From the NCBI GenBank assembly GCA_003167515.1, contig PMSS01000484.1:12780-66284 (forward strand): a stretch of DNA of 53,505 bases, in the 5' to 3' direction. Both the position numbers and the translations under genes were made by a program. Numbering within the stretch: the first letter of the stretch is position 1; the number at the start of each line of letters is the position of its first letter. This DNA is from Acidobacterium sp. (GTDB lineage: Bacteria; Acidobacteriota; Terriglobia; Terriglobales; Acidobacteriaceae). This document shows, in pieces, positions 1 through 53,505 of the stretch. The notes under the pieces were generated by a model. The model did not search any database. It saw only the letters and a program-made list of their open reading frames with translations, and was not told the DNA's origin.

Positions 1-244
1 AGATTTCGGAGGGGAGGCGGCGAGCTTCGGTCAGCTTGCTGGTGAATTCCGCAAGTTGCGAACGGCTGGGCAGAGTGCCGTGCCATAGCAGGTAGGTGGT
101 CTCCTCGAAAGTGGATCGCTCGGCCAGTTCGTGAATGTCAATGCCGCGATAGGCGAGGACGCCGGCATACCCATCGATCCAGCAAATGCCGGAGTTCGCT
201 GCCACTATACCTTCAAGTCCCTTGACTACTGTTGCCGTCGCCAT
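1..244 (-). CDS. gltA: citrate synthase, N-terminal fragment (gene continues beyond the left edge)
   Basis: Not in the ORF track because it runs off the window. Hand translation of the minus strand from the ATG at 244-242 gives MATATVVKGLEGIVAANSGICWIDGYAGVLAYRGIDIHELAERSTFEETTYLLWHGTLPSRSQLAEF. This matches the conserved citrate synthase N-terminal pattern (GLEGV.A..S.I..IDG..G.L.YRG..I.EL...S.FEE..YLL..G.LP). A GGAGGAG Shine-Dalgarno lies about 10 nt upstream on the minus strand. Confidence 0.8.
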   Translation of the reverse strand, partial: MATATVVKGLEGIVAANSGICWIDGYAGVLAYRGIDIHELAERSTFEETTYLLWHGTLPSRSQLAEFTSKLTEARRLPSEI

Positions 245-462
245 GTGCTGCTTTCTCCTCCGCCCGGAGATGTGATGCCGCGATGGCGCGACGCGATTGC
301 GGGAGCGCCCATCTGAGGGAGCCTCCGTGGCCTGCGCGGAACGCCAGGAATCCTTCATATAGCTTACGCGATGATCGGCTGTTATTTGGCGCGCGGTCGG
401 CGAACCCGCAGATGACCGCCGTACGGAATGAGCGCTGCGGAAGCCTGGACGGCGGCTGGAGG

Positions 463-1548
463 TCAGGAAGCTGGCGACAGTGCGGGCGACAGGGCGAACC
501 GGCCGCAGCGGAAGGGCGACAGGTCGATCTCCGGCTCGCGGCCAACGATCCACTGGCTGAGCACGCGTCCGGTGCCGGGGCCCAGCAGGATTCCGTTCCT
601 GAAATGCCCTGTGGCGACCCAGCAACGTTCGCTGGTCTGGTCGATGATGGGCAAGCCATCTTCCGATCCGGGACGGAATCCCACCCAGGTTTCGGCGATG
701 TTGGCATCGCGCAGCGGCGGCCAGAGGTCGACGGCCCTCGAAAACAGATCATGAATGAGCCTGGGGTCTACGTTGCGATCGAAGCCCGCATCCTCGAGGG
801 TGGATCCGATAGTGTAGCGGGTGGCGCCACGCGGAATGATATAAACGCTCGCAGTTCGTAGCACGCAATGCATCTGCAATTCGCCGGGAAGCTCCGTAGT
901 CAGCATGTGGCCTTTGCGCGGAGCGACCGGGAGAGAACGATCCAGAGAAGGCGCCCAGGCTCCTGTGGCATTGAGAAAAGAGCCGGCTGAAAAAGTGCCG
1001 TCCGCTGTGACAATATCCACTCCTGATGTTCCGCCGCGAACGGTGAAAACCGATGTGTTTTCGCGCAACTCGATTCCGGCGGCACGCGCAGCGGCGGGAA
1101 GGGCCTCCGCCAGATCCCAGGCATCGATGCTTTGCTCTTCGAGCAGCAGGAATTTCCATCCGGCGGTGTTGGCGCCGGGGGCTCGTGCGTTGACTTCTCT
1201 TTCGCTGAGAACCGTTCTGAGAATCGTCGCATGGTCGAGTGTGGCGGGGAGATGTTTTACGCCCTGCACAGTGGTTGTGGTTCGGATGGGAATTCTCTTT
1301 GCGGAGAGATCCTCGACGCGAGCGAGAAATCCCGGATAGCAGGCGAGGCTGAGCTTCGCGAGCTCTCGTAGTTCAGTGGGATTCTCGGGATCTGCGCCGG
1401 CGAGCATCCCGGCCGCAGCTCGCGAGGCTTCCGACATCGCTTCACCCTGATCGAACACCGTTACGTTGCAGCCAGCGTCTTTCAGTTCGAGAGCGGAGGT
1501 CAGTCCGATGATGCCGGCACCGGCGATCGCCACATCGGCGCTGTTCAT
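463..1548 (-). CDS. thiO: FAD-dependent glycine oxidase (ThiO) / D-amino-acid oxidase family oxidoreductase
   Basis: 361-aa ORF. N-terminal dinucleotide fold (DVAIAGAGIIGLTSALEL) and a C-terminal GHFRNGILLGPGTG motif typical of ThiO/DAO enzymes. The overlapping + strand ORFs 232..861 and 428..754 look like GC shadows. Confidence 0.7.
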   Translation of the reverse strand: MNSADVAIAGAGIIGLTSALELKDAGCNVTVFDQGEAMSEASRAAAGMLAGADPENPTELRELAKLSLACYPGFLARVEDLSAKRIPIRTTTTVQGVKHLPATLDHATILRTVLSEREVNARAPGANTAGWKFLLLEEQSIDAWDLAEALPAAARAAGIELRENTSVFTVRGGTSGVDIVTADGTFSAGSFLNATGAWAPSLDRSLPVAPRKGHMLTTELPGELQMHCVLRTASVYIIPRGATRYTIGSTLEDAGFDRNVDPRLIHDLFSRAVDLWPPLRDANIAETWVGFRPGSEDGLPIIDQTSERCWVATGHFRNGILLGPGTGRVLSQWIVGREPEIDLSPFRCGRFALSPALSPAS

Positions 1549-2031
1549 ATTTTCATTTTAGTTTGCGCGGATCGTGTGGGACAGTGATGGCCCGATGATG
1601 CTGGATTACTTTAATTACCGACGCGAATGACTTTCGTGGTGCGATGTGATCGCGTTGAGGAAAACGCGGGGCAAAATTTTTCTGCGAGGAAGAAAGTTCC
1701 TTATTGAAGCGCATTTTTTCCTGACATAATCACGCTTATCCTTCCCTTGTGTTGTGGAATTTCCGGAAGAGTTTCGAACGGAACCTGCGCAGAGTTGGGG
1801 CCATTCGCAAACGAAGACGGGACCAGCCCAGAGATTGCGGAGATGGACTTCCGCGTGCAAACGTGTGAGCAAAATCTCGCAAGAATGGTGGAGCAGGTCG
1901 GAGCAGATAGAAACAGCGGCGTGCAGCTGCACGAGACTCTCGTGTGTGCTAATCCAGCGTGAACTCAGCCTCCCACCCCCAGGGAGAGTCAGCGCTCAAG
2001 CAGAGCCAAAGCGCGGGCACAACAGCAAGAG

Positions 2032-4083
2032 GTGAGGATGTACCAGGTCCCTGTTTGTTTTTCGTCAAAGTTCGGATCGAATCTGCACGGCAGTTTTTTG
2101 TATGAAAGCCTTTTTGGGGCCACCGGATGGTCGACGCGGCACCGCACTCAGAGATACCGGCTCCAGCAGTGCGCGGGGCTGATGGCAGGGCTCTCCGTAT
2201 TGCTGGCGTTGGCCGGCTGCGGGACGAATATACCGACCGCAGAGCTCACCGCCGCGGAGAGCTCGGTTGATTTTGGCGCTGTGACTGTGGGTCAGGCATC
2301 GAGCGCCACGGTCTCGCTCAAGAACAACGGCACGACCGCGGTTCAGGTCTCGCAGCTGAGCATCACTGGCCAGCCATTCAAAGTGGCGAGTCCGGGCAGT
2401 TATCCGGTCACCGTGGCCGCGGGTAGTACCTACAGCTTTCAGGTCCAATTCAGCCCGTCCGCCGCAGGTCAGTCGACCGGGCAGATCACGGTCGCCGGTA
2501 ATGAGACGGCGGGCGGATTTCCGGTGATAGGCCTGAGCGGACTGGGCGTACAGCCTCCTGCCGGGCCTTCACCTACGTCACCCGTTGGCGTGCTGAGTGG
2601 CATTTCCTGCAGCAATTTGTCGATCACGGGAACGGTAAGCGACCCTTGTACGGTCACGCTGACGGCGCGGGCGGCGAACGGTGGTGTGAGCGTGAGCCTG
2701 GTGAGCAGCGCCCCGGCGGTCACGGTGCCGAACATCGTTACCATTCCCGCGAACGCTACCAGCGCGAACTTCCAGGCGACGGCCACAGCGGTCACGGTCG
2801 CGCAGGCCGTTGAGCTCTGGGCTATGGAAGACAGCATCGCCGAAGCGGCCACCGTTCAGCTGAATGCCGCGGTTCGAACGCTGAGCAGCAGCGTAAACAA
2901 TCTTGTGTTCGGCGATGTGGCACTGAACACAGCAGCGACCCAGACTGTGACTCTGACCTCGGCCGGCAGCGAGCCGGTAACGGTCGCCTCGGCTACGCTG
3001 GCAGGTTCGGGCTACACATTGAACGGGCCTGGGCTCCCCGTCATTTTGAACCCGGGACAGGAGACCGTGCTAACGGTGCAGTTCGATCCCACGATTGTGG
3101 GGACGTCAACGTCGATGCTGACGATTAGCAGCGACGATTCATCGGGCGCTGCGACCGTGATCAACGTCAGCGGGACGGGCACGGAGGGCTCGAGCGGGTC
3201 AGGCGGTTCGGGCGGCGGCGGCGCAGCACAGCCGGCGATGCTGGGCGCGCTTTCGTGCAGCGCCGCATCGATCACCGGTTCGGCAACCGACAGCTGCAAC
3301 GTAACACTGACCGAAGCAGCACCCACGGGTGGCGTGTCGGTGAACCTGGCCAGCAACAATCCGGCGGTCACATTGCCGGTAACTGTGGTGGTTCCGGCTG
3401 GCGCGACCACCATCGGATTTGCAGCGGCCGTTACAGCGGTGGCGTCAGCGGAGACGGCGACTCTCACCGCAACGGCGAATGGTATTTCGCAGTCATTTCC
3501 ACTTCAGTTGAACGCCGCGGGGGCGTCTCTCACGGCCAATGCGGCTACTGTGGGATTCGGAAGCGTGCCCCTGAACACTGTTGCGATGCAAACCCTGACT
3601 TTGACGTCAACGGGCGCGCTGGCTGTTTCGATCAGTGGGGCGAGTGTGACCGGTACCGGGTTTACGGTTTCCGGGATTACACTTCCTGTCACACTGAATC
3701 CGGGGCAGTCGATCACCCTGGAGATCGGATTCCTGCCCACAGTTGCGGGAGTGGCGACCGGGCAACTGACGATCACCAGCAACGCGACTGCGGGTGGAAC
3801 CATGGCTATCGGGCTGAGTGGAACAGCCACGTTCGCCCACAAAGTCGCTCTCACCTGGATTGCCCCTTCAAGTTCTCCTGATCCGGTTGCTGGGTACAAC
3901 GTGTATCGCTCGCCAAGCGGCGGTTCCTCGTATCAATTGTTGAATGCGGGGGTCAATCTCTCAACGACCTATACGGACAGCACGGTGCAGGACGGCCAAG
4001 CCTACGATTACATGGTCACCAGCGTCGACAACTCGGGAGTCGAGAGTACTCCTTCGAACACGTACACTGCGACCATTCCATAG
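2032..4083 (+). CDS. secreted lipoprotein with three choice-of-anchor-D/ASH-like beta-sandwich domains, two Cys-pair Ig-like domains and a C-terminal fibronectin type III domain
   Basis: 683-aa ORF. Lipobox LLALAGC lies at nt 2209-2220 after a basic n-region (RHRTQRYR). The module VDFG.V.VG......V.L.N.G...V.VS....TG..F.......P.T...G.S.....F.P...G...G..T is repeated three times. Two paralogous about 92-aa C..C segments lie at 2590-2868 and 3241-3518. A Gly/Ser linker (GSSGSGGSGGGG) and a terminal FN3-like segment (LTWIAPSSSPDPVAGYNVYRS...YDYMVTSVDNSGVES) are present. The start is GTG 2032 or ATG 2038 (GAGG just upstream). Confidence 0.65.
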   Translation: MRMYQVPVCFSSKFGSNLHGSFLYESLFGATGWSTRHRTQRYRLQQCAGLMAGLSVLLALAGCGTNIPTAELTAAESSVDFGAVTVGQASSATVSLKNNGTTAVQVSQLSITGQPFKVASPGSYPVTVAAGSTYSFQVQFSPSAAGQSTGQITVAGNETAGGFPVIGLSGLGVQPPAGPSPTSPVGVLSGISCSNLSITGTVSDPCTVTLTARAANGGVSVSLVSSAPAVTVPNIVTIPANATSANFQATATAVTVAQAVELWAMEDSIAEAATVQLNAAVRTLSSSVNNLVFGDVALNTAATQTVTLTSAGSEPVTVASATLAGSGYTLNGPGLPVILNPGQETVLTVQFDPTIVGTSTSMLTISSDDSSGAATVINVSGTGTEGSSGSGGSGGGGAAQPAMLGALSCSAASITGSATDSCNVTLTEAAPTGGVSVNLASNNPAVTLPVTVVVPAGATTIGFAAAVTAVASAETATLTATANGISQSFPLQLNAAGASLTANAATVGFGSVPLNTVAMQTLTLTSTGALAVSISGASVTGTGFTVSGITLPVTLNPGQSITLEIGFLPTVAGVATGQLTITSNATAGGTMAIGLSGTATFAHKVALTWIAPSSSPDPVAGYNVYRSPSGGSSYQLLNAGVNLSTTYTDSTVQDGQAYDYMVTSVDNSGVESTPSNTYTATIP

Positions 4084-4253
4084 GGGGACGCTTCGGATGA
4101 TGGATCTTCACGAGGGCGGGTTCGGACAGTTCGGTGTCGGGGAAGAAGCGAATCGGCGTCGCGCCATGCGTGAGAATTTCGGTTCAAGTCCTTAGCGGTG
4201 GATGTCTCTGGCTATTTCAGGGGCGACGTGACGCCATGCCTTCGGTCCCACGT

Positions 4254-4259
4254 TATAAT
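4254..4259 (+). promoter_or_regulatory. perfect TATAAT hexamer, candidate -10 box upstream of the response-regulator gene
   Basis: cgTTATAATg sits in the 370-nt non-coding gap. No good -35 lies at 16-19 nt spacing; gTGACg is 20 nt away. Confidence 0.25.
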
Positions 4260-4455
4260 GAACCCTCGGGGCGGATCGCGTGCCCTTCCGAGAACTCAAT
4301 TAAGACCACTTTCTAAGCAACAAGTGCGGGTATCGCGGCACCGGAGTCCCCGGAGCCAAAGGGATACCGAAAGCTGACATTAGAGGGCAATGGCTCCGGC
4401 AGATGCGGAGACCATTCCCGCATCGGGCGCCACGGGGCTCGGCATTGGAATCCGC

Positions 4456-5142
4456 ATGGTTTCTTTGGGCAACAGTATTCCGGCTCCAATCAGGATCCTG
4501 ATCGCCGACGATCACCCACTTTTTCGCGACGGCCTTCGCCGACTACTGCAATCGCAGCCCGGGTTCGAGGTGGTGGGGGAAGCCTCGGACGGGGACGTGC
4601 TGGTGGACTTGACGCGGACTACCAGGCCCGACATTCTCCTGCTCGACCTGTCGATGCCGCGTCGCGACGGCATGGAGGTTTTGCGGGAACTCCTGGCCAG
4701 CAGGCTTCCGGTCCGAACCTTGTTGCTGACGGCATCTATCGAAAAGGCCCAGATCGTTCAGGCTCTGAAACTTGGAGCGTACGGCGTGATCATGAAAGAG
4801 TCGACCACGCAGCGGCTTTTTGACAGCATCCACTGCGTAATGGCCGGTCAATACTGGGTGGGGCGCGAGAGCATCACCGACCTGGTCAGGGCGCTGCGCA
4901 GTGTGGCGCCCGCCGATGACGGAATCGGACGCCGCGATTACGGCCTGACGGCTCGGGAGATCGAGATCGTTACCCTGGTGGTTGCGGGATATTCGAATCC
5001 CGATATAGCGCAGAGATGCGTGATCAGCGAGCAGACCGTGAAGCACCATATCAGCAACGTGTTTGACAAGCTGGGGGTCTCGAACCGGCTCGAGCTCGCC
5101 CTGTTTGCGGTCAATCATCGGCTGACGGCGGTGGCTTCCTGA
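4456..5142 (+). CDS. two-component response regulator, NarL/FixJ (LuxR-type HTH) family
   Basis: Receiver motifs are IRILIADDHPLF, ILLLDLSMP (phospho-acceptor Asp), LLLTAS and GVIMKES. The C-terminal LuxR HTH reads LTAREIEIVTLVVAGYSNPDIAQRCVISEQTVKHHISNVFDKLGV. The track ORF starts at 4390; the internal ATG at 4456 (MVSLGNSIPAPIRILIADDH) gives the usual receiver N-terminus. Confidence 0.9.
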   Translation: MVSLGNSIPAPIRILIADDHPLFRDGLRRLLQSQPGFEVVGEASDGDVLVDLTRTTRPDILLLDLSMPRRDGMEVLRELLASRLPVRTLLLTASIEKAQIVQALKLGAYGVIMKESTTQRLFDSIHCVMAGQYWVGRESITDLVRALRSVAPADDGIGRRDYGLTAREIEIVTLVVAGYSNPDIAQRCVISEQTVKHHISNVFDKLGVSNRLELALFAVNHRLTAVAS

Positions 5143-5211
5143 TGGTGGATCAAAGACCAGCCAGAAATTCCCCTCCCGGCCAGGGCGAGATGGGCGCCGT
5201 GCAAATGCCCT

Positions 5212-5226
5212 AAAAGTGCAACTTTT
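5212..5226. promoter_or_regulatory. palindrome AAAAGT-GCA-ACTTTT (candidate operator), with a half-site repeat AAAGTGCA at 5235-5242
   Basis: Read directly from the sequence, in the AT-richer gap between the response-regulator and PilZ genes. A CATAAT -10-like hexamer lies at 5254-5259. The same AAAGT-N3-ACTTT core recurs at 49945-49957. Confidence 0.3.
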
Positions 5227-5396
5227 CGATCCCCAAAGTGCACCGTAGTAACACATAATGGTTCTACACAACTAGCACTATGAAGTCATATGACGATAGT
5301 ACTGTCGGGCTATTGCTGTCCCCTGGGAAGTGCCCTAACCTTAAGCACGCAAGTTGAGATGGCAGGTTCGCTTTGGGTGCAATTCAAGGAGAAGGA

Positions 5397-5801
5397 ATGG
5401 ATTCGGAACGAGCCTTGAGCGCCACCCATACCGAGGTCTGCCGAGCCCATCGGTACGAAATAGGCACGGCCATCCGATACAGGGTGCAGGGAGAGAGAGG
5501 GTGGCATGAGGGAGTGACTGAGAATATCAGCATTTCCGGAGTGCTGATGCGCAGTGAACGCCCGCTGGATCCCAAAGTCGCAGTCGAGATGAGGTTCTTT
5601 CTGCCGGTGGAGCTGGACGGCGAAAGGGCCGCTGAAGTTTTCTGCCGAGGATTCATTATCCGTTCGTCGAAATGCAGGATCCCGGCCGGTACATTCACGA
5701 TCGCCGCCAGGATTATGCATTCACGATTTCTACGCCAAATGAGCAGCAAGGATTACGTGGCCGAAGACTCGCTCAATGGCAATCGACGATTGCCGGTTTG
5801 A
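5397..5801 (+). CDS. PilZ domain protein (candidate c-di-GMP receptor)
   Basis: Small single-domain protein containing CRAHRY...(26 aa)...NISISG, which corresponds to the PilZ RxxxR ... (D/N)xSxxG pair; the first Arg position is Cys. The ATG at 5397 is preceded by AAGGAGAAGGA. The track ORF begins at TTG 5373. Confidence 0.7.
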   Translation: MDSERALSATHTEVCRAHRYEIGTAIRYRVQGERGWHEGVTENISISGVLMRSERPLDPKVAVEMRFFLPVELDGERAAEVFCRGFIIRSSKCRIPAGTFTIAARIMHSRFLRQMSSKDYVAEDSLNGNRRLPV

Positions 5802-5804
5802 TTC

Positions 5805-5822
5805 ACTTTTCCTGTTAAAAGT
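5805..5822. other. inverted repeat ACTTTT-N6-AAAAGT immediately after the PilZ stop codon
   Basis: Arms at 5805-5810 and 5817-5822. It is an A/T-only 6-bp stem, so a weak terminator at best. It shares the AAAGT half-site with the 5212 and 49945 palindromes. Confidence 0.25.
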
Positions 5823-5972
5823 CAGGCGTTGCAGGCGAAATGCACTCCGAGTCGAAAGCTCGGCGCCGATGCCTGGGGTTTAGAATCTGACTGTGGAAAA
5901 AGAGCTCCTGTAGCTCACAGGGCGGAGCTGTACACACTTTCGCAATACGAGGGAGACGGAGCACTGAGCAGA

Positions 5973-6581
5973 ATGATGCCTCTGACGATCGCGAATGCCG
6001 AAACCGTGGACCGGCCAGTCTGGTGGGCGCTTTACACGCGACACCAGCACGAGAAGGCTGTGGCGGAGATGCTGTTGTGCAAGGGGCTCGAAGTTTTCCT
6101 GCCGCTCCATGAATCGATGCGGAGGTGGAAGGACCGGCAAAAGCTCCTGTCGCTGCCGCTGTTTCCCGGTTATGTCTTTGTGCAGGGCAATCTCAGCCGT
6201 AGACTTCAGGTCCTGACGACGCCGGGAGTGCACATGATCCTGTCGCGAGGGGAGCAGATCGCGGTCGTTCCGGACGACGAAATTCTGGCCATTCGGCGCG
6301 CGGTGGAAGGATCTTATCGGATTGAGCCCCATCCGTTTCTGAAGTGTGGCGAGCGGGTGCGGGTGACGCGAGGTTCGCTCGAAGGCGTGGAAGGGATTCT
6401 GGTGCGCAAGAAGAACCTCTATCGTTTGGTGCTGTCGGTGGATATGCTGGCGCGATCGGTGGGCGTGGAAGTCGATGCTTCCGATGTAGAGCCGGTTGCA
6501 GGGGAGAGCTCCCGAGAGGCATTATTCGGCCGTGCGCCCGTGGGGGAGGAGCGATTCAAAGAGGCGCCGCCGCCCGCATAG
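5973..6581 (+). CDS. NusG-family transcription antiterminator paralog (UpxY/RfaH-like)
   Basis: WWALYTRHQHEKAVAEMLLCKGLEVFLPLHESMRRWKDRQKLLSLPLFPGYVFV is the NGN domain pattern of the specialised NusG paralogs that head polysaccharide operons. A KOW-like segment follows (GERVRVTRGSLEGVEGILVRKKNLYRLVLSVD). The track ORF starts at TTG 5829; ATG 5973 (GGAG 11 nt upstream) gives a normal-length protein. Confidence 0.8.
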   Translation: MMPLTIANAETVDRPVWWALYTRHQHEKAVAEMLLCKGLEVFLPLHESMRRWKDRQKLLSLPLFPGYVFVQGNLSRRLQVLTTPGVHMILSRGEQIAVVPDDEILAIRRAVEGSYRIEPHPFLKCGERVRVTRGSLEGVEGILVRKKNLYRLVLSVDMLARSVGVEVDASDVEPVAGESSREALFGRAPVGEERFKEAPPPA

Positions 6582-6587
6582 CGTTGA

Positions 6588-6605
6588 TTTCAGTGCTTTC
6601 AGTGC
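6588..6605 (+). repeat. perfect 2 x 9-nt tandem repeat TTTCAGTGC in the leader between the NusG paralog and the export genes
   Basis: Read directly: gaTTTCAGTGCTTTCAGTGCca, starting 7 nt after the stop codon at 6579-6581. Confidence 0.9.
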
Positions 6606-6769
6606 CAATTTGAGACGCTGCCCGATCTTAATGTGAGTTACCATGCAGGATAAGCAGTAGCAGAAGAAAGCAAGCGTCCGATCAGGCGGAATTTGGACCT
6701 CTGACGGCCCGGCGCGGCGCGGAAGTCAGAGAACCTGGAGGCCTGGAGTTGGTCTCAGAAGTCAGGCGT

Positions 6770-7426
6770 ATGAGCAGCAGAATGGATCGGGCAATTCTCG
6801 CGGGAGTCTTCCTGATGGGGTTGGCGGGCGGCGCATGGGCGCAGGCACCGGCGAGCAATGCGTCCCATCCGGGATCCGGGAAGCCCGGCGGAGCTGAGTC
6901 CGACCCCTCGATGGCGCAGGCTGGACGCGCACACAGCGACAATACCTATGTAATTGGGGCTGCCGATCAGCTGGAGATCAGCGTCTGGAAGGAGCTGGAA
7001 CTCAGTAAGACCGTTACGGTCCGGTCGGACGGAAAGATCTCGCTGCCCCTGGCGGGAGAGATTCAGGCGGCGGGCCTGACGCCGCTGCAACTGGAAGGGG
7101 ACATCGCCAACCGGCTGAGAAGCTTCATAACAGAGCCGGAAGTCACGGTAATCGTCCAGCAGATCAACAGCCAAAAGTACAATGTGATGGGCCAGGTGAT
7201 CCGGCCAGGCTCCTATCCGCTGACCATCACAACGACAGTGATGGACGCGATTGCAAATGCCGGGGGGTTCAAGGACTTCGCGAAGAAGAAAGACGTCCGC
7301 ATCCTGCGGGGTAAAGCGGATGGCACAGAAACACGGTTAAAATTTAATTACGATGCCTTCGTCAAGGGCAAGAATCCCCAGACAAATATAAAGCTGCAGC
7401 CCGGCGACACAATCGTCGTAAACTGA
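6770..7426 (+). CDS. polysaccharide export protein, Wza/Poly_export + SLBB family (periplasmic/outer-membrane exporter)
   Basis: Signal peptide (AILAGVFLMGLAGGAWAQ). Poly_export motif YVIGAADQLEISVWKELELSKTVTVRSDGKISLPLAGEIQAAGLTPLQLEGDIANRL and SLBB-like NVMGQVIRPGSYPL...TVMDAIANAGG...IKLQPGDTIVV. ATG at 6770; the track starts at TTG 6749. Confidence 0.9.
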   Translation: MSSRMDRAILAGVFLMGLAGGAWAQAPASNASHPGSGKPGGAESDPSMAQAGRAHSDNTYVIGAADQLEISVWKELELSKTVTVRSDGKISLPLAGEIQAAGLTPLQLEGDIANRLRSFITEPEVTVIVQQINSQKYNVMGQVIRPGSYPLTITTTVMDAIANAGGFKDFAKKKDVRILRGKADGTETRLKFNYDAFVKGKNPQTNIKLQPGDTIVVN

Positions 7427-7433
7427 GGCGGCC

Positions 7434-8816
7434 ATGATTGCTCGAATTCTGGTGATGATGGCGTTGGTGTGGGCGGCATCGGCGCCGGCCTGTTCTCAGA
7501 ACGGGGGGGCTCAGAACGGGGGATCTCAGAACGCGGCCCCGCCGGAAGCGGCTGCCGATCAGGGCGACGATGCGGCGATGGCTGCGCCGCCGTCGGCTGG
7601 TGGGATGGCGTTTTCGGCGAGAACGGGATCGGAAGAGCGATCGAATTACCTGAGCATCGGCGTTCTGGCCGGCGTTGGATACGATACAAACGTCTATTAC
7701 GGGGAGGGAATCGCGCCCGAGGCCGACGAGACGTATTCGATTCTGCCCACAGTGCAGATCGACCGAACCACCGAGCGGCTGCATGAGAACCTGTCGTACA
7801 ATCCGGGCTTTTTGTTCTACCAGAATGCGACGGTGCTCAACGAGGTGAGCGAGAACGCGACTGGGGAGATGGATTATCGGGTGAGCCCGCATTCGAATGT
7901 CAGTGTGTACGATTCATTTCTCAAGACCTCGAATGTCTTCAGCCAGCCTTATTCATTGTCGGGAGGAACGATATCGGGTTCACCGGGGACGCCGGGCGCG
8001 CTTGCGATCGCGCCATATGCGGATCAGATTCTCAATCACGGCGGGGGTCTCTACAGCTATCAGTTCAGCAAAGATGCGATGATTGGGGTGGGGGGCGGAG
8101 CATCGGAGCTGGATTACCCGAACAGCCGCGAGGCGGTGGGTCTCTATGACGCCAACACGTACAGCGGCAACGCCTTTTACAATCTGCGTCTTACCGGGCG
8201 CCAGTACATCGGGGTGACGGGAGACTATTTCAATATTACGGAGTCCGCGGTAACCGGGGGCGGTCGAACCCAGACGACGGCGGCATTACCTTTTTACACG
8301 TTTTATCCTCGAAAAAACATTTTCCTTTCGGTGTCAGGTGGGCCACAATATTACACTGCAACATTTCAGCCTGCTCCTCCCCTGAAAGGATGGGCTCCCA
8401 CAGTGATGGCCAGCGCGCACGCGGAAGTGGAGCGGGCGGCCTTTTCGGCAAGCTACCAGCGAACGGTGACAGCGGGCGGGGGTTTGCTGGGAGTATTTAC
8501 CACGAATGCCGGAAGCGCGGAATTCCGCCTGCAGCTGAGCCGCACCTGGGGGATTGGTTTCTCGGGCAGCTATACGAGCACGATCGCAGATGATGCAGGT
8601 CAGGTTGGGGTGTTAGCAGTGGCGGGAGAGAATGGGCACGTTGTCAGAGCGGCGGGTTCGGTGGCGCACAACCTGAGCCAGCGGGTGTCGGCGGAGGTGG
8701 GCTACGACTACCTGCGCCAGGACTACGCGGGAATTCCGGTCGTTGCCAACGCGCCCGACACGCAGCGGGTCTACGGAACGATCCTGTATCAGCTGAGAAG
8801 GCCGTTGGGGAGATAA
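7434..8816 (+). CDS. putative outer-membrane beta-barrel protein associated with the EPS export core
   Basis: Signal peptide MIARILVMMALVWAASAPA, then a low-complexity Q/N/G/A/P linker. The rest shows alternating-hydrophobicity strands rich in Y/G/S/T (GVGYDTNVYYG, SVYDSFLKTSNVFS, VGYDYLRQDY, YGTILYQL). Its position between the Wza-like and Wzz-like genes matches the uncharacterised barrel protein of PEP-CTERM-type EPS loci. Function is inferred. Confidence 0.55.
   Translation: MIARILVMMALVWAASAPACSQNGGAQNGGSQNAAPPEAAADQGDDAAMAAPPSAGGMAFSARTGSEERSNYLSIGVLAGVGYDTNVYYGEGIAPEADETYSILPTVQIDRTTERLHENLSYNPGFLFYQNATVLNEVSENATGEMDYRVSPHSNVSVYDSFLKTSNVFSQPYSLSGGTISGSPGTPGALAIAPYADQILNHGGGLYSYQFSKDAMIGVGGGASELDYPNSREAVGLYDANTYSGNAFYNLRLTGRQYIGVTGDYFNITESAVTGGGRTQTTAALPFYTFYPRKNIFLSVSGGPQYYTATFQPAPPLKGWAPTVMASAHAEVERAAFSASYQRTVTAGGGLLGVFTTNAGSAEFRLQLSRTWGIGFSGSYTSTIADDAGQVGVLAVAGENGHVVRAAGSVAHNLSQRVSAEVGYDYLRQDYAGIPVVANAPDTQRVYGTILYQLRRPLGR
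7496..7540 (+). repeat. 3 x 15-nt imperfect tandem repeat (tcagaacgggg...) encoding QNGGA-QNGGS-QNAAP
   Basis: tcagaac recurs at 7496, 7511 and 7526, a 15-nt period. It lies inside the N-terminal linker of the beta-barrel protein. Confidence 0.85.
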
Positions 8817-8819
8817 GAG

Positions 8820-10421
8820 ATGCCGGAAGATCAGGAAATCGAGGGTGCGGAACAGCCGGATATCGGCCGCTATCTGGACGTCGCCCGGCGGCGGTACGTG
8901 CATTTTCTGATCCCGATGCTGATTGGCTTTCTGGCGGTGTGGGGAGCGAGCTGGCTGATCAAGGCGCGTTACAAGTCGACCACGGTGATCCTGGTCGAGC
9001 AACCGAGCATGCCGAAGAATTACGTGATGTCGAACGTGAGCGAAGATCTGCAGGACCAGCTGGAGAGCATCTCGGCGCAGATCATGAGCCGCACGCATCT
9101 GCTGGATATCATCAATAAGTACAACCTTTATTCCGACCCGAAAAAGAAGATGAGCGCGGACGACAAGGTTGCGGCCATGACCAAGGCCATCGACGTCCAG
9201 CTGGTTCACGACGATCGGGGAGGCGGGGGAATCACCTCTTTTTCGATCGGTTTTTCGGCTGCCACTCCGCAGGTGGCCCAGGAGATCACGAGGGAGCTGT
9301 CGACAGCGGTGATCAGCCAGAACCTGCAGGTTCGGCAGCAGGAGTCGAAGAGTACCACGGATTTCCTGAAACAGCAGCTGGAGACAGCGAGGCAGGCGCT
9401 CGCGGTTCAGGAAGCACAGAAAGAGCAGTATGAGGCGGCCCATCAGGGAGCGTTGCCAGAGCAGATGCAGGCGAATGTTCAGATTCTTACAGGGTTACAG
9501 CAGCAGCTGCAGAACGAGCAGGAGGCGCTCAACAGCGCGGTGAGCCAGCGGGCGTATTTCCAGACGCTGATCGAGCAATACCACGCCATGCGGGCGCCGG
9601 CGAAGACAGCGGACGGGACGACTCCGGCGGACGTCACAACCATCGACGCGACGCTTGAAAAAGACAGGGCTCAGCTGGCCGACCTGAGCGCGCGCTACAC
9701 GGACAGCTATCCGGACGTGCAGTCGCTCAAAACCGAGATCGCGCGGCTGGAGAAGGAGCACGACCGGGCGCTGGCGGCGGCCAGCTCCGCGAAGCCGAAG
9801 GCGAATGCGGACGCGAGCGATGACACCGCGGAGGGGCCGAATTCACCGGTGGCGCAGCTGCAGGGGCAGTTGCGGGCCACTCAGGTGGATATCGCCAACA
9901 AAGAGCAGAGCATTGCGCGGCTGAAGACCCAGATCGGCGAGTATCAGGCGCGGATTGGCGCGGAACCGGCGAGCGAGGAACGGCTGGCGGAGCTGAATCG
10001 GGGATACGATCAGTCCAAGGCCAACTACGATGAGCTGCTCAAGAAGACAGACGATTCGCAGATGGCGACCAGCATGGAACAGATGCAGGTGGGGGAGCGA
10101 TTCTCGGTTCTTGACCCGCCGAGCCTGCCCTCGAAGCCGGATTTTCCCAACCGACTGAAGTTCTGCGCGATGGGAATCGGAGCCGGCCTGGCACTGGGCA
10201 TCCTTGTCGTCGCGGGGTTCGAAATTGCGGATGACCGTCTTTACCGGGAAAAGGAGATCAAGGATCTGCTTCCGATCGCAATCTTTGCCGAGATTCCGGA
10301 GATCACGAGTCCCCTGGACGAACGGAGAAGCAAGCGAAAGGCATATCTGGGATTTGCAACCGCTGCCCTGGTCCTGTTTGTTATCCTGGCCAGCTCAGCG
10401 ATCAGCTATCTGCACAGTTAA
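8820..10421 (+). CDS. polysaccharide chain-length determinant protein (Wzz/GumC family, PCP)
   Basis: N-terminal TM plus Wzz motif (FLIPMLIGFLAVWGASWLIKARYKSTTVILVE). A long Q/E/A-rich coiled-coil periplasmic region follows. The C-terminal part has the proline-rich FSVLDPPSLPSKPDFPNRLKF motif and a second TM (GIGAGLALGILVVAGF). Confidence 0.85.
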   Translation: MPEDQEIEGAEQPDIGRYLDVARRRYVHFLIPMLIGFLAVWGASWLIKARYKSTTVILVEQPSMPKNYVMSNVSEDLQDQLESISAQIMSRTHLLDIINKYNLYSDPKKKMSADDKVAAMTKAIDVQLVHDDRGGGGITSFSIGFSAATPQVAQEITRELSTAVISQNLQVRQQESKSTTDFLKQQLETARQALAVQEAQKEQYEAAHQGALPEQMQANVQILTGLQQQLQNEQEALNSAVSQRAYFQTLIEQYHAMRAPAKTADGTTPADVTTIDATLEKDRAQLADLSARYTDSYPDVQSLKTEIARLEKEHDRALAAASSAKPKANADASDDTAEGPNSPVAQLQGQLRATQVDIANKEQSIARLKTQIGEYQARIGAEPASEERLAELNRGYDQSKANYDELLKKTDDSQMATSMEQMQVGERFSVLDPPSLPSKPDFPNRLKFCAMGIGAGLALGILVVAGFEIADDRLYREKEIKDLLPIAIFAEIPEITSPLDERRSKRKAYLGFATAALVLFVILASSAISYLHS

Positions 10422-10433
10422 TCATGGGTCGCA

Positions 10434-11423
10434 ATGTATAAAGCTTTTTTTAAGCTGGCGCGCAATCCGTTCGACCTGACTCCGGACCCCACCTATTTTG
10501 TGTCGACCCGCCGGCATAACGAAGCGCTGGCCGCGCTCCATTATGGTATCCGGCGACATAAGGGATTTGTAGTTGTGACCGGTGAAGTCGGAACGGGAAA
10601 GACACTGCTGCTAAGGTGCCTGCTTCGCCTGCTGAAGGAAAGCAAGGATATTGCCTATGCCTATCTCTTCAACAGCCGGCTTTCTCCAGCGGAGTTTCTG
10701 CAATACATTCTGTCTGATTTCGGGCTTCCCGCTTCCGGGAAGAACAAGAGCGAGTTGTTGCTGGACCTCGGTCAGTTCCTGGTGTCGCGCGGATCGAAAG
10801 GACTGACGACCGTTCTCATCGTGGACGAGGCACATCATCTGTCCGAGGAATTGCTCGAAGAGGTGCGCCTGTTGTCCAATCTGGAGACGACGGACGACAA
10901 ATTGCTGCAAATCGTACTCGTCGGCCAACCTGAACTGGATCAGAAGCTGGATTCGATCGGGCTGCGCCAGTTGAAACAGAGGATTGCCCTGCGCGCCCAG
11001 CTAGGTCCCCTGGATGCAAAGGAGACCAAGGAGTATATCGAACATCGGCTGCGCGTTGCCGGAGCTGAGGGGGAGCCCGACGAGTTGTTCGGTCCCGAGG
11101 TCATTGAGGCGGTTTATCGTCACTCTCGGGGATTTCCGCGGCTCATCAATACGGTCTGCGAAAACGCGTTGATCATTGCTTACGCGCGGCAATTACCCAA
11201 AGTGACCGCGGATGTTGTGGAAGACGTAGCAAAAGAGTTTCGCCTCGATACAGCCTTCTTCAGCGATCCTGAAGGCAGCGGAACTCACGGCGAGATGGAC
11301 GTCCGCCAAGCGGCGAATGTCCTTCGCGATCTTTATTCGGCACTGCGCAAGCCGGTGTCGCGCAGTGCCGATTTGAATCTGCCTGTTTCTCTCAAAGCGA
11401 GTGAGTATGAGCCGAATATTTGA
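10434..11423 (+). CDS. ExeA/GspA-like AAA ATPase (secretion-ATPase type found in PEP-CTERM EPS loci)
   Basis: MYKAFFKLARNPFDLTPDPTYFVSTRRHNEALAALHYGIRRHKGFVVVTGEVGTGKTLLLRCLL is the characteristic ExeA N-terminus with a Walker A. Walker B is LIVDEAHHL. No peptidoglycan-binding C-terminal domain is visible. Confidence 0.85.
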   Translation: MYKAFFKLARNPFDLTPDPTYFVSTRRHNEALAALHYGIRRHKGFVVVTGEVGTGKTLLLRCLLRLLKESKDIAYAYLFNSRLSPAEFLQYILSDFGLPASGKNKSELLLDLGQFLVSRGSKGLTTVLIVDEAHHLSEELLEEVRLLSNLETTDDKLLQIVLVGQPELDQKLDSIGLRQLKQRIALRAQLGPLDAKETKEYIEHRLRVAGAEGEPDELFGPEVIEAVYRHSRGFPRLINTVCENALIIAYARQLPKVTADVVEDVAKEFRLDTAFFSDPEGSGTHGEMDVRQAANVLRDLYSALRKPVSRSADLNLPVSLKASEYEPNI

Positions 11424-12414
11424 CGCTCTGCAAAGATCGGAAGCTGAAAGATCAGGACGTAAATTAACTTCGGCTTCGGACGCGACCGAGCTGCTGCGCC
11501 ATGCTGAGCATCGGGCGGTGTCGGAATGGGAAGCGGGTGCTCCAGCGGAACGGGAATCCGCAGCAGCGCCGGAGCATGAGGTTGCTCGGAACGGAAAAAC
11601 CGCCTCTCTCGACGGCGCGGCGCCGGTGAAGGCCAATGGCGCTAAGAGTAAAGCCTCCGCCGTCGCTGAAGAGGCTGTTCCCCGCGAACTTCCTGAGATC
11701 TTCAGGCAGTTTAAGAAGTTGAGGATTTCTGCTCCTGCCCAGGGCCGGCTGGTGAGCGTTTCAGACAGGGACAGTCCGGCAGCAGAGGCCTTTCGGCTGC
11801 TGGCCGTGCGTTTGCGGCATCTCCGCCGCGATCGCCCGCTCAAAAAGCTTCTGATCACCAGTTCGAGTCCTCAGGAAGGGAAGAGCACATGCTCCGCAAA
11901 CCTGGCGTGCTCCCTGGCGCTTCGGGTTCAGCAGAGGGTTCTGCTGGTCGAAGGCGACATCCGGCGGCCGTCTCTGTCGCAGATGTTCACACTCTCGCCG
12001 AGGCCCGGAATCTGTGAATGGCTGCGGGAAGAACGGCAGCTGGAAGACTGCATCTACTTCCTCGAAGGTCCGGGTCTCTGGTTTATGCCTGCAGGTAGTT
12101 CGCCCAGCAATCCGCTGGAGGTATTGCAGTCCGGAAGGCCGGCGATTCTCCTCGAACAGCTGACTGGCCTGTTCGACTGGATCATCGTCGATTCGCCTCC
12201 GGTCCTGCCCCTGGCCGACACAAGCGTCTGGTCGCGTCTGGCCGATGGGATCCTTCTTGTGGTGCGTCAGGGAACTTCTGAGAAACGGAAGTTACGGAGA
12301 ACGGTGGATGCAATCGAGTCACAAAAACTGATCGGCGCGTTGCTGAACTCCTCCAAAAATGCCCCGGACGCCGATTATTACTACAGCCCGCGGCCGAGTC
12401 CAGGACCGGATTAA
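11407..12414 (+). CDS. cytosolic tyrosine autokinase (BY-kinase, CpsD/CapB-type, no transmembrane domain)
   Basis: Walker A (SSSPQEGKST), Walker A' (VLLVEGDIRRPS) and Walker B (WIIVDSPPVLP). The C-terminal Tyr cluster is DADYYYSPRP. The N-terminus MSRIFDALQRSE is typical of the kinase in exosortase-type EPS loci. The gene overlaps the ATPase gene by 17 nt; the track start is GTG 11401. Confidence 0.85.
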   Translation: MSRIFDALQRSEAERSGRKLTSASDATELLRHAEHRAVSEWEAGAPAERESAAAPEHEVARNGKTASLDGAAPVKANGAKSKASAVAEEAVPRELPEIFRQFKKLRISAPAQGRLVSVSDRDSPAAEAFRLLAVRLRHLRRDRPLKKLLITSSSPQEGKSTCSANLACSLALRVQQRVLLVEGDIRRPSLSQMFTLSPRPGICEWLREERQLEDCIYFLEGPGLWFMPAGSSPSNPLEVLQSGRPAILLEQLTGLFDWIIVDSPPVLPLADTSVWSRLADGILLVVRQGTSEKRKLRRTVDAIESQKLIGALLNSSKNAPDADYYYSPRPSPGPD

Positions 12415-12582
12415 CGTCCACGCGGCACCGTGTGGTTGTCCCGCCGACCCCGATTCAGGATGAACGGCCGGCGAAAAGAGAAACTCGAATTTACAAACAT
12501 TCATGGTAAGTTCAGAAAACACATCTGACTATTTTGCGTCCGCCGTTCGACCATTCGGTAATGCTCGAGAGAGGAGCGAGTT

Positions 12583-13731
12583 GTGACTCTGCCAAGGATC
12601 AATAAGTTATCAGATATGGTGGATCCTGTATTCGATGCGGCTGCCCATGGGGATCGCGAGGTTCTGAGCGAAGAGGCCTTCAGGCGGCGGATCGCGATCG
12701 AGCGAAAGCGCACGGAACGGTCGAGAGAACCGTTTCTGTTGATGCTGCTCGAAGCGGGAGTTCCGCAGAACGGCGACAAGGCCGATAAGACGCTGGAGGG
12801 CATCGTGTCGGCGATGCGGTCATCCACTCGCGAGACCGATGTGGTTGGCTGGTATAAGGATCGCAGTACGGTCGGGGTGATGTTTACCGGGCTGGTGGTC
12901 AGCGATAAGAATTCAGTCCTGAGCACGATTCTCGGGAGAGTGAGCGCCGCGCTTCAGGAAGAAGTATCGATGGAGCGATTTAATCAGATTACTTTTTCGT
13001 TCCACTTCTTTCCCGATGACTGGGACGAGGGCAGTTCCGGCCGCCCCAGTGATCCGGTCCTCTACCCGGACCTATTCAGTCCCAGCAGAGACCAGCGCTC
13101 TCAGCTGCGCGCGAAGCGTGCAATGGATATTGCGGGAAGCACCCTGATGCTGATCGCATGCATGCCTCTGTTCGCCATCATCGCGCTTCTCATCCGGGCA
13201 ACCTCCAGAGGCCCGATCCTGTTCAGGCAGGATCGGATCGGGCAGTATGGCCGGCGCTTCACGTTTCTGAAATTTCGATCGATGCGTGTCGATAATGACG
13301 AGACGGTACACAAGGAATACGTAAAGCGGCTGATTGCCGGCGTCGCGGAGCGTGTGCCAGTCAATGCAGATGGGCAGGGCGTTTACAAGCTCGTGGGCGA
13401 TAAGAGAATTACGTCGATCGGAAAGTTCCTGCGCAAGACAAGCCTCGATGAGTTACCCCAGTTTCTGAATGTTCTGAGAGGCGATATGTCGTTGGTCGGC
13501 CCGCGGCCGCCGGTTCCTTACGAGTTGGCGGCTTATCAGACCTGGCACCGGCGGCGGGTGCTGCAGGTAAAGCCGGGAATAACCGGCTTGTGGCAGGTTA
13601 CCGGCCGCAGCCGCGTCAGGTTCGACGACATGGTCCGGCTCGATCTGCGCTATGCAATTTCCTGGTCGCCCTGGCTGGACGTGAAGATACTCATGAAAAC
13701 GCCGGCCGCGGTGATTAAGGGAGCTTATTGA
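12583..13731 (+). CDS. initiating polyprenyl-phosphate sugar-phosphate transferase (Bac_transf/WbaP-EpsB type) with an N-terminal degenerate GGDEF-like domain
   Basis: The C-terminal half is a canonical bacterial sugar transferase: [73 protein letters not shown] and [10 protein letters not shown]. The N-terminal roughly 165 aa are cytoplasmic and resemble a GGDEF fold (see findings). The GTG start at 12583 is preceded by GAGGAG. Confidence 0.9.
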
Positions 13732-13847
13732 GCGCCTCGAATCCGGGCAGATATCATCCATTCTGAACAGCATTTTCATCGGGCACCGGCGTCACGGCGC
13801 GCGGTGCGCATTCTTGTCGGCATTGGGGAAAGTGTGGTGACAGTCAC

Positions 13848-14846
13848 GTGAACTTCGGTGTAATCGGGTACGGTTACTGGGGACCCAATGTAGTGAGGAA
13901 CCTTGCCAGTCTGGAGGGCTCCCAGGTCTTATCCATTGCGGAGCTGAATCCCGCTGCGCAGGCGCGCGCGCGGAAGGCGTATCCGGGGATTCGTGTGACT
14001 GCCGACACGTCGGAAGTGCTCACTTCGCCGGATATCGATGCCATCGCAGTGATCACTCCGGTGTGGACGCATTATGAGCTGGCGAAGGCGGCGCTCGAGA
14101 ACGGGAAACATGTTTTCGTGGAGAAGCCTTTCACCAGCAACGTGGCGCAGGGTGAGAAGCTGATCGATCTGGCAACACGAAAAAACCTGCGAATCATGGT
14201 GGATCACACGTTTCTGTTCACCGGCGCGGTGAGGAAGATCTCGCAGCAGCTGAGAGAAGGAACTCTGGGAAAGCTGTACTACTACGATTCCACTCGAGTG
14301 AATCTGGGACTGTTCCAGCATGACATCAACGTGCTGTGGGATCTTGCGCCGCACGATCTTTCCATCATGGATTACGTAATCGATGGGAATCCGGAGGCGG
14401 TGGTCGCGACCGGGCAAAGCCATCTGAACTGCCACGAAGATGTCGCATTCATGACCCTGTACTTTCCGGAGAGTGTCATCGCCCACATCAACGTGAACTG
14501 GCTTTCGCCGGTGAAAGTGCGCACCACCCTGATTGGCGGCGAAAAGCGGATGCTGGTGTGGAACGACCTCGAGGCCGACGAAAAGGTCAAAGTCTACGAC
14601 AAGGGCGTCAATATCACGAATAACGAAGGCCTCTATTCCCTGCTGGTAAATTATCGCTCCGGCGACATGTGGTCCCCGCAACTGGAGCAGGTTGAGGCGC
14701 TGCGGCAGGAATTGTCTTACTTTGTGGATTGTATTTCCACCGGGCAGGATCCTTTCAACGATGGATGCGCCGGCCTGAGGGTGGTCAAGATGCTCGAGGC
14801 GGCCAGCGAATCGATGAGCAAGAGAGGGTCTTTAGTCTATCTATGA
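13848..14846 (+). CDS. Gfo/Idh/MocA-family NAD(P)-dependent sugar-nucleotide oxidoreductase (WlbA/WbpB-like 3-dehydrogenase candidate)
   Basis: MNFGVIGYGYWGPNVVRNL Rossmann start and the EKPF motif (KHVFVEKPFTSN). Gene order is oxidoreductase, acetyltransferase, aminotransferase. GTG start. Confidence 0.8.
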   Translation: MNFGVIGYGYWGPNVVRNLASLEGSQVLSIAELNPAAQARARKAYPGIRVTADTSEVLTSPDIDAIAVITPVWTHYELAKAALENGKHVFVEKPFTSNVAQGEKLIDLATRKNLRIMVDHTFLFTGAVRKISQQLREGTLGKLYYYDSTRVNLGLFQHDINVLWDLAPHDLSIMDYVIDGNPEAVVATGQSHLNCHEDVAFMTLYFPESVIAHINVNWLSPVKVRTTLIGGEKRMLVWNDLEADEKVKVYDKGVNITNNEGLYSLLVNYRSGDMWSPQLEQVEALRQELSYFVDCISTGQDPFNDGCAGLRVVKMLEAASESMSKRGSLVYL

Positions 14847-15337
14847 TTCCCTGCAACTGTATTGCGGATGACGTAAAACTTGGCTCCAATGTACGGCTTT
14901 CAACGTTCATCAATTTGTATGGATGCCGGATTGGTGACGAGACCAAAATCGGCGCGTTTGTGGAGATCCAGAAGAACGCGAGCGTGGGGAAGCGGTGCAA
15001 GATATCGAGCCATACCTTCATCTGCGAAGGCGTGGTCATCGAGGACAACGTGTTTATCGGTCACGGGGTCACGTTCATCAATGACAGCTTCCCGCGAGCG
15101 ACGGCGCCCGCGGGCGCGCTGCAAACCGAGGCGGACTGGAAGGTCGAGCCAACGGTGATCAGGAGGGGCGCGGCGATCGGCTCCGGGGCCACCGTGCTTT
15201 CCAATGTGAGCGTTGGCGAGAACGCAATCGTCGGCGCCGGCAGTGTTGTAACCAAAGATGTCCCACCGCATGCGATCGTGGCCGGCAATCCGGCCAGGGT
15301 CCTGCGTTATCTCAAAGAGAATGAAGAGGGGCTATGA
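14843..15337 (+). CDS. hexapeptide-repeat (left-handed beta-helix) sugar N-acetyltransferase (WlbB/WbpD-like)
   Basis: Hexapeptide repeats run throughout (IGDETKIGAFVEI, VGKRCKISSHTFI, IEDNVFIGHGVTF, IGSGATVLSNVSVGENAIVGAGSVV) and the protein ends in GNPARV. The ATG at 14843 overlaps the upstream stop (ATGA). The longer track ORF from 14729 would overlap the previous gene. Confidence 0.8.
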   Translation: MIPCNCIADDVKLGSNVRLSTFINLYGCRIGDETKIGAFVEIQKNASVGKRCKISSHTFICEGVVIEDNVFIGHGVTFINDSFPRATAPAGALQTEADWKVEPTVIRRGAAIGSGATVLSNVSVGENAIVGAGSVVTKDVPPHAIVAGNPARVLRYLKENEEGL

Positions 15338-16581
15338 CCTACATCTCGAATGAAATACCCTTTCTTGACCTCGTAACTCCACATCTGGAAATGGAGGAGG
15401 AACTCACCGGGGTATTTAGACAGGCGTTGCGCACCGCCGGATTTATCGGCGGACCAATGGTCGAGGAGTTTGAGCGCGCCTTCGCATCGTTTTGCGAAAC
15501 CAGCTATGCGGTTGGCCTCAACAGCGGGACCGACGCGCTGCGCTTTGCCATCATGGCCTGCGGAATTCAACCGGGCGACGTGGTGGTGACGGTGCCGCAC
15601 ACATTTATCGCCACGACGGAAGCGATCTCCCAGGCGGGAGCGATCGTCGAGTTTGTGGATATCGACGAGAACACGTACAACATGTCGGCCGAGAGGCTGC
15701 GGGTGTATCTGGAAGAAGAGTGCACGCGCGACCAGAAGGGGCGGCCCATCAGCCGGCGGAGCCAGCGCCCGGTGACGGCCGTTGTGCCTGTTCACCTGTA
15801 CGGGCAGATGGCGGACATGGATGCGATTCTCAGCCTGGCGAGCAAATACCAGCTGACCGTCATCGAAGACGCATGCCAGGCGCATGGCGCCGAGTACTTC
15901 TCCAGCAAGCTGAACCGCTGGATGAAGGCGGGAACGATGGGGCGCGCAGCGGCCTTCAGTTTCTATCCGGGCAAGAACCTCGGCGCCTGCGGCGAGGCCG
16001 GGGCGGCGACGACGAACGACCCCGATGTCGCGCGCACGATAAGAATGTTGCGCGATCACGGCCAGGCCAAGAAGTACCACCACGATATTGAGGGCTACAA
16101 CGGGCGGCTCGATGCCATTCAGGCTGGGCTGCTGCATGTGAAGCTGGCGCATCTGGCGACGTGGAATGCCCAGCGCCGCGATCGTGCCGCTGAATACGAC
16201 CGTCTCCTTCGAGGGAATGAAGCGGTGAAATGTCCCTTTGAGCCGTCGTGGTCGAAAGCCGTCTATCACCTGTATGTCATCCAGGTCGCCGATCGCGACG
16301 GGCTGATCAGCCATTTGAATGCGGCGGGGATCGGTTCGGGCGTTCATTACCCGGTTCCGCTGTATTTGCAGAAGGCCTACGCTGGCATGAACTACAGGGC
16401 AGAGGACTTTCCCGTGACCACGCGTGTGGCGTCGAGAATTCTGTCGCTGCCGATGTATCCGCAGCTGACGGCGGCGCAGCAGGCGCGCGTAGCCGAGGAG
16501 GTTCGGGCCTTTACGGCTAAGGCTTCGCGGCGGCCGGAGAAAGCGAAGAGCGCAGCCGTGCTGGCTGAAGTTGTCCGATGA
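15334..16581 (+). CDS. DegT/DnrJ/EryC1/StrS-family PLP-dependent sugar aminotransferase (WlbC/WbpE-like)
   Basis: IPFLDL...FIGGPMVEEFERAFASFCETSYAVGLNSGTDALRFAI...VPHTFIATTEAI, with FSFYPGKNLGACGEAG as the Lys-containing PLP region. ATGA overlaps at both ends. The 449-aa antisense ORF 15307..16656 is a shadow. Confidence 0.9.
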   Translation: MTYISNEIPFLDLVTPHLEMEEELTGVFRQALRTAGFIGGPMVEEFERAFASFCETSYAVGLNSGTDALRFAIMACGIQPGDVVVTVPHTFIATTEAISQAGAIVEFVDIDENTYNMSAERLRVYLEEECTRDQKGRPISRRSQRPVTAVVPVHLYGQMADMDAILSLASKYQLTVIEDACQAHGAEYFSSKLNRWMKAGTMGRAAAFSFYPGKNLGACGEAGAATTNDPDVARTIRMLRDHGQAKKYHHDIEGYNGRLDAIQAGLLHVKLAHLATWNAQRRDRAAEYDRLLRGNEAVKCPFEPSWSKAVYHLYVIQVADRDGLISHLNAAGIGSGVHYPVPLYLQKAYAGMNYRAEDFPVTTRVASRILSLPMYPQLTAAQQARVAEEVRAFTAKASRRPEKAKSAAVLAEVVR

Positions 16582-17909
16582 TCGAGACTGCGAAACAGGG
16601 AGGTCTCGCGACCGATGATGGAGAGATGGCCGGCGAGAGCTCGTCCGAGAGCTCATCAGGGGCGGATGCGGGACCGGTGGCAGCTTCTAACGTGAGCACG
16701 GGGACTCGGCTGGCGGGGAAGCGATGCGGCATGGTGGTGTTTTCGCACTATCCTGCCGATCCGCGGCCGCGCCGGGCGGCGCAGGCGCTGCTCGGCGAAG
16801 GGATGCGCGTGGATCTGATCTGCGAGCAGGACGCAAAGTCCCCGAAGCGGGAAATGGTCGACGGGCTCGAGATCATACGGATTCCCATCCGGCACAGCCG
16901 GGGCGGCTTTCTTTCCTACGCGTATCAATACGCCACGTTCATTCTGATATCGGCTGCCATCTTTGCATGGCGTTCGCTCCGGCGCCGCTACGATCTGGTT
17001 TATGTGCACAACATGCCGGACATCCTTGTGATCGGCGCGCTGATTCCCAAATTGTTCGGTGCGAAGGTCATCCTCGATCAGCATGATCCGATGCCCGAGC
17101 TGATGTTGACGATCTTCAACAAGGACAAAGAAAGTTTCGGTGTGCGGGTGATTCGCTGGCTAGAAAAATGGAGCATTGCGCGCGCTGATCTGGTGATCAC
17201 CGTCAGCGTCACCTTCAAGCGAATCTTTTCGGGGCGCAGTTGCCCGGCGGAGAAGGTCGGCGTGGTTATGAATACTCCAGATGAGAGCCTTTTTCCCTGT
17301 CGTCGAGCGCGCTCCTATCCGGTGCGTCATGCCGGCGATCCGTTCGTGATCATGTATCACGGACTGCTCGAGAGCAGGAACGGCCTGCATGTCGCGGTGG
17401 ACGCCCTGGCGCGATTTCGTAAGAAATTTCCGAATGCCGAACTCCGAATCTACGGGCGCAGCACACCGTATCTCGAACAGGTGCTGGCCACGGTTCGCGA
17501 TCTCGGCGTCGACGGCAGCGTTCATTATCTGGGACCGAGGAAGCTTGAAGAACTGGCGCGCGAGATTGAGCAATGCGACGTGGGAGTCGTTCCGAATCCG
17601 CGCAACGATTTCACGCAAATCAATACGCCGACTCGGATCCTCGAATATCTGGCTCTCGGCAAACCGGTCATCGCTCCCCGCACCGAGGGGATCACGGATT
17701 ACTTCGCCGCGGATTCGCTGTTCTTCTTCGATTCCGGCGACACGAAGGATTTCGAGGAGAAACTGGAATATGTGGCGTCTCATCCGGGCGAAGCGGTCGC
17801 GACGGCGGAGCGGGGGCAGCAAGTCTATCTGCGGCATACCTGGGAACAGGAGAGAGAGGCGCTGGTGAGCCTGGTGACGCAGCTGATCCACCAGGGCAAG
17901 GCGGCCTGA
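16578..17909 (+). CDS. glycosyltransferase, GT4 family (GT-B fold)
   Basis: The N-domain has VVFSHYPADPRPRRAAQAL...DLVYVHNMPD...VILDQHDPMPE. The C-domain has VIMYHGLLESRNG...GVVPN...TPTRILEYLALGKPVIAP. The ATG at 16578 overlaps the upstream stop (ATGA). The first roughly 50 aa are low complexity, and an alternative ATG lies at 16731. Confidence 0.85.
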   Translation: MIETAKQGGLATDDGEMAGESSSESSSGADAGPVAASNVSTGTRLAGKRCGMVVFSHYPADPRPRRAAQALLGEGMRVDLICEQDAKSPKREMVDGLEIIRIPIRHSRGGFLSYAYQYATFILISAAIFAWRSLRRRYDLVYVHNMPDILVIGALIPKLFGAKVILDQHDPMPELMLTIFNKDKESFGVRVIRWLEKWSIARADLVITVSVTFKRIFSGRSCPAEKVGVVMNTPDESLFPCRRARSYPVRHAGDPFVIMYHGLLESRNGLHVAVDALARFRKKFPNAELRIYGRSTPYLEQVLATVRDLGVDGSVHYLGPRKLEELAREIEQCDVGVVPNPRNDFTQINTPTRILEYLALGKPVIAPRTEGITDYFAADSLFFFDSGDTKDFEEKLEYVASHPGEAVATAERGQQVYLRHTWEQEREALVSLVTQLIHQGKAA

Positions 17910-18057
17910 GCCTTTGCCAGGATATCATCGGAGTGGCCGCCCGAGGATCATGCAACGAAGACAAGAGGGGCAGGTTGTCGGGGGCCGACTGTAGTTCCGT
18001 CGATTATCATCCCTGTTCAGCCGGCAGCGTTCCCGTCGGCGTGTCAGTCTGAATCGA

Positions 18058-19512
18058 ATGCCTCCGTCTATAGCGCTAATATTGTGGTTCGTCTCCCTGG
18101 CGGCTCTGTTGTATTTCGACCCCGCCAATGACGCGAGGCTGTCGCCCGCGTCATGGGTGACGGTTGTCTGGCTGTTCATCGCCGGGACACGATTACCGTC
18201 GCAGTGGGTGGGTGGAGCCGGGTCGATGTCGGCAGCGGCGCTCGAGGACGGAAATCCGCTGGACCGGGGTATCTTCATACTCCTGATCCTGCTCTGCGTC
18301 GTAATCCTGATCTCAAGGTCATTCAACTGGAACGGCTTCTTCACGAGCAACCTGGCTTTGACGGCCTTTCTGGTCCTGGCACTGGTCAGCGCGTTTTGGT
18401 CGGACTTTCCCCTGATCGCCATCAAGCGATGGATTCGCGATTTTGGGACTTACCTGATCGTTCTGGTTGTGCTCTCCGATCCTCGACCGCTCGAGGCGGT
18501 GCGCGCGGTCCTTCGCCGGCTGAGTTATCTGCTGATCCCGCTGTCCATTCTGCTCGACAAATATTATCCGGAAGTCAGCAAGCAATACGATCCATGGACC
18601 GGCATTGGCTATTACGCCGGAGCCAGCACCAGCAAGAACATGCTTGGGCTCATGTGCCTGGTCAGCGGGCTGTTTTTCTTCTGGGACATCGTAACGCGGT
18701 GGCGGGACAGGAAGCAGCGGCGCGCGAAGCGGATCCTGCTGATCGACACAGCGTTTTTCGGGATGACAGTATGGCTGCTGCATACGGCTGAGAGCACGAC
18801 ATCGTATGTCTGCCTGGGGATTGGCTGCATAGTGCTGCTGCTGGCCAACGGTAAGATCTACCGGCGCCATCCGCGGCTGGTGCAGATCCTGATCCCGTCG
18901 TTATTCTGCGCTTATCTGATCCTGGACTTTGGGCTGGGCATGAATGGCTCCCTTGCGCAGGCAGTCGGGAAGAACGCGACGCTGAGCGACCGAACCAAAA
19001 TCTGGGCCTTCCTCCTCAGCATGCATACGAACCCGGTGATTGGCACCGGGTACCAGAGTTTCTGGCTCGGCTGGCGCCTCGACTGGGTGTGGACCAGGTC
19101 CGGACTCGGCCATCTCAATGAGGCGCACAATGGCTATCTTGAGGTTTACCTCGAAGAAGGTCTGGTCGGGGTTACGGTGCTCGCGGTTTTTCTGGCGGCA
19201 AGCTATTACGGTATCTGCAAGCGATTAAAGAGATCTTCCAGTCTGGCCGTGCTGGGTATGGCGGTATGGATCGCTTTTTTGTTTTACAACATGTCTGAGG
19301 CCGCCTTTGAAAGTGGCTTGTTCTACGCGATGTTCCTGCTGGGAGTGGTGACACTTCCGCAGCGCTCCGGAAAGCGAGTCAAGGAGGCCGCTGCATTCGA
19401 CACCGCGAAAGCAGAAACATTGGTACCCACACTCGCGGCGAAGACGGCAAGCGCGCGAACCACGAAGTGGCTGGCGCGCGGTAACCCACCTGAGATCAGG
19501 AACCGTTCATAA
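18058..19512 (+). CDS. O-antigen ligase/polymerase-like membrane protein (Wzy_C domain)
   Basis: About 10 or more hydrophobic segments. The characteristic periplasmic-loop motif is GLGHLNEAHNGYLEVYLEEGLVGVTVLAVFL. Confidence 0.8.
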   Translation: MPPSIALILWFVSLAALLYFDPANDARLSPASWVTVVWLFIAGTRLPSQWVGGAGSMSAAALEDGNPLDRGIFILLILLCVVILISRSFNWNGFFTSNLALTAFLVLALVSAFWSDFPLIAIKRWIRDFGTYLIVLVVLSDPRPLEAVRAVLRRLSYLLIPLSILLDKYYPEVSKQYDPWTGIGYYAGASTSKNMLGLMCLVSGLFFFWDIVTRWRDRKQRRAKRILLIDTAFFGMTVWLLHTAESTTSYVCLGIGCIVLLLANGKIYRRHPRLVQILIPSLFCAYLILDFGLGMNGSLAQAVGKNATLSDRTKIWAFLLSMHTNPVIGTGYQSFWLGWRLDWVWTRSGLGHLNEAHNGYLEVYLEEGLVGVTVLAVFLAASYYGICKRLKRSSSLAVLGMAVWIAFLFYNMSEAAFESGLFYAMFLLGVVTLPQRSGKRVKEAAAFDTAKAETLVPTLAAKTASARTTKWLARGNPPEIRNRS

Positions 19513-19565
19513 CTGAGAACCCGGTAGGTTCCGATTGGGCCGGCTGGAGAAAGAACGCGGAGATT

Positions 19566-20459
19566 ATGGATATCTGTGGCAAGGACGGCATGATCGAGGG
19601 AAGGCTGGTGCGTATTGCCCGCCTCGATGCGGAAGGGTTCGATTTTGTGGAGGACCCGGAGGCGGCATTGTCCGCTGTCCGGAAGTCCCGATCGCGTGCC
19701 GACCTGTTTACGTTTACCCAGAGGCTTTCGAATACCACGCCGCAGTACAGCTATCCGATGGAGTGGGACAACATGGCGGCGCTCCGTGTAACCACCTTCG
19801 ATGACTGGATGACGAATCAGCTCGATTTCAAGGCCAGGAACAAAGTTCGAAAGGCCGGGAAAAACGGCGTGGTGGTGCGGGAAGTTTCTTTCAACGACGA
19901 ACTGATCAGGGAGATCTCCGCCATTTACAACGAGTGTCCGATTCGCCAGGGAAAGCCGTTCTGGCATTATGGCAAGGATCTTGAAGCGGTGCGTAGGGTA
20001 AACGAGACCTTTCTGGACCGGAGCGTCTTTATCGGCGCCTCGTGTGAGGGCCGGATGATTGGCTTCGTAAAGCTCGTGATGGACGAGGAAGGAAGCCAGG
20101 CGGGCCTGATGCAGATTGTTTCGATGGTCGGTCAACGGGACAAGGCGCCGAACAATTCCCTGATTGCCCAGGCAGTGCGATCCTGCGCGGATCGGAAGAT
20201 TTCGCACCTGTGGTACGCGAAGTTTTCGTATGGCAAGAAGCAGCGGGACAGTCTGGCTGACTTCAAGGCGAACAATGGCTTTACGAAAGTCGACGTTCCC
20301 AGGTACTACATCCCTTTGACGGTCGCGGGACGGGTCGCGCTCCGTTTCGGTCTGCATCGTACGGCTGCGGACTGGGTTCCCGAGCCGGTCGCAGCGACGT
20401 ACAGAAAACTTCGCAACAGCTGGTATGAGACAAGACACCGCGGTTTTGAGAGTGCTTAG
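19566..20459 (+). CDS. GNAT-fold FemAB/CelD-like acyl- or aminoacyl-transferase
   Basis: FKARNKVRKAGKNGVVVREV...IGFVKLVMDEEGSQAGLMQIVSM...NNSLIAQAVRSCADRKISHLWY...LADFKANNGF matches by eye the FemAB-like/Acetyltransf_6 pattern seen next to AsnB-like genes in EPS loci. The 418-aa antisense ORF 19323..20579 is R/P/G-rich junk. Confidence 0.5.
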   Translation: MDICGKDGMIEGRLVRIARLDAEGFDFVEDPEAALSAVRKSRSRADLFTFTQRLSNTTPQYSYPMEWDNMAALRVTTFDDWMTNQLDFKARNKVRKAGKNGVVVREVSFNDELIREISAIYNECPIRQGKPFWHYGKDLEAVRRVNETFLDRSVFIGASCEGRMIGFVKLVMDEEGSQAGLMQIVSMVGQRDKAPNNSLIAQAVRSCADRKISHLWYAKFSYGKKQRDSLADFKANNGFTKVDVPRYYIPLTVAGRVALRFGLHRTAADWVPEPVAATYRKLRNSWYETRHRGFESA

Positions 20460-20603
20460 CCGTCCCGGGGATGCTCTGCCCTGTGCAGATCCGTTGCCGG
20501 GGCAAAATCGGAGAGTGGATGGGGCTTCTCCCTGCCCTACCTCTTCGGCAAACGCTGCAGGCATCAATGAGGCGAACATTGTGTCAGGCGGAAAACACTA
20601 GCT

Positions 20604-22481
20604 ATGCCAGGAATTGTGGGATGCATCACGCGCCGGCCGCGGGCATTGGCGGAAGCCGAAGTACGGCGCATGACCGACGCTCTGCTGCATGAGCGTTCGT
20701 ATGTGTCGGGTACGTGGGCCGAGGAGCCGCTGGGCGTGTACGTGGGATGGGCGGCGCGGAAGGGCTCTTTCTCCGATCGGATGCCGCTGCGAAATGAAGC
20801 GGGCGACGTGACGCTGGCGTTTGCCGGCGAGGAGTTTCCGGAGCCGGACGTGGCGCAGCGTCTGAAGGAGCGAGGACACGCCGTCGACCTTGAAGGGCCA
20901 TCGTACCTGGTGCATCTTTATGAAGAGGATCCGTCCTTTCCAGCAGGCCTGAACGGGAGATTCCACGGCTTGCTGACCGACAGGAACCGTGGCGAGGCCA
21001 TCCTCTTCAATGATCGCTTCGGGATGCACCGGATCTACTACCACGAGACGAAGGATGCATTCTATTTCGCAGCCGAGGCAAAGGCGATCCTGGCAGTGCG
21101 GTCCGAACTGAGGCGGGTGGATTACCAGGGCCTGGGAGAATTTGTTTCCTGTGGCGCAGTGCTCGAGAACAGGACGCTTTTCGAAGGCATCCAGGTGCTG
21201 CCTCCCGGTTCGGCATGGAAGTTTCGCAACGGATTCCTCGAGCGGAAGAGCAGCTATTTCGAACCGAGGGAGTGGGAGGATCAGGAAGCCCTCGATCCGG
21301 AAGCCTGGTATCAGGAGCTCCGATCGGCATTCACGCGCAACCTTCCGCGGTACTTCGCCGGGCGTGAGCAGATTGGAATGTCGCTGACCGGCGGCCTGGA
21401 CACGCGGATGGTTCTGGCCTGCCGCGAACCAGCCCCCGGCTCGCTCCCCTGTTACACCTTTGGGAGCATGTTCGGCGAACATGAAGATCTCCGGATCGCG
21501 CGGCGCATCGCGGATATTTGCAGTCAGCCGCATCAGGTTCTTACCGCTGGAGAGGAGTTTCTCTCGCAGTTCCGGCATTACGCCGAGCGCGCCGTCTACC
21601 TCACCGATGGAGGCGTGGATGTAAGCCGATCTCCCGACCTCTATTTGAACGAGCAGGCGCGGGAGATTGCGCCCGCCAGAATGACGGGCCTCTATGGCGG
21701 AGAACTCCTGCGAGGCTTTCGCGCGTTCAAGCCGTCGGAACCTTCTGTGGATTTGTATAGCCCGGAATTCCTTTCCAGCATTCGCCGGACATCAACGACC
21801 TATGCAGGACTCCTTGACGGCAACCCGCTCTCTGCTGCCGCCTTCAGGCAAGGGCCCTGGTATCTGTACGGCTCGCTGTCGCTCGAGCAGACGCAGATCA
21901 CCATGCGGTCTCCCTTCCTGGACAATGACTTCGTCCGAACCGTTTTCCGCTCGCCGGCTTCGGCGCTGGGGAGCGACGATGTTTCGCTGCGGCTGATTGC
22001 CGACGGGAATCCCGCTCTGCGGGCCATTCCGACGGATCGGGGTGTAGGCGGCGATCGGGGAAAGATGTTGGGAGGGATTTCCCACGGCTGGCTCGAGTTT
22101 CTCTTCAAAGCGGAGTACGCCTACGACATGGGCATGCCGCAATGGCTGGCGCGTATCGATCATGCTTTTTCGGCGCTCCATCTGGAGCGGCTGTTCCTCG
22201 GCCGGCACAAGCCTTTTCATTTTCGTGTCTGGTACCGCGACGCTCTGGCCGGATACGTGCGGGAAATGCTGCTCGACGAGCGGGCGCTGTCGAGGCCTTA
22301 CATCGAGCGCAGGAATCTCGAGACGGTGGTTGAGGGTCACCTCAAAGGAAACCGGAACTTCACGGTCGAACTGCATAAGGTGCTGACCCTCGAACTGGTA
22401 CACCGCATTTTCCTTGATGGGCAGGACGCCGGGCGGTCGGGAGAATCCCTAGCCTCCGCGGTACCTGCTGCCGCCCTCTGA
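20604..22481 (+). CDS. asparagine-synthetase-family (AsnB-like) ATP-dependent amidoligase lacking the glutaminase nucleophile
   Basis: The N-terminus is MPGIVGC rather than MCGI. The NGEIYN motif is replaced by AGEEFP. The synthetase domain is retained with a variant PP-loop SLTGGLDT (nt 21381-21404). No upstream in-frame start is available. Confidence 0.8.
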   Translation: MPGIVGCITRRPRALAEAEVRRMTDALLHERSYVSGTWAEEPLGVYVGWAARKGSFSDRMPLRNEAGDVTLAFAGEEFPEPDVAQRLKERGHAVDLEGPSYLVHLYEEDPSFPAGLNGRFHGLLTDRNRGEAILFNDRFGMHRIYYHETKDAFYFAAEAKAILAVRSELRRVDYQGLGEFVSCGAVLENRTLFEGIQVLPPGSAWKFRNGFLERKSSYFEPREWEDQEALDPEAWYQELRSAFTRNLPRYFAGREQIGMSLTGGLDTRMVLACREPAPGSLPCYTFGSMFGEHEDLRIARRIADICSQPHQVLTAGEEFLSQFRHYAERAVYLTDGGVDVSRSPDLYLNEQAREIAPARMTGLYGGELLRGFRAFKPSEPSVDLYSPEFLSSIRRTSTTYAGLLDGNPLSAAAFRQGPWYLYGSLSLEQTQITMRSPFLDNDFVRTVFRSPASALGSDDVSLRLIADGNPALRAIPTDRGVGGDRGKMLGGISHGWLEFLFKAEYAYDMGMPQWLARIDHAFSALHLERLFLGRHKPFHFRVWYRDALAGYVREMLLDERALSRPYIERRNLETVVEGHLKGNRNFTVELHKVLTLELVHRIFLDGQDAGRSGESLASAVPAAAL

Positions 22482-22759
22482 TTTTTCTTGTTTCACTGAG
22501 GATTCTGCCATGGAACCAACGTAACCAACCGTGGCCATGATAGACACTTCGGTAACCACAAGCAGATCACTTGCGTACCGAATGTTCTTCGATTAATACA
22601 TGAATTCAGGCCATTTCCGGCCCAGCGGATGAGAGACCCCAGCTGGGGACTTTGGTGTTCGGCACCGATAGCAAAATCTGGACAAATAGCCTTGGGTAGC
22701 GTGATACTCACCTCAACAGTAATCCAAAATACTGGATTCCCCCGAAAGGACGCTCCCCC

Positions 22760-24295
22760 GTGCTTAAGTGTCTGTACGTCAAAATTTCGCCGCTTGTATT
22801 TCTTCTTGCCGTATTTTCCGCGGCAGAAGCGCAGACAACCATCAACGCAGCCTCCTGCAACGTTTCGGACGTGCAGGCGGCCCTGAATAAGATAACGGCC
22901 AACGGAACCACCGTGGCCGTCCCAGCCGGCAGTTGCACCTGGACCTCCGGGATCGCCTTTTCCAGTGCGTATACCTTCACACTCCAGGGACAAAGCGTCG
23001 CAGCCACGACCAATGCTCAGGGCAATCCCGGAACCTTTGCCGACTCTACGCTGATCATCGACGGACAATCCGGAGGAGGCGGGAACAACCCTGTTATCGG
23101 GATCACGCTCACCGGGAGCTCTTCGCAGGTGGTGCGCGTGACGGGTCTGAGCTTTAAGGGCGGTAACGTCGTTTACAACGGCGAGTTGGCCGTGGGCGGC
23201 GCGACCGGACAAGCCCGCGTCGACCATAATCACTTCATTAACATCAACGACCTGGCGATATCGATGTACGAGCCCATGACGGGCGTCGCGGATCACAACA
23301 TATTCGATGTCCCGAACGGAGATGTCTTCAACGGGATTCGGGTTTATAACACCGCAGGCGACGGTTTCGGAGACGCTCCCTGGACGATGCCGCCCGGGCT
23401 GGGAACCGGATCCTTTATCTTTTTCGAGAACAATACATTCAACAACGGCTTCATGAACGATTGCGAAGTGGGTGGAGCTTTCGTTGCCCGGTACAACACG
23501 TTCAACGCGTTGGCCCCCGATCAGAACCTCGGGATTCAGAGCCACGCTACCGGATCGCAACCGCGAGGAAGAGGATGCCGGGCGTGGGAGGTGTATGAGA
23601 ACACCGTCGGCGGCGGCGGCGGCTCGATTATTTCCTCAGTAGGATTTCAGACGGCCGGTACCGGCGTGTGGTGGGGGAACACCATCACCAACACAAAAAA
23701 CGACATTGTGTTCGACGAGGACCGGGACAACTCCAATACCTATCAGCAAAGCTCCCCGCCGAATGGATGGGGCTACTGCGGCTCGGCCCAGTCGGGCACC
23801 CTCAGCTCCTGGGACGGCAATACCAGTTCCACCGGATACCCCTGCCTCGACCAGATCGGACGCGGTCAAGGAGACTCGCTCAGCGGTATGTGGCCGCAGG
23901 TTCTGGACGCCCTCCATGTTGGTCTCTTCACGGGCGTATGGCCGAATGAGGTTTTGCAGCCGGTTTATATCTGGATGGAGAACTTCAGCGGCACAGGGTC
24001 GATCGTCTCGGTCAGCAGTGGAGAAAACAATATCCAGGCCAACCGCGACTACTACGTCCCGGTCTCGCCATTTACCGGCGCAACCGGAACAGGCTACGGC
24101 ACGTATGCATCGATTCCGACCACCTGCACCACAGGCGTAGCGTACTGGGCTACAGATCAGAACAAGCTCTACACCTGCACCGCTACAAATACGTGGACGG
24201 CATATTACACGCCGTACACCTATCCGCATCCGCTGGTCACCGGGACAAGTCCCGCACCGCCGATCTCGCTCTCGGGGACCATTCTCAATAATTGA
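22760..24295 (+). CDS. secreted right-handed beta-helix protein (pectate-lyase-fold; candidate polysaccharide lyase/hydrolase)
   Basis: GTG start and signal peptide LVFLLAVFSAAEA|Q. Repetitive N/G/T/V-rich coils (VDHNHFININD, ADHNIFDVPNGD, FFENNTFNNG, ARYNTFN, VYENTV, WWGNTITN). The C-terminal YTPYTYPHPL motif is common at the end of beta-helix carbohydrate-active domains. Function is inferred. Confidence 0.55.
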   Translation: MLKCLYVKISPLVFLLAVFSAAEAQTTINAASCNVSDVQAALNKITANGTTVAVPAGSCTWTSGIAFSSAYTFTLQGQSVAATTNAQGNPGTFADSTLIIDGQSGGGGNNPVIGITLTGSSSQVVRVTGLSFKGGNVVYNGELAVGGATGQARVDHNHFININDLAISMYEPMTGVADHNIFDVPNGDVFNGIRVYNTAGDGFGDAPWTMPPGLGTGSFIFFENNTFNNGFMNDCEVGGAFVARYNTFNALAPDQNLGIQSHATGSQPRGRGCRAWEVYENTVGGGGGSIISSVGFQTAGTGVWWGNTITNTKNDIVFDEDRDNSNTYQQSSPPNGWGYCGSAQSGTLSSWDGNTSSTGYPCLDQIGRGQGDSLSGMWPQVLDALHVGLFTGVWPNEVLQPVYIWMENFSGTGSIVSVSSGENNIQANRDYYVPVSPFTGATGTGYGTYASIPTTCTTGVAYWATDQNKLYTCTATNTWTAYYTPYTYPHPLVTGTSPAPPISLSGTILNN

Positions 24296-24313
24296 TCATC
24301 GTCCGGTCCGGGA

Positions 24314-24341
24314 CAGCCGCAGCGGTTCGCCACTGCGGCTG
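24314..24341 (+). terminator. GC-rich hairpin (9-bp stem CAGCCGCAG / CTGCGGCTG, 10-nt loop) 19 nt after the beta-helix gene stop
   Basis: Complementarity read directly from the sequence. No U-tract follows. Confidence 0.4.
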
Positions 24342-24373
24342 CCTGGTTCCAGCCTTCAATACCAATCGTTACC

Positions 24374-24408
24374 GTGAACGGGGACTGGCGGTCGAAGTCC
24401 CCGTTCAC
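24374..24408 (+). terminator. strong hairpin (12-bp perfect stem GTGAACGGGGAC / GTCCCCGTTCAC, 11-nt loop) followed by CGGTTTA
   Basis: Complementarity read directly. A short T-run follows. It is the second hairpin in the 291-nt gap before the GT2 gene. Confidence 0.5.
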
Positions 24409-24586
24409 CGGTTTACGGGCGTCGATACTGCCTGTTCGCGACCAGATCGCTCGATCTGGGAGAACCTCTGCACGCCTCATCTGTTCATCGCAACCCTGCA
24501 GGCGGGATCTGCCACGGGAGCGATGAACTGAACGAGGCGCTTCGTTGTAGTTTGAGAATAATAGGAAAGCTCCGCCACGTGCTGCC

Positions 24587-25621
24587 ATGAAGCCACTCGT
24601 ATCGATTCTGATTCCCGCTTATAACGCCGAACAGTGGGTTGCCGACGCTGTTCATTCCGCCACCGGCCAAACCTGGCCGCATAAAGAAATCATCGTTGTC
24701 GACGATGGATCCCGGGATGGGACCTTTGCAGCTGCGCAACGGCTGGCTTCTCCCCAGGTCAAGGTCGTGACGGTGCCGAACCAGGGCGCTGCGTCAGCCC
24801 GAAACCATGCTTTGCAGCTCAGTCAGGGGGACTACATCCAGTTTCTGGATGCCGATGACCTGCTGGCTCCGGACAAGATCGAGAAACAGCTCGGCGCCCT
24901 GCGGGAAGGCGAGAGCAGGCGGATTCTTCTTTCCTCGGCATGGTCTCCGTTTTACTTCAGGACCCGCAAGGCCCGATACGTTCAAAGCCTTCTCTGTCAG
25001 GATCTGTCTCCTGTCGAGTGGCTTCTGGCAAAATTGGGACACAATCTGCACATGCAGACCGCGACCTGGTTGACAAGCCGGGAACTGGCCGAGGCGGCAG
25101 GACCGTGGGATACACGGCTACTGAGCGATGACGACGGCGAATATTTCGCCCGCGTGCTTCTGCAATCCGAGGGCACGCGATTCGTGCCCAATACCGGCGT
25201 GCTTTACAGAGTGACAACCACAAGCCGGCTGAGCTACGTCGGCGACGACAGGAAGAAAAACGCATTGTTGCTTTCGATGAAATTACACCTGCAGTACATT
25301 CGATCGCTCGAGGACAGCGCACGCGTGCGCAGAGCCTGTCTGGCGTACCTGCAGACCTGGTATCTGAGTTTTTATCCCGAGCGTCCGGACATCGTCGCTG
25401 AGCTGCAAAGCATGGCCGGGCTGATGAACCAACACCTGGAAGAGCCGCGCCTGCGCTGGAAATACGCCTGGATGAAACCGATCCTGGGGTGGAAAGCCGC
25501 GAAATGGTCGCAGGCCGTGCTTCCCCAGCTCAAAGCATCGTTCATCAGGCAATGCGACAAAACGCTGTACCAGCTGGAAACGGCTCGACGGGGCACAACT
25601 CCCCAAATCGGAATATCCTGA
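24587..25621 (+). CDS. glycosyltransferase, GT2 family
   Basis: VSILIPAYNAEQWVADAVHSATGQTW...IIVVDDGSRDGT...NQGAASARNHALQLSQGDYIQFLDADDLL contains the GT-A DxD motif. Confidence 0.9.
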   Translation: MKPLVSILIPAYNAEQWVADAVHSATGQTWPHKEIIVVDDGSRDGTFAAAQRLASPQVKVVTVPNQGAASARNHALQLSQGDYIQFLDADDLLAPDKIEKQLGALREGESRRILLSSAWSPFYFRTRKARYVQSLLCQDLSPVEWLLAKLGHNLHMQTATWLTSRELAEAAGPWDTRLLSDDDGEYFARVLLQSEGTRFVPNTGVLYRVTTTSRLSYVGDDRKKNALLLSMKLHLQYIRSLEDSARVRRACLAYLQTWYLSFYPERPDIVAELQSMAGLMNQHLEEPRLRWKYAWMKPILGWKAAKWSQAVLPQLKASFIRQCDKTLYQLETARRGTTPQIGIS

Positions 25622-25659
25622 TCCGCCGCAACAGACTCAGGGCCACACGAGGACCGCAC

Positions 25660-26982
25660 TTGCACACGGATCACGATTCCGACAACGGACAACGGGGACG
25701 CAGCGGACTAACTGACCGCACGCCGTCCGGCGCGCCGGAACAGATCGCGGTTGCCGTGCTCACCGGAGGCGGCGACCGGCCCTATGTATTCGGATTGACG
25801 AAGTCGCTTACGCCGCGCGGGGTCACGCTGGATTTGATTGCCAGCGACGAGCTTGACCTCCCGGAATTCCGCGGCCAGCCCGGTGTGCGCTTTCTCAATC
25901 TGCGGGGCAGTACCCGAAGTGATGCTCCTGCCTCGAAGAAAATGCTTCGCATCCTGAAATACTATGCGCGCCTCATGGGGTACGCCGCAACAGCCCGGCC
26001 GAAGATATTTCATATTCTGTGGAATAACAAATTTGAAAGCTTCGATCGCATCGTGCTGATGCTGTATTACAAACTGCTCGGGAAAAAGATTGTTTTCACG
26101 GCACATAATGTGAATGCGGGCCGACGGGACTCGCGCGATACTCTCCTGAATCGCCTCACGCTGCGCGCCCAGTATCGCCTTTCCGATCATATCTTCGTTC
26201 ACACCGAAAGCATGAAGCGCGAGATCGTTGCTGAGTTTGGCGTGCGGGAAGATCGAGTGGGAGTCATCCCATTCGGCATCAACAATTCCGTTCCCAGCAC
26301 CAGTCTTACGGCCGACGATGCAAAGCGTAAGCTGGGGCTTCGCAGCGGCGATAAGGCGATTCTCTTTTTCGGCAGAATCACGCCCTACAAGGGGCTTGAA
26401 CAGCTGATTACTTCGTTCCGGCAAGTGGCTACGCGTTCTAGCGACTACCGCCTGATCATCGCCGGACGGCCGGACCGCTGCGAGCAATACTGGAACGCGA
26501 TCCGGGAAGAGATCAGCGGAGAAGTACAGCGTGGGGAGATCATCCTCCATGCCAGCTTCATTCCTGACAGCGAGACTGAGGTCTATTTCAAGGCTGCCGA
26601 TGCATTGATCCTGCCGTACCGGCATATCTATCAGAGCGGAGTCCTGTTCCTCGGACATAGTTTTGGCCTCCCGGTGCTGGCAGCCGACGTGGGATCGCTG
26701 AAAGACGACATCGTCGACGGCAGGACGGGTTATCTGTTCAGGCCGGATGATCCGGATGATCTGGCGAAGACGATCGAGCGATACTTCGCAAGCGATTTAT
26801 ATGCGAACCTCAGCCGCCGCCGGCAGGACATCCATGATTATTCGGCCGCGCGCCACTCATGGGACGTGGTGAGTCAGACTACGATGAAGGTGTATGCCCG
26901 TTTGCTGCGAATGCCAAGCCCGGAGTATTCCCGGAGCCCCGATGCGTCGAGCACTTCACTCGATGTGAAGGCCCCTTCGTAA
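25660..26982 (+). CDS. glycosyltransferase, GT4 family (start codon uncertain)
   Basis: IAVAVLTGGGDRPYVFGLTKSL...FHILWNNKF...VFTAHNVN...ILFFGRITPYKGLEQL...YRLIIAGR...ADALILPYRHIYQSGVLFLGHSFGLPVLAADVGSL...GRTGYLF. No in-frame ATG lies downstream of the previous gene. TTG 25660 is the first non-overlapping start. The track ATG 25489 would overlap the GT2 gene by 133 nt. Confidence 0.8.
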   Translation: MHTDHDSDNGQRGRSGLTDRTPSGAPEQIAVAVLTGGGDRPYVFGLTKSLTPRGVTLDLIASDELDLPEFRGQPGVRFLNLRGSTRSDAPASKKMLRILKYYARLMGYAATARPKIFHILWNNKFESFDRIVLMLYYKLLGKKIVFTAHNVNAGRRDSRDTLLNRLTLRAQYRLSDHIFVHTESMKREIVAEFGVREDRVGVIPFGINNSVPSTSLTADDAKRKLGLRSGDKAILFFGRITPYKGLEQLITSFRQVATRSSDYRLIIAGRPDRCEQYWNAIREEISGEVQRGEIILHASFIPDSETEVYFKAADALILPYRHIYQSGVLFLGHSFGLPVLAADVGSLKDDIVDGRTGYLFRPDDPDDLAKTIERYFASDLYANLSRRRQDIHDYSAARHSWDVVSQTTMKVYARLLRMPSPEYSRSPDASSTSLDVKAPS

Positions 26983-27107
26983 GAAGGAATGATCTGTTGT
27001 GAAAGGACCAGGAGTGATCGTTGATTTGAGGATCCGTCGAGGGCTGGCTCACCGGCGTTGGTTCGCGCGCGTCTGTGAGGTGCACCATTCGCGGCCAGAG
27101 TGTTCGT

Positions 27108-28061
27108 ATGCCGCGGAATAGGACGGCGCTGGTCACGGGCGCAGAGGGCTTTATCGGCTCTCACCTGGTGAGATTTCTTCAGGGAGAAGGCTGGGATGTC
27201 ATTGGCAGTTACCGGCTGCATAGTTCTAAGTCGTTCCCGGAAGCGAAGAACCTTCGCTTTGTCCAGTGCGACTTGTCGAATGGACAGCGCGTAACACGAC
27301 TTTTCGACGAGCATCAACCGACCCATGTCTTCCATCTGGGAGCTCAGAGTCTGCCGACCTTGTCCTGGACTGACCCGGTGGAAACTTTCAATGCGAACGT
27401 GATGGGCTCGTTGTACCTTCTGGAGGCGGCACGGCACATGAAGCGTCCGCCCGTCGTTGTGTCGGCGTGTTCCAGTGCGGAATACGGAAACGTTCCGCCA
27501 TCAGCTATACCCGTCAAGGAAGATCAGCCCCTTCAGCCTCTCCATCCGTACGGCATCAGCAAAGTATGTCTCGATCTGCTGGCCAGGGAATATTTCCTGG
27601 ATTTTAAGGTGCCGACCGTCAACATTCGGCTGTTCAACACTACGGGTCCCGGCAAAACGAGCGACGCTCCCTCGGATTTCGTGAGACAACTCGTGCGGAT
27701 TAAAAAAGGTCTACAGAAGCCCGTGATCGAAGTGGGAAATCTGAAGCCGCGACGGGCGTTCCTGGATGTGAACGATACGGTACGAGGGTTTTACCTTGCC
27801 GCGTTGAAAGGCAAACATGGCGAAGCTTATAACCTTTGCGCGTCGAGGACCTGGGAGATTGGTGAGATGCTAGGGATGGCGATGCGCCGGTCGGGAGTGA
27901 AGGCGGAAATACGGATAGCCAAACGGCTGCTGCGACCTTCCGACGAGAAAGTCATTTTTGGAGATACAAAAAAGATTCGCCGGGATACTGGCTGGAAGCC
28001 GCTGCGAACGCTCGATCAGACAATAGCGTCGATGCTGAGCTACTGGGAAAGTGCGCTATAG
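27108..28061 (+). CDS. extended SDR NDP-sugar dehydratase/reductase (GDP-mannose 4,6-dehydratase / Rmd-like subfamily)
   Basis: ALVTGAEGFIGSHL Rossmann motif, catalytic YGISK, RLFNTTGPGKT, and VGNLKPRRAFLDVNDTVRGF (Rmd-like pattern). ATG at 27108; the track begins at 27075. Confidence 0.75.
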   Translation: MPRNRTALVTGAEGFIGSHLVRFLQGEGWDVIGSYRLHSSKSFPEAKNLRFVQCDLSNGQRVTRLFDEHQPTHVFHLGAQSLPTLSWTDPVETFNANVMGSLYLLEAARHMKRPPVVVSACSSAEYGNVPPSAIPVKEDQPLQPLHPYGISKVCLDLLAREYFLDFKVPTVNIRLFNTTGPGKTSDAPSDFVRQLVRIKKGLQKPVIEVGNLKPRRAFLDVNDTVRGFYLAALKGKHGEAYNLCASRTWEIGEMLGMAMRRSGVKAEIRIAKRLLRPSDEKVIFGDTKKIRRDTGWKPLRTLDQTIASMLSYWESAL

Positions 28062-28104
28062 CTGCTTTTGATGGAGCCCGGACGGGCAGGATCAGGTTAA
28101 ATAC

Positions 28105-29217
28105 ATGATAATTACAAGCACTCCTCTTCGTATTTCATTCTTCGGTGGTGGTACTGACTATCCGGTCTGGTATCGGGAGTACGGCGGCTCAGTACTGTCA
28201 ACCGCGATCGACAAGCGTTGTTACATCACTTGCCGGCGGTTACCGCCCTTTTTTGAATTCCACAGCCGCGTTTCCTACTCAAAGGTTGAAAACGTCGCCA
28301 GCAACAGTGCGATCGAGCACCCTTCCGTCCGCGGTTGTCTGCAATATCTGGGGATGGACGAAGGTGTCGAAATCCATCACGTCGCGGACTTGCCCGCCCG
28401 CACCGGCCTCGGCACGAGTTCGGCATTCACGGTGGGGCTTCTGCTTGCTCTTAACGCGCTCAAAAATCAGATGCGCGATAAGCACACGCTTGCCAGGGAG
28501 GCCATCCATGTCGAGCAGGACGTGTTGGGCGAGGCGGTCGGTGCACAGGATCAGGTGAGCGCCGCGTATGGAGGCCTGAACCGGATCAATTTCTGCCAGA
28601 ATGACTCTATCGACGTGAAGCCGATTCTGCTTTCACAAAGCAGATTGGCGGAACTTGAGCAGAACCTGGCCCTCTTTTTTACGGGTTTCTCCCGTACCGC
28701 ATCGGAAATTGCTCAGGAACAACTGCGGGTGACCCCGAACAAAAAGCAGGAGCTCAACGCGATGCTCGAGCTGGTCGACGAAGGCGAGGCGATTCTTGCG
28801 AATCCGAAACGCCCCATCGACGAGTTCGGCCGGCTCTTACATCAGGGTTGGCAGCTTAAACGGTCGCTGACGAACAAGATATCGAATGCCAGCATTGACG
28901 AGATCTACCAGGCGGGGATGAGCGCCGGCGCGGTGGGAGGCAAGCTGCTGGGCGCCGGTGGAGGCGGGTTTATGTTGTTCTGCGTTCCACCCGAGCGGCG
29001 AGAAGCGTTGAAGGCACGATTGAACAACCTTTTGTGCGTTCCATTTTCTTTCTCCAACCGGGGCAGTCATATCATCGTGTATGAGCCGGAAGAGGTCTAC
29101 GATAAGGAACTCGCGACTCATCGTGGTGCGATCTATGGGTCCGAAGCGCCAGCCGCCGGCATTGGGACTGCGGCTGCCAGCAACGGGCTGCTGGACCACC
29201 CCGTTGAGGTGAAGTAA
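28105..29217 (+). CDS. GHMP-family sugar(-phosphate) kinase (HddA / heptose-7-phosphate-kinase-like)
   Basis: TPLRISFFGGGTDYPVWY start, GHMP motif II (DLPARTGLGTSSAFTVGLLLAL) and motif III (GGKLLGAGGGGFMLF). Confidence 0.75.
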   Translation: MIITSTPLRISFFGGGTDYPVWYREYGGSVLSTAIDKRCYITCRRLPPFFEFHSRVSYSKVENVASNSAIEHPSVRGCLQYLGMDEGVEIHHVADLPARTGLGTSSAFTVGLLLALNALKNQMRDKHTLAREAIHVEQDVLGEAVGAQDQVSAAYGGLNRINFCQNDSIDVKPILLSQSRLAELEQNLALFFTGFSRTASEIAQEQLRVTPNKKQELNAMLELVDEGEAILANPKRPIDEFGRLLHQGWQLKRSLTNKISNASIDEIYQAGMSAGAVGGKLLGAGGGGFMLFCVPPERREALKARLNNLLCVPFSFSNRGSHIIVYEPEEVYDKELATHRGAIYGSEAPAAGIGTAAASNGLLDHPVEVK

Positions 29218-30137
29218 TGAACCGCAGCGGTCTGCCGTATGTTCTCATTACTCCCGCTCGCAATGAGGCGACGTTTATTGAGACGACGATTGAATCCGTG
29301 ATTCATCAAACGGTATTGCCGGAGCGCTGGGTGATCGTGAATGACGGATCGACGGACGATACATCGGCGCGCGTCAAACCGTATCTGGCGGCTTACCCGT
29401 GGATCGAACTGGTTGACCTGCCCGTTCGCAGGGAGCGGCATTTCGCGGCCAAAGTGAGCGCGTTCAATGCCGGTCAGGAACGCCTGAAGGGGCTGGACTA
29501 CGAAATTATCGGCAATCTGGACGGTGATGTCTCGTTCGATAACGATCATCTTGAGTTCCTGCTCACCGAGTTCAGCAAGGACTCGCGTCTGGGCGTGGCG
29601 GGTACCGTCTTCAGGGAAGACGGCTACAGTTCGGAGACCGACAGCTTTGAAGGGCAGAGCCATGTGGCGGGGCAGTGCCAGCTCTTCCGTCGCCAGTGCT
29701 TCGAGGAGATTGGCGGCTATCGTGCCAACAAAGCGGGCGGCATCGACTGGATGGCCTCCACAACGGCGCGCATGATTGGCTGGAAAACCCGATCGTTTCG
29801 TGAAAAGTCGTTCTTTCACCACCGGAAAATGGGAACAGCCGAGCGCGGCCAGCTGGCGTCAAGCTTCTCTTATGGCGAGAAGGATTACTATCTGGGCGGC
29901 CATCCTGTATGGGAGATCTTCCGCGTAGCCTGGAGAATGACCAAGAAGCCCTATCTGGTGGATGGCGTCGCACTGGGTCTCGGATATCTGTGGGCTCTTC
30001 TGCGCCGGGCCAAACGTCCGGTTTCAGATGAACTCATGCGGTTCCACCGTAAGGAGCAGATGCGGAAGCTGAAAAGTATCCTGAGCTCCGTGATTACGAT
30101 GAAACGCTTCAACCGCTTCGAGACGAAGCCCAGCTGA
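29217..30137 (+). CDS. glycosyltransferase, GT2 family
   Basis: YVLITPARNEATFIETTIESVIHQT...WVIVNDGSTDDT...GNLDGDVSF (DxD). The start overlaps the upstream stop by 1 nt (TAATG). Confidence 0.85.
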   Translation: MNRSGLPYVLITPARNEATFIETTIESVIHQTVLPERWVIVNDGSTDDTSARVKPYLAAYPWIELVDLPVRRERHFAAKVSAFNAGQERLKGLDYEIIGNLDGDVSFDNDHLEFLLTEFSKDSRLGVAGTVFREDGYSSETDSFEGQSHVAGQCQLFRRQCFEEIGGYRANKAGGIDWMASTTARMIGWKTRSFREKSFFHHRKMGTAERGQLASSFSYGEKDYYLGGHPVWEIFRVAWRMTKKPYLVDGVALGLGYLWALLRRAKRPVSDELMRFHRKEQMRKLKSILSSVITMKRFNRFETKPS

Positions 30138-30159
30138 CATCGATGGTGATGAGATCACA

Positions 30160-31422
30160 ATGCTAGCCGCTGATATCGAAACAACCCGTGCGACTCCGGC
30201 TGAACTCGACCGGACAAAAACGGCCGTCCTGCGATTTGTCGCGTGGCTCGATGGCTACGGAGAAGAGTCGTACGATCATCAGAGCTTTTACGCGAGCGAT
30301 CTGGGCAGGAAGGCGAAGGCCCTTTATTACCGGCGTCCTCTGCTGGGCAAGGTTGCGGTCGCGCCGATGATCCTGGCTGAAGCGTTCGTCCCGCGCGCCC
30401 GGCAGCTGTTCTGGAAACCGCAGAGGCTGCCCATCGCCGACGCGCATTACGCCATGGGGTTTGCATTCCTGTCAACGTTTCTGAACGATGAACAGTACTA
30501 TCGCCGCGCTGTTCACTTTCTCGAAGTTCTGGAAAAAACGCGGTGCCCGGGTTATGACCACTACTGCTGGGGGTATCCGTTCAACTGGGAGACGCGGCGT
30601 GGGACGATGCCGGAGGGAACGCCGCTGGTCACAACCGTCCCTTACGTCTACGAGGCGTTCCTTCAGGTTTATCAGATCGACCGTGACCAGCGATGGCGGG
30701 AGGTCATGCGTTCAATTGCCGAGCACGTCTACGGCGATTATCATGACTACCCTGTTTCAGAGACTGCCTCCAGTTGTTCTTATAATCCCGATCCGGAAGA
30801 GCGGGGAGGGGTGATCAACGCGAGCGCCTACCGAGCCTTTGTCCTGACCAGGGCCGCTGCGGATTTCTCCGACGATCGTTATCGGTCTGCCGCTCGGAGA
30901 AATCTGAATTTCGTGCTTGAGTCGCAGAACGACGACGGTTCCTGGTACTACTCTGTCGATGGCGAAAGAGACTTTATCGATCACTTTCACACCTGTTTTG
31001 TTCTCAAGGCGCTGGCGAAGATCGAGGCTCTCACGGTAGATCCACGAATTACGCGGGCGATTGAACGGGGCGTCGACTACTACGTCAAGAATTTATTCGA
31101 TGAAGAAGGCATGCCGAGGCCGTTCTCGCGCCGACCGCGTTTAACGGTCTACCGCAACGAACTGTACGACTACGCCGAGTGCATTAATCTGGCGGTCCTG
31201 CTGCGCGGCAGGTTTCCCGCTCTGGATGAAGTTCTGGCCCATGTCATCGACCTTGGCGATTGGCAAAAGCCGGATGGATCCTTCCGAGCCCGCAAGCTTC
31301 TTTTGGGATGGGATAATACACCGATGCATCGCTGGGCGCAGTCGCAGATGTTCAGAAGCCTCTGCTTCTTTCTCGATGCGAGCCAGAGCGACCTGCAGAC
31401 AACCTTGTCGACGAGTAACTAA
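30160..31422 (+). CDS. conserved hypothetical protein, probable (alpha/alpha)6-toroid fold
   Basis: 420 aa with no signal peptide. Helix-rich, with terpenoid-cyclase/prenyltransferase-like QW-type segments (ESQNDDGSWYYS, DWQKPDGSF) and CWGYPFNWE. No family was assignable by eye. Confidence 0.35.
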   Translation: MLAADIETTRATPAELDRTKTAVLRFVAWLDGYGEESYDHQSFYASDLGRKAKALYYRRPLLGKVAVAPMILAEAFVPRARQLFWKPQRLPIADAHYAMGFAFLSTFLNDEQYYRRAVHFLEVLEKTRCPGYDHYCWGYPFNWETRRGTMPEGTPLVTTVPYVYEAFLQVYQIDRDQRWREVMRSIAEHVYGDYHDYPVSETASSCSYNPDPEERGGVINASAYRAFVLTRAAADFSDDRYRSAARRNLNFVLESQNDDGSWYYSVDGERDFIDHFHTCFVLKALAKIEALTVDPRITRAIERGVDYYVKNLFDEEGMPRPFSRRPRLTVYRNELYDYAECINLAVLLRGRFPALDEVLAHVIDLGDWQKPDGSFRARKLLLGWDNTPMHRWAQSQMFRSLCFFLDASQSDLQTTLSTSN

Positions 31423-31430
31423 GAGTCCCT

Positions 31431-33332
31431 ATGTGCGGAATCTGTGGCCAATATAACTATCTGGACGGAGCGCCCGTCTCTCGCCAGGACATCGAGGGGA
31501 TGGCGGATAGTATCGCGCACCGCGGTCCTGACGACGAAGGGTACTTCATTGCAGGGTCAGTGGGTCTTGGGTTTCGTCGTCTGTCGATCATCGATCTCGA
31601 GGGCGGACATCAGCCGATGTCCGATGAAGAGAAGTCCGTGTGGGTTGTTTTTAACGGCGAAATCTACAATTTCCCCGAAGTCAAAAGGGAGCTGGAGAGC
31701 TACGGGCACCGATTCCGGACCAGGTCAGATACCGAAGTCATCGTCCACGGCTACAAGCAGTGGGGCGATGACGTCTTCAATCATCTCAACGGGATGTTCG
31801 GCCTGGCGATCTGGGATGTTCGGAAGCAGAGGCTGGTCCTCGCGCGGGATCCATTCGGAATCAAGCTGATCTATTACAGCCTGAAGAACGGGCAACTGCA
31901 TTTCGGCTCGGAAATCCGCGCGGTGCGGAGCGGGGCCGATGAACCGGCCGAGGTCGATCCGAATTCACTGAACCTGTTTCTCCGGTATCGTTTCACTCCA
32001 TCGCCGCGTACGATCTTTGACGGGATTCAGAAGCTTGCTGCGGGCACGATGCTGGTATGCGAGAACGGGACGGCTTCGGTGCGCCGTTGGTATGGGAATC
32101 GGCCGGTGCCGTTTTCGCCGCCGAAGTCGGTTGGGCAAGCGCGCGAGGAGCTGGCCGAACTCTACCGGCAGGCGATGAAGAGACATCTGCTCAGTGATGT
32201 GCCGGTCGGGCTGTTGTTGAGCGGCGGCGTGGATTCGGGGCTGCTGCTGGCCCTGATGAATCTCTACGGGGAGTCATGGCAAACCTACACCGTAGGCTAC
32301 GGCACGAGTTTCAGCGACGACGAGTTAGCCGACGCTGCCGACACCGCCAGGAGATTTGGCGCGCGGCATACCAGCGTGATGCTGGACAGGAAGAGCTTTG
32401 AAGAAGCGTTGCCGGCGATCGTTGCGCAGCTGGAGGAGCCGATCGCGTCTTCGTCGATTGTTCCAATGTATTTTGTATGCAAGCGGGCCCGCGAAGATGT
32501 GAAGGTTGCGTTGATCGGGCAAGGCCCCGACGAGCTCTTTGGGGGCTATCGCCGCCACCTTGGCATTCAGTATGGATCGTATTGGCGCGCGCTACCGGCG
32601 TGGATGCGCGCTCCGCTGGTTCGGGCGATCATGGCGCTGCCACGCAATGAGGCTCTGAAGAGAGGCGTTCACTCCCTCGGCTCCGGGGATCGGATCCAGA
32701 AGTATCAGCAGGTATTATCTCTGCTGCCCGGGGATGAGATTGACGCGCTGTTTCATGACGGCTTGCTCGATCGGGACGCGGGCAATGAGCTGCTCGAATG
32801 CTGGAAGGATCTGTTGCCGCTGATGAGCGAGACGGATGAGCTGGGCGGTTTCCAGTTCCTCGAAATGAGATCGACTCTTCCCGACGAGCTGCTGATGTAC
32901 GGCGATAAGCTCTCGATGGCCCACGGCCTCGAGGGGCGGGTGCCTTATCTGGACAAAGAAGTCGTCGAATATGTTGAGAGATTGCCGGCCAGGTTCAAGG
33001 TGCATTTCGGGACGCGAAAATGGCTGCATCGCAAGGTAGCCGGGGAATTTCTTCCCCGGGAGGTCCTCACCAGAAAGAAACGCGGCTTCGCGGTGAACGT
33101 TGTGGACGAGTGGTTTCGCGGATCGATGACCGCGGGAATGACGGATATTGTGATGAACAGCGATTCGCTGCTTTATCGCTATCTGAGGCCATCGGCGGTG
33201 CAGCGCATCTTCCTGGAGCATCAGTCAGGTCAGAATGACTATCACAAGATATTATTCAGCCTGATGGTTTTCGAGGAATGGCTTCGGGTTCAGCTCTCTT
33301 CCGATGTTGGTGTGGGAATGGCGCGCACATAA
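31431..33332 (+). CDS. asnB: asparagine synthase (glutamine-hydrolysing) family amidotransferase, canonical active sites
   Basis: MCGICG N-terminal nucleophile, RGPDDEG, VFNGEIYNF, DTEVI and the PP-loop LLSGGVDSG. Given the locus context it is probably a sugar-carboxylate amidotransferase rather than housekeeping AsnB; that is inference. Confidence 0.85.
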   Translation: MCGICGQYNYLDGAPVSRQDIEGMADSIAHRGPDDEGYFIAGSVGLGFRRLSIIDLEGGHQPMSDEEKSVWVVFNGEIYNFPEVKRELESYGHRFRTRSDTEVIVHGYKQWGDDVFNHLNGMFGLAIWDVRKQRLVLARDPFGIKLIYYSLKNGQLHFGSEIRAVRSGADEPAEVDPNSLNLFLRYRFTPSPRTIFDGIQKLAAGTMLVCENGTASVRRWYGNRPVPFSPPKSVGQAREELAELYRQAMKRHLLSDVPVGLLLSGGVDSGLLLALMNLYGESWQTYTVGYGTSFSDDELADAADTARRFGARHTSVMLDRKSFEEALPAIVAQLEEPIASSSIVPMYFVCKRAREDVKVALIGQGPDELFGGYRRHLGIQYGSYWRALPAWMRAPLVRAIMALPRNEALKRGVHSLGSGDRIQKYQQVLSLLPGDEIDALFHDGLLDRDAGNELLECWKDLLPLMSETDELGGFQFLEMRSTLPDELLMYGDKLSMAHGLEGRVPYLDKEVVEYVERLPARFKVHFGTRKWLHRKVAGEFLPREVLTRKKRGFAVNVVDEWFRGSMTAGMTDIVMNSDSLLYRYLRPSAVQRIFLEHQSGQNDYHKILFSLMVFEEWLRVQLSSDVGVGMART

Positions 33333-33341
33333 TATGGAAGT

Positions 33342-33875
33342 ATGCTTTTCCAGGAAACTACGATCGGCGGAGTATTCGAGGTTCAGCTGGAGCGCAAGGC
33401 GGACGAGCGTGGATTCTTCGCGCGTTCGTGGTGCAGGGAGGAATTCGAACGTGCGGGTTTGAATCCCAGGCTGGCGCAGTGCAGTATTTCGTATAACCCC
33501 CGCAGGGGCACGCTGCGGGGAATGCACTACCAGGTGGCTCCTTACGCAGAGGCAAAGCTGGTGCGCTGCACCAGCGGCGCGATCTACGATGTTGTGATCG
33601 ATCTGCGCGTTCAGTCGCCGACCTACAGGCACTGGGCAGGGTTCACGCTGACGGCTGAGAATCGAGACATGGTTTACATCCCGGAAGGGTGCGCGCACGG
33701 TTTTCTGACTCTGGAAGACGAGAGCGAGATTTTCTATCAGATCTCGGAGTTTTACAGTGCCGAATCGGCCCGGGGTGTGCGCTGGGATGACCCGGCGTTC
33801 GGGATCGTATGGCCGGAGAAGCCGCAGATGATGTCCGACCGCGACCGCACATATCCCGACTTCAAATATGCGTGA
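33342..33875 (+). CDS. rfbC: NDP-4-dehydro-6-deoxyhexose 3,5-epimerase (RmlC/RfbC cupin family)
   Basis: DERGFFARSW...RGTLRGMHYQ..PYAEAKLVRCTSGAIYDVVIDLR..SPTYRHW....LTAENRDMVYIPEGCAHGF is the textbook RmlC pattern. Confidence 0.85.
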   Translation: MLFQETTIGGVFEVQLERKADERGFFARSWCREEFERAGLNPRLAQCSISYNPRRGTLRGMHYQVAPYAEAKLVRCTSGAIYDVVIDLRVQSPTYRHWAGFTLTAENRDMVYIPEGCAHGFLTLEDESEIFYQISEFYSAESARGVRWDDPAFGIVWPEKPQMMSDRDRTYPDFKYA

Positions 33876-33923
33876 CTTCAAATCTGACTTCGAAATTACG
33901 GACTTCGGAATTACGGGCTCTGC

Positions 33924-35252
33924 ATGAGACAGCGGCTGTTCGCGGATTTCGAAGAAAGAGATCAGGCGGAGTTGGGCGAAAAGCTTCACAGCTTTGCCCG
34001 CGAGCTGTATCCGATCTGCCGCAGCATTACCGGAGCCGGAATTCGGGAGACGCTGGAGCGTATCGGGAAGCGCATTCCCGTGAAAGTCTCGAACGTGCCC
34101 ACTGGCACCGCAGTCTTCGACTGGACGGTGCCCAGAGAATGGAACATTCGAGATGCCTATATTAAGGATGCGCGCGGACACCGCGTGGTCGATTTTCAGC
34201 AGCTCAATCTGCGCGTCGTCAATTACAGCGTCCCCGTCCGCGCCACATTGTCGTTGAGTGAGCTGCATCCGCACCTGCATTCTCTTCCCGATCACCCAGA
34301 CTGGATTCCTTATCGCACCTCCTACTACCGGGAGGATTGGGGGTTTTGTCTTTCCCATAACGAGAGGGTCGCGCTCGAGGACGGCGATTATAAGGTATGT
34401 ATCGATTCGTCGCTCGAAGATGGAAACCTGACCTATGGCGAATGCTATCTGCCAGGTCGCTCGAGCGAGGAAGTCCTCATTTCGTGCCACGCCTGCCATC
34501 CCTCATTGGCGAACGATAATCTTTCCGGGCTGACAGTCGCCACCGCGATGGCGGAATTCCTTCAGGGGCGCGATCTGCGTTACTCGTATCGGTTCCTCTT
34601 CGTTCCGGGAACCATCGGCGCGATTACATGGCTGGCGCAGAACCGTGAGAATGCCGGCCGGATACGCCACGGCATGGTTCTGGCGGGAGTGGGTGACCCA
34701 GGGGGTTTCCACTACAAGAAGAGCCGCCGCGGAGACACGGAAATCGATCGCGGCGCAACGCAGGTTCTGAAACACAGTGGGGAAGCGTGGGAGACCCTCG
34801 ACTTCTCGCCCTACGGCTATGACGAGCGGCAATATTGCTCACCGGGTTTCAATCTTGCTGTTGGTTGTCTTATGAGGAGCGTCTGGGGGACCTTTCCGGA
34901 GTACCATACTTCCGCCGACAATCTTGATTTCATTCGCCCTGCGCAGTTGGCGGGATCTCTTCGGGTCTGCATCGGCATTGCGGATGTGCTGGAAAACAAC
35001 CGGCGATATCGCAATCTGAATCCATATTGCGAACCTCAACTGGGAAAGCGGAATCTCTATCGGTCCACGGGCGGGGGCTCGATCGGGACCGAGATCAACG
35101 CCCGCCTGTGGGTCCTCAATCTGTCGGATGGAGAGAATTCGCTTCTGGAAATCGCGGAGCGATCCGGCCTGCCGTTCCCGACGATCGCCGATGCGGCAGA
35201 GCTGCTGCTGGACGGCGGGTTGCTGGCTCCCCTTCCGGAGAATGAGTCGTAA
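33924..35252 (+). CDS. aminopeptidase-like (M28-fold) protein of unknown function found in sugar-biosynthesis loci (DUF4910/DUF2172-type) with a C-terminal winged-helix-like tail
   Basis: LYPICRSITGAGIRETL...VPTGTAVFDWTVPREWNIRDAYI...CHPSLANDNLSGLTVATAM...YSYRFLFVPGTIGAITWL...GYDERQYCSPGFNL...YHTSADNLDFI matches my memory of the COG4310-type family. The antisense 415-aa ORF 33252..34499 is a shadow. Confidence 0.6.
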   Translation: MRQRLFADFEERDQAELGEKLHSFARELYPICRSITGAGIRETLERIGKRIPVKVSNVPTGTAVFDWTVPREWNIRDAYIKDARGHRVVDFQQLNLRVVNYSVPVRATLSLSELHPHLHSLPDHPDWIPYRTSYYREDWGFCLSHNERVALEDGDYKVCIDSSLEDGNLTYGECYLPGRSSEEVLISCHACHPSLANDNLSGLTVATAMAEFLQGRDLRYSYRFLFVPGTIGAITWLAQNRENAGRIRHGMVLAGVGDPGGFHYKKSRRGDTEIDRGATQVLKHSGEAWETLDFSPYGYDERQYCSPGFNLAVGCLMRSVWGTFPEYHTSADNLDFIRPAQLAGSLRVCIGIADVLENNRRYRNLNPYCEPQLGKRNLYRSTGGGSIGTEINARLWVLNLSDGENSLLEIAERSGLPFPTIADAAELLLDGGLLAPLPENES

Positions 35253-35543
35253 GAGGCATTGCGGAAAAAAGGGAAACTGCGGCTCGTCGCGCTCTCCCCG
35301 AATATGAAGCTTCCGTAACATAATCGCGTTACTTCGACTGAACCAGGCGGGTCATTGCAACGTGGAAAATGAATGCTAGCATCGGAGCTGATCGCAGCAC
35401 CAGTGGTTCTCCGCGCACTCGTTCGTGCTGGAGTGTAGCGAGGACTGCTTACCAATCATCAGTACGCTTAATGCGCTTCCCAGTCCTCGCGGGGCCTACC
35501 CTTGCGAGCAAAAGCGCGAAGTTGTTTCGAACCAGGGAGTCAC

Positions 35544-36596
35544 ATGAAAGTTCTGCTCACAGGTCATAAGGGCTACATCGGCGCCGTTGCAGGCCCAATT
35601 CTGCAGTCGGCTGGTCATGAAGTGGTCGGCCTCGATACCGATCTTTTCGCAGGATGCGATTTCGGTAAGGGACCTCAGCCGATTCCGGAAATTCGCAGAG
35701 ATCTCCGCGAGATCTCAAAGGCGGATCTGCAGGGTTTCGATGCGGTCGTGCATCTGGCTGCTCTTTCGAACGATCCGCTGGGCAATCTCGATGCGCACCT
35801 TACCTACGACATTAATCATCACGCATCCGTGACGCTGGCAAAGCTCGCGAAAGAAGCGGGCGTGACTCGCTTCGTGTTTGCGTCTTCCTGCAGCACCTAC
35901 GGTTCTGCCGGCGACGACTTCCTGACGGAAACGGCGTCGCTCCACCCGGTGACGGCCTATGGCGAATCAAAGGTTTTCGTCGAGCAGGCCCTTGGCCTTC
36001 TGGCCACCGACAACTTCAGCCCAACCTCGATGAGAAACGCAACCGCCTATGGAGTGTCCCCGCGGCAGCGCCTGGACATTGTGTTGAACGATCTGGTGGC
36101 TTCCGCTTTCACCAGCGGCCGCGTTTTCATCAAGAGTGACGGTACTCCCTGGCGCCCGATCGTCCACATCCGGGATATCATCGCAGCCGCGGTCGCGGTC
36201 CTCGATGCCCCCCGGGAAGCCATTCACAACGAAGTCTTCAATGTAGGCCGCAATGAAGAAAACTTCCGCATCCGGGAACTCGCCGATATCGTTGCCGAAG
36301 TCGTTCCTGGCTGCCGTATTGAATACGCTTTAGGGGGAGGCCCGGACCTTCGCTGCTATCGCGTCAACTTCGATAAGATCAACCGCGTGCTTCCCGCATT
36401 CCGGCCGCAATGGACCGCGCGCAAGGGCGCGCAGGAGCTGTTCGCCGCCTATCGCAGTGCAGGGCTGACCGGTGCCGATGTCGAGCAGGGGCGCTACATC
36501 CGGCTCAGCGAGATTCGCAGATTGCAGCAGGCCGGCCGGCTGAACAACGTACTCCATTGGACCGGCAAGCATGCCGAAACCGCCGTCGGCGTATGA
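35544..36596 (+). CDS. NAD-dependent epimerase/dehydratase family protein (extended SDR)
   Basis: MKVLLTGHKGYIGAV Rossmann motif, ASSCSTYG and catalytic YGESK. AGGGAG lies 5 nt upstream of ATG 35544. The exact activity (4-ketoreductase, epimerase or dehydratase) cannot be called by eye. Confidence 0.8.
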   Translation: MKVLLTGHKGYIGAVAGPILQSAGHEVVGLDTDLFAGCDFGKGPQPIPEIRRDLREISKADLQGFDAVVHLAALSNDPLGNLDAHLTYDINHHASVTLAKLAKEAGVTRFVFASSCSTYGSAGDDFLTETASLHPVTAYGESKVFVEQALGLLATDNFSPTSMRNATAYGVSPRQRLDIVLNDLVASAFTSGRVFIKSDGTPWRPIVHIRDIIAAAVAVLDAPREAIHNEVFNVGRNEENFRIRELADIVAEVVPGCRIEYALGGGPDLRCYRVNFDKINRVLPAFRPQWTARKGAQELFAAYRSAGLTGADVEQGRYIRLSEIRRLQQAGRLNNVLHWTGKHAETAVGV

Positions 36597-36615
36597 AAAG
36601 GAGTTGGAACCGGAA

Positions 36616-37902
36616 ATGACTACGACCTCAGTTCTTCAGGAAGTTGATGTGCAGAAAGCGTCCGGCGTGTGTCACTTTTGCGGCGCCGGCATCGAGCAGA
36701 CGTTCGTCGATCTGGGAATGTCGCCATTGTGCGAGAGCTATCTTTCGTCCGCCGATCTGAATCGCGGCGAAACCTTTTACCCTCTCCATGTATACGTGTG
36801 CGGGAAGTGTTTCCTGGTCCAGCTGGAAGAATACGAAAGCGCCGAAAATATCTTCAGCGACTACGCCTATTTTTCCTCGTTTTCGGACTCATGGCTGAAG
36901 CATGCCGATACGTACTGCGGCAACATGAAGTCGCGCTTCGGCCTCGACGAGAAAAGCTTTGTCGTCGAAGTGGCAAGCAACGACGGCTATCTCCTGCAAT
37001 ATTTTGTTCAGCGGAATGTTCCCGTGCTCGGCATCGAGCCCGCCGCCAATGTAGCCAAAGTGGCTGTCGAGAAGGGTGTTCCTACCCTGGTTCGGTTCTT
37101 TGGCACGGAACTGGCAAGCGAGCTGGCGGAGCAGGGTCGAAGCGCGGATCTGGTGCTTGGCAACAACGTCCTGGCGCAGGTACCCAACCTGAATGACTTT
37201 GTCGAAGGCCTGAAGATACTGTTGAAGCCAGAAGGCGTTCTCACCCTCGAATTTCCTCACCTGCTGAAGCTGATCGAGCATAACGAATTCGACACCATCT
37301 ACCATGAGCACTTCTCCTATTTTTCCCTGTTCACGACGGTGAAGATCATGGAGGCACATGGTCTGAAGGTGTTCGATGTCGAAGAGCTTGCGTCACACGG
37401 GGGCTCGCTCCGCGTTTTTATGTGCCGGAAAGAGGCGAAGACGCATCCGGTTGAGCCGAATGTGGCGAAAGTAATTGCCGACGAGAAGGCAGCCGGCCTA
37501 TGCGATCTCAGGGGCTATACGACGTTTGCCCGCCAGGTGAAGGAAACCAAGCTGGCGCTGCTCGAGGTGCTGATTGCCGCCGCGCGTGAAGGTAAAAGGG
37601 TGGCAGCGTACGGCGCGCCCGGGAAGAGCGCAACGCTGCTGAATTATTGCGGTATCGGCAAGGACTACATCGAATTTACGGTGGACCGCAGCCCCTACAA
37701 GCAGGGTCGGTTCTTACCCGGCACTCACATTCCGATTTATCACCCGGACCGCATCCGCGAGATGAAGCCGGATTACGTGGTGATCTTGCCCTGGAATCTG
37801 CAAAGTGAAATCATGAAACAACTGCAGTACATCGGCGAGTGGGGCGGCCAGTTTATCGTGCCTATACCCAAGGCAGTTATTCTCCCCGCGGAGAGGAGCT
37901 AG
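36616..37902 (+). CDS. SAM-dependent NDP-hexose C-methyltransferase (TylCIII-like; Zn-ribbon + class I MTase + C-methyltransferase C-terminal domain)
   Basis: N-terminal Cys4 ribbon (CHFCG...CGKC), then FSDYAYFSSFSDSW, the SAM motif VVEVASNDGYLL, HEHFSYFS, and C-terminal GAPGKSATLLNY...DRSPYKQGRFLPGTHIPI. AAAAGGAG precedes ATG 36616. Confidence 0.85.
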   Translation: MTTTSVLQEVDVQKASGVCHFCGAGIEQTFVDLGMSPLCESYLSSADLNRGETFYPLHVYVCGKCFLVQLEEYESAENIFSDYAYFSSFSDSWLKHADTYCGNMKSRFGLDEKSFVVEVASNDGYLLQYFVQRNVPVLGIEPAANVAKVAVEKGVPTLVRFFGTELASELAEQGRSADLVLGNNVLAQVPNLNDFVEGLKILLKPEGVLTLEFPHLLKLIEHNEFDTIYHEHFSYFSLFTTVKIMEAHGLKVFDVEELASHGGSLRVFMCRKEAKTHPVEPNVAKVIADEKAAGLCDLRGYTTFARQVKETKLALLEVLIAAAREGKRVAAYGAPGKSATLLNYCGIGKDYIEFTVDRSPYKQGRFLPGTHIPIYHPDRIREMKPDYVVILPWNLQSEIMKQLQYIGEWGGQFIVPIPKAVILPAERS

Positions 37903-37909
37903 CCCGGCT

Positions 37910-38728
37910 ATGAAGGTAGTCTTATTTTGCGGCGGAGCCGGCATGCGGCTTCGTGGATACGCGGACGACGTTCCTAAACCGATGGTCACGATCGGCACCC
38001 GGCCGATCCTCTGGCACATCATGAAGTACTATGCGCATTTCGGGCATAAGGACTTCGTGCTCTGTCTGGGGTATAAGGGAAACGTCATCAAGGATTATTT
38101 CCTGCACTACGATGAATCTGTGTCGAACGATTTCGTGTGGTCTCGCGGAGGCCAGAATATTCATTACATCAACCGCGATATCGATGACTGGACGATCACG
38201 TTTGTGGAGACCGGCGCCACCTCCAACATCGGTCAGCGCCTGAAGGCCGTCGAGCCCTACGTGCAGGGCGAAGAGATGTTTCTCGCCAATTATGGAGATG
38301 GGCTGAGCGATGTTCCGTTGCCCGCTATGCTCGACGTATTCCGTGAGAGCAACGCTGTCGCTTCTTTGCTGCTGGTGCAGCCGACCTCGAGCTTTGACAT
38401 CGTTTACTCGGGTGCAGAGGGAATGGTGAAGGAAATCTGCCCACTGACCCGCAGCGATATCTGGATCAACGGCGGTTTCTTCGCTATGCGAGGCGAAATT
38501 TTCCGCTATATTCAGCCCGGCGAGGAACTGGTGCGGGAGCCGTTCCAGCGCCTGATTGAGAAGCGGGCTCTGCTGGCCCACAAATACAACGGATTCTGGC
38601 AGTGCATGGACACTTTCAAGGACAAACAGCATCTGGAAGAACTAAATCAAGGCTCGGCGCCGTGGAAAGTCTGGAATCATACACAGTCCACCGCCGACTG
38701 CTCGGTGCTGGCGTCTTCGCCCGTATGA
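37910..38728 (+). CDS. rfbF: glucose-1-phosphate cytidylyltransferase
   Basis: MKVVLFCGGAGMRLRGYADDVPKPMVTIGTRPILWHIMKYYAHFGHKDFVLCLGYKG...FWQCMDTFKD...APWKVW is the characteristic RfbF sequence pattern. Confidence 0.9.
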   Translation: MKVVLFCGGAGMRLRGYADDVPKPMVTIGTRPILWHIMKYYAHFGHKDFVLCLGYKGNVIKDYFLHYDESVSNDFVWSRGGQNIHYINRDIDDWTITFVETGATSNIGQRLKAVEPYVQGEEMFLANYGDGLSDVPLPAMLDVFRESNAVASLLLVQPTSSFDIVYSGAEGMVKEICPLTRSDIWINGGFFAMRGEIFRYIQPGEELVREPFQRLIEKRALLAHKYNGFWQCMDTFKDKQHLEELNQGSAPWKVWNHTQSTADCSVLASSPV

Positions 38729-39372
38729 TGCCCCTGCAGTTACAGACGAAAGGCGCTCGCCTGAAGGTTCTGTGCCTGGGAGCACACTCCGACGACATTG
38801 AGATTGGATGTGGTGGAGCGATCCTGCGCATTGCCGAGCAATACCCGGACTGCGAATTTCACTGGGTCGTCTTCAACGCGATCGGCCAGCGGGAGAGCGA
38901 AGCCCGGCGAGCGGCAGCGTTGTTTGCCGGTGCCCGTCTCAAAGGACCACTGCTGAAGACCTTTGAGGATGGGTTCATGCCCTTCGTGGGCAGCGAGGTG
39001 AAAGCCGTGTTTGAAAACGAGCTGAAGCAGCTTTCTCCCGACCTCGTGTTCACGCACAATGGCAACGATGCTCATCAGGACCACCGCCTGATTTGCCAAC
39101 TTACCTGGAATACCTTCCGAGAGCACTTCATTCTGGAGTATGAAATTCCAAAATACGATGGGGATATGGGCCGGCCGAGCGTCTTTGTGCCTCTCGAAAA
39201 AGAACTCTGCCAAAAGAAGGTGGATTATCTGATGGATGCCTTCCAGTCGCAACAGAAGAAGCGCTGGTTTCAGCCGGATACGTTCTTTTCCCTGATGCGA
39301 TTGCGGGGTATGGAGTGCGCTGCTCCCAGTGGTTATGCCGAGGCGTTTTACTGCCGTAAGTTGGTCATGTAG
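38725..39372 (+). CDS. PIG-L/LmbE-family de-N-acetylase
   Basis: VLCLGAHSDDIEIGCGG and HQDH metal/catalytic motifs. ATG 38725 overlaps the rfbF stop (ATGA). Confidence 0.8.
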   Translation: MMPLQLQTKGARLKVLCLGAHSDDIEIGCGGAILRIAEQYPDCEFHWVVFNAIGQRESEARRAAALFAGARLKGPLLKTFEDGFMPFVGSEVKAVFENELKQLSPDLVFTHNGNDAHQDHRLICQLTWNTFREHFILEYEIPKYDGDMGRPSVFVPLEKELCQKKVDYLMDAFQSQQKKRWFQPDTFFSLMRLRGMECAAPSGYAEAFYCRKLVM

Positions 39373-39416
39373 GTGCGGCAGAGGCGGCCGATACTACGCC
39401 GGCACCGTGGGGAGCG

Positions 39417-40880
39417 ATGGAACACCTGAAGGAAAAAACAATTCGGGGCGGTGTTGCGAGACTCTTTGCGCAGGGAACGAACTTCTTCCTGCGCATCGGA
39501 TCGCTCATGATCCTGGCGCGACTGCTGAGTCCGGCAGACTTCGGGTTAGTGGGTATGGTCATGGCTTTTACGGGAGCCCTGACTTTGTTTCGCGACTTCG
39601 GACTTTCGGCGGCAGCGGTTCAGCGAGCCAATGTGACCGAGGAGCAGCTCTCAACATTATTCTGGATCAACCTGTTTGTAGGCGTCGTTCTCGGGCTGCT
39701 GGCGATTGTATGTGCCCCGGCCATCGCCGCTTTTTATCACGAGCCGAGGCTGGTCGCAGTTACAGCCGTCCTGGCGCTGGCGTTCCTTTTCAACGCCGCG
39801 GGCGTGCAGCATTCGGCAATGCTGCAGCGGGAAATGCGATTTACGGCGCTGGCGGTCATCAACACGGTGGCACTGGCCATCGGAACCGCAATCGCGATCT
39901 GGGGCGCAAAAGCAGGCTATGGCTACTGGGCGCTCGTGGTGATGACAGTGGCGACCCCGTTCGTCAGCACCATCGGGTTCTGGCTGACGACGTGGTGGGT
40001 TCCGGGGCTGCCGCAGAGGCGGGCCGGCATCCGGTCGATGATGCATTTTGGCGGAACGGTCACGCTGAATGGCCTTGTAGTTTATATAGCCACTAACTTC
40101 GAGAAAGTTCTGCTGGGGAGGTTCTGGGGAGTTGACGTACTCGGAATGTACGGACGGGCCTATCAGCTGATTAACATTCCCACGGACAATCTGAACTTCG
40201 CTGCCGGTGAAGTGGCGTTTTCGGCCTTGTCGAGGCTGCAGCACGATCCAACACGACTCAAAAGCTACTTCCTCAAGGGTTACTCGGTCGTTGTGGCCAT
40301 GACGGTGCCGATTACCATCGCGTGCGCGCTCTTCGCGGACGATATCATCCGGGTTGCCCTCGGCCCGAAATGGGCTGGGGCGGTACCTATCTTCCGGTTG
40401 CTGTCTCCAACCATCCTGGTATTTGCCATCGCAAATCCGCTGGGCTGGCTTCTTTCCTCGCTGGGGCTCGTCGGACGCGGCCTGAAAATGAGCATGGTCA
40501 TTGCCCCGGCTATGATTGCCAGTTATCTGATCGCCGTTCCGCACGGCCCCCGTGCGGTTGCATCGGCCTACTCTGCTGTCATGCTGCTCTGGGTCATTCC
40601 AGTGATCGCATGGTCAGTACATGGCACAGTGATTGCGTTCGGCGATATTGTGCGGGCTGCGAGCCGGCCGCTGATCTCATGCCTGGTTGCCGCAGTTATC
40701 GCTTTCGGCGTGCGATCGGCATGCGGACCGTTGTTCTCCCCCCTGGGGCGGCTGACCCTCGAAACCACGACTTTGTTTGTTGCATTTGCCGGGCTGCTTT
40801 TGTTCGTCGCGGGGCAGAGGACACTTTATCTGGATATTCTTCGCGGCCTGCGGCGGCCTCGGGAAACAGCTGTCACGTAA
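39417..40880 (+). CDS. wzx: Wzx-type oligosaccharide flippase (MOP/PST superfamily)
   Basis: About 12-14 TM segments. The N-terminal pattern is GGVARLFAQGTNFFLRIGSLMILARLLSPADFGLVGMV...FRDFGLSAAAVQ, typical of polysaccharide-biosynthesis flippases. Confidence 0.8.
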   Translation: MEHLKEKTIRGGVARLFAQGTNFFLRIGSLMILARLLSPADFGLVGMVMAFTGALTLFRDFGLSAAAVQRANVTEEQLSTLFWINLFVGVVLGLLAIVCAPAIAAFYHEPRLVAVTAVLALAFLFNAAGVQHSAMLQREMRFTALAVINTVALAIGTAIAIWGAKAGYGYWALVVMTVATPFVSTIGFWLTTWWVPGLPQRRAGIRSMMHFGGTVTLNGLVVYIATNFEKVLLGRFWGVDVLGMYGRAYQLINIPTDNLNFAAGEVAFSALSRLQHDPTRLKSYFLKGYSVVVAMTVPITIACALFADDIIRVALGPKWAGAVPIFRLLSPTILVFAIANPLGWLLSSLGLVGRGLKMSMVIAPAMIASYLIAVPHGPRAVASAYSAVMLLWVIPVIAWSVHGTVIAFGDIVRAASRPLISCLVAAVIAFGVRSACGPLFSPLGRLTLETTTLFVAFAGLLLFVAGQRTLYLDILRGLRRPRETAVT

Positions 40881-40939
40881 CTGTGTGGGTTGGTAATGCA
40901 TAACCAGCCGAAAGACCAGGCGGAAGAGAGGATCGGGCT

Positions 40940-41866
40940 TTGACCACGAAGTCGGAAACAGGGGCACTCGAAAAGTATGTCGGCAGGCCATTTTTGTCGG
41001 TGAATGAGCGCGTGTGGAAGCGTCTGCCCAAATCGGCAGCGGCGACTGCGCCTTATCACGCGTATGGAACGTTTCTGCACTCTCTCGTATGCCAGTACTC
41101 GGACCGGAACCAGTATCACGGCACGTTCTTCCTTCGGAATCGTCCGGAGTTGCAGCTGTTGAGTAAGCTCGGGGCTGAGAAAGCGAAGGCGGGCGCGCTG
41201 GAGATCGCGGTGCTGGGCTGCAGCAATGGGGCCGAGGTTTATTCGATCGTATGGACCATTCGCAAGGAGCATCCGGACCTGAAGATCTCGGTGTATGCAG
41301 CGGATATTTCGCCCGACATTCTGGAGATTGCCAAGCGCGGCGTCTACTCGCTGAAGGCCAACGATCTGATGGATTCGGCGATTTTCGAACGTCTCTCCGA
41401 AGAAGAGATGCAGGCGATGTTCGATGTGCAGGATGGCCGCGTAACTGTCAAGCCCTGGATCAGGGAAGGTATCGACTTTCAGATTGCCGACGCCGGGGAT
41501 CCGAAGTTAGTCGATCGTGTAGGACAGTATCAGATCGTGGTGGCGAATCGGTTTCTGTGTCACATGGCTCCCCCTGACGCGGAAAGGTGTCTGCGCAATC
41601 TGGCGAGCCTCGTCGAACCCGGCGGCTATCTGTTCGTATCGGGGGTCGACCTGGACGTCCGCGCCAGAGTTGCGCTCGACCTTAAATGGGTCGTGGCGCC
41701 GGAAGCGATGGAAGAGATTCACGAGGGCGATCCTTCGGTAAGGGGCGATTGGCCCTGGCGGTGGTGGGGGTTGGAGCCGTTCACGCGAACCAGGCGCGAC
41801 TGGGGAATCCGTTACGCGTCGGTTTTCAGAATCGGCTCTGCGGACGTACCGGCATTACAGCTATGA
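40940..41866 (+). CDS. CheR-type SAM-dependent methyltransferase
   Basis: LEIAVLGCSNGAEVYSIVWTI...ISVYAADISPDILEIAKRGVYS...IDFQIAD...YQIVVANRFLCHM...LVEPGGYLFVSG parallels the CheR core (RIWSAGCSTGEEPYS...ATDI....A..G.Y...V.F...NL....FD.I.CRNV.IY....L.PGG.L..G). TTG start; no in-frame ATG exists. Confidence 0.7.
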   Translation: MTTKSETGALEKYVGRPFLSVNERVWKRLPKSAAATAPYHAYGTFLHSLVCQYSDRNQYHGTFFLRNRPELQLLSKLGAEKAKAGALEIAVLGCSNGAEVYSIVWTIRKEHPDLKISVYAADISPDILEIAKRGVYSLKANDLMDSAIFERLSEEEMQAMFDVQDGRVTVKPWIREGIDFQIADAGDPKLVDRVGQYQIVVANRFLCHMAPPDAERCLRNLASLVEPGGYLFVSGVDLDVRARVALDLKWVVAPEAMEEIHEGDPSVRGDWPWRWWGLEPFTRTRRDWGIRYASVFRIGSADVPALQL

Positions 41867-43209
41867 AAATAGGCTTGCTCGATCACATGGGATATGGGAA
41901 CCTCGGCGACGCCGCCACGCAGGAGGCTCTGATGGCGAACATCCGGAGCCGTCTGCCGGACGCCGATATCATTGGTTTCTCGCTGAATCCCGTCGATACC
42001 ACGAAGCGTCACGGAATTACGTCTTACTCGATCACTTACTGGCATCCTGGCCTGAGCGATTCTTCGCAGACAGACTCGGGTGGGGCTGATTCGAACCGGG
42101 CCAGTTTACGGGCCCGACTGAAATCGATTGCCAAAAATATTCCCGTCGTATCGCGCGTGGCGAGACGCCTGTTGCATACGGGCAGGGAAGCAGCGCATCT
42201 GGCACGGTCATGGAGGCGCCTCCGCTCTCTGGACACTCTGATCATCGCGGGTGGTGGCCAGCTGAGCGAGTTATGGGGTGGTCCCTGGTCGCACCCTTAC
42301 AATGTGTTCAAATTTTCGTTCCTTACAAAGCTCGCTGAGAGAAAGCTGGTCTTTCTGAACGTGGGGGCGGGTCCGCTGAAGAGCGGTCTGAGCAGATCCT
42401 TCGTGAGCTGGTCGATCCAAATGGCGGACTATGTTTCCTTCCGCGACGTCGAGTCGCAGAAGCTGGCCTGCGGCTCAGTCGTGAAGCGGGACACACATGT
42501 ATTTCCGGATTCCGCCTACGCACTGGATGTTTCGGGTTATGGCCCTGGCCCTCGCCTCAGCTCCGCGAAGCCGGTGGTTGGCCTCAATCCCATCGGCTTT
42601 TGCGACCCCAGGATCTGGCCGACAAAAGACGCAGCTGTTTATGACGGATATATTGAGAAGCTGGCTGATTTCTCGCTGTGGCTGCTGAATAACAATTACG
42701 AGCCGCGACTGTATTCAGCGGAAGCAAGTGTCGATATCTACGCCCTTGAAGATCTCAGGCAACGATTAAAAAACAGGCTGTCTGCCACTGACGTCGAAAG
42801 AATGTGTATTCCGTCAGGCGGAACGGTATCCGATCTGATGGCGGAAATGTCGGAGTTTGATTATGTCGTAACATCGAAGTTTCACGGAGTGGTCTTTTCC
42901 CACCTCTTGGCCAAACCAGTCATCGCTCTCAGCTATCACCCCAAGATCGACGACCTGATGCGGAACGTGGGGCACAGTGAATACTGCCTCGACATAGCGA
43001 CCTTTGACAACCGATCTCTTGAGGACGCCTTCCCGGCGCTGGTGAAGGATGCTGAGCAGCTGAAGGCGAGATTTCGCAGGACCGCGGCATCGTATTCCGA
43101 AACGCTGAAAACGCAGTTCGATGGTCTGTTTGCGGCCGGAACGCCGCAACTGCACTCGCGGACTCCGGAAAGAGAACGGAACGAAGCCGTTGCCGACGGG
43201 TCGGCATAA
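41863..43209 (+). CDS. polysaccharide pyruvyl transferase family protein (CsaB/WcaK-like)
   Basis: MKIGLLDHMGYGNLGDAATQEAL...LIIAGGGQLSELWGG...LNVGAGP...VSFRDVES...VVTSKFHGVVFSHLLAKPVIALSYHPK. ATG 41863 overlaps the upstream stop (ATGA). Confidence 0.8.
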   Translation: MKIGLLDHMGYGNLGDAATQEALMANIRSRLPDADIIGFSLNPVDTTKRHGITSYSITYWHPGLSDSSQTDSGGADSNRASLRARLKSIAKNIPVVSRVARRLLHTGREAAHLARSWRRLRSLDTLIIAGGGQLSELWGGPWSHPYNVFKFSFLTKLAERKLVFLNVGAGPLKSGLSRSFVSWSIQMADYVSFRDVESQKLACGSVVKRDTHVFPDSAYALDVSGYGPGPRLSSAKPVVGLNPIGFCDPRIWPTKDAAVYDGYIEKLADFSLWLLNNNYEPRLYSAEASVDIYALEDLRQRLKNRLSATDVERMCIPSGGTVSDLMAEMSEFDYVVTSKFHGVVFSHLLAKPVIALSYHPKIDDLMRNVGHSEYCLDIATFDNRSLEDAFPALVKDAEQLKARFRRTAASYSETLKTQFDGLFAAGTPQLHSRTPERERNEAVADGSA

Positions 43210-43261
43210 CCGCGTTACCCGTATCGACAACCGGTTCACGCCTGAGAAGAGGCAAATCAAG

Positions 43262-44272
43262 ATGGTAAGGCAACCATTAGTCAGCGTCGTAACGCCGGTC
43301 TACAACGAAGCGGGCTATCTCGGCGAATGTATCGAAAGCGTTCTCGCTCAGACGCACACGAACTGGGATTACACCATCATCGATAACTGCAGTACGGATG
43401 GGTCGGGGGAGCTGGCCCAGCGGTATGCGGCAAAGGACCCGCGGATTCGCGTGCACCGAAACACCGAGTTCCTGAGCGTTATCGCGAACCACAATGTAGC
43501 GCTGCGACAGATTTCCCCTGAAAGCAAATATTGCAAGATGGTCCTTGGAGACGATCTGATCTATCCCGGATGTCTCGAGAAAATGGTTGGACTCGCGGAG
43601 GCGCACCCGTCGGTCGGGATGGTTGGCGCCTATGCACAGGAGGGGGAGCGGATCGCGTGGACGGGATTGCCGCGCGAGGAATCGGTGGTGTCGGGCCGGG
43701 AAATCTGCCGGCGGCACCTTCTGGAAGGGCTCCATATATTCGGGTCAGCGAACGCTGTGCTGTATCGGGCGGACCTGGTGAGGAGCCGCGACCCCTTCTA
43801 TAGCGAGACCAACATTCATGCGGATACGGAAGTGTCCTTTGCTCTTCTGAAGACGAGCGATTTTGGCTTCGTGCATGAGGTCCTCACATTCAGCCGGGTC
43901 CGGCAGGCATCGCTGAGCACGGTTTCGAGAGGTCTGCACACGTACTTCGGAGGCACGCTGCACGTGCTGCTTGGCTATGGGCCGGATTATCTGACGAAGG
44001 AAGAGTGCAAAACGCAGTTAACCACACACTTAACGGAGTATTACAGGTTCCTGGGCAAGAGCTTGATCCAGCGGCGCGAGCCGAAGTTTTGGGAGTACCA
44101 CAAACGTCAGCTGGAGCTCGCAGGGCTCGGGTTTAGCCGGCTGCGGGTCGCGACCGGGGCCGTGGCGGCCCTGCGCCAGGCGGCAGGAAAGAGGCTATGG
44201 AAAGGCAGAATGGCCGGCCGATCAAAAGATTCCGGAAGCAGGATCGGTGGGCCTGTAACCAAAGATTGCTAG
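43262..44272 (+). CDS. glycosyltransferase, GT2 family
   Basis: VSVVTPVYNEAGYLGECIESVLAQTHTNWDYTIIDNCSTDGS...VLGDDLIYP (DxD). Confidence 0.85.
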   Translation: MVRQPLVSVVTPVYNEAGYLGECIESVLAQTHTNWDYTIIDNCSTDGSGELAQRYAAKDPRIRVHRNTEFLSVIANHNVALRQISPESKYCKMVLGDDLIYPGCLEKMVGLAEAHPSVGMVGAYAQEGERIAWTGLPREESVVSGREICRRHLLEGLHIFGSANAVLYRADLVRSRDPFYSETNIHADTEVSFALLKTSDFGFVHEVLTFSRVRQASLSTVSRGLHTYFGGTLHVLLGYGPDYLTKEECKTQLTTHLTEYYRFLGKSLIQRREPKFWEYHKRQLELAGLGFSRLRVATGAVAALRQAAGKRLWKGRMAGRSKDSGSRIGGPVTKDC

Positions 44273-44386
44273 GGGTTGTTCAGGAGCGGTTTGAGCACGC
44301 ATTGGCGGTCGCGCTGGGGTAATTGTTGCCGGGTCGCGGATCGTGGGCTTTAAGTTTCATCGATGTGCCGCGGCGGAGGCCAGGAC

Positions 44387-45355
44387 GTGAAGGCGATAGA
44401 GTTGGACGAGAGGTTAGTCGGAAGAACGGTTCTTGTAACGGGGGCGAGTGGCTTCATCGGGTCGCATCTTTGCAATCGTTTGATCGCCAGCGGTGCTCGG
44501 CTACACGGGATATCGCGGACTCGGCGGGAGTCGGAGGGCGAGCAGCTGCGATGGTGGCAGGCGGACCTGAAAGACGCGGACGCAGTGCGGCAGCTGGTCG
44601 CAGCTCTGCAGCCTCAGATCGTGTTTCATCTGGCCAGTTACGTCATGGGGGCGCGGGAGCTGGGGGTGGTGCTTCAGACTTTTAATGACAACCTTACCAG
44701 CACCGTTCACCTGTTAACCGCGGCTGCCGAGACGGGATGCCGGCGGGTTGTGCTGGCCAGCTCTTCGGAAGAGCCACTGAACCCCGGGGGCGGTGGTTTT
44801 CCGTGCTCTCCCTACGCGGCAGCCAAGTGGGCGAGCAGCATGTACGGCCGGATGTTTCATGAATTGTTTGGCCTCCCTGTGGTTATGCCTCGAATCTTTA
44901 TGACTTATGGGCCAGACCAGAGGGACTTACAGAAGTTAGTGCCGTTCGTGGTTCGTCATTTACTGCGCGGGGAAGCCCCGAAGCTCAGCAGCGGTCTGAG
45001 ACGGGCAGACTGGATTTATGTAGACGATGTCGTTGAGGGTCTGCTGAGGGCGGCGGTTTACCCGGGGATCGAAGGCTCCTCTTTCGATCTGGGTACGGGC
45101 AGGTTGGCCTCCGTGCGCGAGATTGTGGAACAGATCGTCGAGATCATGGATAGTCCGGTCAAGCCGGCGTTTGGCGCTTTACAGGATCGACCCTTTGAGC
45201 AGGAGCGGCCGGCGGATACGACATTTCTAGCCGAAAAGCTTGCGTACGAGCCCAGAACCGGTCTCAGGCAGGGGCTTGAGGAGACTGTTGAGTGGTATTG
45301 CCGCCAGTTGAGTCCGGCTCTGACGACTACTGCGGCAGACGCTGGGAATTCTTAA
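44387..45355 (+). CDS. NAD-dependent epimerase/dehydratase family protein (extended SDR)
   Basis: VLVTGASGFIGSHLCNRL, ASSSEE and YAAAKW (YxxxK). The GTG at 44387 has GGAGG 10 nt upstream. The track ATG 44363 is also possible. Confidence 0.8.
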   Translation: MKAIELDERLVGRTVLVTGASGFIGSHLCNRLIASGARLHGISRTRRESEGEQLRWWQADLKDADAVRQLVAALQPQIVFHLASYVMGARELGVVLQTFNDNLTSTVHLLTAAAETGCRRVVLASSSEEPLNPGGGGFPCSPYAAAKWASSMYGRMFHELFGLPVVMPRIFMTYGPDQRDLQKLVPFVVRHLLRGEAPKLSSGLRRADWIYVDDVVEGLLRAAVYPGIEGSSFDLGTGRLASVREIVEQIVEIMDSPVKPAFGALQDRPFEQERPADTTFLAEKLAYEPRTGLRQGLEETVEWYCRQLSPALTTTAADAGNS

Positions 45356-45490
45356 GTCAATTGGCGATCACTGTGTCGCGATCGCGACTGAATGGTGTGG
45401 ACGATCGCATCTTCATCGTTGTCAGGCGAGGGCGTGAGCGTCACTGTTCAGAGAGATTCTCAGGTGGTTGGGTTCCGGAGATTAAATTCT

Positions 45491-47473
45491 ATGAAGACTT
45501 CACAAAGCGATTCTGCGGTGACGCTTGTTCGCCAGGTTGCGGTGATCGTGCTGGTCGCCGCATTCCTGAGCCTGCCGGTATGGCTGGTTGGCATTCCGCA
45601 AACCGGCGACGGCTCGACCCATGTGGGATATCAATTTCACTTCAGCCAGCAGTTTTGGCACGGCGACTTCTATCCGCGGTGGCTGGCCGGCTCGAACAAA
45701 GGGTACGGCAGCCCGATATTTTTCGTGCAGTATCCGTTTCCTTACTTTGTAACGGCTTTACTGCGTCCCATTACATGGTTCTCAGCTACAACTACGCGAG
45801 AAGCGCACGAACTGGGACTGTATTGCCTGCTCGTGCTGGTGGCGGCTGGTCTGGCGGCGAGAACATGGTTTCGCCGCCGCTATAGTTCACTTGCATCGAC
45901 CATCGGGGCCGTGGTGTATATCTCCCTGCCTTACATCGTGGGCCAGACGATCTACGAGCGGGCGTCTCTGGGCGAACTGGCGGCCTTCGTCTGGATGCCG
46001 TTGATCTTTCTGTTGTGCGACCGGCTCCATCCGGTCCGCTTTAGTGTTCTGACCGGGATCGGAGTTCTGTTTGCGCTTCTGATATTCAGTAATGTGCTGA
46101 CGGCCGCATTGTTCGCTCCCGTGATGGTGCTGTACCCGGTCTTCGTGGGGAGGCAGTCAGGCACGCCGCTGATTCGCCGAGTGGCGCCGATGTTCGCCGC
46201 GTTTATTATCGGGACAGGGGTTGCCGCGGCATACGTGTTTCCGATGCTGTCGTATCATCACCTGTTTAATGCCGGCGCGGTGCCGAGACACCATCCGTAC
46301 GCCGAGCTGGGGCGATCGCTGGTCAGTATCTCTCGCAGCGACTGGTCCAATTACCACATTATTATTCCAGGAGCGTTAGCGGCCTTTTGCGTCATCCTTC
46401 TTGTCGCACTCTACGTATGGCGGGCGGATGCCGGATTGATCAGGCGACTGTTGGTACTGGGAACTCTAGCAGCGGGGGCGGCAATGCTTGTCCCTGGGCT
46501 GGGGCCGAAACTGATCCAGTTGAGCGGCCTCAAAACAACTGGTTTCGACAGCTATAACGGCTTTGTTGCAAGGATGTTGTTCACGCTGCTGTTCACGGCG
46601 GGATTGGGAGTGCTTGCCTATTGCCGCATTTCGCGAGAGGAAACGGATGACGGAGAGAGCTTCCTGCTGGCCGTGTGCTGCATTGCATTCTTATTGATGC
46701 TGCCGTGGAGCGCGATTCTCTGGAAAACCATGCCAGTGTTTGGCGACGTCATTCAGTTTCCCTGGAGGCTCTGCGCGGTTCTGACCGTCGCTGTGGGTGG
46801 CCTCTTCGCCGCCGCAGTCGACGATTGTCTGCTTCACCGAGAGAGCAGCCGCGGAAAGCCGTCGCTGAGGGTGATGGTGTCGGCTGCGGTCGTGGTGGTT
46901 GTCGCCAGTAACATGATCTGGCGAGTCGATCAGAAGTTCCGCCACCCAAGTACCCCTCACTACGACGCAACGCGGGATGTGGATCCCATGTACAACACCT
47001 ATGTTCCCGACAATCAGCTCGTCGCGTTTGCGAAGATCTTGGGAACCTCCCCGGAAACCTGGCAGGTCGCTCCTACACCCTATGTGGAAGGAGTGCGGGC
47101 GGACCTGACGGGAAGCCCCGGAAGTGTGCAGGTGACACGCGAGGGACCACGCAAGCTTCTGGTTTCCGTACAATCTGAGGGGAATGCCCGTGTGCAGATC
47201 GGACAGCTAAATTTTCCCCTCTGGAAAATCGTGCCTGCTGAGAATGCGCCGCGCGATGTGTCCCTGGGAACCTCTGATGGAGGGCTGATCGAATTGTCGG
47301 TAGGTCCGGGCAGGCATGATTTCTGGCTGGTGTTCGATGCTGGCCGATCTGCCCGATGGGGCGACATCGTGACCCTGGTATCGGTGGTGCTGATTGCAGC
47401 CGGGCTCCTCATTGCTGGTTTAAAGTCCAGACAGGCACAACGGGATGCGGATAAGCGCCTTGTTACATCGTAG
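45491..47473 (+). CDS. large polytopic membrane protein, GT-C-like (PTPS-related/YfhO-like family) with a C-terminal periplasmic domain
   Basis: The first loop reads GDGSTHVGYQFHFSQQFWHGDFYPRWLAGSNKGYGSPIFFVQYPFPYF, matching the membrane PTPS-related domain pattern (H......G..YPRW.....GYG.P.F.FY.P). About 12 or more TM segments, then a roughly 170-aa soluble region and a terminal TM. ATG 45491 (MKTSQSD...) is preferred over the track start 45392. Confidence 0.55.
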   Translation: MKTSQSDSAVTLVRQVAVIVLVAAFLSLPVWLVGIPQTGDGSTHVGYQFHFSQQFWHGDFYPRWLAGSNKGYGSPIFFVQYPFPYFVTALLRPITWFSATTTREAHELGLYCLLVLVAAGLAARTWFRRRYSSLASTIGAVVYISLPYIVGQTIYERASLGELAAFVWMPLIFLLCDRLHPVRFSVLTGIGVLFALLIFSNVLTAALFAPVMVLYPVFVGRQSGTPLIRRVAPMFAAFIIGTGVAAAYVFPMLSYHHLFNAGAVPRHHPYAELGRSLVSISRSDWSNYHIIIPGALAAFCVILLVALYVWRADAGLIRRLLVLGTLAAGAAMLVPGLGPKLIQLSGLKTTGFDSYNGFVARMLFTLLFTAGLGVLAYCRISREETDDGESFLLAVCCIAFLLMLPWSAILWKTMPVFGDVIQFPWRLCAVLTVAVGGLFAAAVDDCLLHRESSRGKPSLRVMVSAAVVVVVASNMIWRVDQKFRHPSTPHYDATRDVDPMYNTYVPDNQLVAFAKILGTSPETWQVAPTPYVEGVRADLTGSPGSVQVTREGPRKLLVSVQSEGNARVQIGQLNFPLWKIVPAENAPRDVSLGTSDGGLIELSVGPGRHDFWLVFDAGRSARWGDIVTLVSVVLIAAGLLIAGLKSRQAQRDADKRLVTS

Positions 47474-47523
47474 GGCACGCACAGCCGAATGCGTCGCGCA
47501 CAGCAGAGCGGAGGGATTCACTT

Positions 47524-49641
47524 TTGAGAAAGCCACTTAAGCGCCTTCTCGGTGCTGGTGCCGTTTTAGTGATTGTTGCGGCGATAGCGGCCGGTCTTGC
47601 ATTCAAGTCCCTCTCGCATGGAGCGACGCTGGAGATGATTACCTGGCGCGCGAAGCTGTTTGCGCGCAAGGCGGAGGGACGCCTGCCAGGCTTGTCGTGG
47701 CGGGAAATCTGGTTTATGACCCACGTTCACGGCGGCTTCGGCCTGGAGGGAGTAACCGACGAAGGATTCAGCCTGGATGGTGCGCTCGTAAATCCTTTCG
47801 TGACCGATGCGGACTATCAGGTGGGTGTGCGGACATTCCGGCAACGTTGCGGGACCTGCCACGGCAAATCGGGAGGAGGCGGATTTGGTCCCGCCCTGAA
47901 TCACGCGGGATTGCGCCATGGTGACAGCGACCTGGCTATTTACAAAACCATACGAGACGGCATTCCTGCAACTGCGATGCCTCGGATTGCCATGCCTATC
48001 CAGGAACGCTGGCAGCTGGTCGGCTATCTGAGGACTTTGCAGGTTGCCAATTCCGGCCATCAGACGGACGATTCGGTTCCGGCCGACCTCCAGGTGAGCA
48101 ACGAGGATCTTCGCGAGGCGGGGAACAAAACCGATCGGTGGTTGACTTACTCAGGCACTCTCGACGGACACCGTTACACTCCACTGACCGAGATTACTCC
48201 GAAGAATGTTGCGTCTCTTCGTATCCGCTGGGTTCATCAGTTCGACACAAACGAGACGTCAAGAAGTGAAGCCACGCCTCTTGTAATTGACGGAACGATT
48301 TTTCTAACTGAGCCGCCGGCCAATGTCGTTGCTCTGGATGCAGCAACCGGGGCGGTAAGGTGGCGGTACAGCCGCAGCATACCGGATAAGTTGCCGATAT
48401 GCTGTGCGCGGTCGAACCGGGGACTGGCGATCCTGGGCAACGTGTTGTACTTCGGCAGTCTCGATGGTCATCTGATCGCTATCAATGCTGTCACCGGAAA
48501 TGTGATTTGGGATACCGAGGTGTGCAGCCCGTCTGAAGGGTTCACGATGACAGGGGCGCCGCTGATCGCTAACGACTCGGTCGTGGTGGGTGTGGCGGGC
48601 GGCGAGTATGGAGTGCGTGGCTTCCTGGTGGCCTACGACACAAAGACCGGTCAGCAGCGATGGAAGTTTAATACGATACCCGGTCCGGGCGAATTTGGAC
48701 ATGAGACCTGGAAGAGCGACGCCTGGAAAACGGGCGGTGGTCCAACCTGGGTGACCGGGAGTTACGATCCGTCGCTCGACCTTGTTTACTGGGGGGTTGG
48801 CAATCCGGCCCCGAATTTTCTGGGAGATATTCGTGGCGGCGACAACCTGTTTACCGACAGCGTCATTGCGCTGCAGGGCAGCACGGGCAAACTGGCATGG
48901 TATTTCCAGTTCACTCCTCACGACGAACACGACTGGGACGCAGCGCAGACTCCGGTGCTGGCGGATCTGCCCATCAAGGGGGTCACAAGGAAGGTGCTCT
49001 GCACAGCGGACCGAAATGGATTTTACTATGTCCTCGATCGAACCAGCGGTGAGTTTCTCGTGGGGGTGCCGTTCGTCGCCCAGAACTGGGCGAAAGGTCT
49101 CGATGCGCGGGGACGTCCGATCCTTACCGAAAACGCCGAAGTGTCGGTCACAGGGCGATTGACGAAGCCGGGGGTGGCTGGGGGTATCAACTGGCAGAAC
49201 ACGGCACTGGATCAAAAGCGGGGGTTGATTTTCGTCCCTTCGACGGAAGGGGCTTCCGTGTTCACGAAGTCCGCAGACGCCGAGCCCGCGCGCGGAGACC
49301 TGGGACTTTATCCGGGCAGCTCCGGCAGCGCCAGCGAACAGCCGGATCCGGTCATCAAAGCGCTCGATGCCGCGACGGGCGAGAAGAAATGGGAACTGCC
49401 CCTGCCGCCCTGGAAGAAGTCCTTCGGCTACGGTTACAGCGGTCTCCTGGCTACGGGCGGTGGTCTCGTTTTCGGGTCGTCGGGAGGCTACACCTTTGCG
49501 ATCGATTCGGGGACGGGCTGCGAGATGTGGCGGGTTTTTCTGGGGGCGGACACCTATGCCGCGCCGATCTCATTCACTATGGATGGGCACCAGGTGGTCG
49601 CGGTATCGGCCGGCCGGTCCTTGTACATGTTTGGACTGTGA
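47524..49641 (+). CDS. PQQ-dependent dehydrogenase (methanol/ethanol family beta-propeller) with an N-terminal class I cytochrome c domain
   Basis: TTG start and signal anchor. Heme motif CGTCH lies at nt 47848-47862, with a downstream TAMP. Propeller hallmarks are LTYSGTLDGHRYTPL, EATPLVIDG, the vicinal ICCARSNRG, GAPLI, GGEYGVRG, WKTGGGPTW, DPSLDLVYWGVGNP and PHDEHDWD. Confidence 0.85.
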   Translation: MRKPLKRLLGAGAVLVIVAAIAAGLAFKSLSHGATLEMITWRAKLFARKAEGRLPGLSWREIWFMTHVHGGFGLEGVTDEGFSLDGALVNPFVTDADYQVGVRTFRQRCGTCHGKSGGGGFGPALNHAGLRHGDSDLAIYKTIRDGIPATAMPRIAMPIQERWQLVGYLRTLQVANSGHQTDDSVPADLQVSNEDLREAGNKTDRWLTYSGTLDGHRYTPLTEITPKNVASLRIRWVHQFDTNETSRSEATPLVIDGTIFLTEPPANVVALDAATGAVRWRYSRSIPDKLPICCARSNRGLAILGNVLYFGSLDGHLIAINAVTGNVIWDTEVCSPSEGFTMTGAPLIANDSVVVGVAGGEYGVRGFLVAYDTKTGQQRWKFNTIPGPGEFGHETWKSDAWKTGGGPTWVTGSYDPSLDLVYWGVGNPAPNFLGDIRGGDNLFTDSVIALQGSTGKLAWYFQFTPHDEHDWDAAQTPVLADLPIKGVTRKVLCTADRNGFYYVLDRTSGEFLVGVPFVAQNWAKGLDARGRPILTENAEVSVTGRLTKPGVAGGINWQNTALDQKRGLIFVPSTEGASVFTKSADAEPARGDLGLYPGSSGSASEQPDPVIKALDAATGEKKWELPLPPWKKSFGYGYSGLLATGGGLVFGSSGGYTFAIDSGTGCEMWRVFLGADTYAAPISFTMDGHQVVAVSAGRSLYMFGL

Positions 49642-49944
49642 TCGGTTCCCGGCGCATACGGGGTGCGAAGGTGTCCCTCGGTTGCGAGACGACGCGATGA
49701 GAGGGCTGGAGACGGGCGCTGCAGCCGCTATCCGGGTGTCGTTGATTGAGGTTGCGATCTCGGTTCTGGCGGTGCCTGCTGACGCAACCGCGAGGGACAG
49801 GACCGCATCCCACCGTCACTGCATGGTGCCATGCCGGGAATAGTCTTCCGCGGTGAAAAATCCAGCGTGAACCTTCCGCTGGGCTCGACAAGTTTGACGG
49901 CGATATGACCTTTTTGCGGCGCATCCTACAACCTTAGTGTTACT

Positions 49945-49957
49945 AAAGTGAAACTTT
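49945..49957. promoter_or_regulatory. palindrome AAAGT-GAA-ACTTT upstream of the duplicated secreted-protein gene
   Basis: Read directly. Same AAAGT-N3-ACTTT core as 5212-5226, and about 95 nt upstream of ATG 50052. Confidence 0.3.
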
Positions 49958-50051
49958 CGGTTCTGCCTGCGTTAATGTGACTACTGGAACCTTGCGGCGG
50001 TCACAATGGAGCGAATAGACTGACCGGTGAATGGGCCAGCCGAACGTTTGG

Positions 50052-51560
50052 ATGTGGAGGATTTTTCGAGTGAGACGCTTCGTTTTCCTATTTGCGATTT
50101 TTCCCCTGTGCTCGCTTGCAGGGGCGCAGACCCCCACGCTGGTTCAGCATGTCAGTTGCCCAAATTCAGGGGGAGCCGGAAGCGGCATCGGCGGTGCGAT
50201 CAGCAGCGCACCCGTTTATTCGTGTCCGTTGCCGGAACCGTCGCAAGCGGGGAACGCCATTATTCTGGGGCTCATTTCGAACAATTCGGGGAATCCGACA
50301 TGGACTGTTTCGGATGACAAATCGAATCCCTGGAACCCGGCGGGCAGTACGACCGATAACCAGGGGAACATTATTGCTGTGTACTACGCGCTGAACGTGG
50401 CCGCCGGGACGAGGATGCTCTCAGTACAGAGCTCAGCAGCGACCCAGGGTTACTTAGCGGTCTCAGCCAGCGAATATTACAACGTGGCTACAACCGCCGC
50501 CCTCGACGCCAAGAGCTGCAGTGCAGGTGCGAGTTCCAAGTCGATCGCGGCCGGAAGTATTACGCCGACGGCTTCCGGAGACCTTCTGTGGCAGTGGGCG
50601 GCAACCGCCAATTCATCTTCCGTAGCGTCTATCGCAGCAGGCTCCCAGTCGAATATTACCTGGCAACTGAACGGGACCGACATCGACGATGGAGATGCGA
50701 CTCAGGCAGGCGTGTATAACTCCACCACCGCGATCAATCCAACATTCACCAGCGGAACCGGCCAGCCTTTCGACTCCTGCGTCGTCGCCCTCAAGGCTGC
50801 CAGTGCCGGAAATGCGCCGACAAAGGCCTTCCGCATCGTACACATGCTGCACGAGCAGGAGACTTCGAGTGCACCCAATACTTATCCGGTTGAGATGCCG
50901 ACGTCGGGTAACTTGGTGGTGCTCTCTTTCATATCGGGAGGAAATGCCATAACCGGGATAAGCAGCGTCCCCGCGAATACCTGGACGGCCACGGGAGCGG
51001 CGATCAGTTCGGGCAATCAGGCTACCAGCCAGATCTATTACGCTGCAAATGCCAGTAACTCGAATTCGATGACCCTCTCAATCGGTCAGAACGGAACGAT
51101 GACGGGTTCAACATTCATGATGTATGACTTTGTTGGCGCCGCGACATCGCCCTTTGATGTGGACTCAGGCGGCCTGTCAGGCGACCAGCAGGGCGCCGTC
51201 ACCAGCCTGCAAAGCTGCAACAGCTGCTTTACGCCGTCTGCTGCCAATGAAGCCATCATCGGGAATATTGGAAATGCCTGGTGCACCGCGACAGGCTTGA
51301 CGGCGCCGTCGGGTGGGTTGTTTGACGTTGCTACTTATACGGGCAACAGCGTGAATGGCCCGGAAAGCGTGGATCAAAACAACGGCTGGTTCCATTCCTA
51401 CAGCTCAGGCGCCAGCGCAATCTCCGTGACCTGGACCTACATCTGCGGCAGCGACGCGCAAGGCGTTTGGACTGGCCGTCTGGCCGCGTTCAAGCCAGGA
51501 AGCCAGACCCAGCCCGCGCCGCCAACCGGATTAAAAGGAACCGTTGTACCGCAGGGGTAG
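50052..51560 (+). CDS. secreted protein of unknown function built from two tandem paralogous halves of about 230 aa
   Basis: Signal peptide MWRIFRVRRFVFLFAIFPLCSLAGAQ. Half 1 reads LVQHVSC...AGNAIILGLISNNSGNPTWTVSDDKSNPW...IIAVYYALNVAAG...SASEYYNV. Half 2 reads RIVHMLH...SGNLVVLSFISGGNAITGISSVPANTW...SQIYYAANASNS...FMMYDFVG. It is S/T/G/A/N-rich and looks like a beta-sandwich. Confidence 0.6.
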   Translation: MWRIFRVRRFVFLFAIFPLCSLAGAQTPTLVQHVSCPNSGGAGSGIGGAISSAPVYSCPLPEPSQAGNAIILGLISNNSGNPTWTVSDDKSNPWNPAGSTTDNQGNIIAVYYALNVAAGTRMLSVQSSAATQGYLAVSASEYYNVATTAALDAKSCSAGASSKSIAAGSITPTASGDLLWQWAATANSSSVASIAAGSQSNITWQLNGTDIDDGDATQAGVYNSTTAINPTFTSGTGQPFDSCVVALKAASAGNAPTKAFRIVHMLHEQETSSAPNTYPVEMPTSGNLVVLSFISGGNAITGISSVPANTWTATGAAISSGNQATSQIYYAANASNSNSMTLSIGQNGTMTGSTFMMYDFVGAATSPFDVDSGGLSGDQQGAVTSLQSCNSCFTPSAANEAIIGNIGNAWCTATGLTAPSGGLFDVATYTGNSVNGPESVDQNNGWFHSYSSGASAISVTWTYICGSDAQGVWTGRLAAFKPGSQTQPAPPTGLKGTVVPQG

Positions 51561-51595
51561 GAGACCTGATTCTCTGTATCCCGTACCTGCTGAGT

Positions 51596-51625
51596 GGGCT
51601 TCGCCCATAGCTATGGGCGAGGCCC
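51596..51625 (+). terminator. strong hairpin containing a perfect 20-nt palindrome (TCGCCCATAG|CTATGGGCGA), extendable to about 13-15 bp
   Basis: It starts 36 nt after the stop at 51558-51560. Flanks GGGCT/GGCCC extend the stem (one G-U). No U-tract follows. Confidence 0.45.
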
Positions 51626-52196
51626 CGGCACCCTCCCTGGCGCCTGAGAAGGCTGCCAATCGGGTCGTCCACAATCGTGGGAACCGCCACGCATAACCGA
51701 TTCCCGCGGTGAATAAACTCCTGGATGAAAGTCTCCCGGCCACTCTTCTCCGGCCGACAGAACGAATGGCTCGAGTTAGCCGGACCGTACGGCCTCCGCA
51801 GCCGTCGTCAATCAACTGATCAATTAAATGTTTAATCGAGCGCGCGGGTCCTGTCCGCGACTGTCCGAAGGTGCGCCATTTCTCTGGTTACTGCCCCGGA
51901 AGAGTACTCGAAAGAGTCATTGACCGGGCTTTTCTTCCCGGTTACCCTGGACACCACGATTCAGGATTTCTCTCCCTCCGGGCGCGTTTGCGGGCATTCA
52001 AGGCGGTCTGCCCCCCCTGCGCGAATCGTGGGGAGACTTGGTTACTTAGTGTTCTTTGGTGCCGGATGGGTTGGCCCTGCTGTTGCTTACCGTCCTGTTG
52101 TATTTTGACTCCTGCACAGTAAGCGGTACTGGGCCGCAGAAGGGCCTCGTGTGGCTCCGTCGCAGAGAACGATCCGATTTCAGTGAGGTTTAGTGC

Positions 52197-53505
52197 ATGT
52201 CGCCAGCAGTTACTCCCCTTCGTTTTTCCCGTCTTTCTTATCTATTTGTCGTCAGTGGCCTCTGGATGGTTCCCGCGCTGTTGCTCGCGCCGGCTACTGC
52301 CGCCCTTGCGCAGGATACCTATACGGTAACTGTGCTCACGGACGATTATAGTGGCAGCCCCACCAATCTGAACGGCACTGCGGGCAATTGTCCCGCCAAT
52401 GGTAACGGTGGGAACTGCTCTCTGCGCGACGCCATCACAGCGGCCAACGGGGACGTGGGAAGTACGGTCAACTTTACCGGGCTGTCGGGGGACCTTCCGC
52501 TGGGATATTCGCTTCCGCCAATTGCCGTCAACACGACCATCGATGGGACGGGAGCGGCCATCACCATCGACGGTCAGTCTAAGGCGGGCGCAATCGCCGT
52601 TAATGCCGGCACGGTGTTCATTCAAAACCTGACCATCGCCGATGGAGACGCTGCCCATTCAGGCGCCCTCGGCGGTGCGATCTACAACCAGGCGAACCTC
52701 ACGGTGAACTACGTCGTCTTCCAGAGCGACATCACGGAAGGGGGCGGTACAGGCGGCGCCATTTACAACAGCGGAACTCTGGCGGTCAATTACAGCAGCT
52801 TTAACAACGATTCCGCAGGAAACGGTGGCGCAATCTACAACGACGTTGGCGGCTCCCTGACCGTGAATGATTGCACCTTTACGGGCGACACCGTCAACAG
52901 TTTTGGAGGCGCCATCTTCCAGAACAATGGCAACCTGCTGACGGTAAACAGCAGCACCTTCGTCGGCAATACGGCCTCTGGCGGCTTCGGCGGGGGCATC
53001 TACAGCGCTGCCACGGGCGCCAGCCTCACGGTTCAGGACAGTACATTTTCCGGAAACACTGCTTCGGCCGATGGCGGCGGCGTCGCCTACAAAGGCACGG
53101 TCCTCACGCTCGATAACAACATCTTCGTGGAATCCACCGAATGCTTTGCCGAAGGTGGGTCGACGTGCCCGGGCAACGGCCAAAATGGCAACCTGATGGG
53201 ATCCAGTGCGAACACAAGCGCCGCCAGTCTTGGGCTGCTGCCCCTGGGCAGTTACGGCGGCCCTACGCAGACCATGCTGCCTCTGCCTGGCAGCGCTGCG
53301 ATCTGCGCTGGAGACACCACACTTGTGCCAGGCGGCATCGCTAAATATGTCGACCAGCGCGGTTTTGTCTCAGGCACATGTGCGGACGCTGGCGCGGACC
53401 AATCCAACTACATCACGGTGACGAACGGCGGCGACGATGCCCTCGGCGGTACGCCTGGGCACTGCCCCGGCGCCGCATGCAGGCTCCGTGATGCGATCGC
53501 AGCGG
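52197..53505 (+). CDS. secreted beta-helix repeat protein (choice-of-anchor-Q / polymorphic-membrane-protein GGAI repeats), 5' part; continues beyond the right edge
   Basis: Absent from the ORF track because it has no stop in the window. Hand translation from ATG 52197 (in-frame TAG at 52191, GAGG 9 nt upstream) gives MSPAVTPLRFSRLSYLFVVSGLWMVPALLLAPATAALAQDTYTVTVLTDD...GNCSLRDAITAAN...GGAIYNQ..GGAIYNS..GGAIYND..GGAIFQN..GGGIYSA..GGGVAYK...CPGAACRLRDAIAA. The antisense ORFs 52242..52658 and 52659..53183 are shadows. Confidence 0.75.
   Translation, partial: MSPAVTPLRFSRLSYLFVVSGLWMVPALLLAPATAALAQDTYTVTVLTDDYSGSPTNLNGTAGNCPANGNGGNCSLRDAITAANGDVGSTVNFTGLSGDLPLGYSLPPIAVNTTIDGTGAAITIDGQSKAGAIAVNAGTVFIQNLTIADGDAAHSGALGGAIYNQANLTVNYVVFQSDITEGGGTGGAIYNSGTLAVNYSSFNNDSAGNGGAIYNDVGGSLTVNDCTFTGDTVNSFGGAIFQNNGNLLTVNSSTFVGNTASGGFGGGIYSAATGASLTVQDSTFSGNTASADGGGVAYKGTVLTLDNNIFVESTECFAEGGSTCPGNGQNGNLMGSSANTSAASLGLLPLGSYGGPTQTMLPLPGSAAICAGDTTLVPGGIAKYVDQRGFVSGTCADAGADQSNYITVTNGGDDALGGTPGHCPGAACRLRDAIAA

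Follow-up and report, generated by a model that had tools for sequence, protein, structure and literature searches.

A degenerate GGDEF domain fused to a phosphoglycosyl transferase in an Acidobacteriaceae exopolysaccharide locus: a putative c-di-GMP receptor

PelD of Pseudomonas aeruginosa is a degenerate-GGDEF I-site receptor that switches on exopolysaccharide synthesis. PssE of Listeria monocytogenes and YdaK of Bacillus subtilis are likewise degenerate GGDEF proteins; they bind c-di-GMP by way of an RxxD motif, and exopolysaccharide synthesis depends on them (PMC4125290, PMC5422440). PssE carries the degenerate motif DKDDA beside its RxxD and binds two c-di-GMP per protein with a Kd of 0.79 uM (PMC4125290), and YdaK carries the motif SDERI and needs R202 and D205 for function (PMC5422440). 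In the cyclases PleD and DgcR the RxxD and an alpha0 arginine of the neighbouring domain bind a c-di-GMP dimer and so cross-link two GGDEF domains (PMC7288161, PMC8041772). A more distant case is the GIL domain of BcsE, a c-di-GMP sensor in enterobacterial cellulose secretion, in which a degenerate GGDEF-type module carries an RxGD motif resembling an I-site (PMC7439463). Control by c-di-GMP is well established only for synthase-dependent systems and the post-translational control of Wzx/Wzy systems is poorly understood, precedents for regulation at the phosphoglycosyl transferase (PGT) step being the action of EpsW~P on EpsZ and the tyrosine phosphorylation of CapM (PMC12802240).

The PGT gene considered here lies in a stretch of 53,505 nucleotides from an Acidobacteriaceae bacterium (contig PMSS01000484.1, positions 12,780 to 66,284), which is referred to below as the window. 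The genes that define its surroundings are these, in window positions:

6749-7426, + strand, polysaccharide export protein (Pfam/NCBIfam)
7434-8816, + strand, 460-aa protein with no assigned function (Pfam/NCBIfam)
8820-10421, + strand, chain-length determinant (Pfam/NCBIfam)
10434-11423, + strand, AAA_22 ATPase (Pfam/NCBIfam)
11401-12414, + strand, tyrosine-autokinase-like protein, directly upstream of the PGT gene and adjacent to it in 72 of 80 loci
13848-16581, + strand, GFO/IDH/MocA sugar 3-dehydrogenase-like protein, hexapeptide acetyltransferase and DegT aminotransferase, present in 69-75 of 80 loci
18058-19512, Wzy_C, part of a Wzx/Wzy-type machinery
39417-40880, flippase, part of a Wzx/Wzy-type machinery

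The upstream set from 6749 to 12414 occurs in the same order in 61-72 of 80 related loci, and the dehydrogenase-like protein, the acetyltransferase and the aminotransferase together indicate the acetamido-sugar branch of a nucleotide-sugar pathway. Four XrtA-system families are the best NCBIfam matches for the export protein, the chain-length determinant, the ATPase and the tyrosine kinase, all of them below cut-off, and no exosortase is found among the window ORFs scanned with Pfam. The gene product would be the PGT that primes synthesis in an exopolysaccharide locus of the Wzx/Wzy type with kinship to XrtA/PEP-CTERM loci, an assignment that, taken jointly with the c-di-GMP receptor function discussed below, sits a little on the probable side. 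Pfam finds no GGDEF, EAL or HD-GYP gene among the window ORFs, and a tblastn search with the GGDEF domain of PleD has no hit in the window, nor in any of 84 related loci; linkage of a cyclase or phosphodiesterase to a receptor gene is not required.

The gene and its parts, as they are used in what follows, are:

12583-13731, + strand, whole gene, 382 aa from a GTG start, for a predicted degenerate GGDEF domain (GGDEF*) followed by a small monotopic PGT
12583-12663, + strand, N-terminal leader, residues 1-27, little conserved and with predicted disorder (pLDDT 31-41 in both models)
12664-13011, + strand, predicted GGDEF* core, residues 28-143, from AF2, Foldseek, HHalign and the PF00990 matches of relatives
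12700-12723, + strand, arginine-rich end of alpha0, E40-R41-K42-R43-T44-E45-R46-S47, with E40, R43 and R46 near-invariant
12751-12753, + strand, E57 at the end of beta1, opposite the metal-binding D327 of PleD, D/E in 117 of 134 relatives
12829-12840, + strand, I-site motif R83-E-T-D86 in the loop right before beta2, family consensus R[ED]TDxxGW[YF]
12856-12870, + strand, former active-site hairpin K92-D93-R94-S95-T96, replacing GG(D/E)EF and aligned with PleD G368-G369-E370-E371-F372
12937-12939, + strand, R119 in alpha3, candidate equivalent of PleD R390 in an uncertain register, R in 91 and K in 43 of 134
13009-13074, + strand, conserved linker FPDDWD...RPSxPxLYPDL, residues 143-164, P144 and Y161 invariant, low-confidence in the models
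13114-13719, + strand, Bac_transf catalytic domain, residues 178-379 (Pfam E 3.2e-65)
13120-13203, + strand, single hydrophobic helix, residues ~180-207, the sole hydropathy peak of the protein, centred on 189-205

In the nucleotide reading a Shine-Dalgarno sequence, GAGGAG at 12571-12576, lies 5' of the GTG start, and this start point and a length of 381-384 aa are shared by the orthologues in 74 of 80 genome loci. In its catalytic part the protein is an ordinary small monotopic PGT, with one re-entrant helix, an Asp-Glu dyad and a PRP motif. The full Bac_transf model (PF02397) is covered at 219.5 bits against a cut-off of 27, the D289-E290 dyad (codons at 13447-13452) and P307-R308-P309 are invariant among 47 homologues, and the hydrophobic helix aligns with the N-terminal helix of the PglC and WbaP structures. 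A re-entrant membrane helix is typical of monotopic PGTs. As the hydrophobic segment centred on 189-205 is the only one, residues 1 to ~180 are soluble. Two NCBIfam models, TIGR03025 for EPS_sugtrans (277.9 bits, curated cut-off 295.55) and TIGR03013 for the XrtA-system PGT (141.3 bits, cut-off 393.35), score below threshold and are matched over their C-terminal ~200 positions only. All of these features, from the catalytic domain and re-entrant helix to the dyad and PRP motif, are shared with small PGTs of the PglC type and with the large WbaP, WcaJ and EpsZ. Large PGTs have an N-terminal transmembrane bundle or CoA_binding_3-like domain, which this protein lacks; its accessory domain is instead a predicted GGDEF relative.

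For this accessory domain AF2 gives a pLDDT of ~85 across the core and the topology alpha0-beta-alpha-beta-beta-alpha-beta (alpha0 30-47, beta1 51-57, alpha 64-81, beta2 87-91, beta3 96-101, alpha3 109-127, beta4 137-143), with a single long helix between beta1 and beta2 and nothing past beta4, unlike a canonical GGDEF domain. When the model is compared with the PDB by Foldseek, each of the top 45 matches is a GGDEF domain, with E values down to 2.5e-6 and TM up to 0.68 on target, and generic ferredoxin folds enter the ranking only from rank 46. HHalign against a PleD-family profile returns a probability of 73%, an E of 3.1e-5 and a score of 35.3 over 127 columns, which is ~10 SD above 60 column-shuffled controls (12.7 +/- 2.3, maximum 21.8), the reversed profile scoring 17.2. 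Among 71 divergent relatives, 23 match PF00990 at E <=1, the best of them at 3.8e-4, and GGDEF is, besides Bac_transf, the only Pfam family matched by more than two of the 71. Residues 1-171 of the window protein itself have no Pfam GGDEF match even at E <=10, NCBIfam yields for them only a weak match to the SiaD cyclase model (E = 0.1), and PDB chain sequences searched with the domain by phmmer and with a 69-sequence family profile by hmmsearch return no GGDEF, only the PGT helix and noise. Such weak or absent matches at the sequence level mean that the domain is very diverged, and it may bind differently as well; the Pfam failure on the window protein reflects that divergence and not missing homology, and taken alone the Pfam and NCBIfam outcome for residues 1-171 neither establishes homology nor rules it out. 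Taken together profiles and models support the view of the N-terminal ~145 residues as a very divergent, truncated and degenerate GGDEF domain. The full-length AlphaFold model has a pLDDT of 35-60 over the catalytic half and a pTM of 0.43, the alignment being thin over that half, and so domain packing and inter-domain contacts cannot be read from it.

A preliminary description of this DNA had assigned the C-terminal half to Bac_transf, taken the N-terminal part to be soluble and proposed for it a degenerate GGDEF fold, and on all three points it agrees with the results above. It had also named a Pfam GGDEF search of residues 1-170 and a Foldseek comparison of the predicted structure as checks, the first of which is formally negative for the window protein and the second of which found the GGDEF match.

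With PleD numbering checked against PDB 2wb4, the HHalign register sets R83 (cgc, 12829-12831) opposite R359, D86 (gat, 12838-12840) opposite D362 and R43 of alpha0 opposite R313, and in the profile-profile alignment a 16-residue stretch of the window protein aligns with KRATLGGDPVSALLID. Conservation was read from 134 domains non-redundant at 70% identity, and here position 83 is R in 131 and position 86 is D in 132, the motif being found in 350 of 361 domain instances overall. The former hairpin, residues 92-96, is hypervariable (column entropy 2.2-3.2 bits in the same 134), and just 15 columns have an entropy below 0.5 bit, among them R43, R46, R83, T85, D86, G89 and W90. The arginines of the I-site and alpha0 and the Asp are also invariant in 18 sequences of only 28-43% identity, and are retained in both copies of tandem proteins and in standalone copies. 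From the substrate and metal set of PleD (D327, N335, D344, K442, R446) only E57 at the D327 position is left; the K442/R446 region is absent, as is the FKxxND guanine-binding motif that in cyclases comes after the D327 position. HHalign puts T115 opposite PleD R390, and R/K119 comes four residues, that is one helical turn, later; measured in the model from the start of alpha3, R119 would coincide with R390. A second RxxD, R153-P-S-D156, is present in the same N-terminal region and is non-conserved.

All the elements needed for c-di-GMP synthesis are lost, namely the GG(D/E)EF, the FKxxND guanine contacts and the C-terminal helix with its phosphate-binding Lys/Arg. Strong purifying selection has kept the residues by which canonical GGDEF domains bind their product allosterically, namely the RxxD before beta2, a basic residue of alpha3 as candidate, and the arginines that close alpha0. 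An RxxD by itself carries no significance, and what exceeds chance is its register, the predicted fold and the conservation. The preliminary description had located the motif at nt 12829-12870, which is exactly where it lies, and its residue-for-residue register with RxxDxxxRYGGDEF is recovered by HHalign; KDRST does stand in place of GGDEF beside an intact RxxD, and the resemblance it drew to degenerate-GGDEF receptors holds for PssE and YdaK, which have the same combination of dead motif and RxxD (PMC4125290, PMC5422440).

Like PssE, YdaK and PelD, the protein would have a GGDEF fold with a dead motif, here KDRST, and an RxxD five residues upstream of it (D86, then five residues, then K92), and its gene lies within an exopolysaccharide locus with the product at the membrane. 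In contrast to these separate receptors, which partner synthase-type (GT2, processive) machineries, the domain is here covalently fused to a Wzx/Wzy priming PGT, is shorter (ending after beta4) and far more diverged, has an extra invariant arginine-rich alpha0 and a GW[YF] motif, and is a putative receptor only. The product-inhibition I-site of active cyclases such as PleD, DgcR and WspR is resembled in the RxxD, the basic residue of alpha3 and the R43 to R313 correspondence; however there is no catalysis here to inhibit, the R390 equivalence is uncertain, and cross-linking, if any, would regulate the attached transferase and not a cyclase. BcsE shares the degenerate GGDEF-type module, the I-site-like motif and a polysaccharide secretion setting, but is a soluble protein of several domains that partners a synthase system and is not fused to an enzyme, and there is no detectable sequence relationship.

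Species-representative genomes hold at least 533 loci with the fusion of GGDEF* to the PGT, and there are 2,281 clusters of the protein at 50% identity. The best 80 loci are all from Acidobacteriota, mostly Acidobacteriaceae, and 74-75 of these 80 keep both the fusion and its setting in the exopolysaccharide locus. Cultured carriers include Tunturiibacter psychrotolerans X4BP1 and T. lichenicola MP8S11. Some relatives are tandem GGDEF*-GGDEF*-PGT proteins (P0121, P0151, P0156), and some loci have a standalone GGDEF* gene of 165-172 aa (171 aa at 8001-8516 of locus L081) together with an AA_kinase-ACT-GGDEF*-PGT protein. The 905-aa aspartokinase fusion P0135 was considered as a mis-call and this was rejected, since it recurs at 891 and 893 aa on independent contigs. 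That the fusion as such is a gene-calling artefact, many matches being of 150-300 aa, was also rejected, as those are fragments or frameshifted calls and the genome loci carry the intact 382-aa fusion.

The best explanation of these features, and one that we hold with slightly better than even confidence from sequence and analogy, is that the degenerate GGDEF domain serves as a receptor of c-di-GMP and acts on the attached priming PGT, which suggests a direct c-di-GMP control of the first committed step of exopolysaccharide synthesis. The N-domain would bind c-di-GMP, and an intercalated c-di-GMP dimer would link the RxxD site of one domain to the alpha0 arginines of a second copy. The partner would come from another subunit in the present protein, from the second of two tandem copies in some relatives and from a separate gene in others. 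Such bridging would pair two N-domains and in this way may alter the activity or the assembly state of the fused PGT. The sign of the effect is unreadable from sequence, and with PelD, PssE and YdaK as guides, high c-di-GMP would more likely activate than inhibit. An extended form of this proposal, which we put forward tentatively as something we would sooner doubt than accept, is that bridging through the RxxD and alpha0 arginines gates a Wzx/Wzy priming PGT, which would be the first instance in which a second messenger targets the committed step that consumes undecaprenyl phosphate, and not a synthase or a transcription factor, and that the standalone, tandem and aspartokinase-ACT forms make up a modular regulatory system specific to Terriglobia.

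Invariant residues T85, G89, W90, E40, E45 and Y161 are without a role in known I-sites, and could reflect a different ligand or a protein interface. The latter is the stronger of the alternatives, although an unlikely one: the domain would be a ligand-free structural module for dimerisation or docking, for example of the upstream tyrosine autokinase, chain-length determinant or AAA_22 ATPase, with the conserved Arg, Asp, Trp and Tyr forming a protein-protein interface or a phospho-acceptor site, and would take over the function of the cytosolic domain through which large PGTs such as WbaP dimerise. Tandem and standalone copies suit a pairing domain, with a ligand or with none, and the invariance of G89-W90, E40 and E45, none of them I-site residues, also fits, as do Y91, nearly invariant, and the invariant Y161. 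The PGT CapM is reportedly activated by tyrosine phosphorylation, and EpsZ reportedly by the binding of a response regulator that promotes dimerisation (PMC12802240). The tyrosine-autokinase-like gene that adjoins in 72 of 80 loci is, however, usual in any such locus and says nothing specific, and the poor full-length model allowed no interface to be modelled. Also against a ligand-free module is that the invariant residues are the c-di-GMP binders of canonical domains, at positions not structurally required in GGDEF domains generally.

Improbable, and clearly more so, is that the remodelled I-site and alpha0 surface binds some other small molecule, be it GTP, pGpG, another cyclic dinucleotide, (p)ppGpp, or a nucleotide-sugar or polyprenyl-phosphate intermediate. 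Speaking for another ligand, the domain has diverged far and is truncated, its motif R[ED]TDxxGW[YF] is more specific, with an invariant Trp, the PleD R390 equivalent is uncertain, and the fusions to an amino-acid kinase and a ligand-binding ACT domain in relatives point to metabolic inputs; against this the GTP-binding active site is destroyed. It counts further against another ligand that, to our knowledge, the RxxD I-sites characterised to date all bind c-di-GMP (PMC4125290, PMC5422440, PMC7288161). That the GGDEF resemblance is convergent or fortuitous, the domain being an unrelated ferredoxin-like one with a coincidental RxxD, we regard as very improbable indeed, as the missing Pfam GGDEF match of the window protein, the family profile's lack of one among PDB sequences and a low-information RxxD that occurs a second time, unconserved, at residues 153-156 are set against 45 best fold matches that are all GGDEF, with generic ferredoxin folds from rank 46, an HHalign score ~10 SD above shuffled controls in the expected register, and independent matches to PF00990 in 23 of 71 relatives.

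Acidobacteriaceae are a dominant soil group that is little studied genetically, and its exopolysaccharides matter for soil aggregation and desiccation tolerance. The ecological reach of the fusion protein follows from its being widespread in this family. If the c-di-GMP receptor reading is true, a built-in I-site receptor lets a second messenger act directly on the step at which scarce undecaprenyl phosphate is committed, and the fusion offers a simple handle on it, with one domain and a few point mutants. The literature searched holds no combination of phosphoglycosyl transferase and GGDEF in the relevant sense, none of 'degenerate GGDEF' and 'sugar transferase', and nothing on Acidobacteria, c-di-GMP and exopolysaccharide together, and a 2024 PNAS survey of monotopic PGTs makes no mention of GGDEF-fusion terms; within that literature the earlier claim that the fusion is undescribed for PGTs is not contradicted. 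The small-PGT fusions mentioned in PMC12802240, citing O'Toole 2021, are with sugar-modifying and receiver domains, not GGDEF. Surveys of PGT fusions that are based on domain models would miss this one, since the N-domain of the window protein escapes the models of both Pfam and NCBIfam. In their sources the relatives are named only 'sugar transferase', given a COG-style glycosyltransferase label, or called 'hypothetical protein'.

The phosphoglycosyl transferase (PGT) fusion is encoded by the following gene, with GAGGAG read in the sequence six bases 5' of the start codon.

12583-13731, plus strand: PGT fusion gene, an ORF of 382 aa with a GTG start

The Pfam Bac_transf model is covered whole by residues 178-379 (E 3.2e-65), and the NCBIfam models for large exopolysaccharide PGTs stay below their cut-offs, with only their C-terminal ~200 positions aligning. 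The sole hydrophobic segment, centred by hydropathy on residues 189-205, aligns to the membrane helix at the N-terminus in the structures of PglC and WbaP, and neither D289-E290 nor P307-R308-P309 varies among 47 homologues. On these sequence grounds the C-terminal part is an intact small monotopic PGT and residues 1-~175 are a soluble extension.

The preliminary description had seen a GGDEF-like domain in this extension by eye. A direct Pfam search did not bear this out, no family being matched at E <= 10; the NCBIfam model of the SiaD diguanylate cyclase reached E = 0.1, and no GGDEF domain was found among PDB sequences with either the single sequence or a 69-member family profile. The expected fold did emerge from an AlphaFold2 model built on an alignment of 69 homologues (pLDDT ~85 over residues 28-145), with these elements.

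Residues 30-47: helix
Residues 51-57: strand
Residues 64-81: helix
Residues 87-91/96-101: hairpin
Residues 109-127: helix
Residues 137-143: strand

All 45 of the top 45 Foldseek matches of this model in the PDB are GGDEF domains (best E 2.5e-6, target TM at most 0.68), and generic ferredoxin folds do not appear before rank 46. When 214 family domains were compared by HHalign with 122 GGDEF domains of the family of PleD, a diguanylate cyclase, the probability was 73% (E 3.1e-5, 127 columns aligned). The score was 35.3, whereas 60 controls with shuffled columns gave 12.7 +/- 2.3 (maximum 21.8) and the reversed profile gave 17.2. Scanned singly, 23 of 71 more divergent relatives have a Pfam GGDEF match with E no higher than 1 (3.8e-4 at best) and one matches PelD_GGDEF; Bac_transf aside, no family besides GGDEF is matched by more than two. 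Since fold, profile-profile comparison and recurrent weak Pfam matches concur, the domain (GGDEF*, core residues ~28-143) is a true homologue of GGDEF that has diverged very far and stops after beta4. The protein joins an intact priming PGT to a GGDEF homologue that is catalytically dead.

HHalign also reproduces the register first drawn by eye, and the 14-residue motif string does lie at nt 12829-12870 as described. PleD numbering was confirmed on PDB 2wb4.

K42-R43: PleD K312-R313
E57: PleD D327
R83: PleD R359
D86: PleD D362
K92-D93-R94-S95-T96: PleD G368-G369-E370-E371-F372

Among 134 GGDEF* domains, non-redundant at 70% identity, entropy falls below 0.5 bit in only 15 columns (F33, E40, R43, R46, S47, L53, L55, R83, T85, D86, G89, W90, G98, L124 and P144). 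The claim that the catalytic GGDEF is lost (KDRST) while RxxD is kept holds across this set, R83 and D86 being among those columns and the five columns where GG(D/E)EF once stood, residues 92-96, having 2.2-3.2 bits; the former active site thus varies freely while allosteric-site residues are fixed. An acidic residue, D or E, stands at position 57 of 117 of the 134 domains, and position 119 is R or K without exception. F33, E40, R43, R46, R83, D86, G89, W90, L124 and P144 are again invariant in 18 sequences at 28-43% identity, and R..D..GW[YFH] occurs in 350 of 361 domain instances. The allosteric c-di-GMP product site (I-site) of PleD uses R359, D362 and R390 together with R313 on helix alpha0 of a neighbouring domain, an alpha0 arginine being used likewise by DgcR (PMC7288161, PMC8041772). 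The few strongly conserved polar residues of GGDEF* include counterparts of those that contact c-di-GMP in canonical domains, RxxD in cis and the alpha0 arginine in trans. The R390 position falls on T115 by HHalign, and R/K119 lies one helical turn further on, so that its equivalence is uncertain.

With a GGDEF* profile, 2,281 representatives of 50%-identity clusters are detected at E <= 1e-3, 1,364 of them at E <= 1e-10. A survey of how widely the fusion occurs, proposed in the preliminary description, gave at least 533 loci by pattern scan with one genome per GTDB species; in the best 80 of these, PGT motifs are in-frame with GGDEF* in 75 and the protein is 370-395 aa in 74. These best 80 are from Acidobacteriota only, mostly Acidobacteriaceae and Terracidiphilus, and among them are cultured bacteria, Tunturiibacter psychrotolerans X4BP1 and T. 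lichenicola MP8S11; further source names of relatives are Bryobacteraceae, Candidatus Sulfotelmatobacter and Terriglobia. One relative, P0257, comes from a contig of 2.5 kb that bears the name 'Nitrososphaerales archaeon'; the contig is probably mis-binned, because GGDEF* is otherwise acidobacterial. Homologous-protein searches listed only proteins under ~310 aa, even for PleD (orthologues 454 aa), so fragments and frameshifted calls are over-represented among their hits and the lengths should not be taken for real architectures.

The window has a single GGDEF* copy. Tandem GGDEF*-GGDEF*-PGT proteins occur (P0121, 628 aa; P0151, 558 aa; P0156, 505 aa), with ER(K/R)RxERS and RxxDxxGWY retained in both copies, as does an AA_kinase-ACT-GGDEF*-PGT protein of 891-905 aa (P0135, and in related loci L081 at 9932-12607 and L084 at 9933-12614). 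We know of no aspartokinase-like/ACT module described as fused to a priming transferase. The same two loci carry a standalone GGDEF* gene of 165-172 aa (8001-8516 and 8001-8498) directly 3' of a tyrosine-kinase-like gene, the slot held by the PGT in the window, and an ATP-grasp gene lies between it and the fused gene. The arginine-rich alpha0 and RxxD are present in every copy, whether tandem, standalone or AA_kinase-ACT-fused.

As predicted from its residues, GGDEF* would be a c-di-GMP receptor in which a c-di-GMP dimer cross-links two domains, and this cross-linking may raise or lower the transferase's activity or change how it assembles. The recurrent two-copy arrangements fit a unit acting in pairs. 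There is precedent in PssE and YdaK, where a degenerate GGDEF binds c-di-GMP via RxxD and the exopolysaccharide is not made without it (PMC4125290, PMC5422440). That GGDEF* instead serves for docking or dimerisation with no ligand, perhaps as partner or substrate of the tyrosine kinase encoded next to it, seems unlikely but deserves weight, regulation of PGTs by tyrosine phosphorylation as well as by a response regulator having been reported (PMC12802240). A receptor for another nucleotide or metabolite is considerably more doubtful, and a chance likeness to GGDEF is made unlikely by the fold, the HHalign result and the relatives' Pfam matches.

The conserved gene order runs export protein, 460-aa protein, chain-length determinant, AAA_22 ATPase, tyrosine-autokinase-like protein, PGT fusion and dehydrogenase/acetyltransferase/aminotransferase, each in 61-75 of the best 80 loci. 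In NCBIfam the upstream genes match XrtA/PEP-CTERM system families best, every one below cut-off, and no exosortase was identified among the window ORFs scanned with Pfam. A Wzy-like polymerase and a Wzx-type flippase are also in the window, so the pathway is Wzx/Wzy-dependent.

The putative receptor GGDEF* resembles the PelD/PssE/YdaK class of I-site receptors in its dead signature motif, in the RxxD that precedes this motif by five residues and in its link to an exopolysaccharide locus; it scores under the Pfam GGDEF threshold, and the C-terminal third of a GGDEF domain is missing. The known members of that class act on synthase-type systems as proteins in their own right, whereas GGDEF* forms one chain with the PGT of a Wzx/Wzy pathway. 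How pathways of this type are regulated after translation is described as not fully understood, and synthase systems are the only ones for which c-di-GMP control is listed (PMC12802240). In the literature searched, no description of a GGDEF*-PGT fusion was found; a 2021 survey of PGT fusions, as PMC12802240 relays it, reports sugar-modifying and receiver-domain fusions. Source annotations of relatives are sugar transferases or hypothetical proteins only. The fusion is of real interest, its key functional step being one that we infer.

Other features in and around the locus are these.

2032-4083: 683-aa protein with repeated ASH / Cep192-like / DUF1573 Ig-like domains, upstream of the locus
4390-5142, 5829-6581: NarL/LuxR-type response regulator, UpxY/RfaH-family transcription antiterminator, just upstream of the locus
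7434-8816: 460-aa protein without Pfam or NCBIfam match
19566-20459, 22760-24295, 45392-47473: three ORFs without Pfam match (297, 511 and 693 aa), within the locus or on its border
20604-22481, 31431-33332: two asparagine-synthase-like amidotransferase genes, inside the locus
33924-35252: DUF4910/DUF2172/HTH_47 protein, amid sugar-modification genes

The 460-aa protein lies between export protein and chain-length determinant in 62 of the 80 loci and in L081, L082 and L084. The response regulator and UpxY/RfaH-family gene just upstream suggest operon-specific antitermination; L081 and L084 have a sigma54-type response regulator instead, L084 also a NusG-family gene. The Ig-like-domain protein is probably secreted or on the surface. 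Asparagine-synthase-like amidotransferases are usual companions of PEP-CTERM-type exopolysaccharide loci; the one at 20604-22481 is far more diverged than the other. Neighbours of the DUF4910/DUF2172/HTH_47 gene include a C-methyltransferase, a PIG-L deacetylase, a pyruvyl transferase and a CheR-like methyltransferase, and these surrounding sugar-modification genes point to a heavily decorated polysaccharide.

Follow-up and report, generated by a model that had tools for sequence, protein, structure and literature searches.

We propose that two adjacent genes in a polysaccharide locus of an Acidobacterium species encode enzymes that most likely add amide-linked amino-acid groups to a sugar polymer. 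One is a Fem/MprF-type tandem-GNAT transferase (P0001) and the other is an AsnB-fold protein (P0002) that has lost the glutaminase nucleophile, and together they probably represent a two-enzyme module for tailoring exopolysaccharide (EPS) repeat units within the Wzx/Wzy-dependent pathway of peat and soil Acidobacteriota, by the mechanism proposed below. Few enzymes are known that link amino acids to bacterial glycans through amides, and the pair provides concrete candidates from organisms that are abundant in peat and soil. If the proposal is true, tRNA-dependent aminoacylation, which is known from peptidoglycan, from membrane lipids and from a handful of antibiotics, reaches bacterial EPS as well. 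No description of the pair was found in the literature outside subscription journals on nucleophile-less AsnB proteins in glycan loci, tRNA-dependent EPS modification or acidobacterial EPS clusters.

The gene pair and its polysaccharide locus

The window, by which we mean the whole stretch of 53,505 nucleotides that was analyzed, contains the following features, all on the forward strand. The coordinates and open reading frames of the pair match those of the initial annotation exactly.

13848..16581, + strand, WlbA/WlbB/WlbC-like cassette (GFO oxidoreductase, hexapeptide acetyltransferase, DegT aminotransferase)
18058..19512, + strand, Wzy_C/O-antigen-ligase-like membrane protein, 484 aa (Pfam Wzy_C, 4.9e-11), directly upstream of the pair
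19566..20459, + strand, P0001, Fem/MprF-type tandem-GNAT transferase (ORF; 297 aa, pI 9.4, soluble, unnamed family)
20460..20603, + strand, spacer of 144 nt between P0001 and P0002
20604..22481, + strand, P0002, AsnB-fold protein of 625 aa with a dead Ntn-glutaminase domain and a PP-loop adenylating domain
29217..30137, + strand, GT2 glycosyltransferase (Pfam Glycos_transf_2)
31431..33332, + strand, P0003, canonical AsnB paralogue (MCGICG, SGGVDS; TIGR01536, 448.6 bits)

The window also holds a priming transferase, glycosyltransferases, Wzx, a Wzy-like gene and an XrtA-type export core, for which TIGR03027, 03007, 03015 and 03018 all match window genes. A search of the 87%-complete genome (G000) for an exosortase (PF09721) yielded none. 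The Wzy-like protein directly upstream of the pair has about 10 hydrophobic segments, and its orthologue is present in 71 of the 80 genome loci and in all five of the phylum genomes examined. The WlbABC-like cassette, which makes an amino sugar and could supply the amine acceptor, is also near the pair in loci L010, L011, L013 and L015 and in 19-24 of the 80 loci. The GT2 enzyme is the likely source of the acceptor sugar; its orthologue lies less than 8 kb from the pair in 38 of the 80 loci and adjoins it in L011-L013. The locus had been described as a uronic/amino-sugar locus, and the amino-sugar part of this description stands by virtue of the WlbABC-like cassette. The uronic part could not be confirmed: the window contains no uronate-forming nucleotide-sugar 6-dehydrogenase, two such genes being located elsewhere in the genome. 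A second AsnB had been recognized as fully canonical, and P0003 does have the MCGICG start and SGGVDS motif and clears the TIGR01536 cut-off (267.1), scoring 498 bits against TIGR03108, which is under the cut-off of 816.9. P0003 shares 27% identity with P0002 over residues 56-294, the two are not redundant, and it is presumably a glutamine-dependent amidotransferase that forms a uronamide or other amide.

The pair is tightly conserved. The two genes co-occur in the same six of 301 sampled phylum genomes, with P0002 alone in none, and they are adjacent and on the same strand in five of the six. A P0002-type gene follows the Fem-like gene in 77 of the 80 genome loci, and some AsnB-like gene lies downstream of it in 112 of 120 loci overall. 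Within polysaccharide loci, the two genes strictly co-occur as neighbors. In addition, two independent natural fusions join a Fem-like domain to an orthologue of the GT2 enzyme, which shares 48% identity with the N-terminal half of one (P0380, found on two contigs) and 56% with the other (P0395). An apparent fusion of Fem-like and AsnB-like proteins (P0397) was discarded, since it is a chimeric ORF produced by a frameshift, and the sequence that separates its two homologous parts is garbage. A complex prediction for P0002 and P0001 gave a score of 0.00 and counts neither way. Both genes are covered by RNA-library contigs from four studies (such libraries can include DNA), with one contig bridging the P0001-P0002 junction, and the spacer is mostly or fully covered by them. 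Promoter and terminator counts in a scan of positions 17900-24700 were at the level of chance.

The two proteins of the pair

The N-terminus of P0002 is MPGIVGC, with no Cys nucleophile exposed after removal of the Met, and residues 74-79 are AGEEFP at the place where the canonical paralogue has NGEIYN. These features were recognized in the initial annotation, and the loss of glutaminase residues extends to the whole family. Pro2 is kept in 111 of 112 full-length orthologues that range from 34 to 100% in identity, and Asn74 is replaced by Ser (93) or Ala (13) among these 112, with Gly75 and Glu76 retained. The Arg49 region is variable (R in 73, Q in 13, H in 12) and the Asp98 position is Ser. 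We take Arg49, Asn74-Gly75-Glu76 and Asp98 to be the oxyanion and glutamine-binding residues (E. coli AsnB numbering). With Pro in place of Cys1 and Ser or Ala in place of Asn74, hydrolysis of glutamine by P0002 is therefore not possible, and the glutaminase site, as judged from the alignment, is dead across the family. An error of sequencing or annotation that removed an MCG start is ruled out by the orthologues, by the reads and by the lack of an upstream in-frame start, since the open frame extends a mere 11 codons beyond the ORF. The same bases over Pro2 are found in independent assemblies of DNA and RNA, an RNA-library contig spans positions 19767-22249 with zero differences, and all of the sampled sequence words are present in 14 DNA runs.

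The synthetase half of P0002 has been retained, including the variant PP-loop (SLTGGLDT, residues 260-267, S260-L-T-G-G-L-D-T267) that had been noted previously. T262, G264, D266 and R268, together with E367, R435, P437 and K536 downstream, are invariant in the 112 orthologues, and the invariance of the PP-loop, D266, R268, E367, R435 and K536 is what one sees in an ATP site that works. The protein matches Pfam Asn_synthase (PF00733; 47.9 bits vs 21), and Foldseek searches with its model retrieved TsnB9, AsnB, ASNS and beta-lactam synthetase with E values of 1e-12 to 1e-15. The model is of moderate quality (pLDDT 72), and its confidence is low close to where the active site is presumed to be (residues 331-365 and 421-439). 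The C-terminal half is divergent, and mapping it onto AsnB by sequence largely fails: some 250 C-terminal residues have no alignment, and only R435-x-P-F-L-D aligns, weakly, with the AsnB motif VEARVPFLD. By a motif reading, the P0002 family has Asn, Leu or Thr at the position that corresponds to catalytic Glu348 in E. coli AsnB. Nonetheless, column identity averages 72% along the full length, a sign that all of the protein is under strong selection.

The P0002-type genes constitute a large, unnamed subfamily of AsnB proteins of which the hallmark is the invariant N-terminal proline. P0002 scores 102 bits against TIGR01536 (cut-off 267.1), with only residues 3-380 matched, 104 bits against TIGR03108 (cut-off 816.9), and 57.5 bits (9e-16) against the lasso cyclase model NF033535 (cut-off 525). 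The neighbors of the pair are glycan genes, with none from a lasso or beta-lactam pathway in sight. Public records give members of the subfamily the name "asparagine synthase (glutamine-hydrolysing)", which is incorrect where the nucleophile is missing.

P0001 has no Pfam or NCBIfam match of its own, the best being FemAB at E=0.084 (PF02388, 12.1 bits, under the gathering score of 24), and it has no match to TIGR03019 at E<=0.01. Among 89 relatives, 18 match TIGR03019 weakly (best 1.4e-4), and matches to Acetyltransf_1 (39), Acetyltransf_6 (33), FemAB (26, best 2.7e-7) and LPG_synthase_C (5) are also found. The AlphaFold (AF2) model has a pLDDT of 95.9, and comparisons by Foldseek and VIA-align gave FemX (6snr) with Z 19.6, the aminoacyl-tRNA-dependent peptide synthases Sba18 and Sbb17 bound to streptothrisamine with Z of about 19 (rmsd 3.0-3.1), FemA with Z 17.7, FemX of W. 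viridescens with Z 17.2, and MprF with Z 14-16, with 245-248 residues aligned to FemX and FemA. CoA-dependent tandem GNATs fit worse (Z 13-15, rmsd >6), although the top PDB matches at the sequence level are CoA-dependent GNATs such as PaiA (6e-5). GNAT folds can also use acyl-CoA. Where CoA-dependent GNATs (PF00583) would have their pyrophosphate-binding loop after strand 4, the aligned sequence of P0001 reads R191-D-K-A-P-N, a degenerate stretch (family consensus R-D-K-x-P-x-N), and relative to the Q/R-x-x-G-x-G/A loop it has Ala for the first Gly and Asn or Thr for the second. It has no TM segments. The FemAB/GNAT assignment of this neighbor is thus upheld at the level of both family and fold, as a Fem/MprF-type tandem GNAT. 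Both proteins have numerous relatives, with about 6,000 homologues of P0001 and 7,700 of P0002 from word-limited searches alone, and the P0001 relatives represent 1,021 clusters at 50% identity.

Linked tRNA genes, proposed mechanism and alternatives

A same-strand tRNA gene lies no more than 450 nt after the Fem-like gene in 32 of the 151 related loci with enough downstream sequence (Thr 26, Asn 5, Gly 1), and where an AsnB-like gene follows in these loci the tRNA stands between the two genes. The tRNA-linked loci belong to the sister clade or clades of the window's Fem-like clade (38-50% identity), and the tRNA type tracks the Fem-like tree, with 9 changes vs 30.5 expected by shuffling. The Thr-type linked tRNAs have T-stem mismatches, and the linked tRNA of genome G135 has the second-lowest score among the 40 tRNAs of that genome. 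ARAGORN detected no tRNA in the window, and there is none in the 80 loci of the window's own Fem-like clade, which is separated from the tRNA-linked clades by a long branch (0.67). Hence the donor could have changed, and it is by homology only that we infer the use of aminoacyl-tRNA here. The 33 tRNAs listed by ARAGORN in this 87%-complete MAG include a single, canonical-looking tRNA-Thr(CGT) and no odd extra tRNA. In the 144-nt spacer, the best Rfam hit was a sub-threshold c-di-AMP match (17.3 bits vs 38, E=0.86) that we take as chance, the fold z-score was -1.48, and blastn detected no conservation in related loci.

The initial annotation viewed the genes as a Cys-less AsnB and a Fem-like protein paired in a glycan locus, and every part of that reading open to computation held, with the sister-clade tRNA genes and the GT2 fusions providing added support. 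Donor and acceptor, the sequence in which the two enzymes act and what the invariant proline at the N-terminus does are all inferred, as follows. P0001 in the cytoplasm would transfer the aminoacyl group from aminoacyl-tRNA to the free amine of an amino sugar in amide linkage, where the amino sugar would be part of a nucleotide- or undecaprenyl-linked repeat unit and would derive from the WlbABC-like cassette and the GT2 enzyme. P0002 would then adenylate a carboxylate on the same repeat unit, either at C6 of a uronic acid or on an attached residue, and couple it to an amine from a source other than glutamine: the amine of the attached amino acid, another amine or free ammonia. The product would be a second amide, possibly a lactam. 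A bolder and speculative version is that the repeat unit is aminoacylated from aminoacyl-tRNA, by way of a private, translation-poor tRNA in the sister lineages, and that the AsnB-derived enzyme closes a second amide or lactam with its N-terminal Pro perhaps active in catalysis, as a general base or by forming an iminium, where the glutaminase site used to be. If this version is true as a whole, a secreted polysaccharide would carry 'stem' chemistry like that of peptidoglycan, and the Ntn fold would have been put to a new use.

The pair might instead carry out more ordinary decorations, P0001 as an acyl-CoA-dependent N- or O-acyltransferase (a CelD/BioF2-like GNAT) and P0002 as an ammonia-dependent uronamide synthase for which free NH3 replaces glutamine, with no part for a tRNA in this clade, although we consider this unlikely. 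The relatives of P0001 match Acetyltransf_1 and Acetyltransf_6 as often as FemAB, PaiA and other CoA-dependent GNATs are its best sequence-level PDB matches, and the window's 80-locus clade is devoid of linked tRNA genes. AsnB Cys1 mutants keep ammonia-dependent synthesis, in line with an ammonia-dependent P0002. AsnB-type enzymes in glycan loci are tied to uronamides (b-Cool; PMC12407052). On the other hand, P0001 fits the Fem/MprF structures (Z 15-20, rmsd 3-4) better than the CoA-dependent tandem GNATs and, as far as the sequence alone can be read, seems not to retain the canonical CoA loop, its sister clades have their own tRNA genes, the locus already contains a canonical AsnB, and an invariant N-terminal Pro within a conserved N-domain is unexpected if that domain were merely bypassed.

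It is less probable still that the pair acts on a non-glycan substrate that is made or exported together with the polysaccharide (a lipid anchor, for instance, or a small peptide, or a protein that is secreted or PEP-CTERM-like), with P0002 forming an intramolecular amide in the manner of the lasso-peptide or beta-lactam cyclases. Cys-less beta-lactam synthetase, carbapenam synthetase and lasso cyclases do close amides within substrates that are not sugars, lipids are aminoacylated by the MprF-type relatives of P0001, and P0002 has its weak match to NF033535, but that match is far under the cut-off. Furthermore, the fusion partner of the Fem-like domain is a glycosyltransferase, the constant neighbors are Wzy-like, glycosyltransferase and amino-sugar genes, an inspection next to the pair that took in small ORFs only unsystematically brought up neither a precursor-peptide-like ORF nor a protease partner, and the genome, at its 87% completeness, yielded no exosortase. 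The least probable of these alternatives is that P0002 has lost both chemistries and is a non-catalytic pseudoenzyme, whose part as a scaffold or regulator would be to hold on to the Fem-like enzyme, the tRNA or the sugar. The dead glutaminase site, the non-acidic residue at the Glu348 position and the unalignable C-terminal region would all fit such a role, but the PP-loop, D266, R268, E367, R435 and K536 would hardly be invariant in 112 sequences down to 34% identity, nor would column identity be so high over the whole length.

Comparison with known systems

The same combination of Fem-like and AsnB-like genes with an XrtA-type export core is found in the XrtA/PEP-CTERM EPS loci (TIGR03019 and TIGR03108). 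P0001, however, falls outside TIGR03019, P0002 falls outside TIGR03108 and lacks the Cys, and the window's genome, unlike those systems, has no detected exosortase (87% complete). P0002 shares the two-domain fold of AsnB and the AsnB-type sugar amidotransferases (TIGR01536, TIGR03108) and keeps the PP-loop, R-x-P-F-L-D and K-x-x-F motifs, but it differs from them in the changes of Cys1 to Pro and of Asn74 to Ser or Ala and in its scores of 102-104 bits against cut-offs of 267/817. It also sits beside a canonical paralogue in its polysaccharide locus. Such AsnB-type enzymes of glycan loci have been linked to uronamides, an example being BB0880 of the Bordetella b-Cool locus (PMC12407052). The AsnB fold with an inactive N-domain is one that P0002 has in common with beta-lactam synthetase, carbapenam synthetase and the McjC-type lasso cyclases, and it matches 1jgt, 1mb9 and 1q15 structurally with E of ~1e-12. 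Cys-less AsnB homologues of this kind use ATP to adenylate a carboxylate that is captured by a substrate amine rather than by glutamine-derived ammonia. The N-terminus is not known to be conserved in these families, whereas P0002 keeps M-P-G-I-V-G, and its partner and context differ too.

P0001 and the C-terminal domain of MprF (aminoacyl-phosphatidylglycerol synthase) are of the same fold class, and both are basic and at the cytoplasmic face. MprF has a membrane flippase domain and a lipid acceptor, whereas P0001 has neither flippase domain nor TM segments and its genomic context points to a sugar. The tandem-GNAT, two-domain fold of P0001 is common to FemX, FemA and FemB and to the streptothricin-type enzymes Orf11, Sba18 and Sbb17 (Z 17-20), but the identity is only 12-16%. 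P0001 also lacks about 40 of the N-terminal residues of FemX (they align from residue 41-43 of the FemX chain onward), it would lack the coiled-coil insert of FemA, judging from its 297 aa vs 400 for the FemA chain, and it resides in an EPS locus rather than in a peptidoglycan system or antibiotic cluster. Staphylococcal Fem enzymes are served by a dedicated, non-proteinogenic tRNA-Gly, which the linked tRNAs of the P0001 relatives recall. The Fem-like enzyme Orf11 transfers Gly from Gly-tRNA onto the amino sugar streptothrisamine (PMC12945691). There is thus a Fem precedent for moving an amino acid from aminoacyl-tRNA to the amine of an amino sugar, and relatives of P0001 have a tRNA gene directly downstream.

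Two adjacent genes and their conservation

The Fem-like protein P0001 and its AsnB-like partner P0002 are encoded by open reading frames that match the window exactly at the coordinates of the initial annotation, with a gap of 144 nt between them, and the fully canonical AsnB paralogue (P0003) that it had reported is also present.

Window 19566-20459, + strand: P0001, Fem-like protein, 297 aa ORF
Window 20604-22481, + strand: P0002, AsnB-like partner, 625 aa ORF
Window 31431-33332: P0003, canonical AsnB, starts MCGICG

Translation of P0002 gives the N-terminus MPGIVGC, without Cys2, and comparison with P0003 shows AGEEFP in place of NGEIYN and the variant PP-loop SLTGGLDT in place of SGGVDS, all as originally read. 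An error restoring an MCG start was looked for and none was found, as the bases are supported by 14 DNA runs (peat and permafrost), in which all sampled words are present, and by an RNA-library contig that spans 19767-22249 with zero differences. The open frame of P0002 exceeds the ORF by only 11 codons and holds no alternative start. The bases at the pair are no assembly slip.

In a phylum sample of 301 genomes, six carry a P0001 orthologue, and these six alone have a P0002 orthologue (E<1e-60); in five of them the two genes are neighbours with the same orientation. Among 80 genome loci retrieved by their Fem-like protein, nearly all in MAGs of Acidobacteriota and a few in bins with other labels, a P0002-type gene directly follows the Fem-like gene in 77, and an AsnB-like gene lies downstream in 112 of the 120 loci with at least 2.5 kb of downstream sequence. 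The M-P start is retained even in partners at 34% identity. The coupling of a Fem-like gene to a Cys-less AsnB, first noticed in this one stretch, is thus conserved, and the two genes form one unit. Both are covered by metatranscriptome contigs from four peat/permafrost studies, and one contig bridges the junction, which is compatible with co-transcription, although contigs are no proof of it.

Two copies look like decaying forms of the module. In L014 (genome G159) the Fem-like match (7524-8444) has an internal TAA and the AsnB-like gene (16610-18433) is 8 kb off, and genome G032, from which a P0002 orthologue is absent, has a 40-residue Fem-like relic with a stop (contig C9, 7162-7281). Loci L076, L077 and L078, from bins assigned to Acidobacteria gp1, gp2 and Verrucomicrobia, encode identical Fem-like proteins, and the contig names of these bins point to one sampling campaign. 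Where a locus among the 80 has a non-acidobacterial label (Nitrospirae, Rokubacteria, Verrucomicrobia, Baltobacteraceae, delta proteobacterium), misbinning may be the cause, not gene transfer.

Folds and active sites of the two proteins

P0001 is basic (pI 9.4), lacks membrane segments and has no Pfam or NCBIfam match, the best being FemAB at E=0.084. An exhaustive search placed its relatives in 1,021 clusters; the Pfam matches among 89 aligned relatives are Acetyltransf_1 (39), Acetyltransf_6 (33), FemAB (26) and LPG_synthase_C (5), and TIGR03019 is weakly matched by 18 relatives. Its AlphaFold model has high confidence (pLDDT 95.9), and Foldseek and VIA-align agree on FemX, Sba18/Sbb17, FemA and MprF as its top structural group. 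Judged by its predicted structure, P0001 is a Fem/MprF-type tandem GNAT, and the fold matches and the family-level Pfam matches of its relatives bear out its first description as a FemAB-like GNAT protein.

The Pfam matches of P0002 are GATase_7 (5e-13) and Asn_synthase (2e-12, model positions 1-143 only); against NCBIfam, its scores for AsnB, the XrtA amidotransferase and the lasso cyclases stay far under the cut-offs. Its AlphaFold model is moderate (pLDDT 72), and in a structure search it resembles TsnB9, E. coli AsnB, human ASNS, beta-lactam synthetase and carbapenam synthetase. Across 112 full-length orthologues from related loci (34-100% identity), Pro2 is present in 111, the Asn74 position is Ser or Ala, and Gly75 and Glu76 are invariant, as are T262, G264, D266 and R268 of the PP-loop and E367, R435, P437 and K536. 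The VEARVPFLD stretch of AsnB aligns with R435-x-P-F-L-D of P0002, and the position that we take, by our own motif reading, to be that of the catalytic Glu348 of AsnB holds Asn, Leu or Thr; past residue ~370 a sequence alignment of the two is impossible. At the level of sequence, these losses and retentions, together with the non-alignable C-terminal part, exclude glutamine hydrolysis by P0002, make adenylation chemistry likely and imply that its specificity for substrates must be other than in asparagine synthesis.

Polysaccharide locus, and tRNA genes linked to relatives of the pair

A large EPS locus of the Wzx/Wzy type makes up the window, with an XrtA-type export core (TIGR03027, 03007, 03015 and 03018), a priming transferase, several glycosyltransferases, Wzx, a pyruvyl transferase, a PIG-L deacetylase and a rare-sugar cassette. 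Despite this export core, an exosortase (PF09721) was not found in the source genome (87% complete); there is no nucleotide-sugar 6-dehydrogenase within the window, and two are present elsewhere in the genome.

Window 38602-39372: PIG-L-family de-N-acetylase of the EPS locus

This de-N-acetylase could unmask a sugar amine as a site of acylation; its gene does not belong to the set that is co-conserved with the pair. A Wzy_C-like gene lies upstream of the pair in 71 of the 80 genome loci, an orthologue of the glycosyltransferase GT2 (window 29217-30137) accompanies it in 38, and the WlbABC-like amino-sugar cassette is a further constant companion. In two independent natural fusions, a P0001-like domain is joined to a GT2 orthologue (48% and 56% identity): P0380, on two contigs (L015:10001-11926 and L016:4144-6069), and P0395. 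They tie the Fem-like enzyme to a sugar-transfer step. In other rare fusions (P0394, P0396) the partner of the Fem-like domain is a methyltransferase, of the FkbM type or of class I.

The genes at window 30160-33332, for an unassigned 420-aa protein and for the canonical AsnB, are found again in the neighbourhood of the Fem-like gene, the former in 31 and the latter in 20 of the 80 genome loci; among 35 of the longer loci from metagenomes, 12 show this recurrence. The tailoring module may therefore have more than two genes. Locus L010 (genome G135) is close to the window in Wzy (61% identity), GT4 (67%), DegT (68%) and P0002 (70%), but its Fem-like protein is only 41-45% identical to that of the window, has a deletion of ~16 residues and is accompanied by a tRNA-Thr. 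Of the parts of the locus, the transferase looks like the one that can be exchanged and that sets specificity.

No tRNA gene was found in the window. In related loci (e.g., in genomes G135 and G264), a same-strand tRNA gene directly follows the Fem-like gene, before the AsnB-like gene where there is one, and such linked tRNAs occur in 32 of 151 loci (26 Thr, 5 Asn, 1 Gly).

L010:7543-7618, - strand: linked tRNA, same strand as Fem-like gene
L013:9359-9433, + strand: linked tRNA, same strand as Fem-like gene
L015:11943-12017, + strand: linked tRNA, same strand as fused Fem-like gene
29 further loci among L101-L180: linked tRNA

At L015 the tRNA follows the GT2-fused gene, and the AsnB-like gene lies at a distance of ~6 kb in the opposite orientation. 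The anticodons are CGT, TGT or AGT (Thr), GTT (Asn) and TCC (Gly), and CCA is encoded in all of the linked genes. Thr- and Gly-type copies have a common, mismatched T-arm and in many cases no GG in the D-loop, the acceptor stem and irregular T-arm are common to the Thr-type copies, and the linked tRNA of G135 is the second-weakest of its genome against the Rfam model. In a tree of Fem-like proteins the tRNA type clusters by clade; P0001 falls in an 80-member long-branch clade without linked tRNA, whose sister group is a mixture of tRNA-linked and tRNA-less clades. There is thus strong contextual evidence that the Fem-like family uses aa-tRNA, and by homology the clade of the window would do the same.

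Proposed reactions and known systems

We propose that P0001 would transfer an aminoacyl group from aa-tRNA onto the amino group of a repeat-unit amino sugar, and that P0002 would adenylate a carboxylate of the same repeat unit and couple it to a non-glutamine amine; donor, acceptor and order of steps, like any role of Pro1, are part of this proposal. CoA-dependent acylation by P0001 with NH3-dependent amidation by P0002 is a rather unlikely alternative: CoA-using tandem GNATs do appear among the structural matches, but they rank below the Fem/MprF group and are clearly worse fits. It is improbable that a pair with such constant glycan-related companions acts on a non-glycan substrate, and more improbable still that P0002, its glutaminase site lost and its ATP site kept, is a pseudoenzyme.

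Both proteins lie within known superfamilies but score under the threshold of each curated family against which they were compared, and a published description of the pair, or of tRNA-dependent EPS modification, was not found in the literature searched. Ntn amidotransferases have Cys1, whereas the P0002 family has Pro at this exact nucleophile position, and its conservation is as strict as in the ATP site. The same strictness holds for the whole N-terminal M-P-G-I-V-G (window 20604-20612 and the 112 orthologues), and removal of Met would leave a free secondary amine in place of Cys1. A precedent for tRNA-dependent transfer by P0001 is documented in a review (PMC12945691), by which Fem-like enzymes are able to aminoacylate an amino sugar with aa-tRNA as donor. 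The best fold matches of P0001 all use aa-tRNA, and they include Sba18 and Sbb17, aminoacyl-tRNA-dependent peptide synthases of the same fold whose structures were solved with the amino sugar streptothrisamine.
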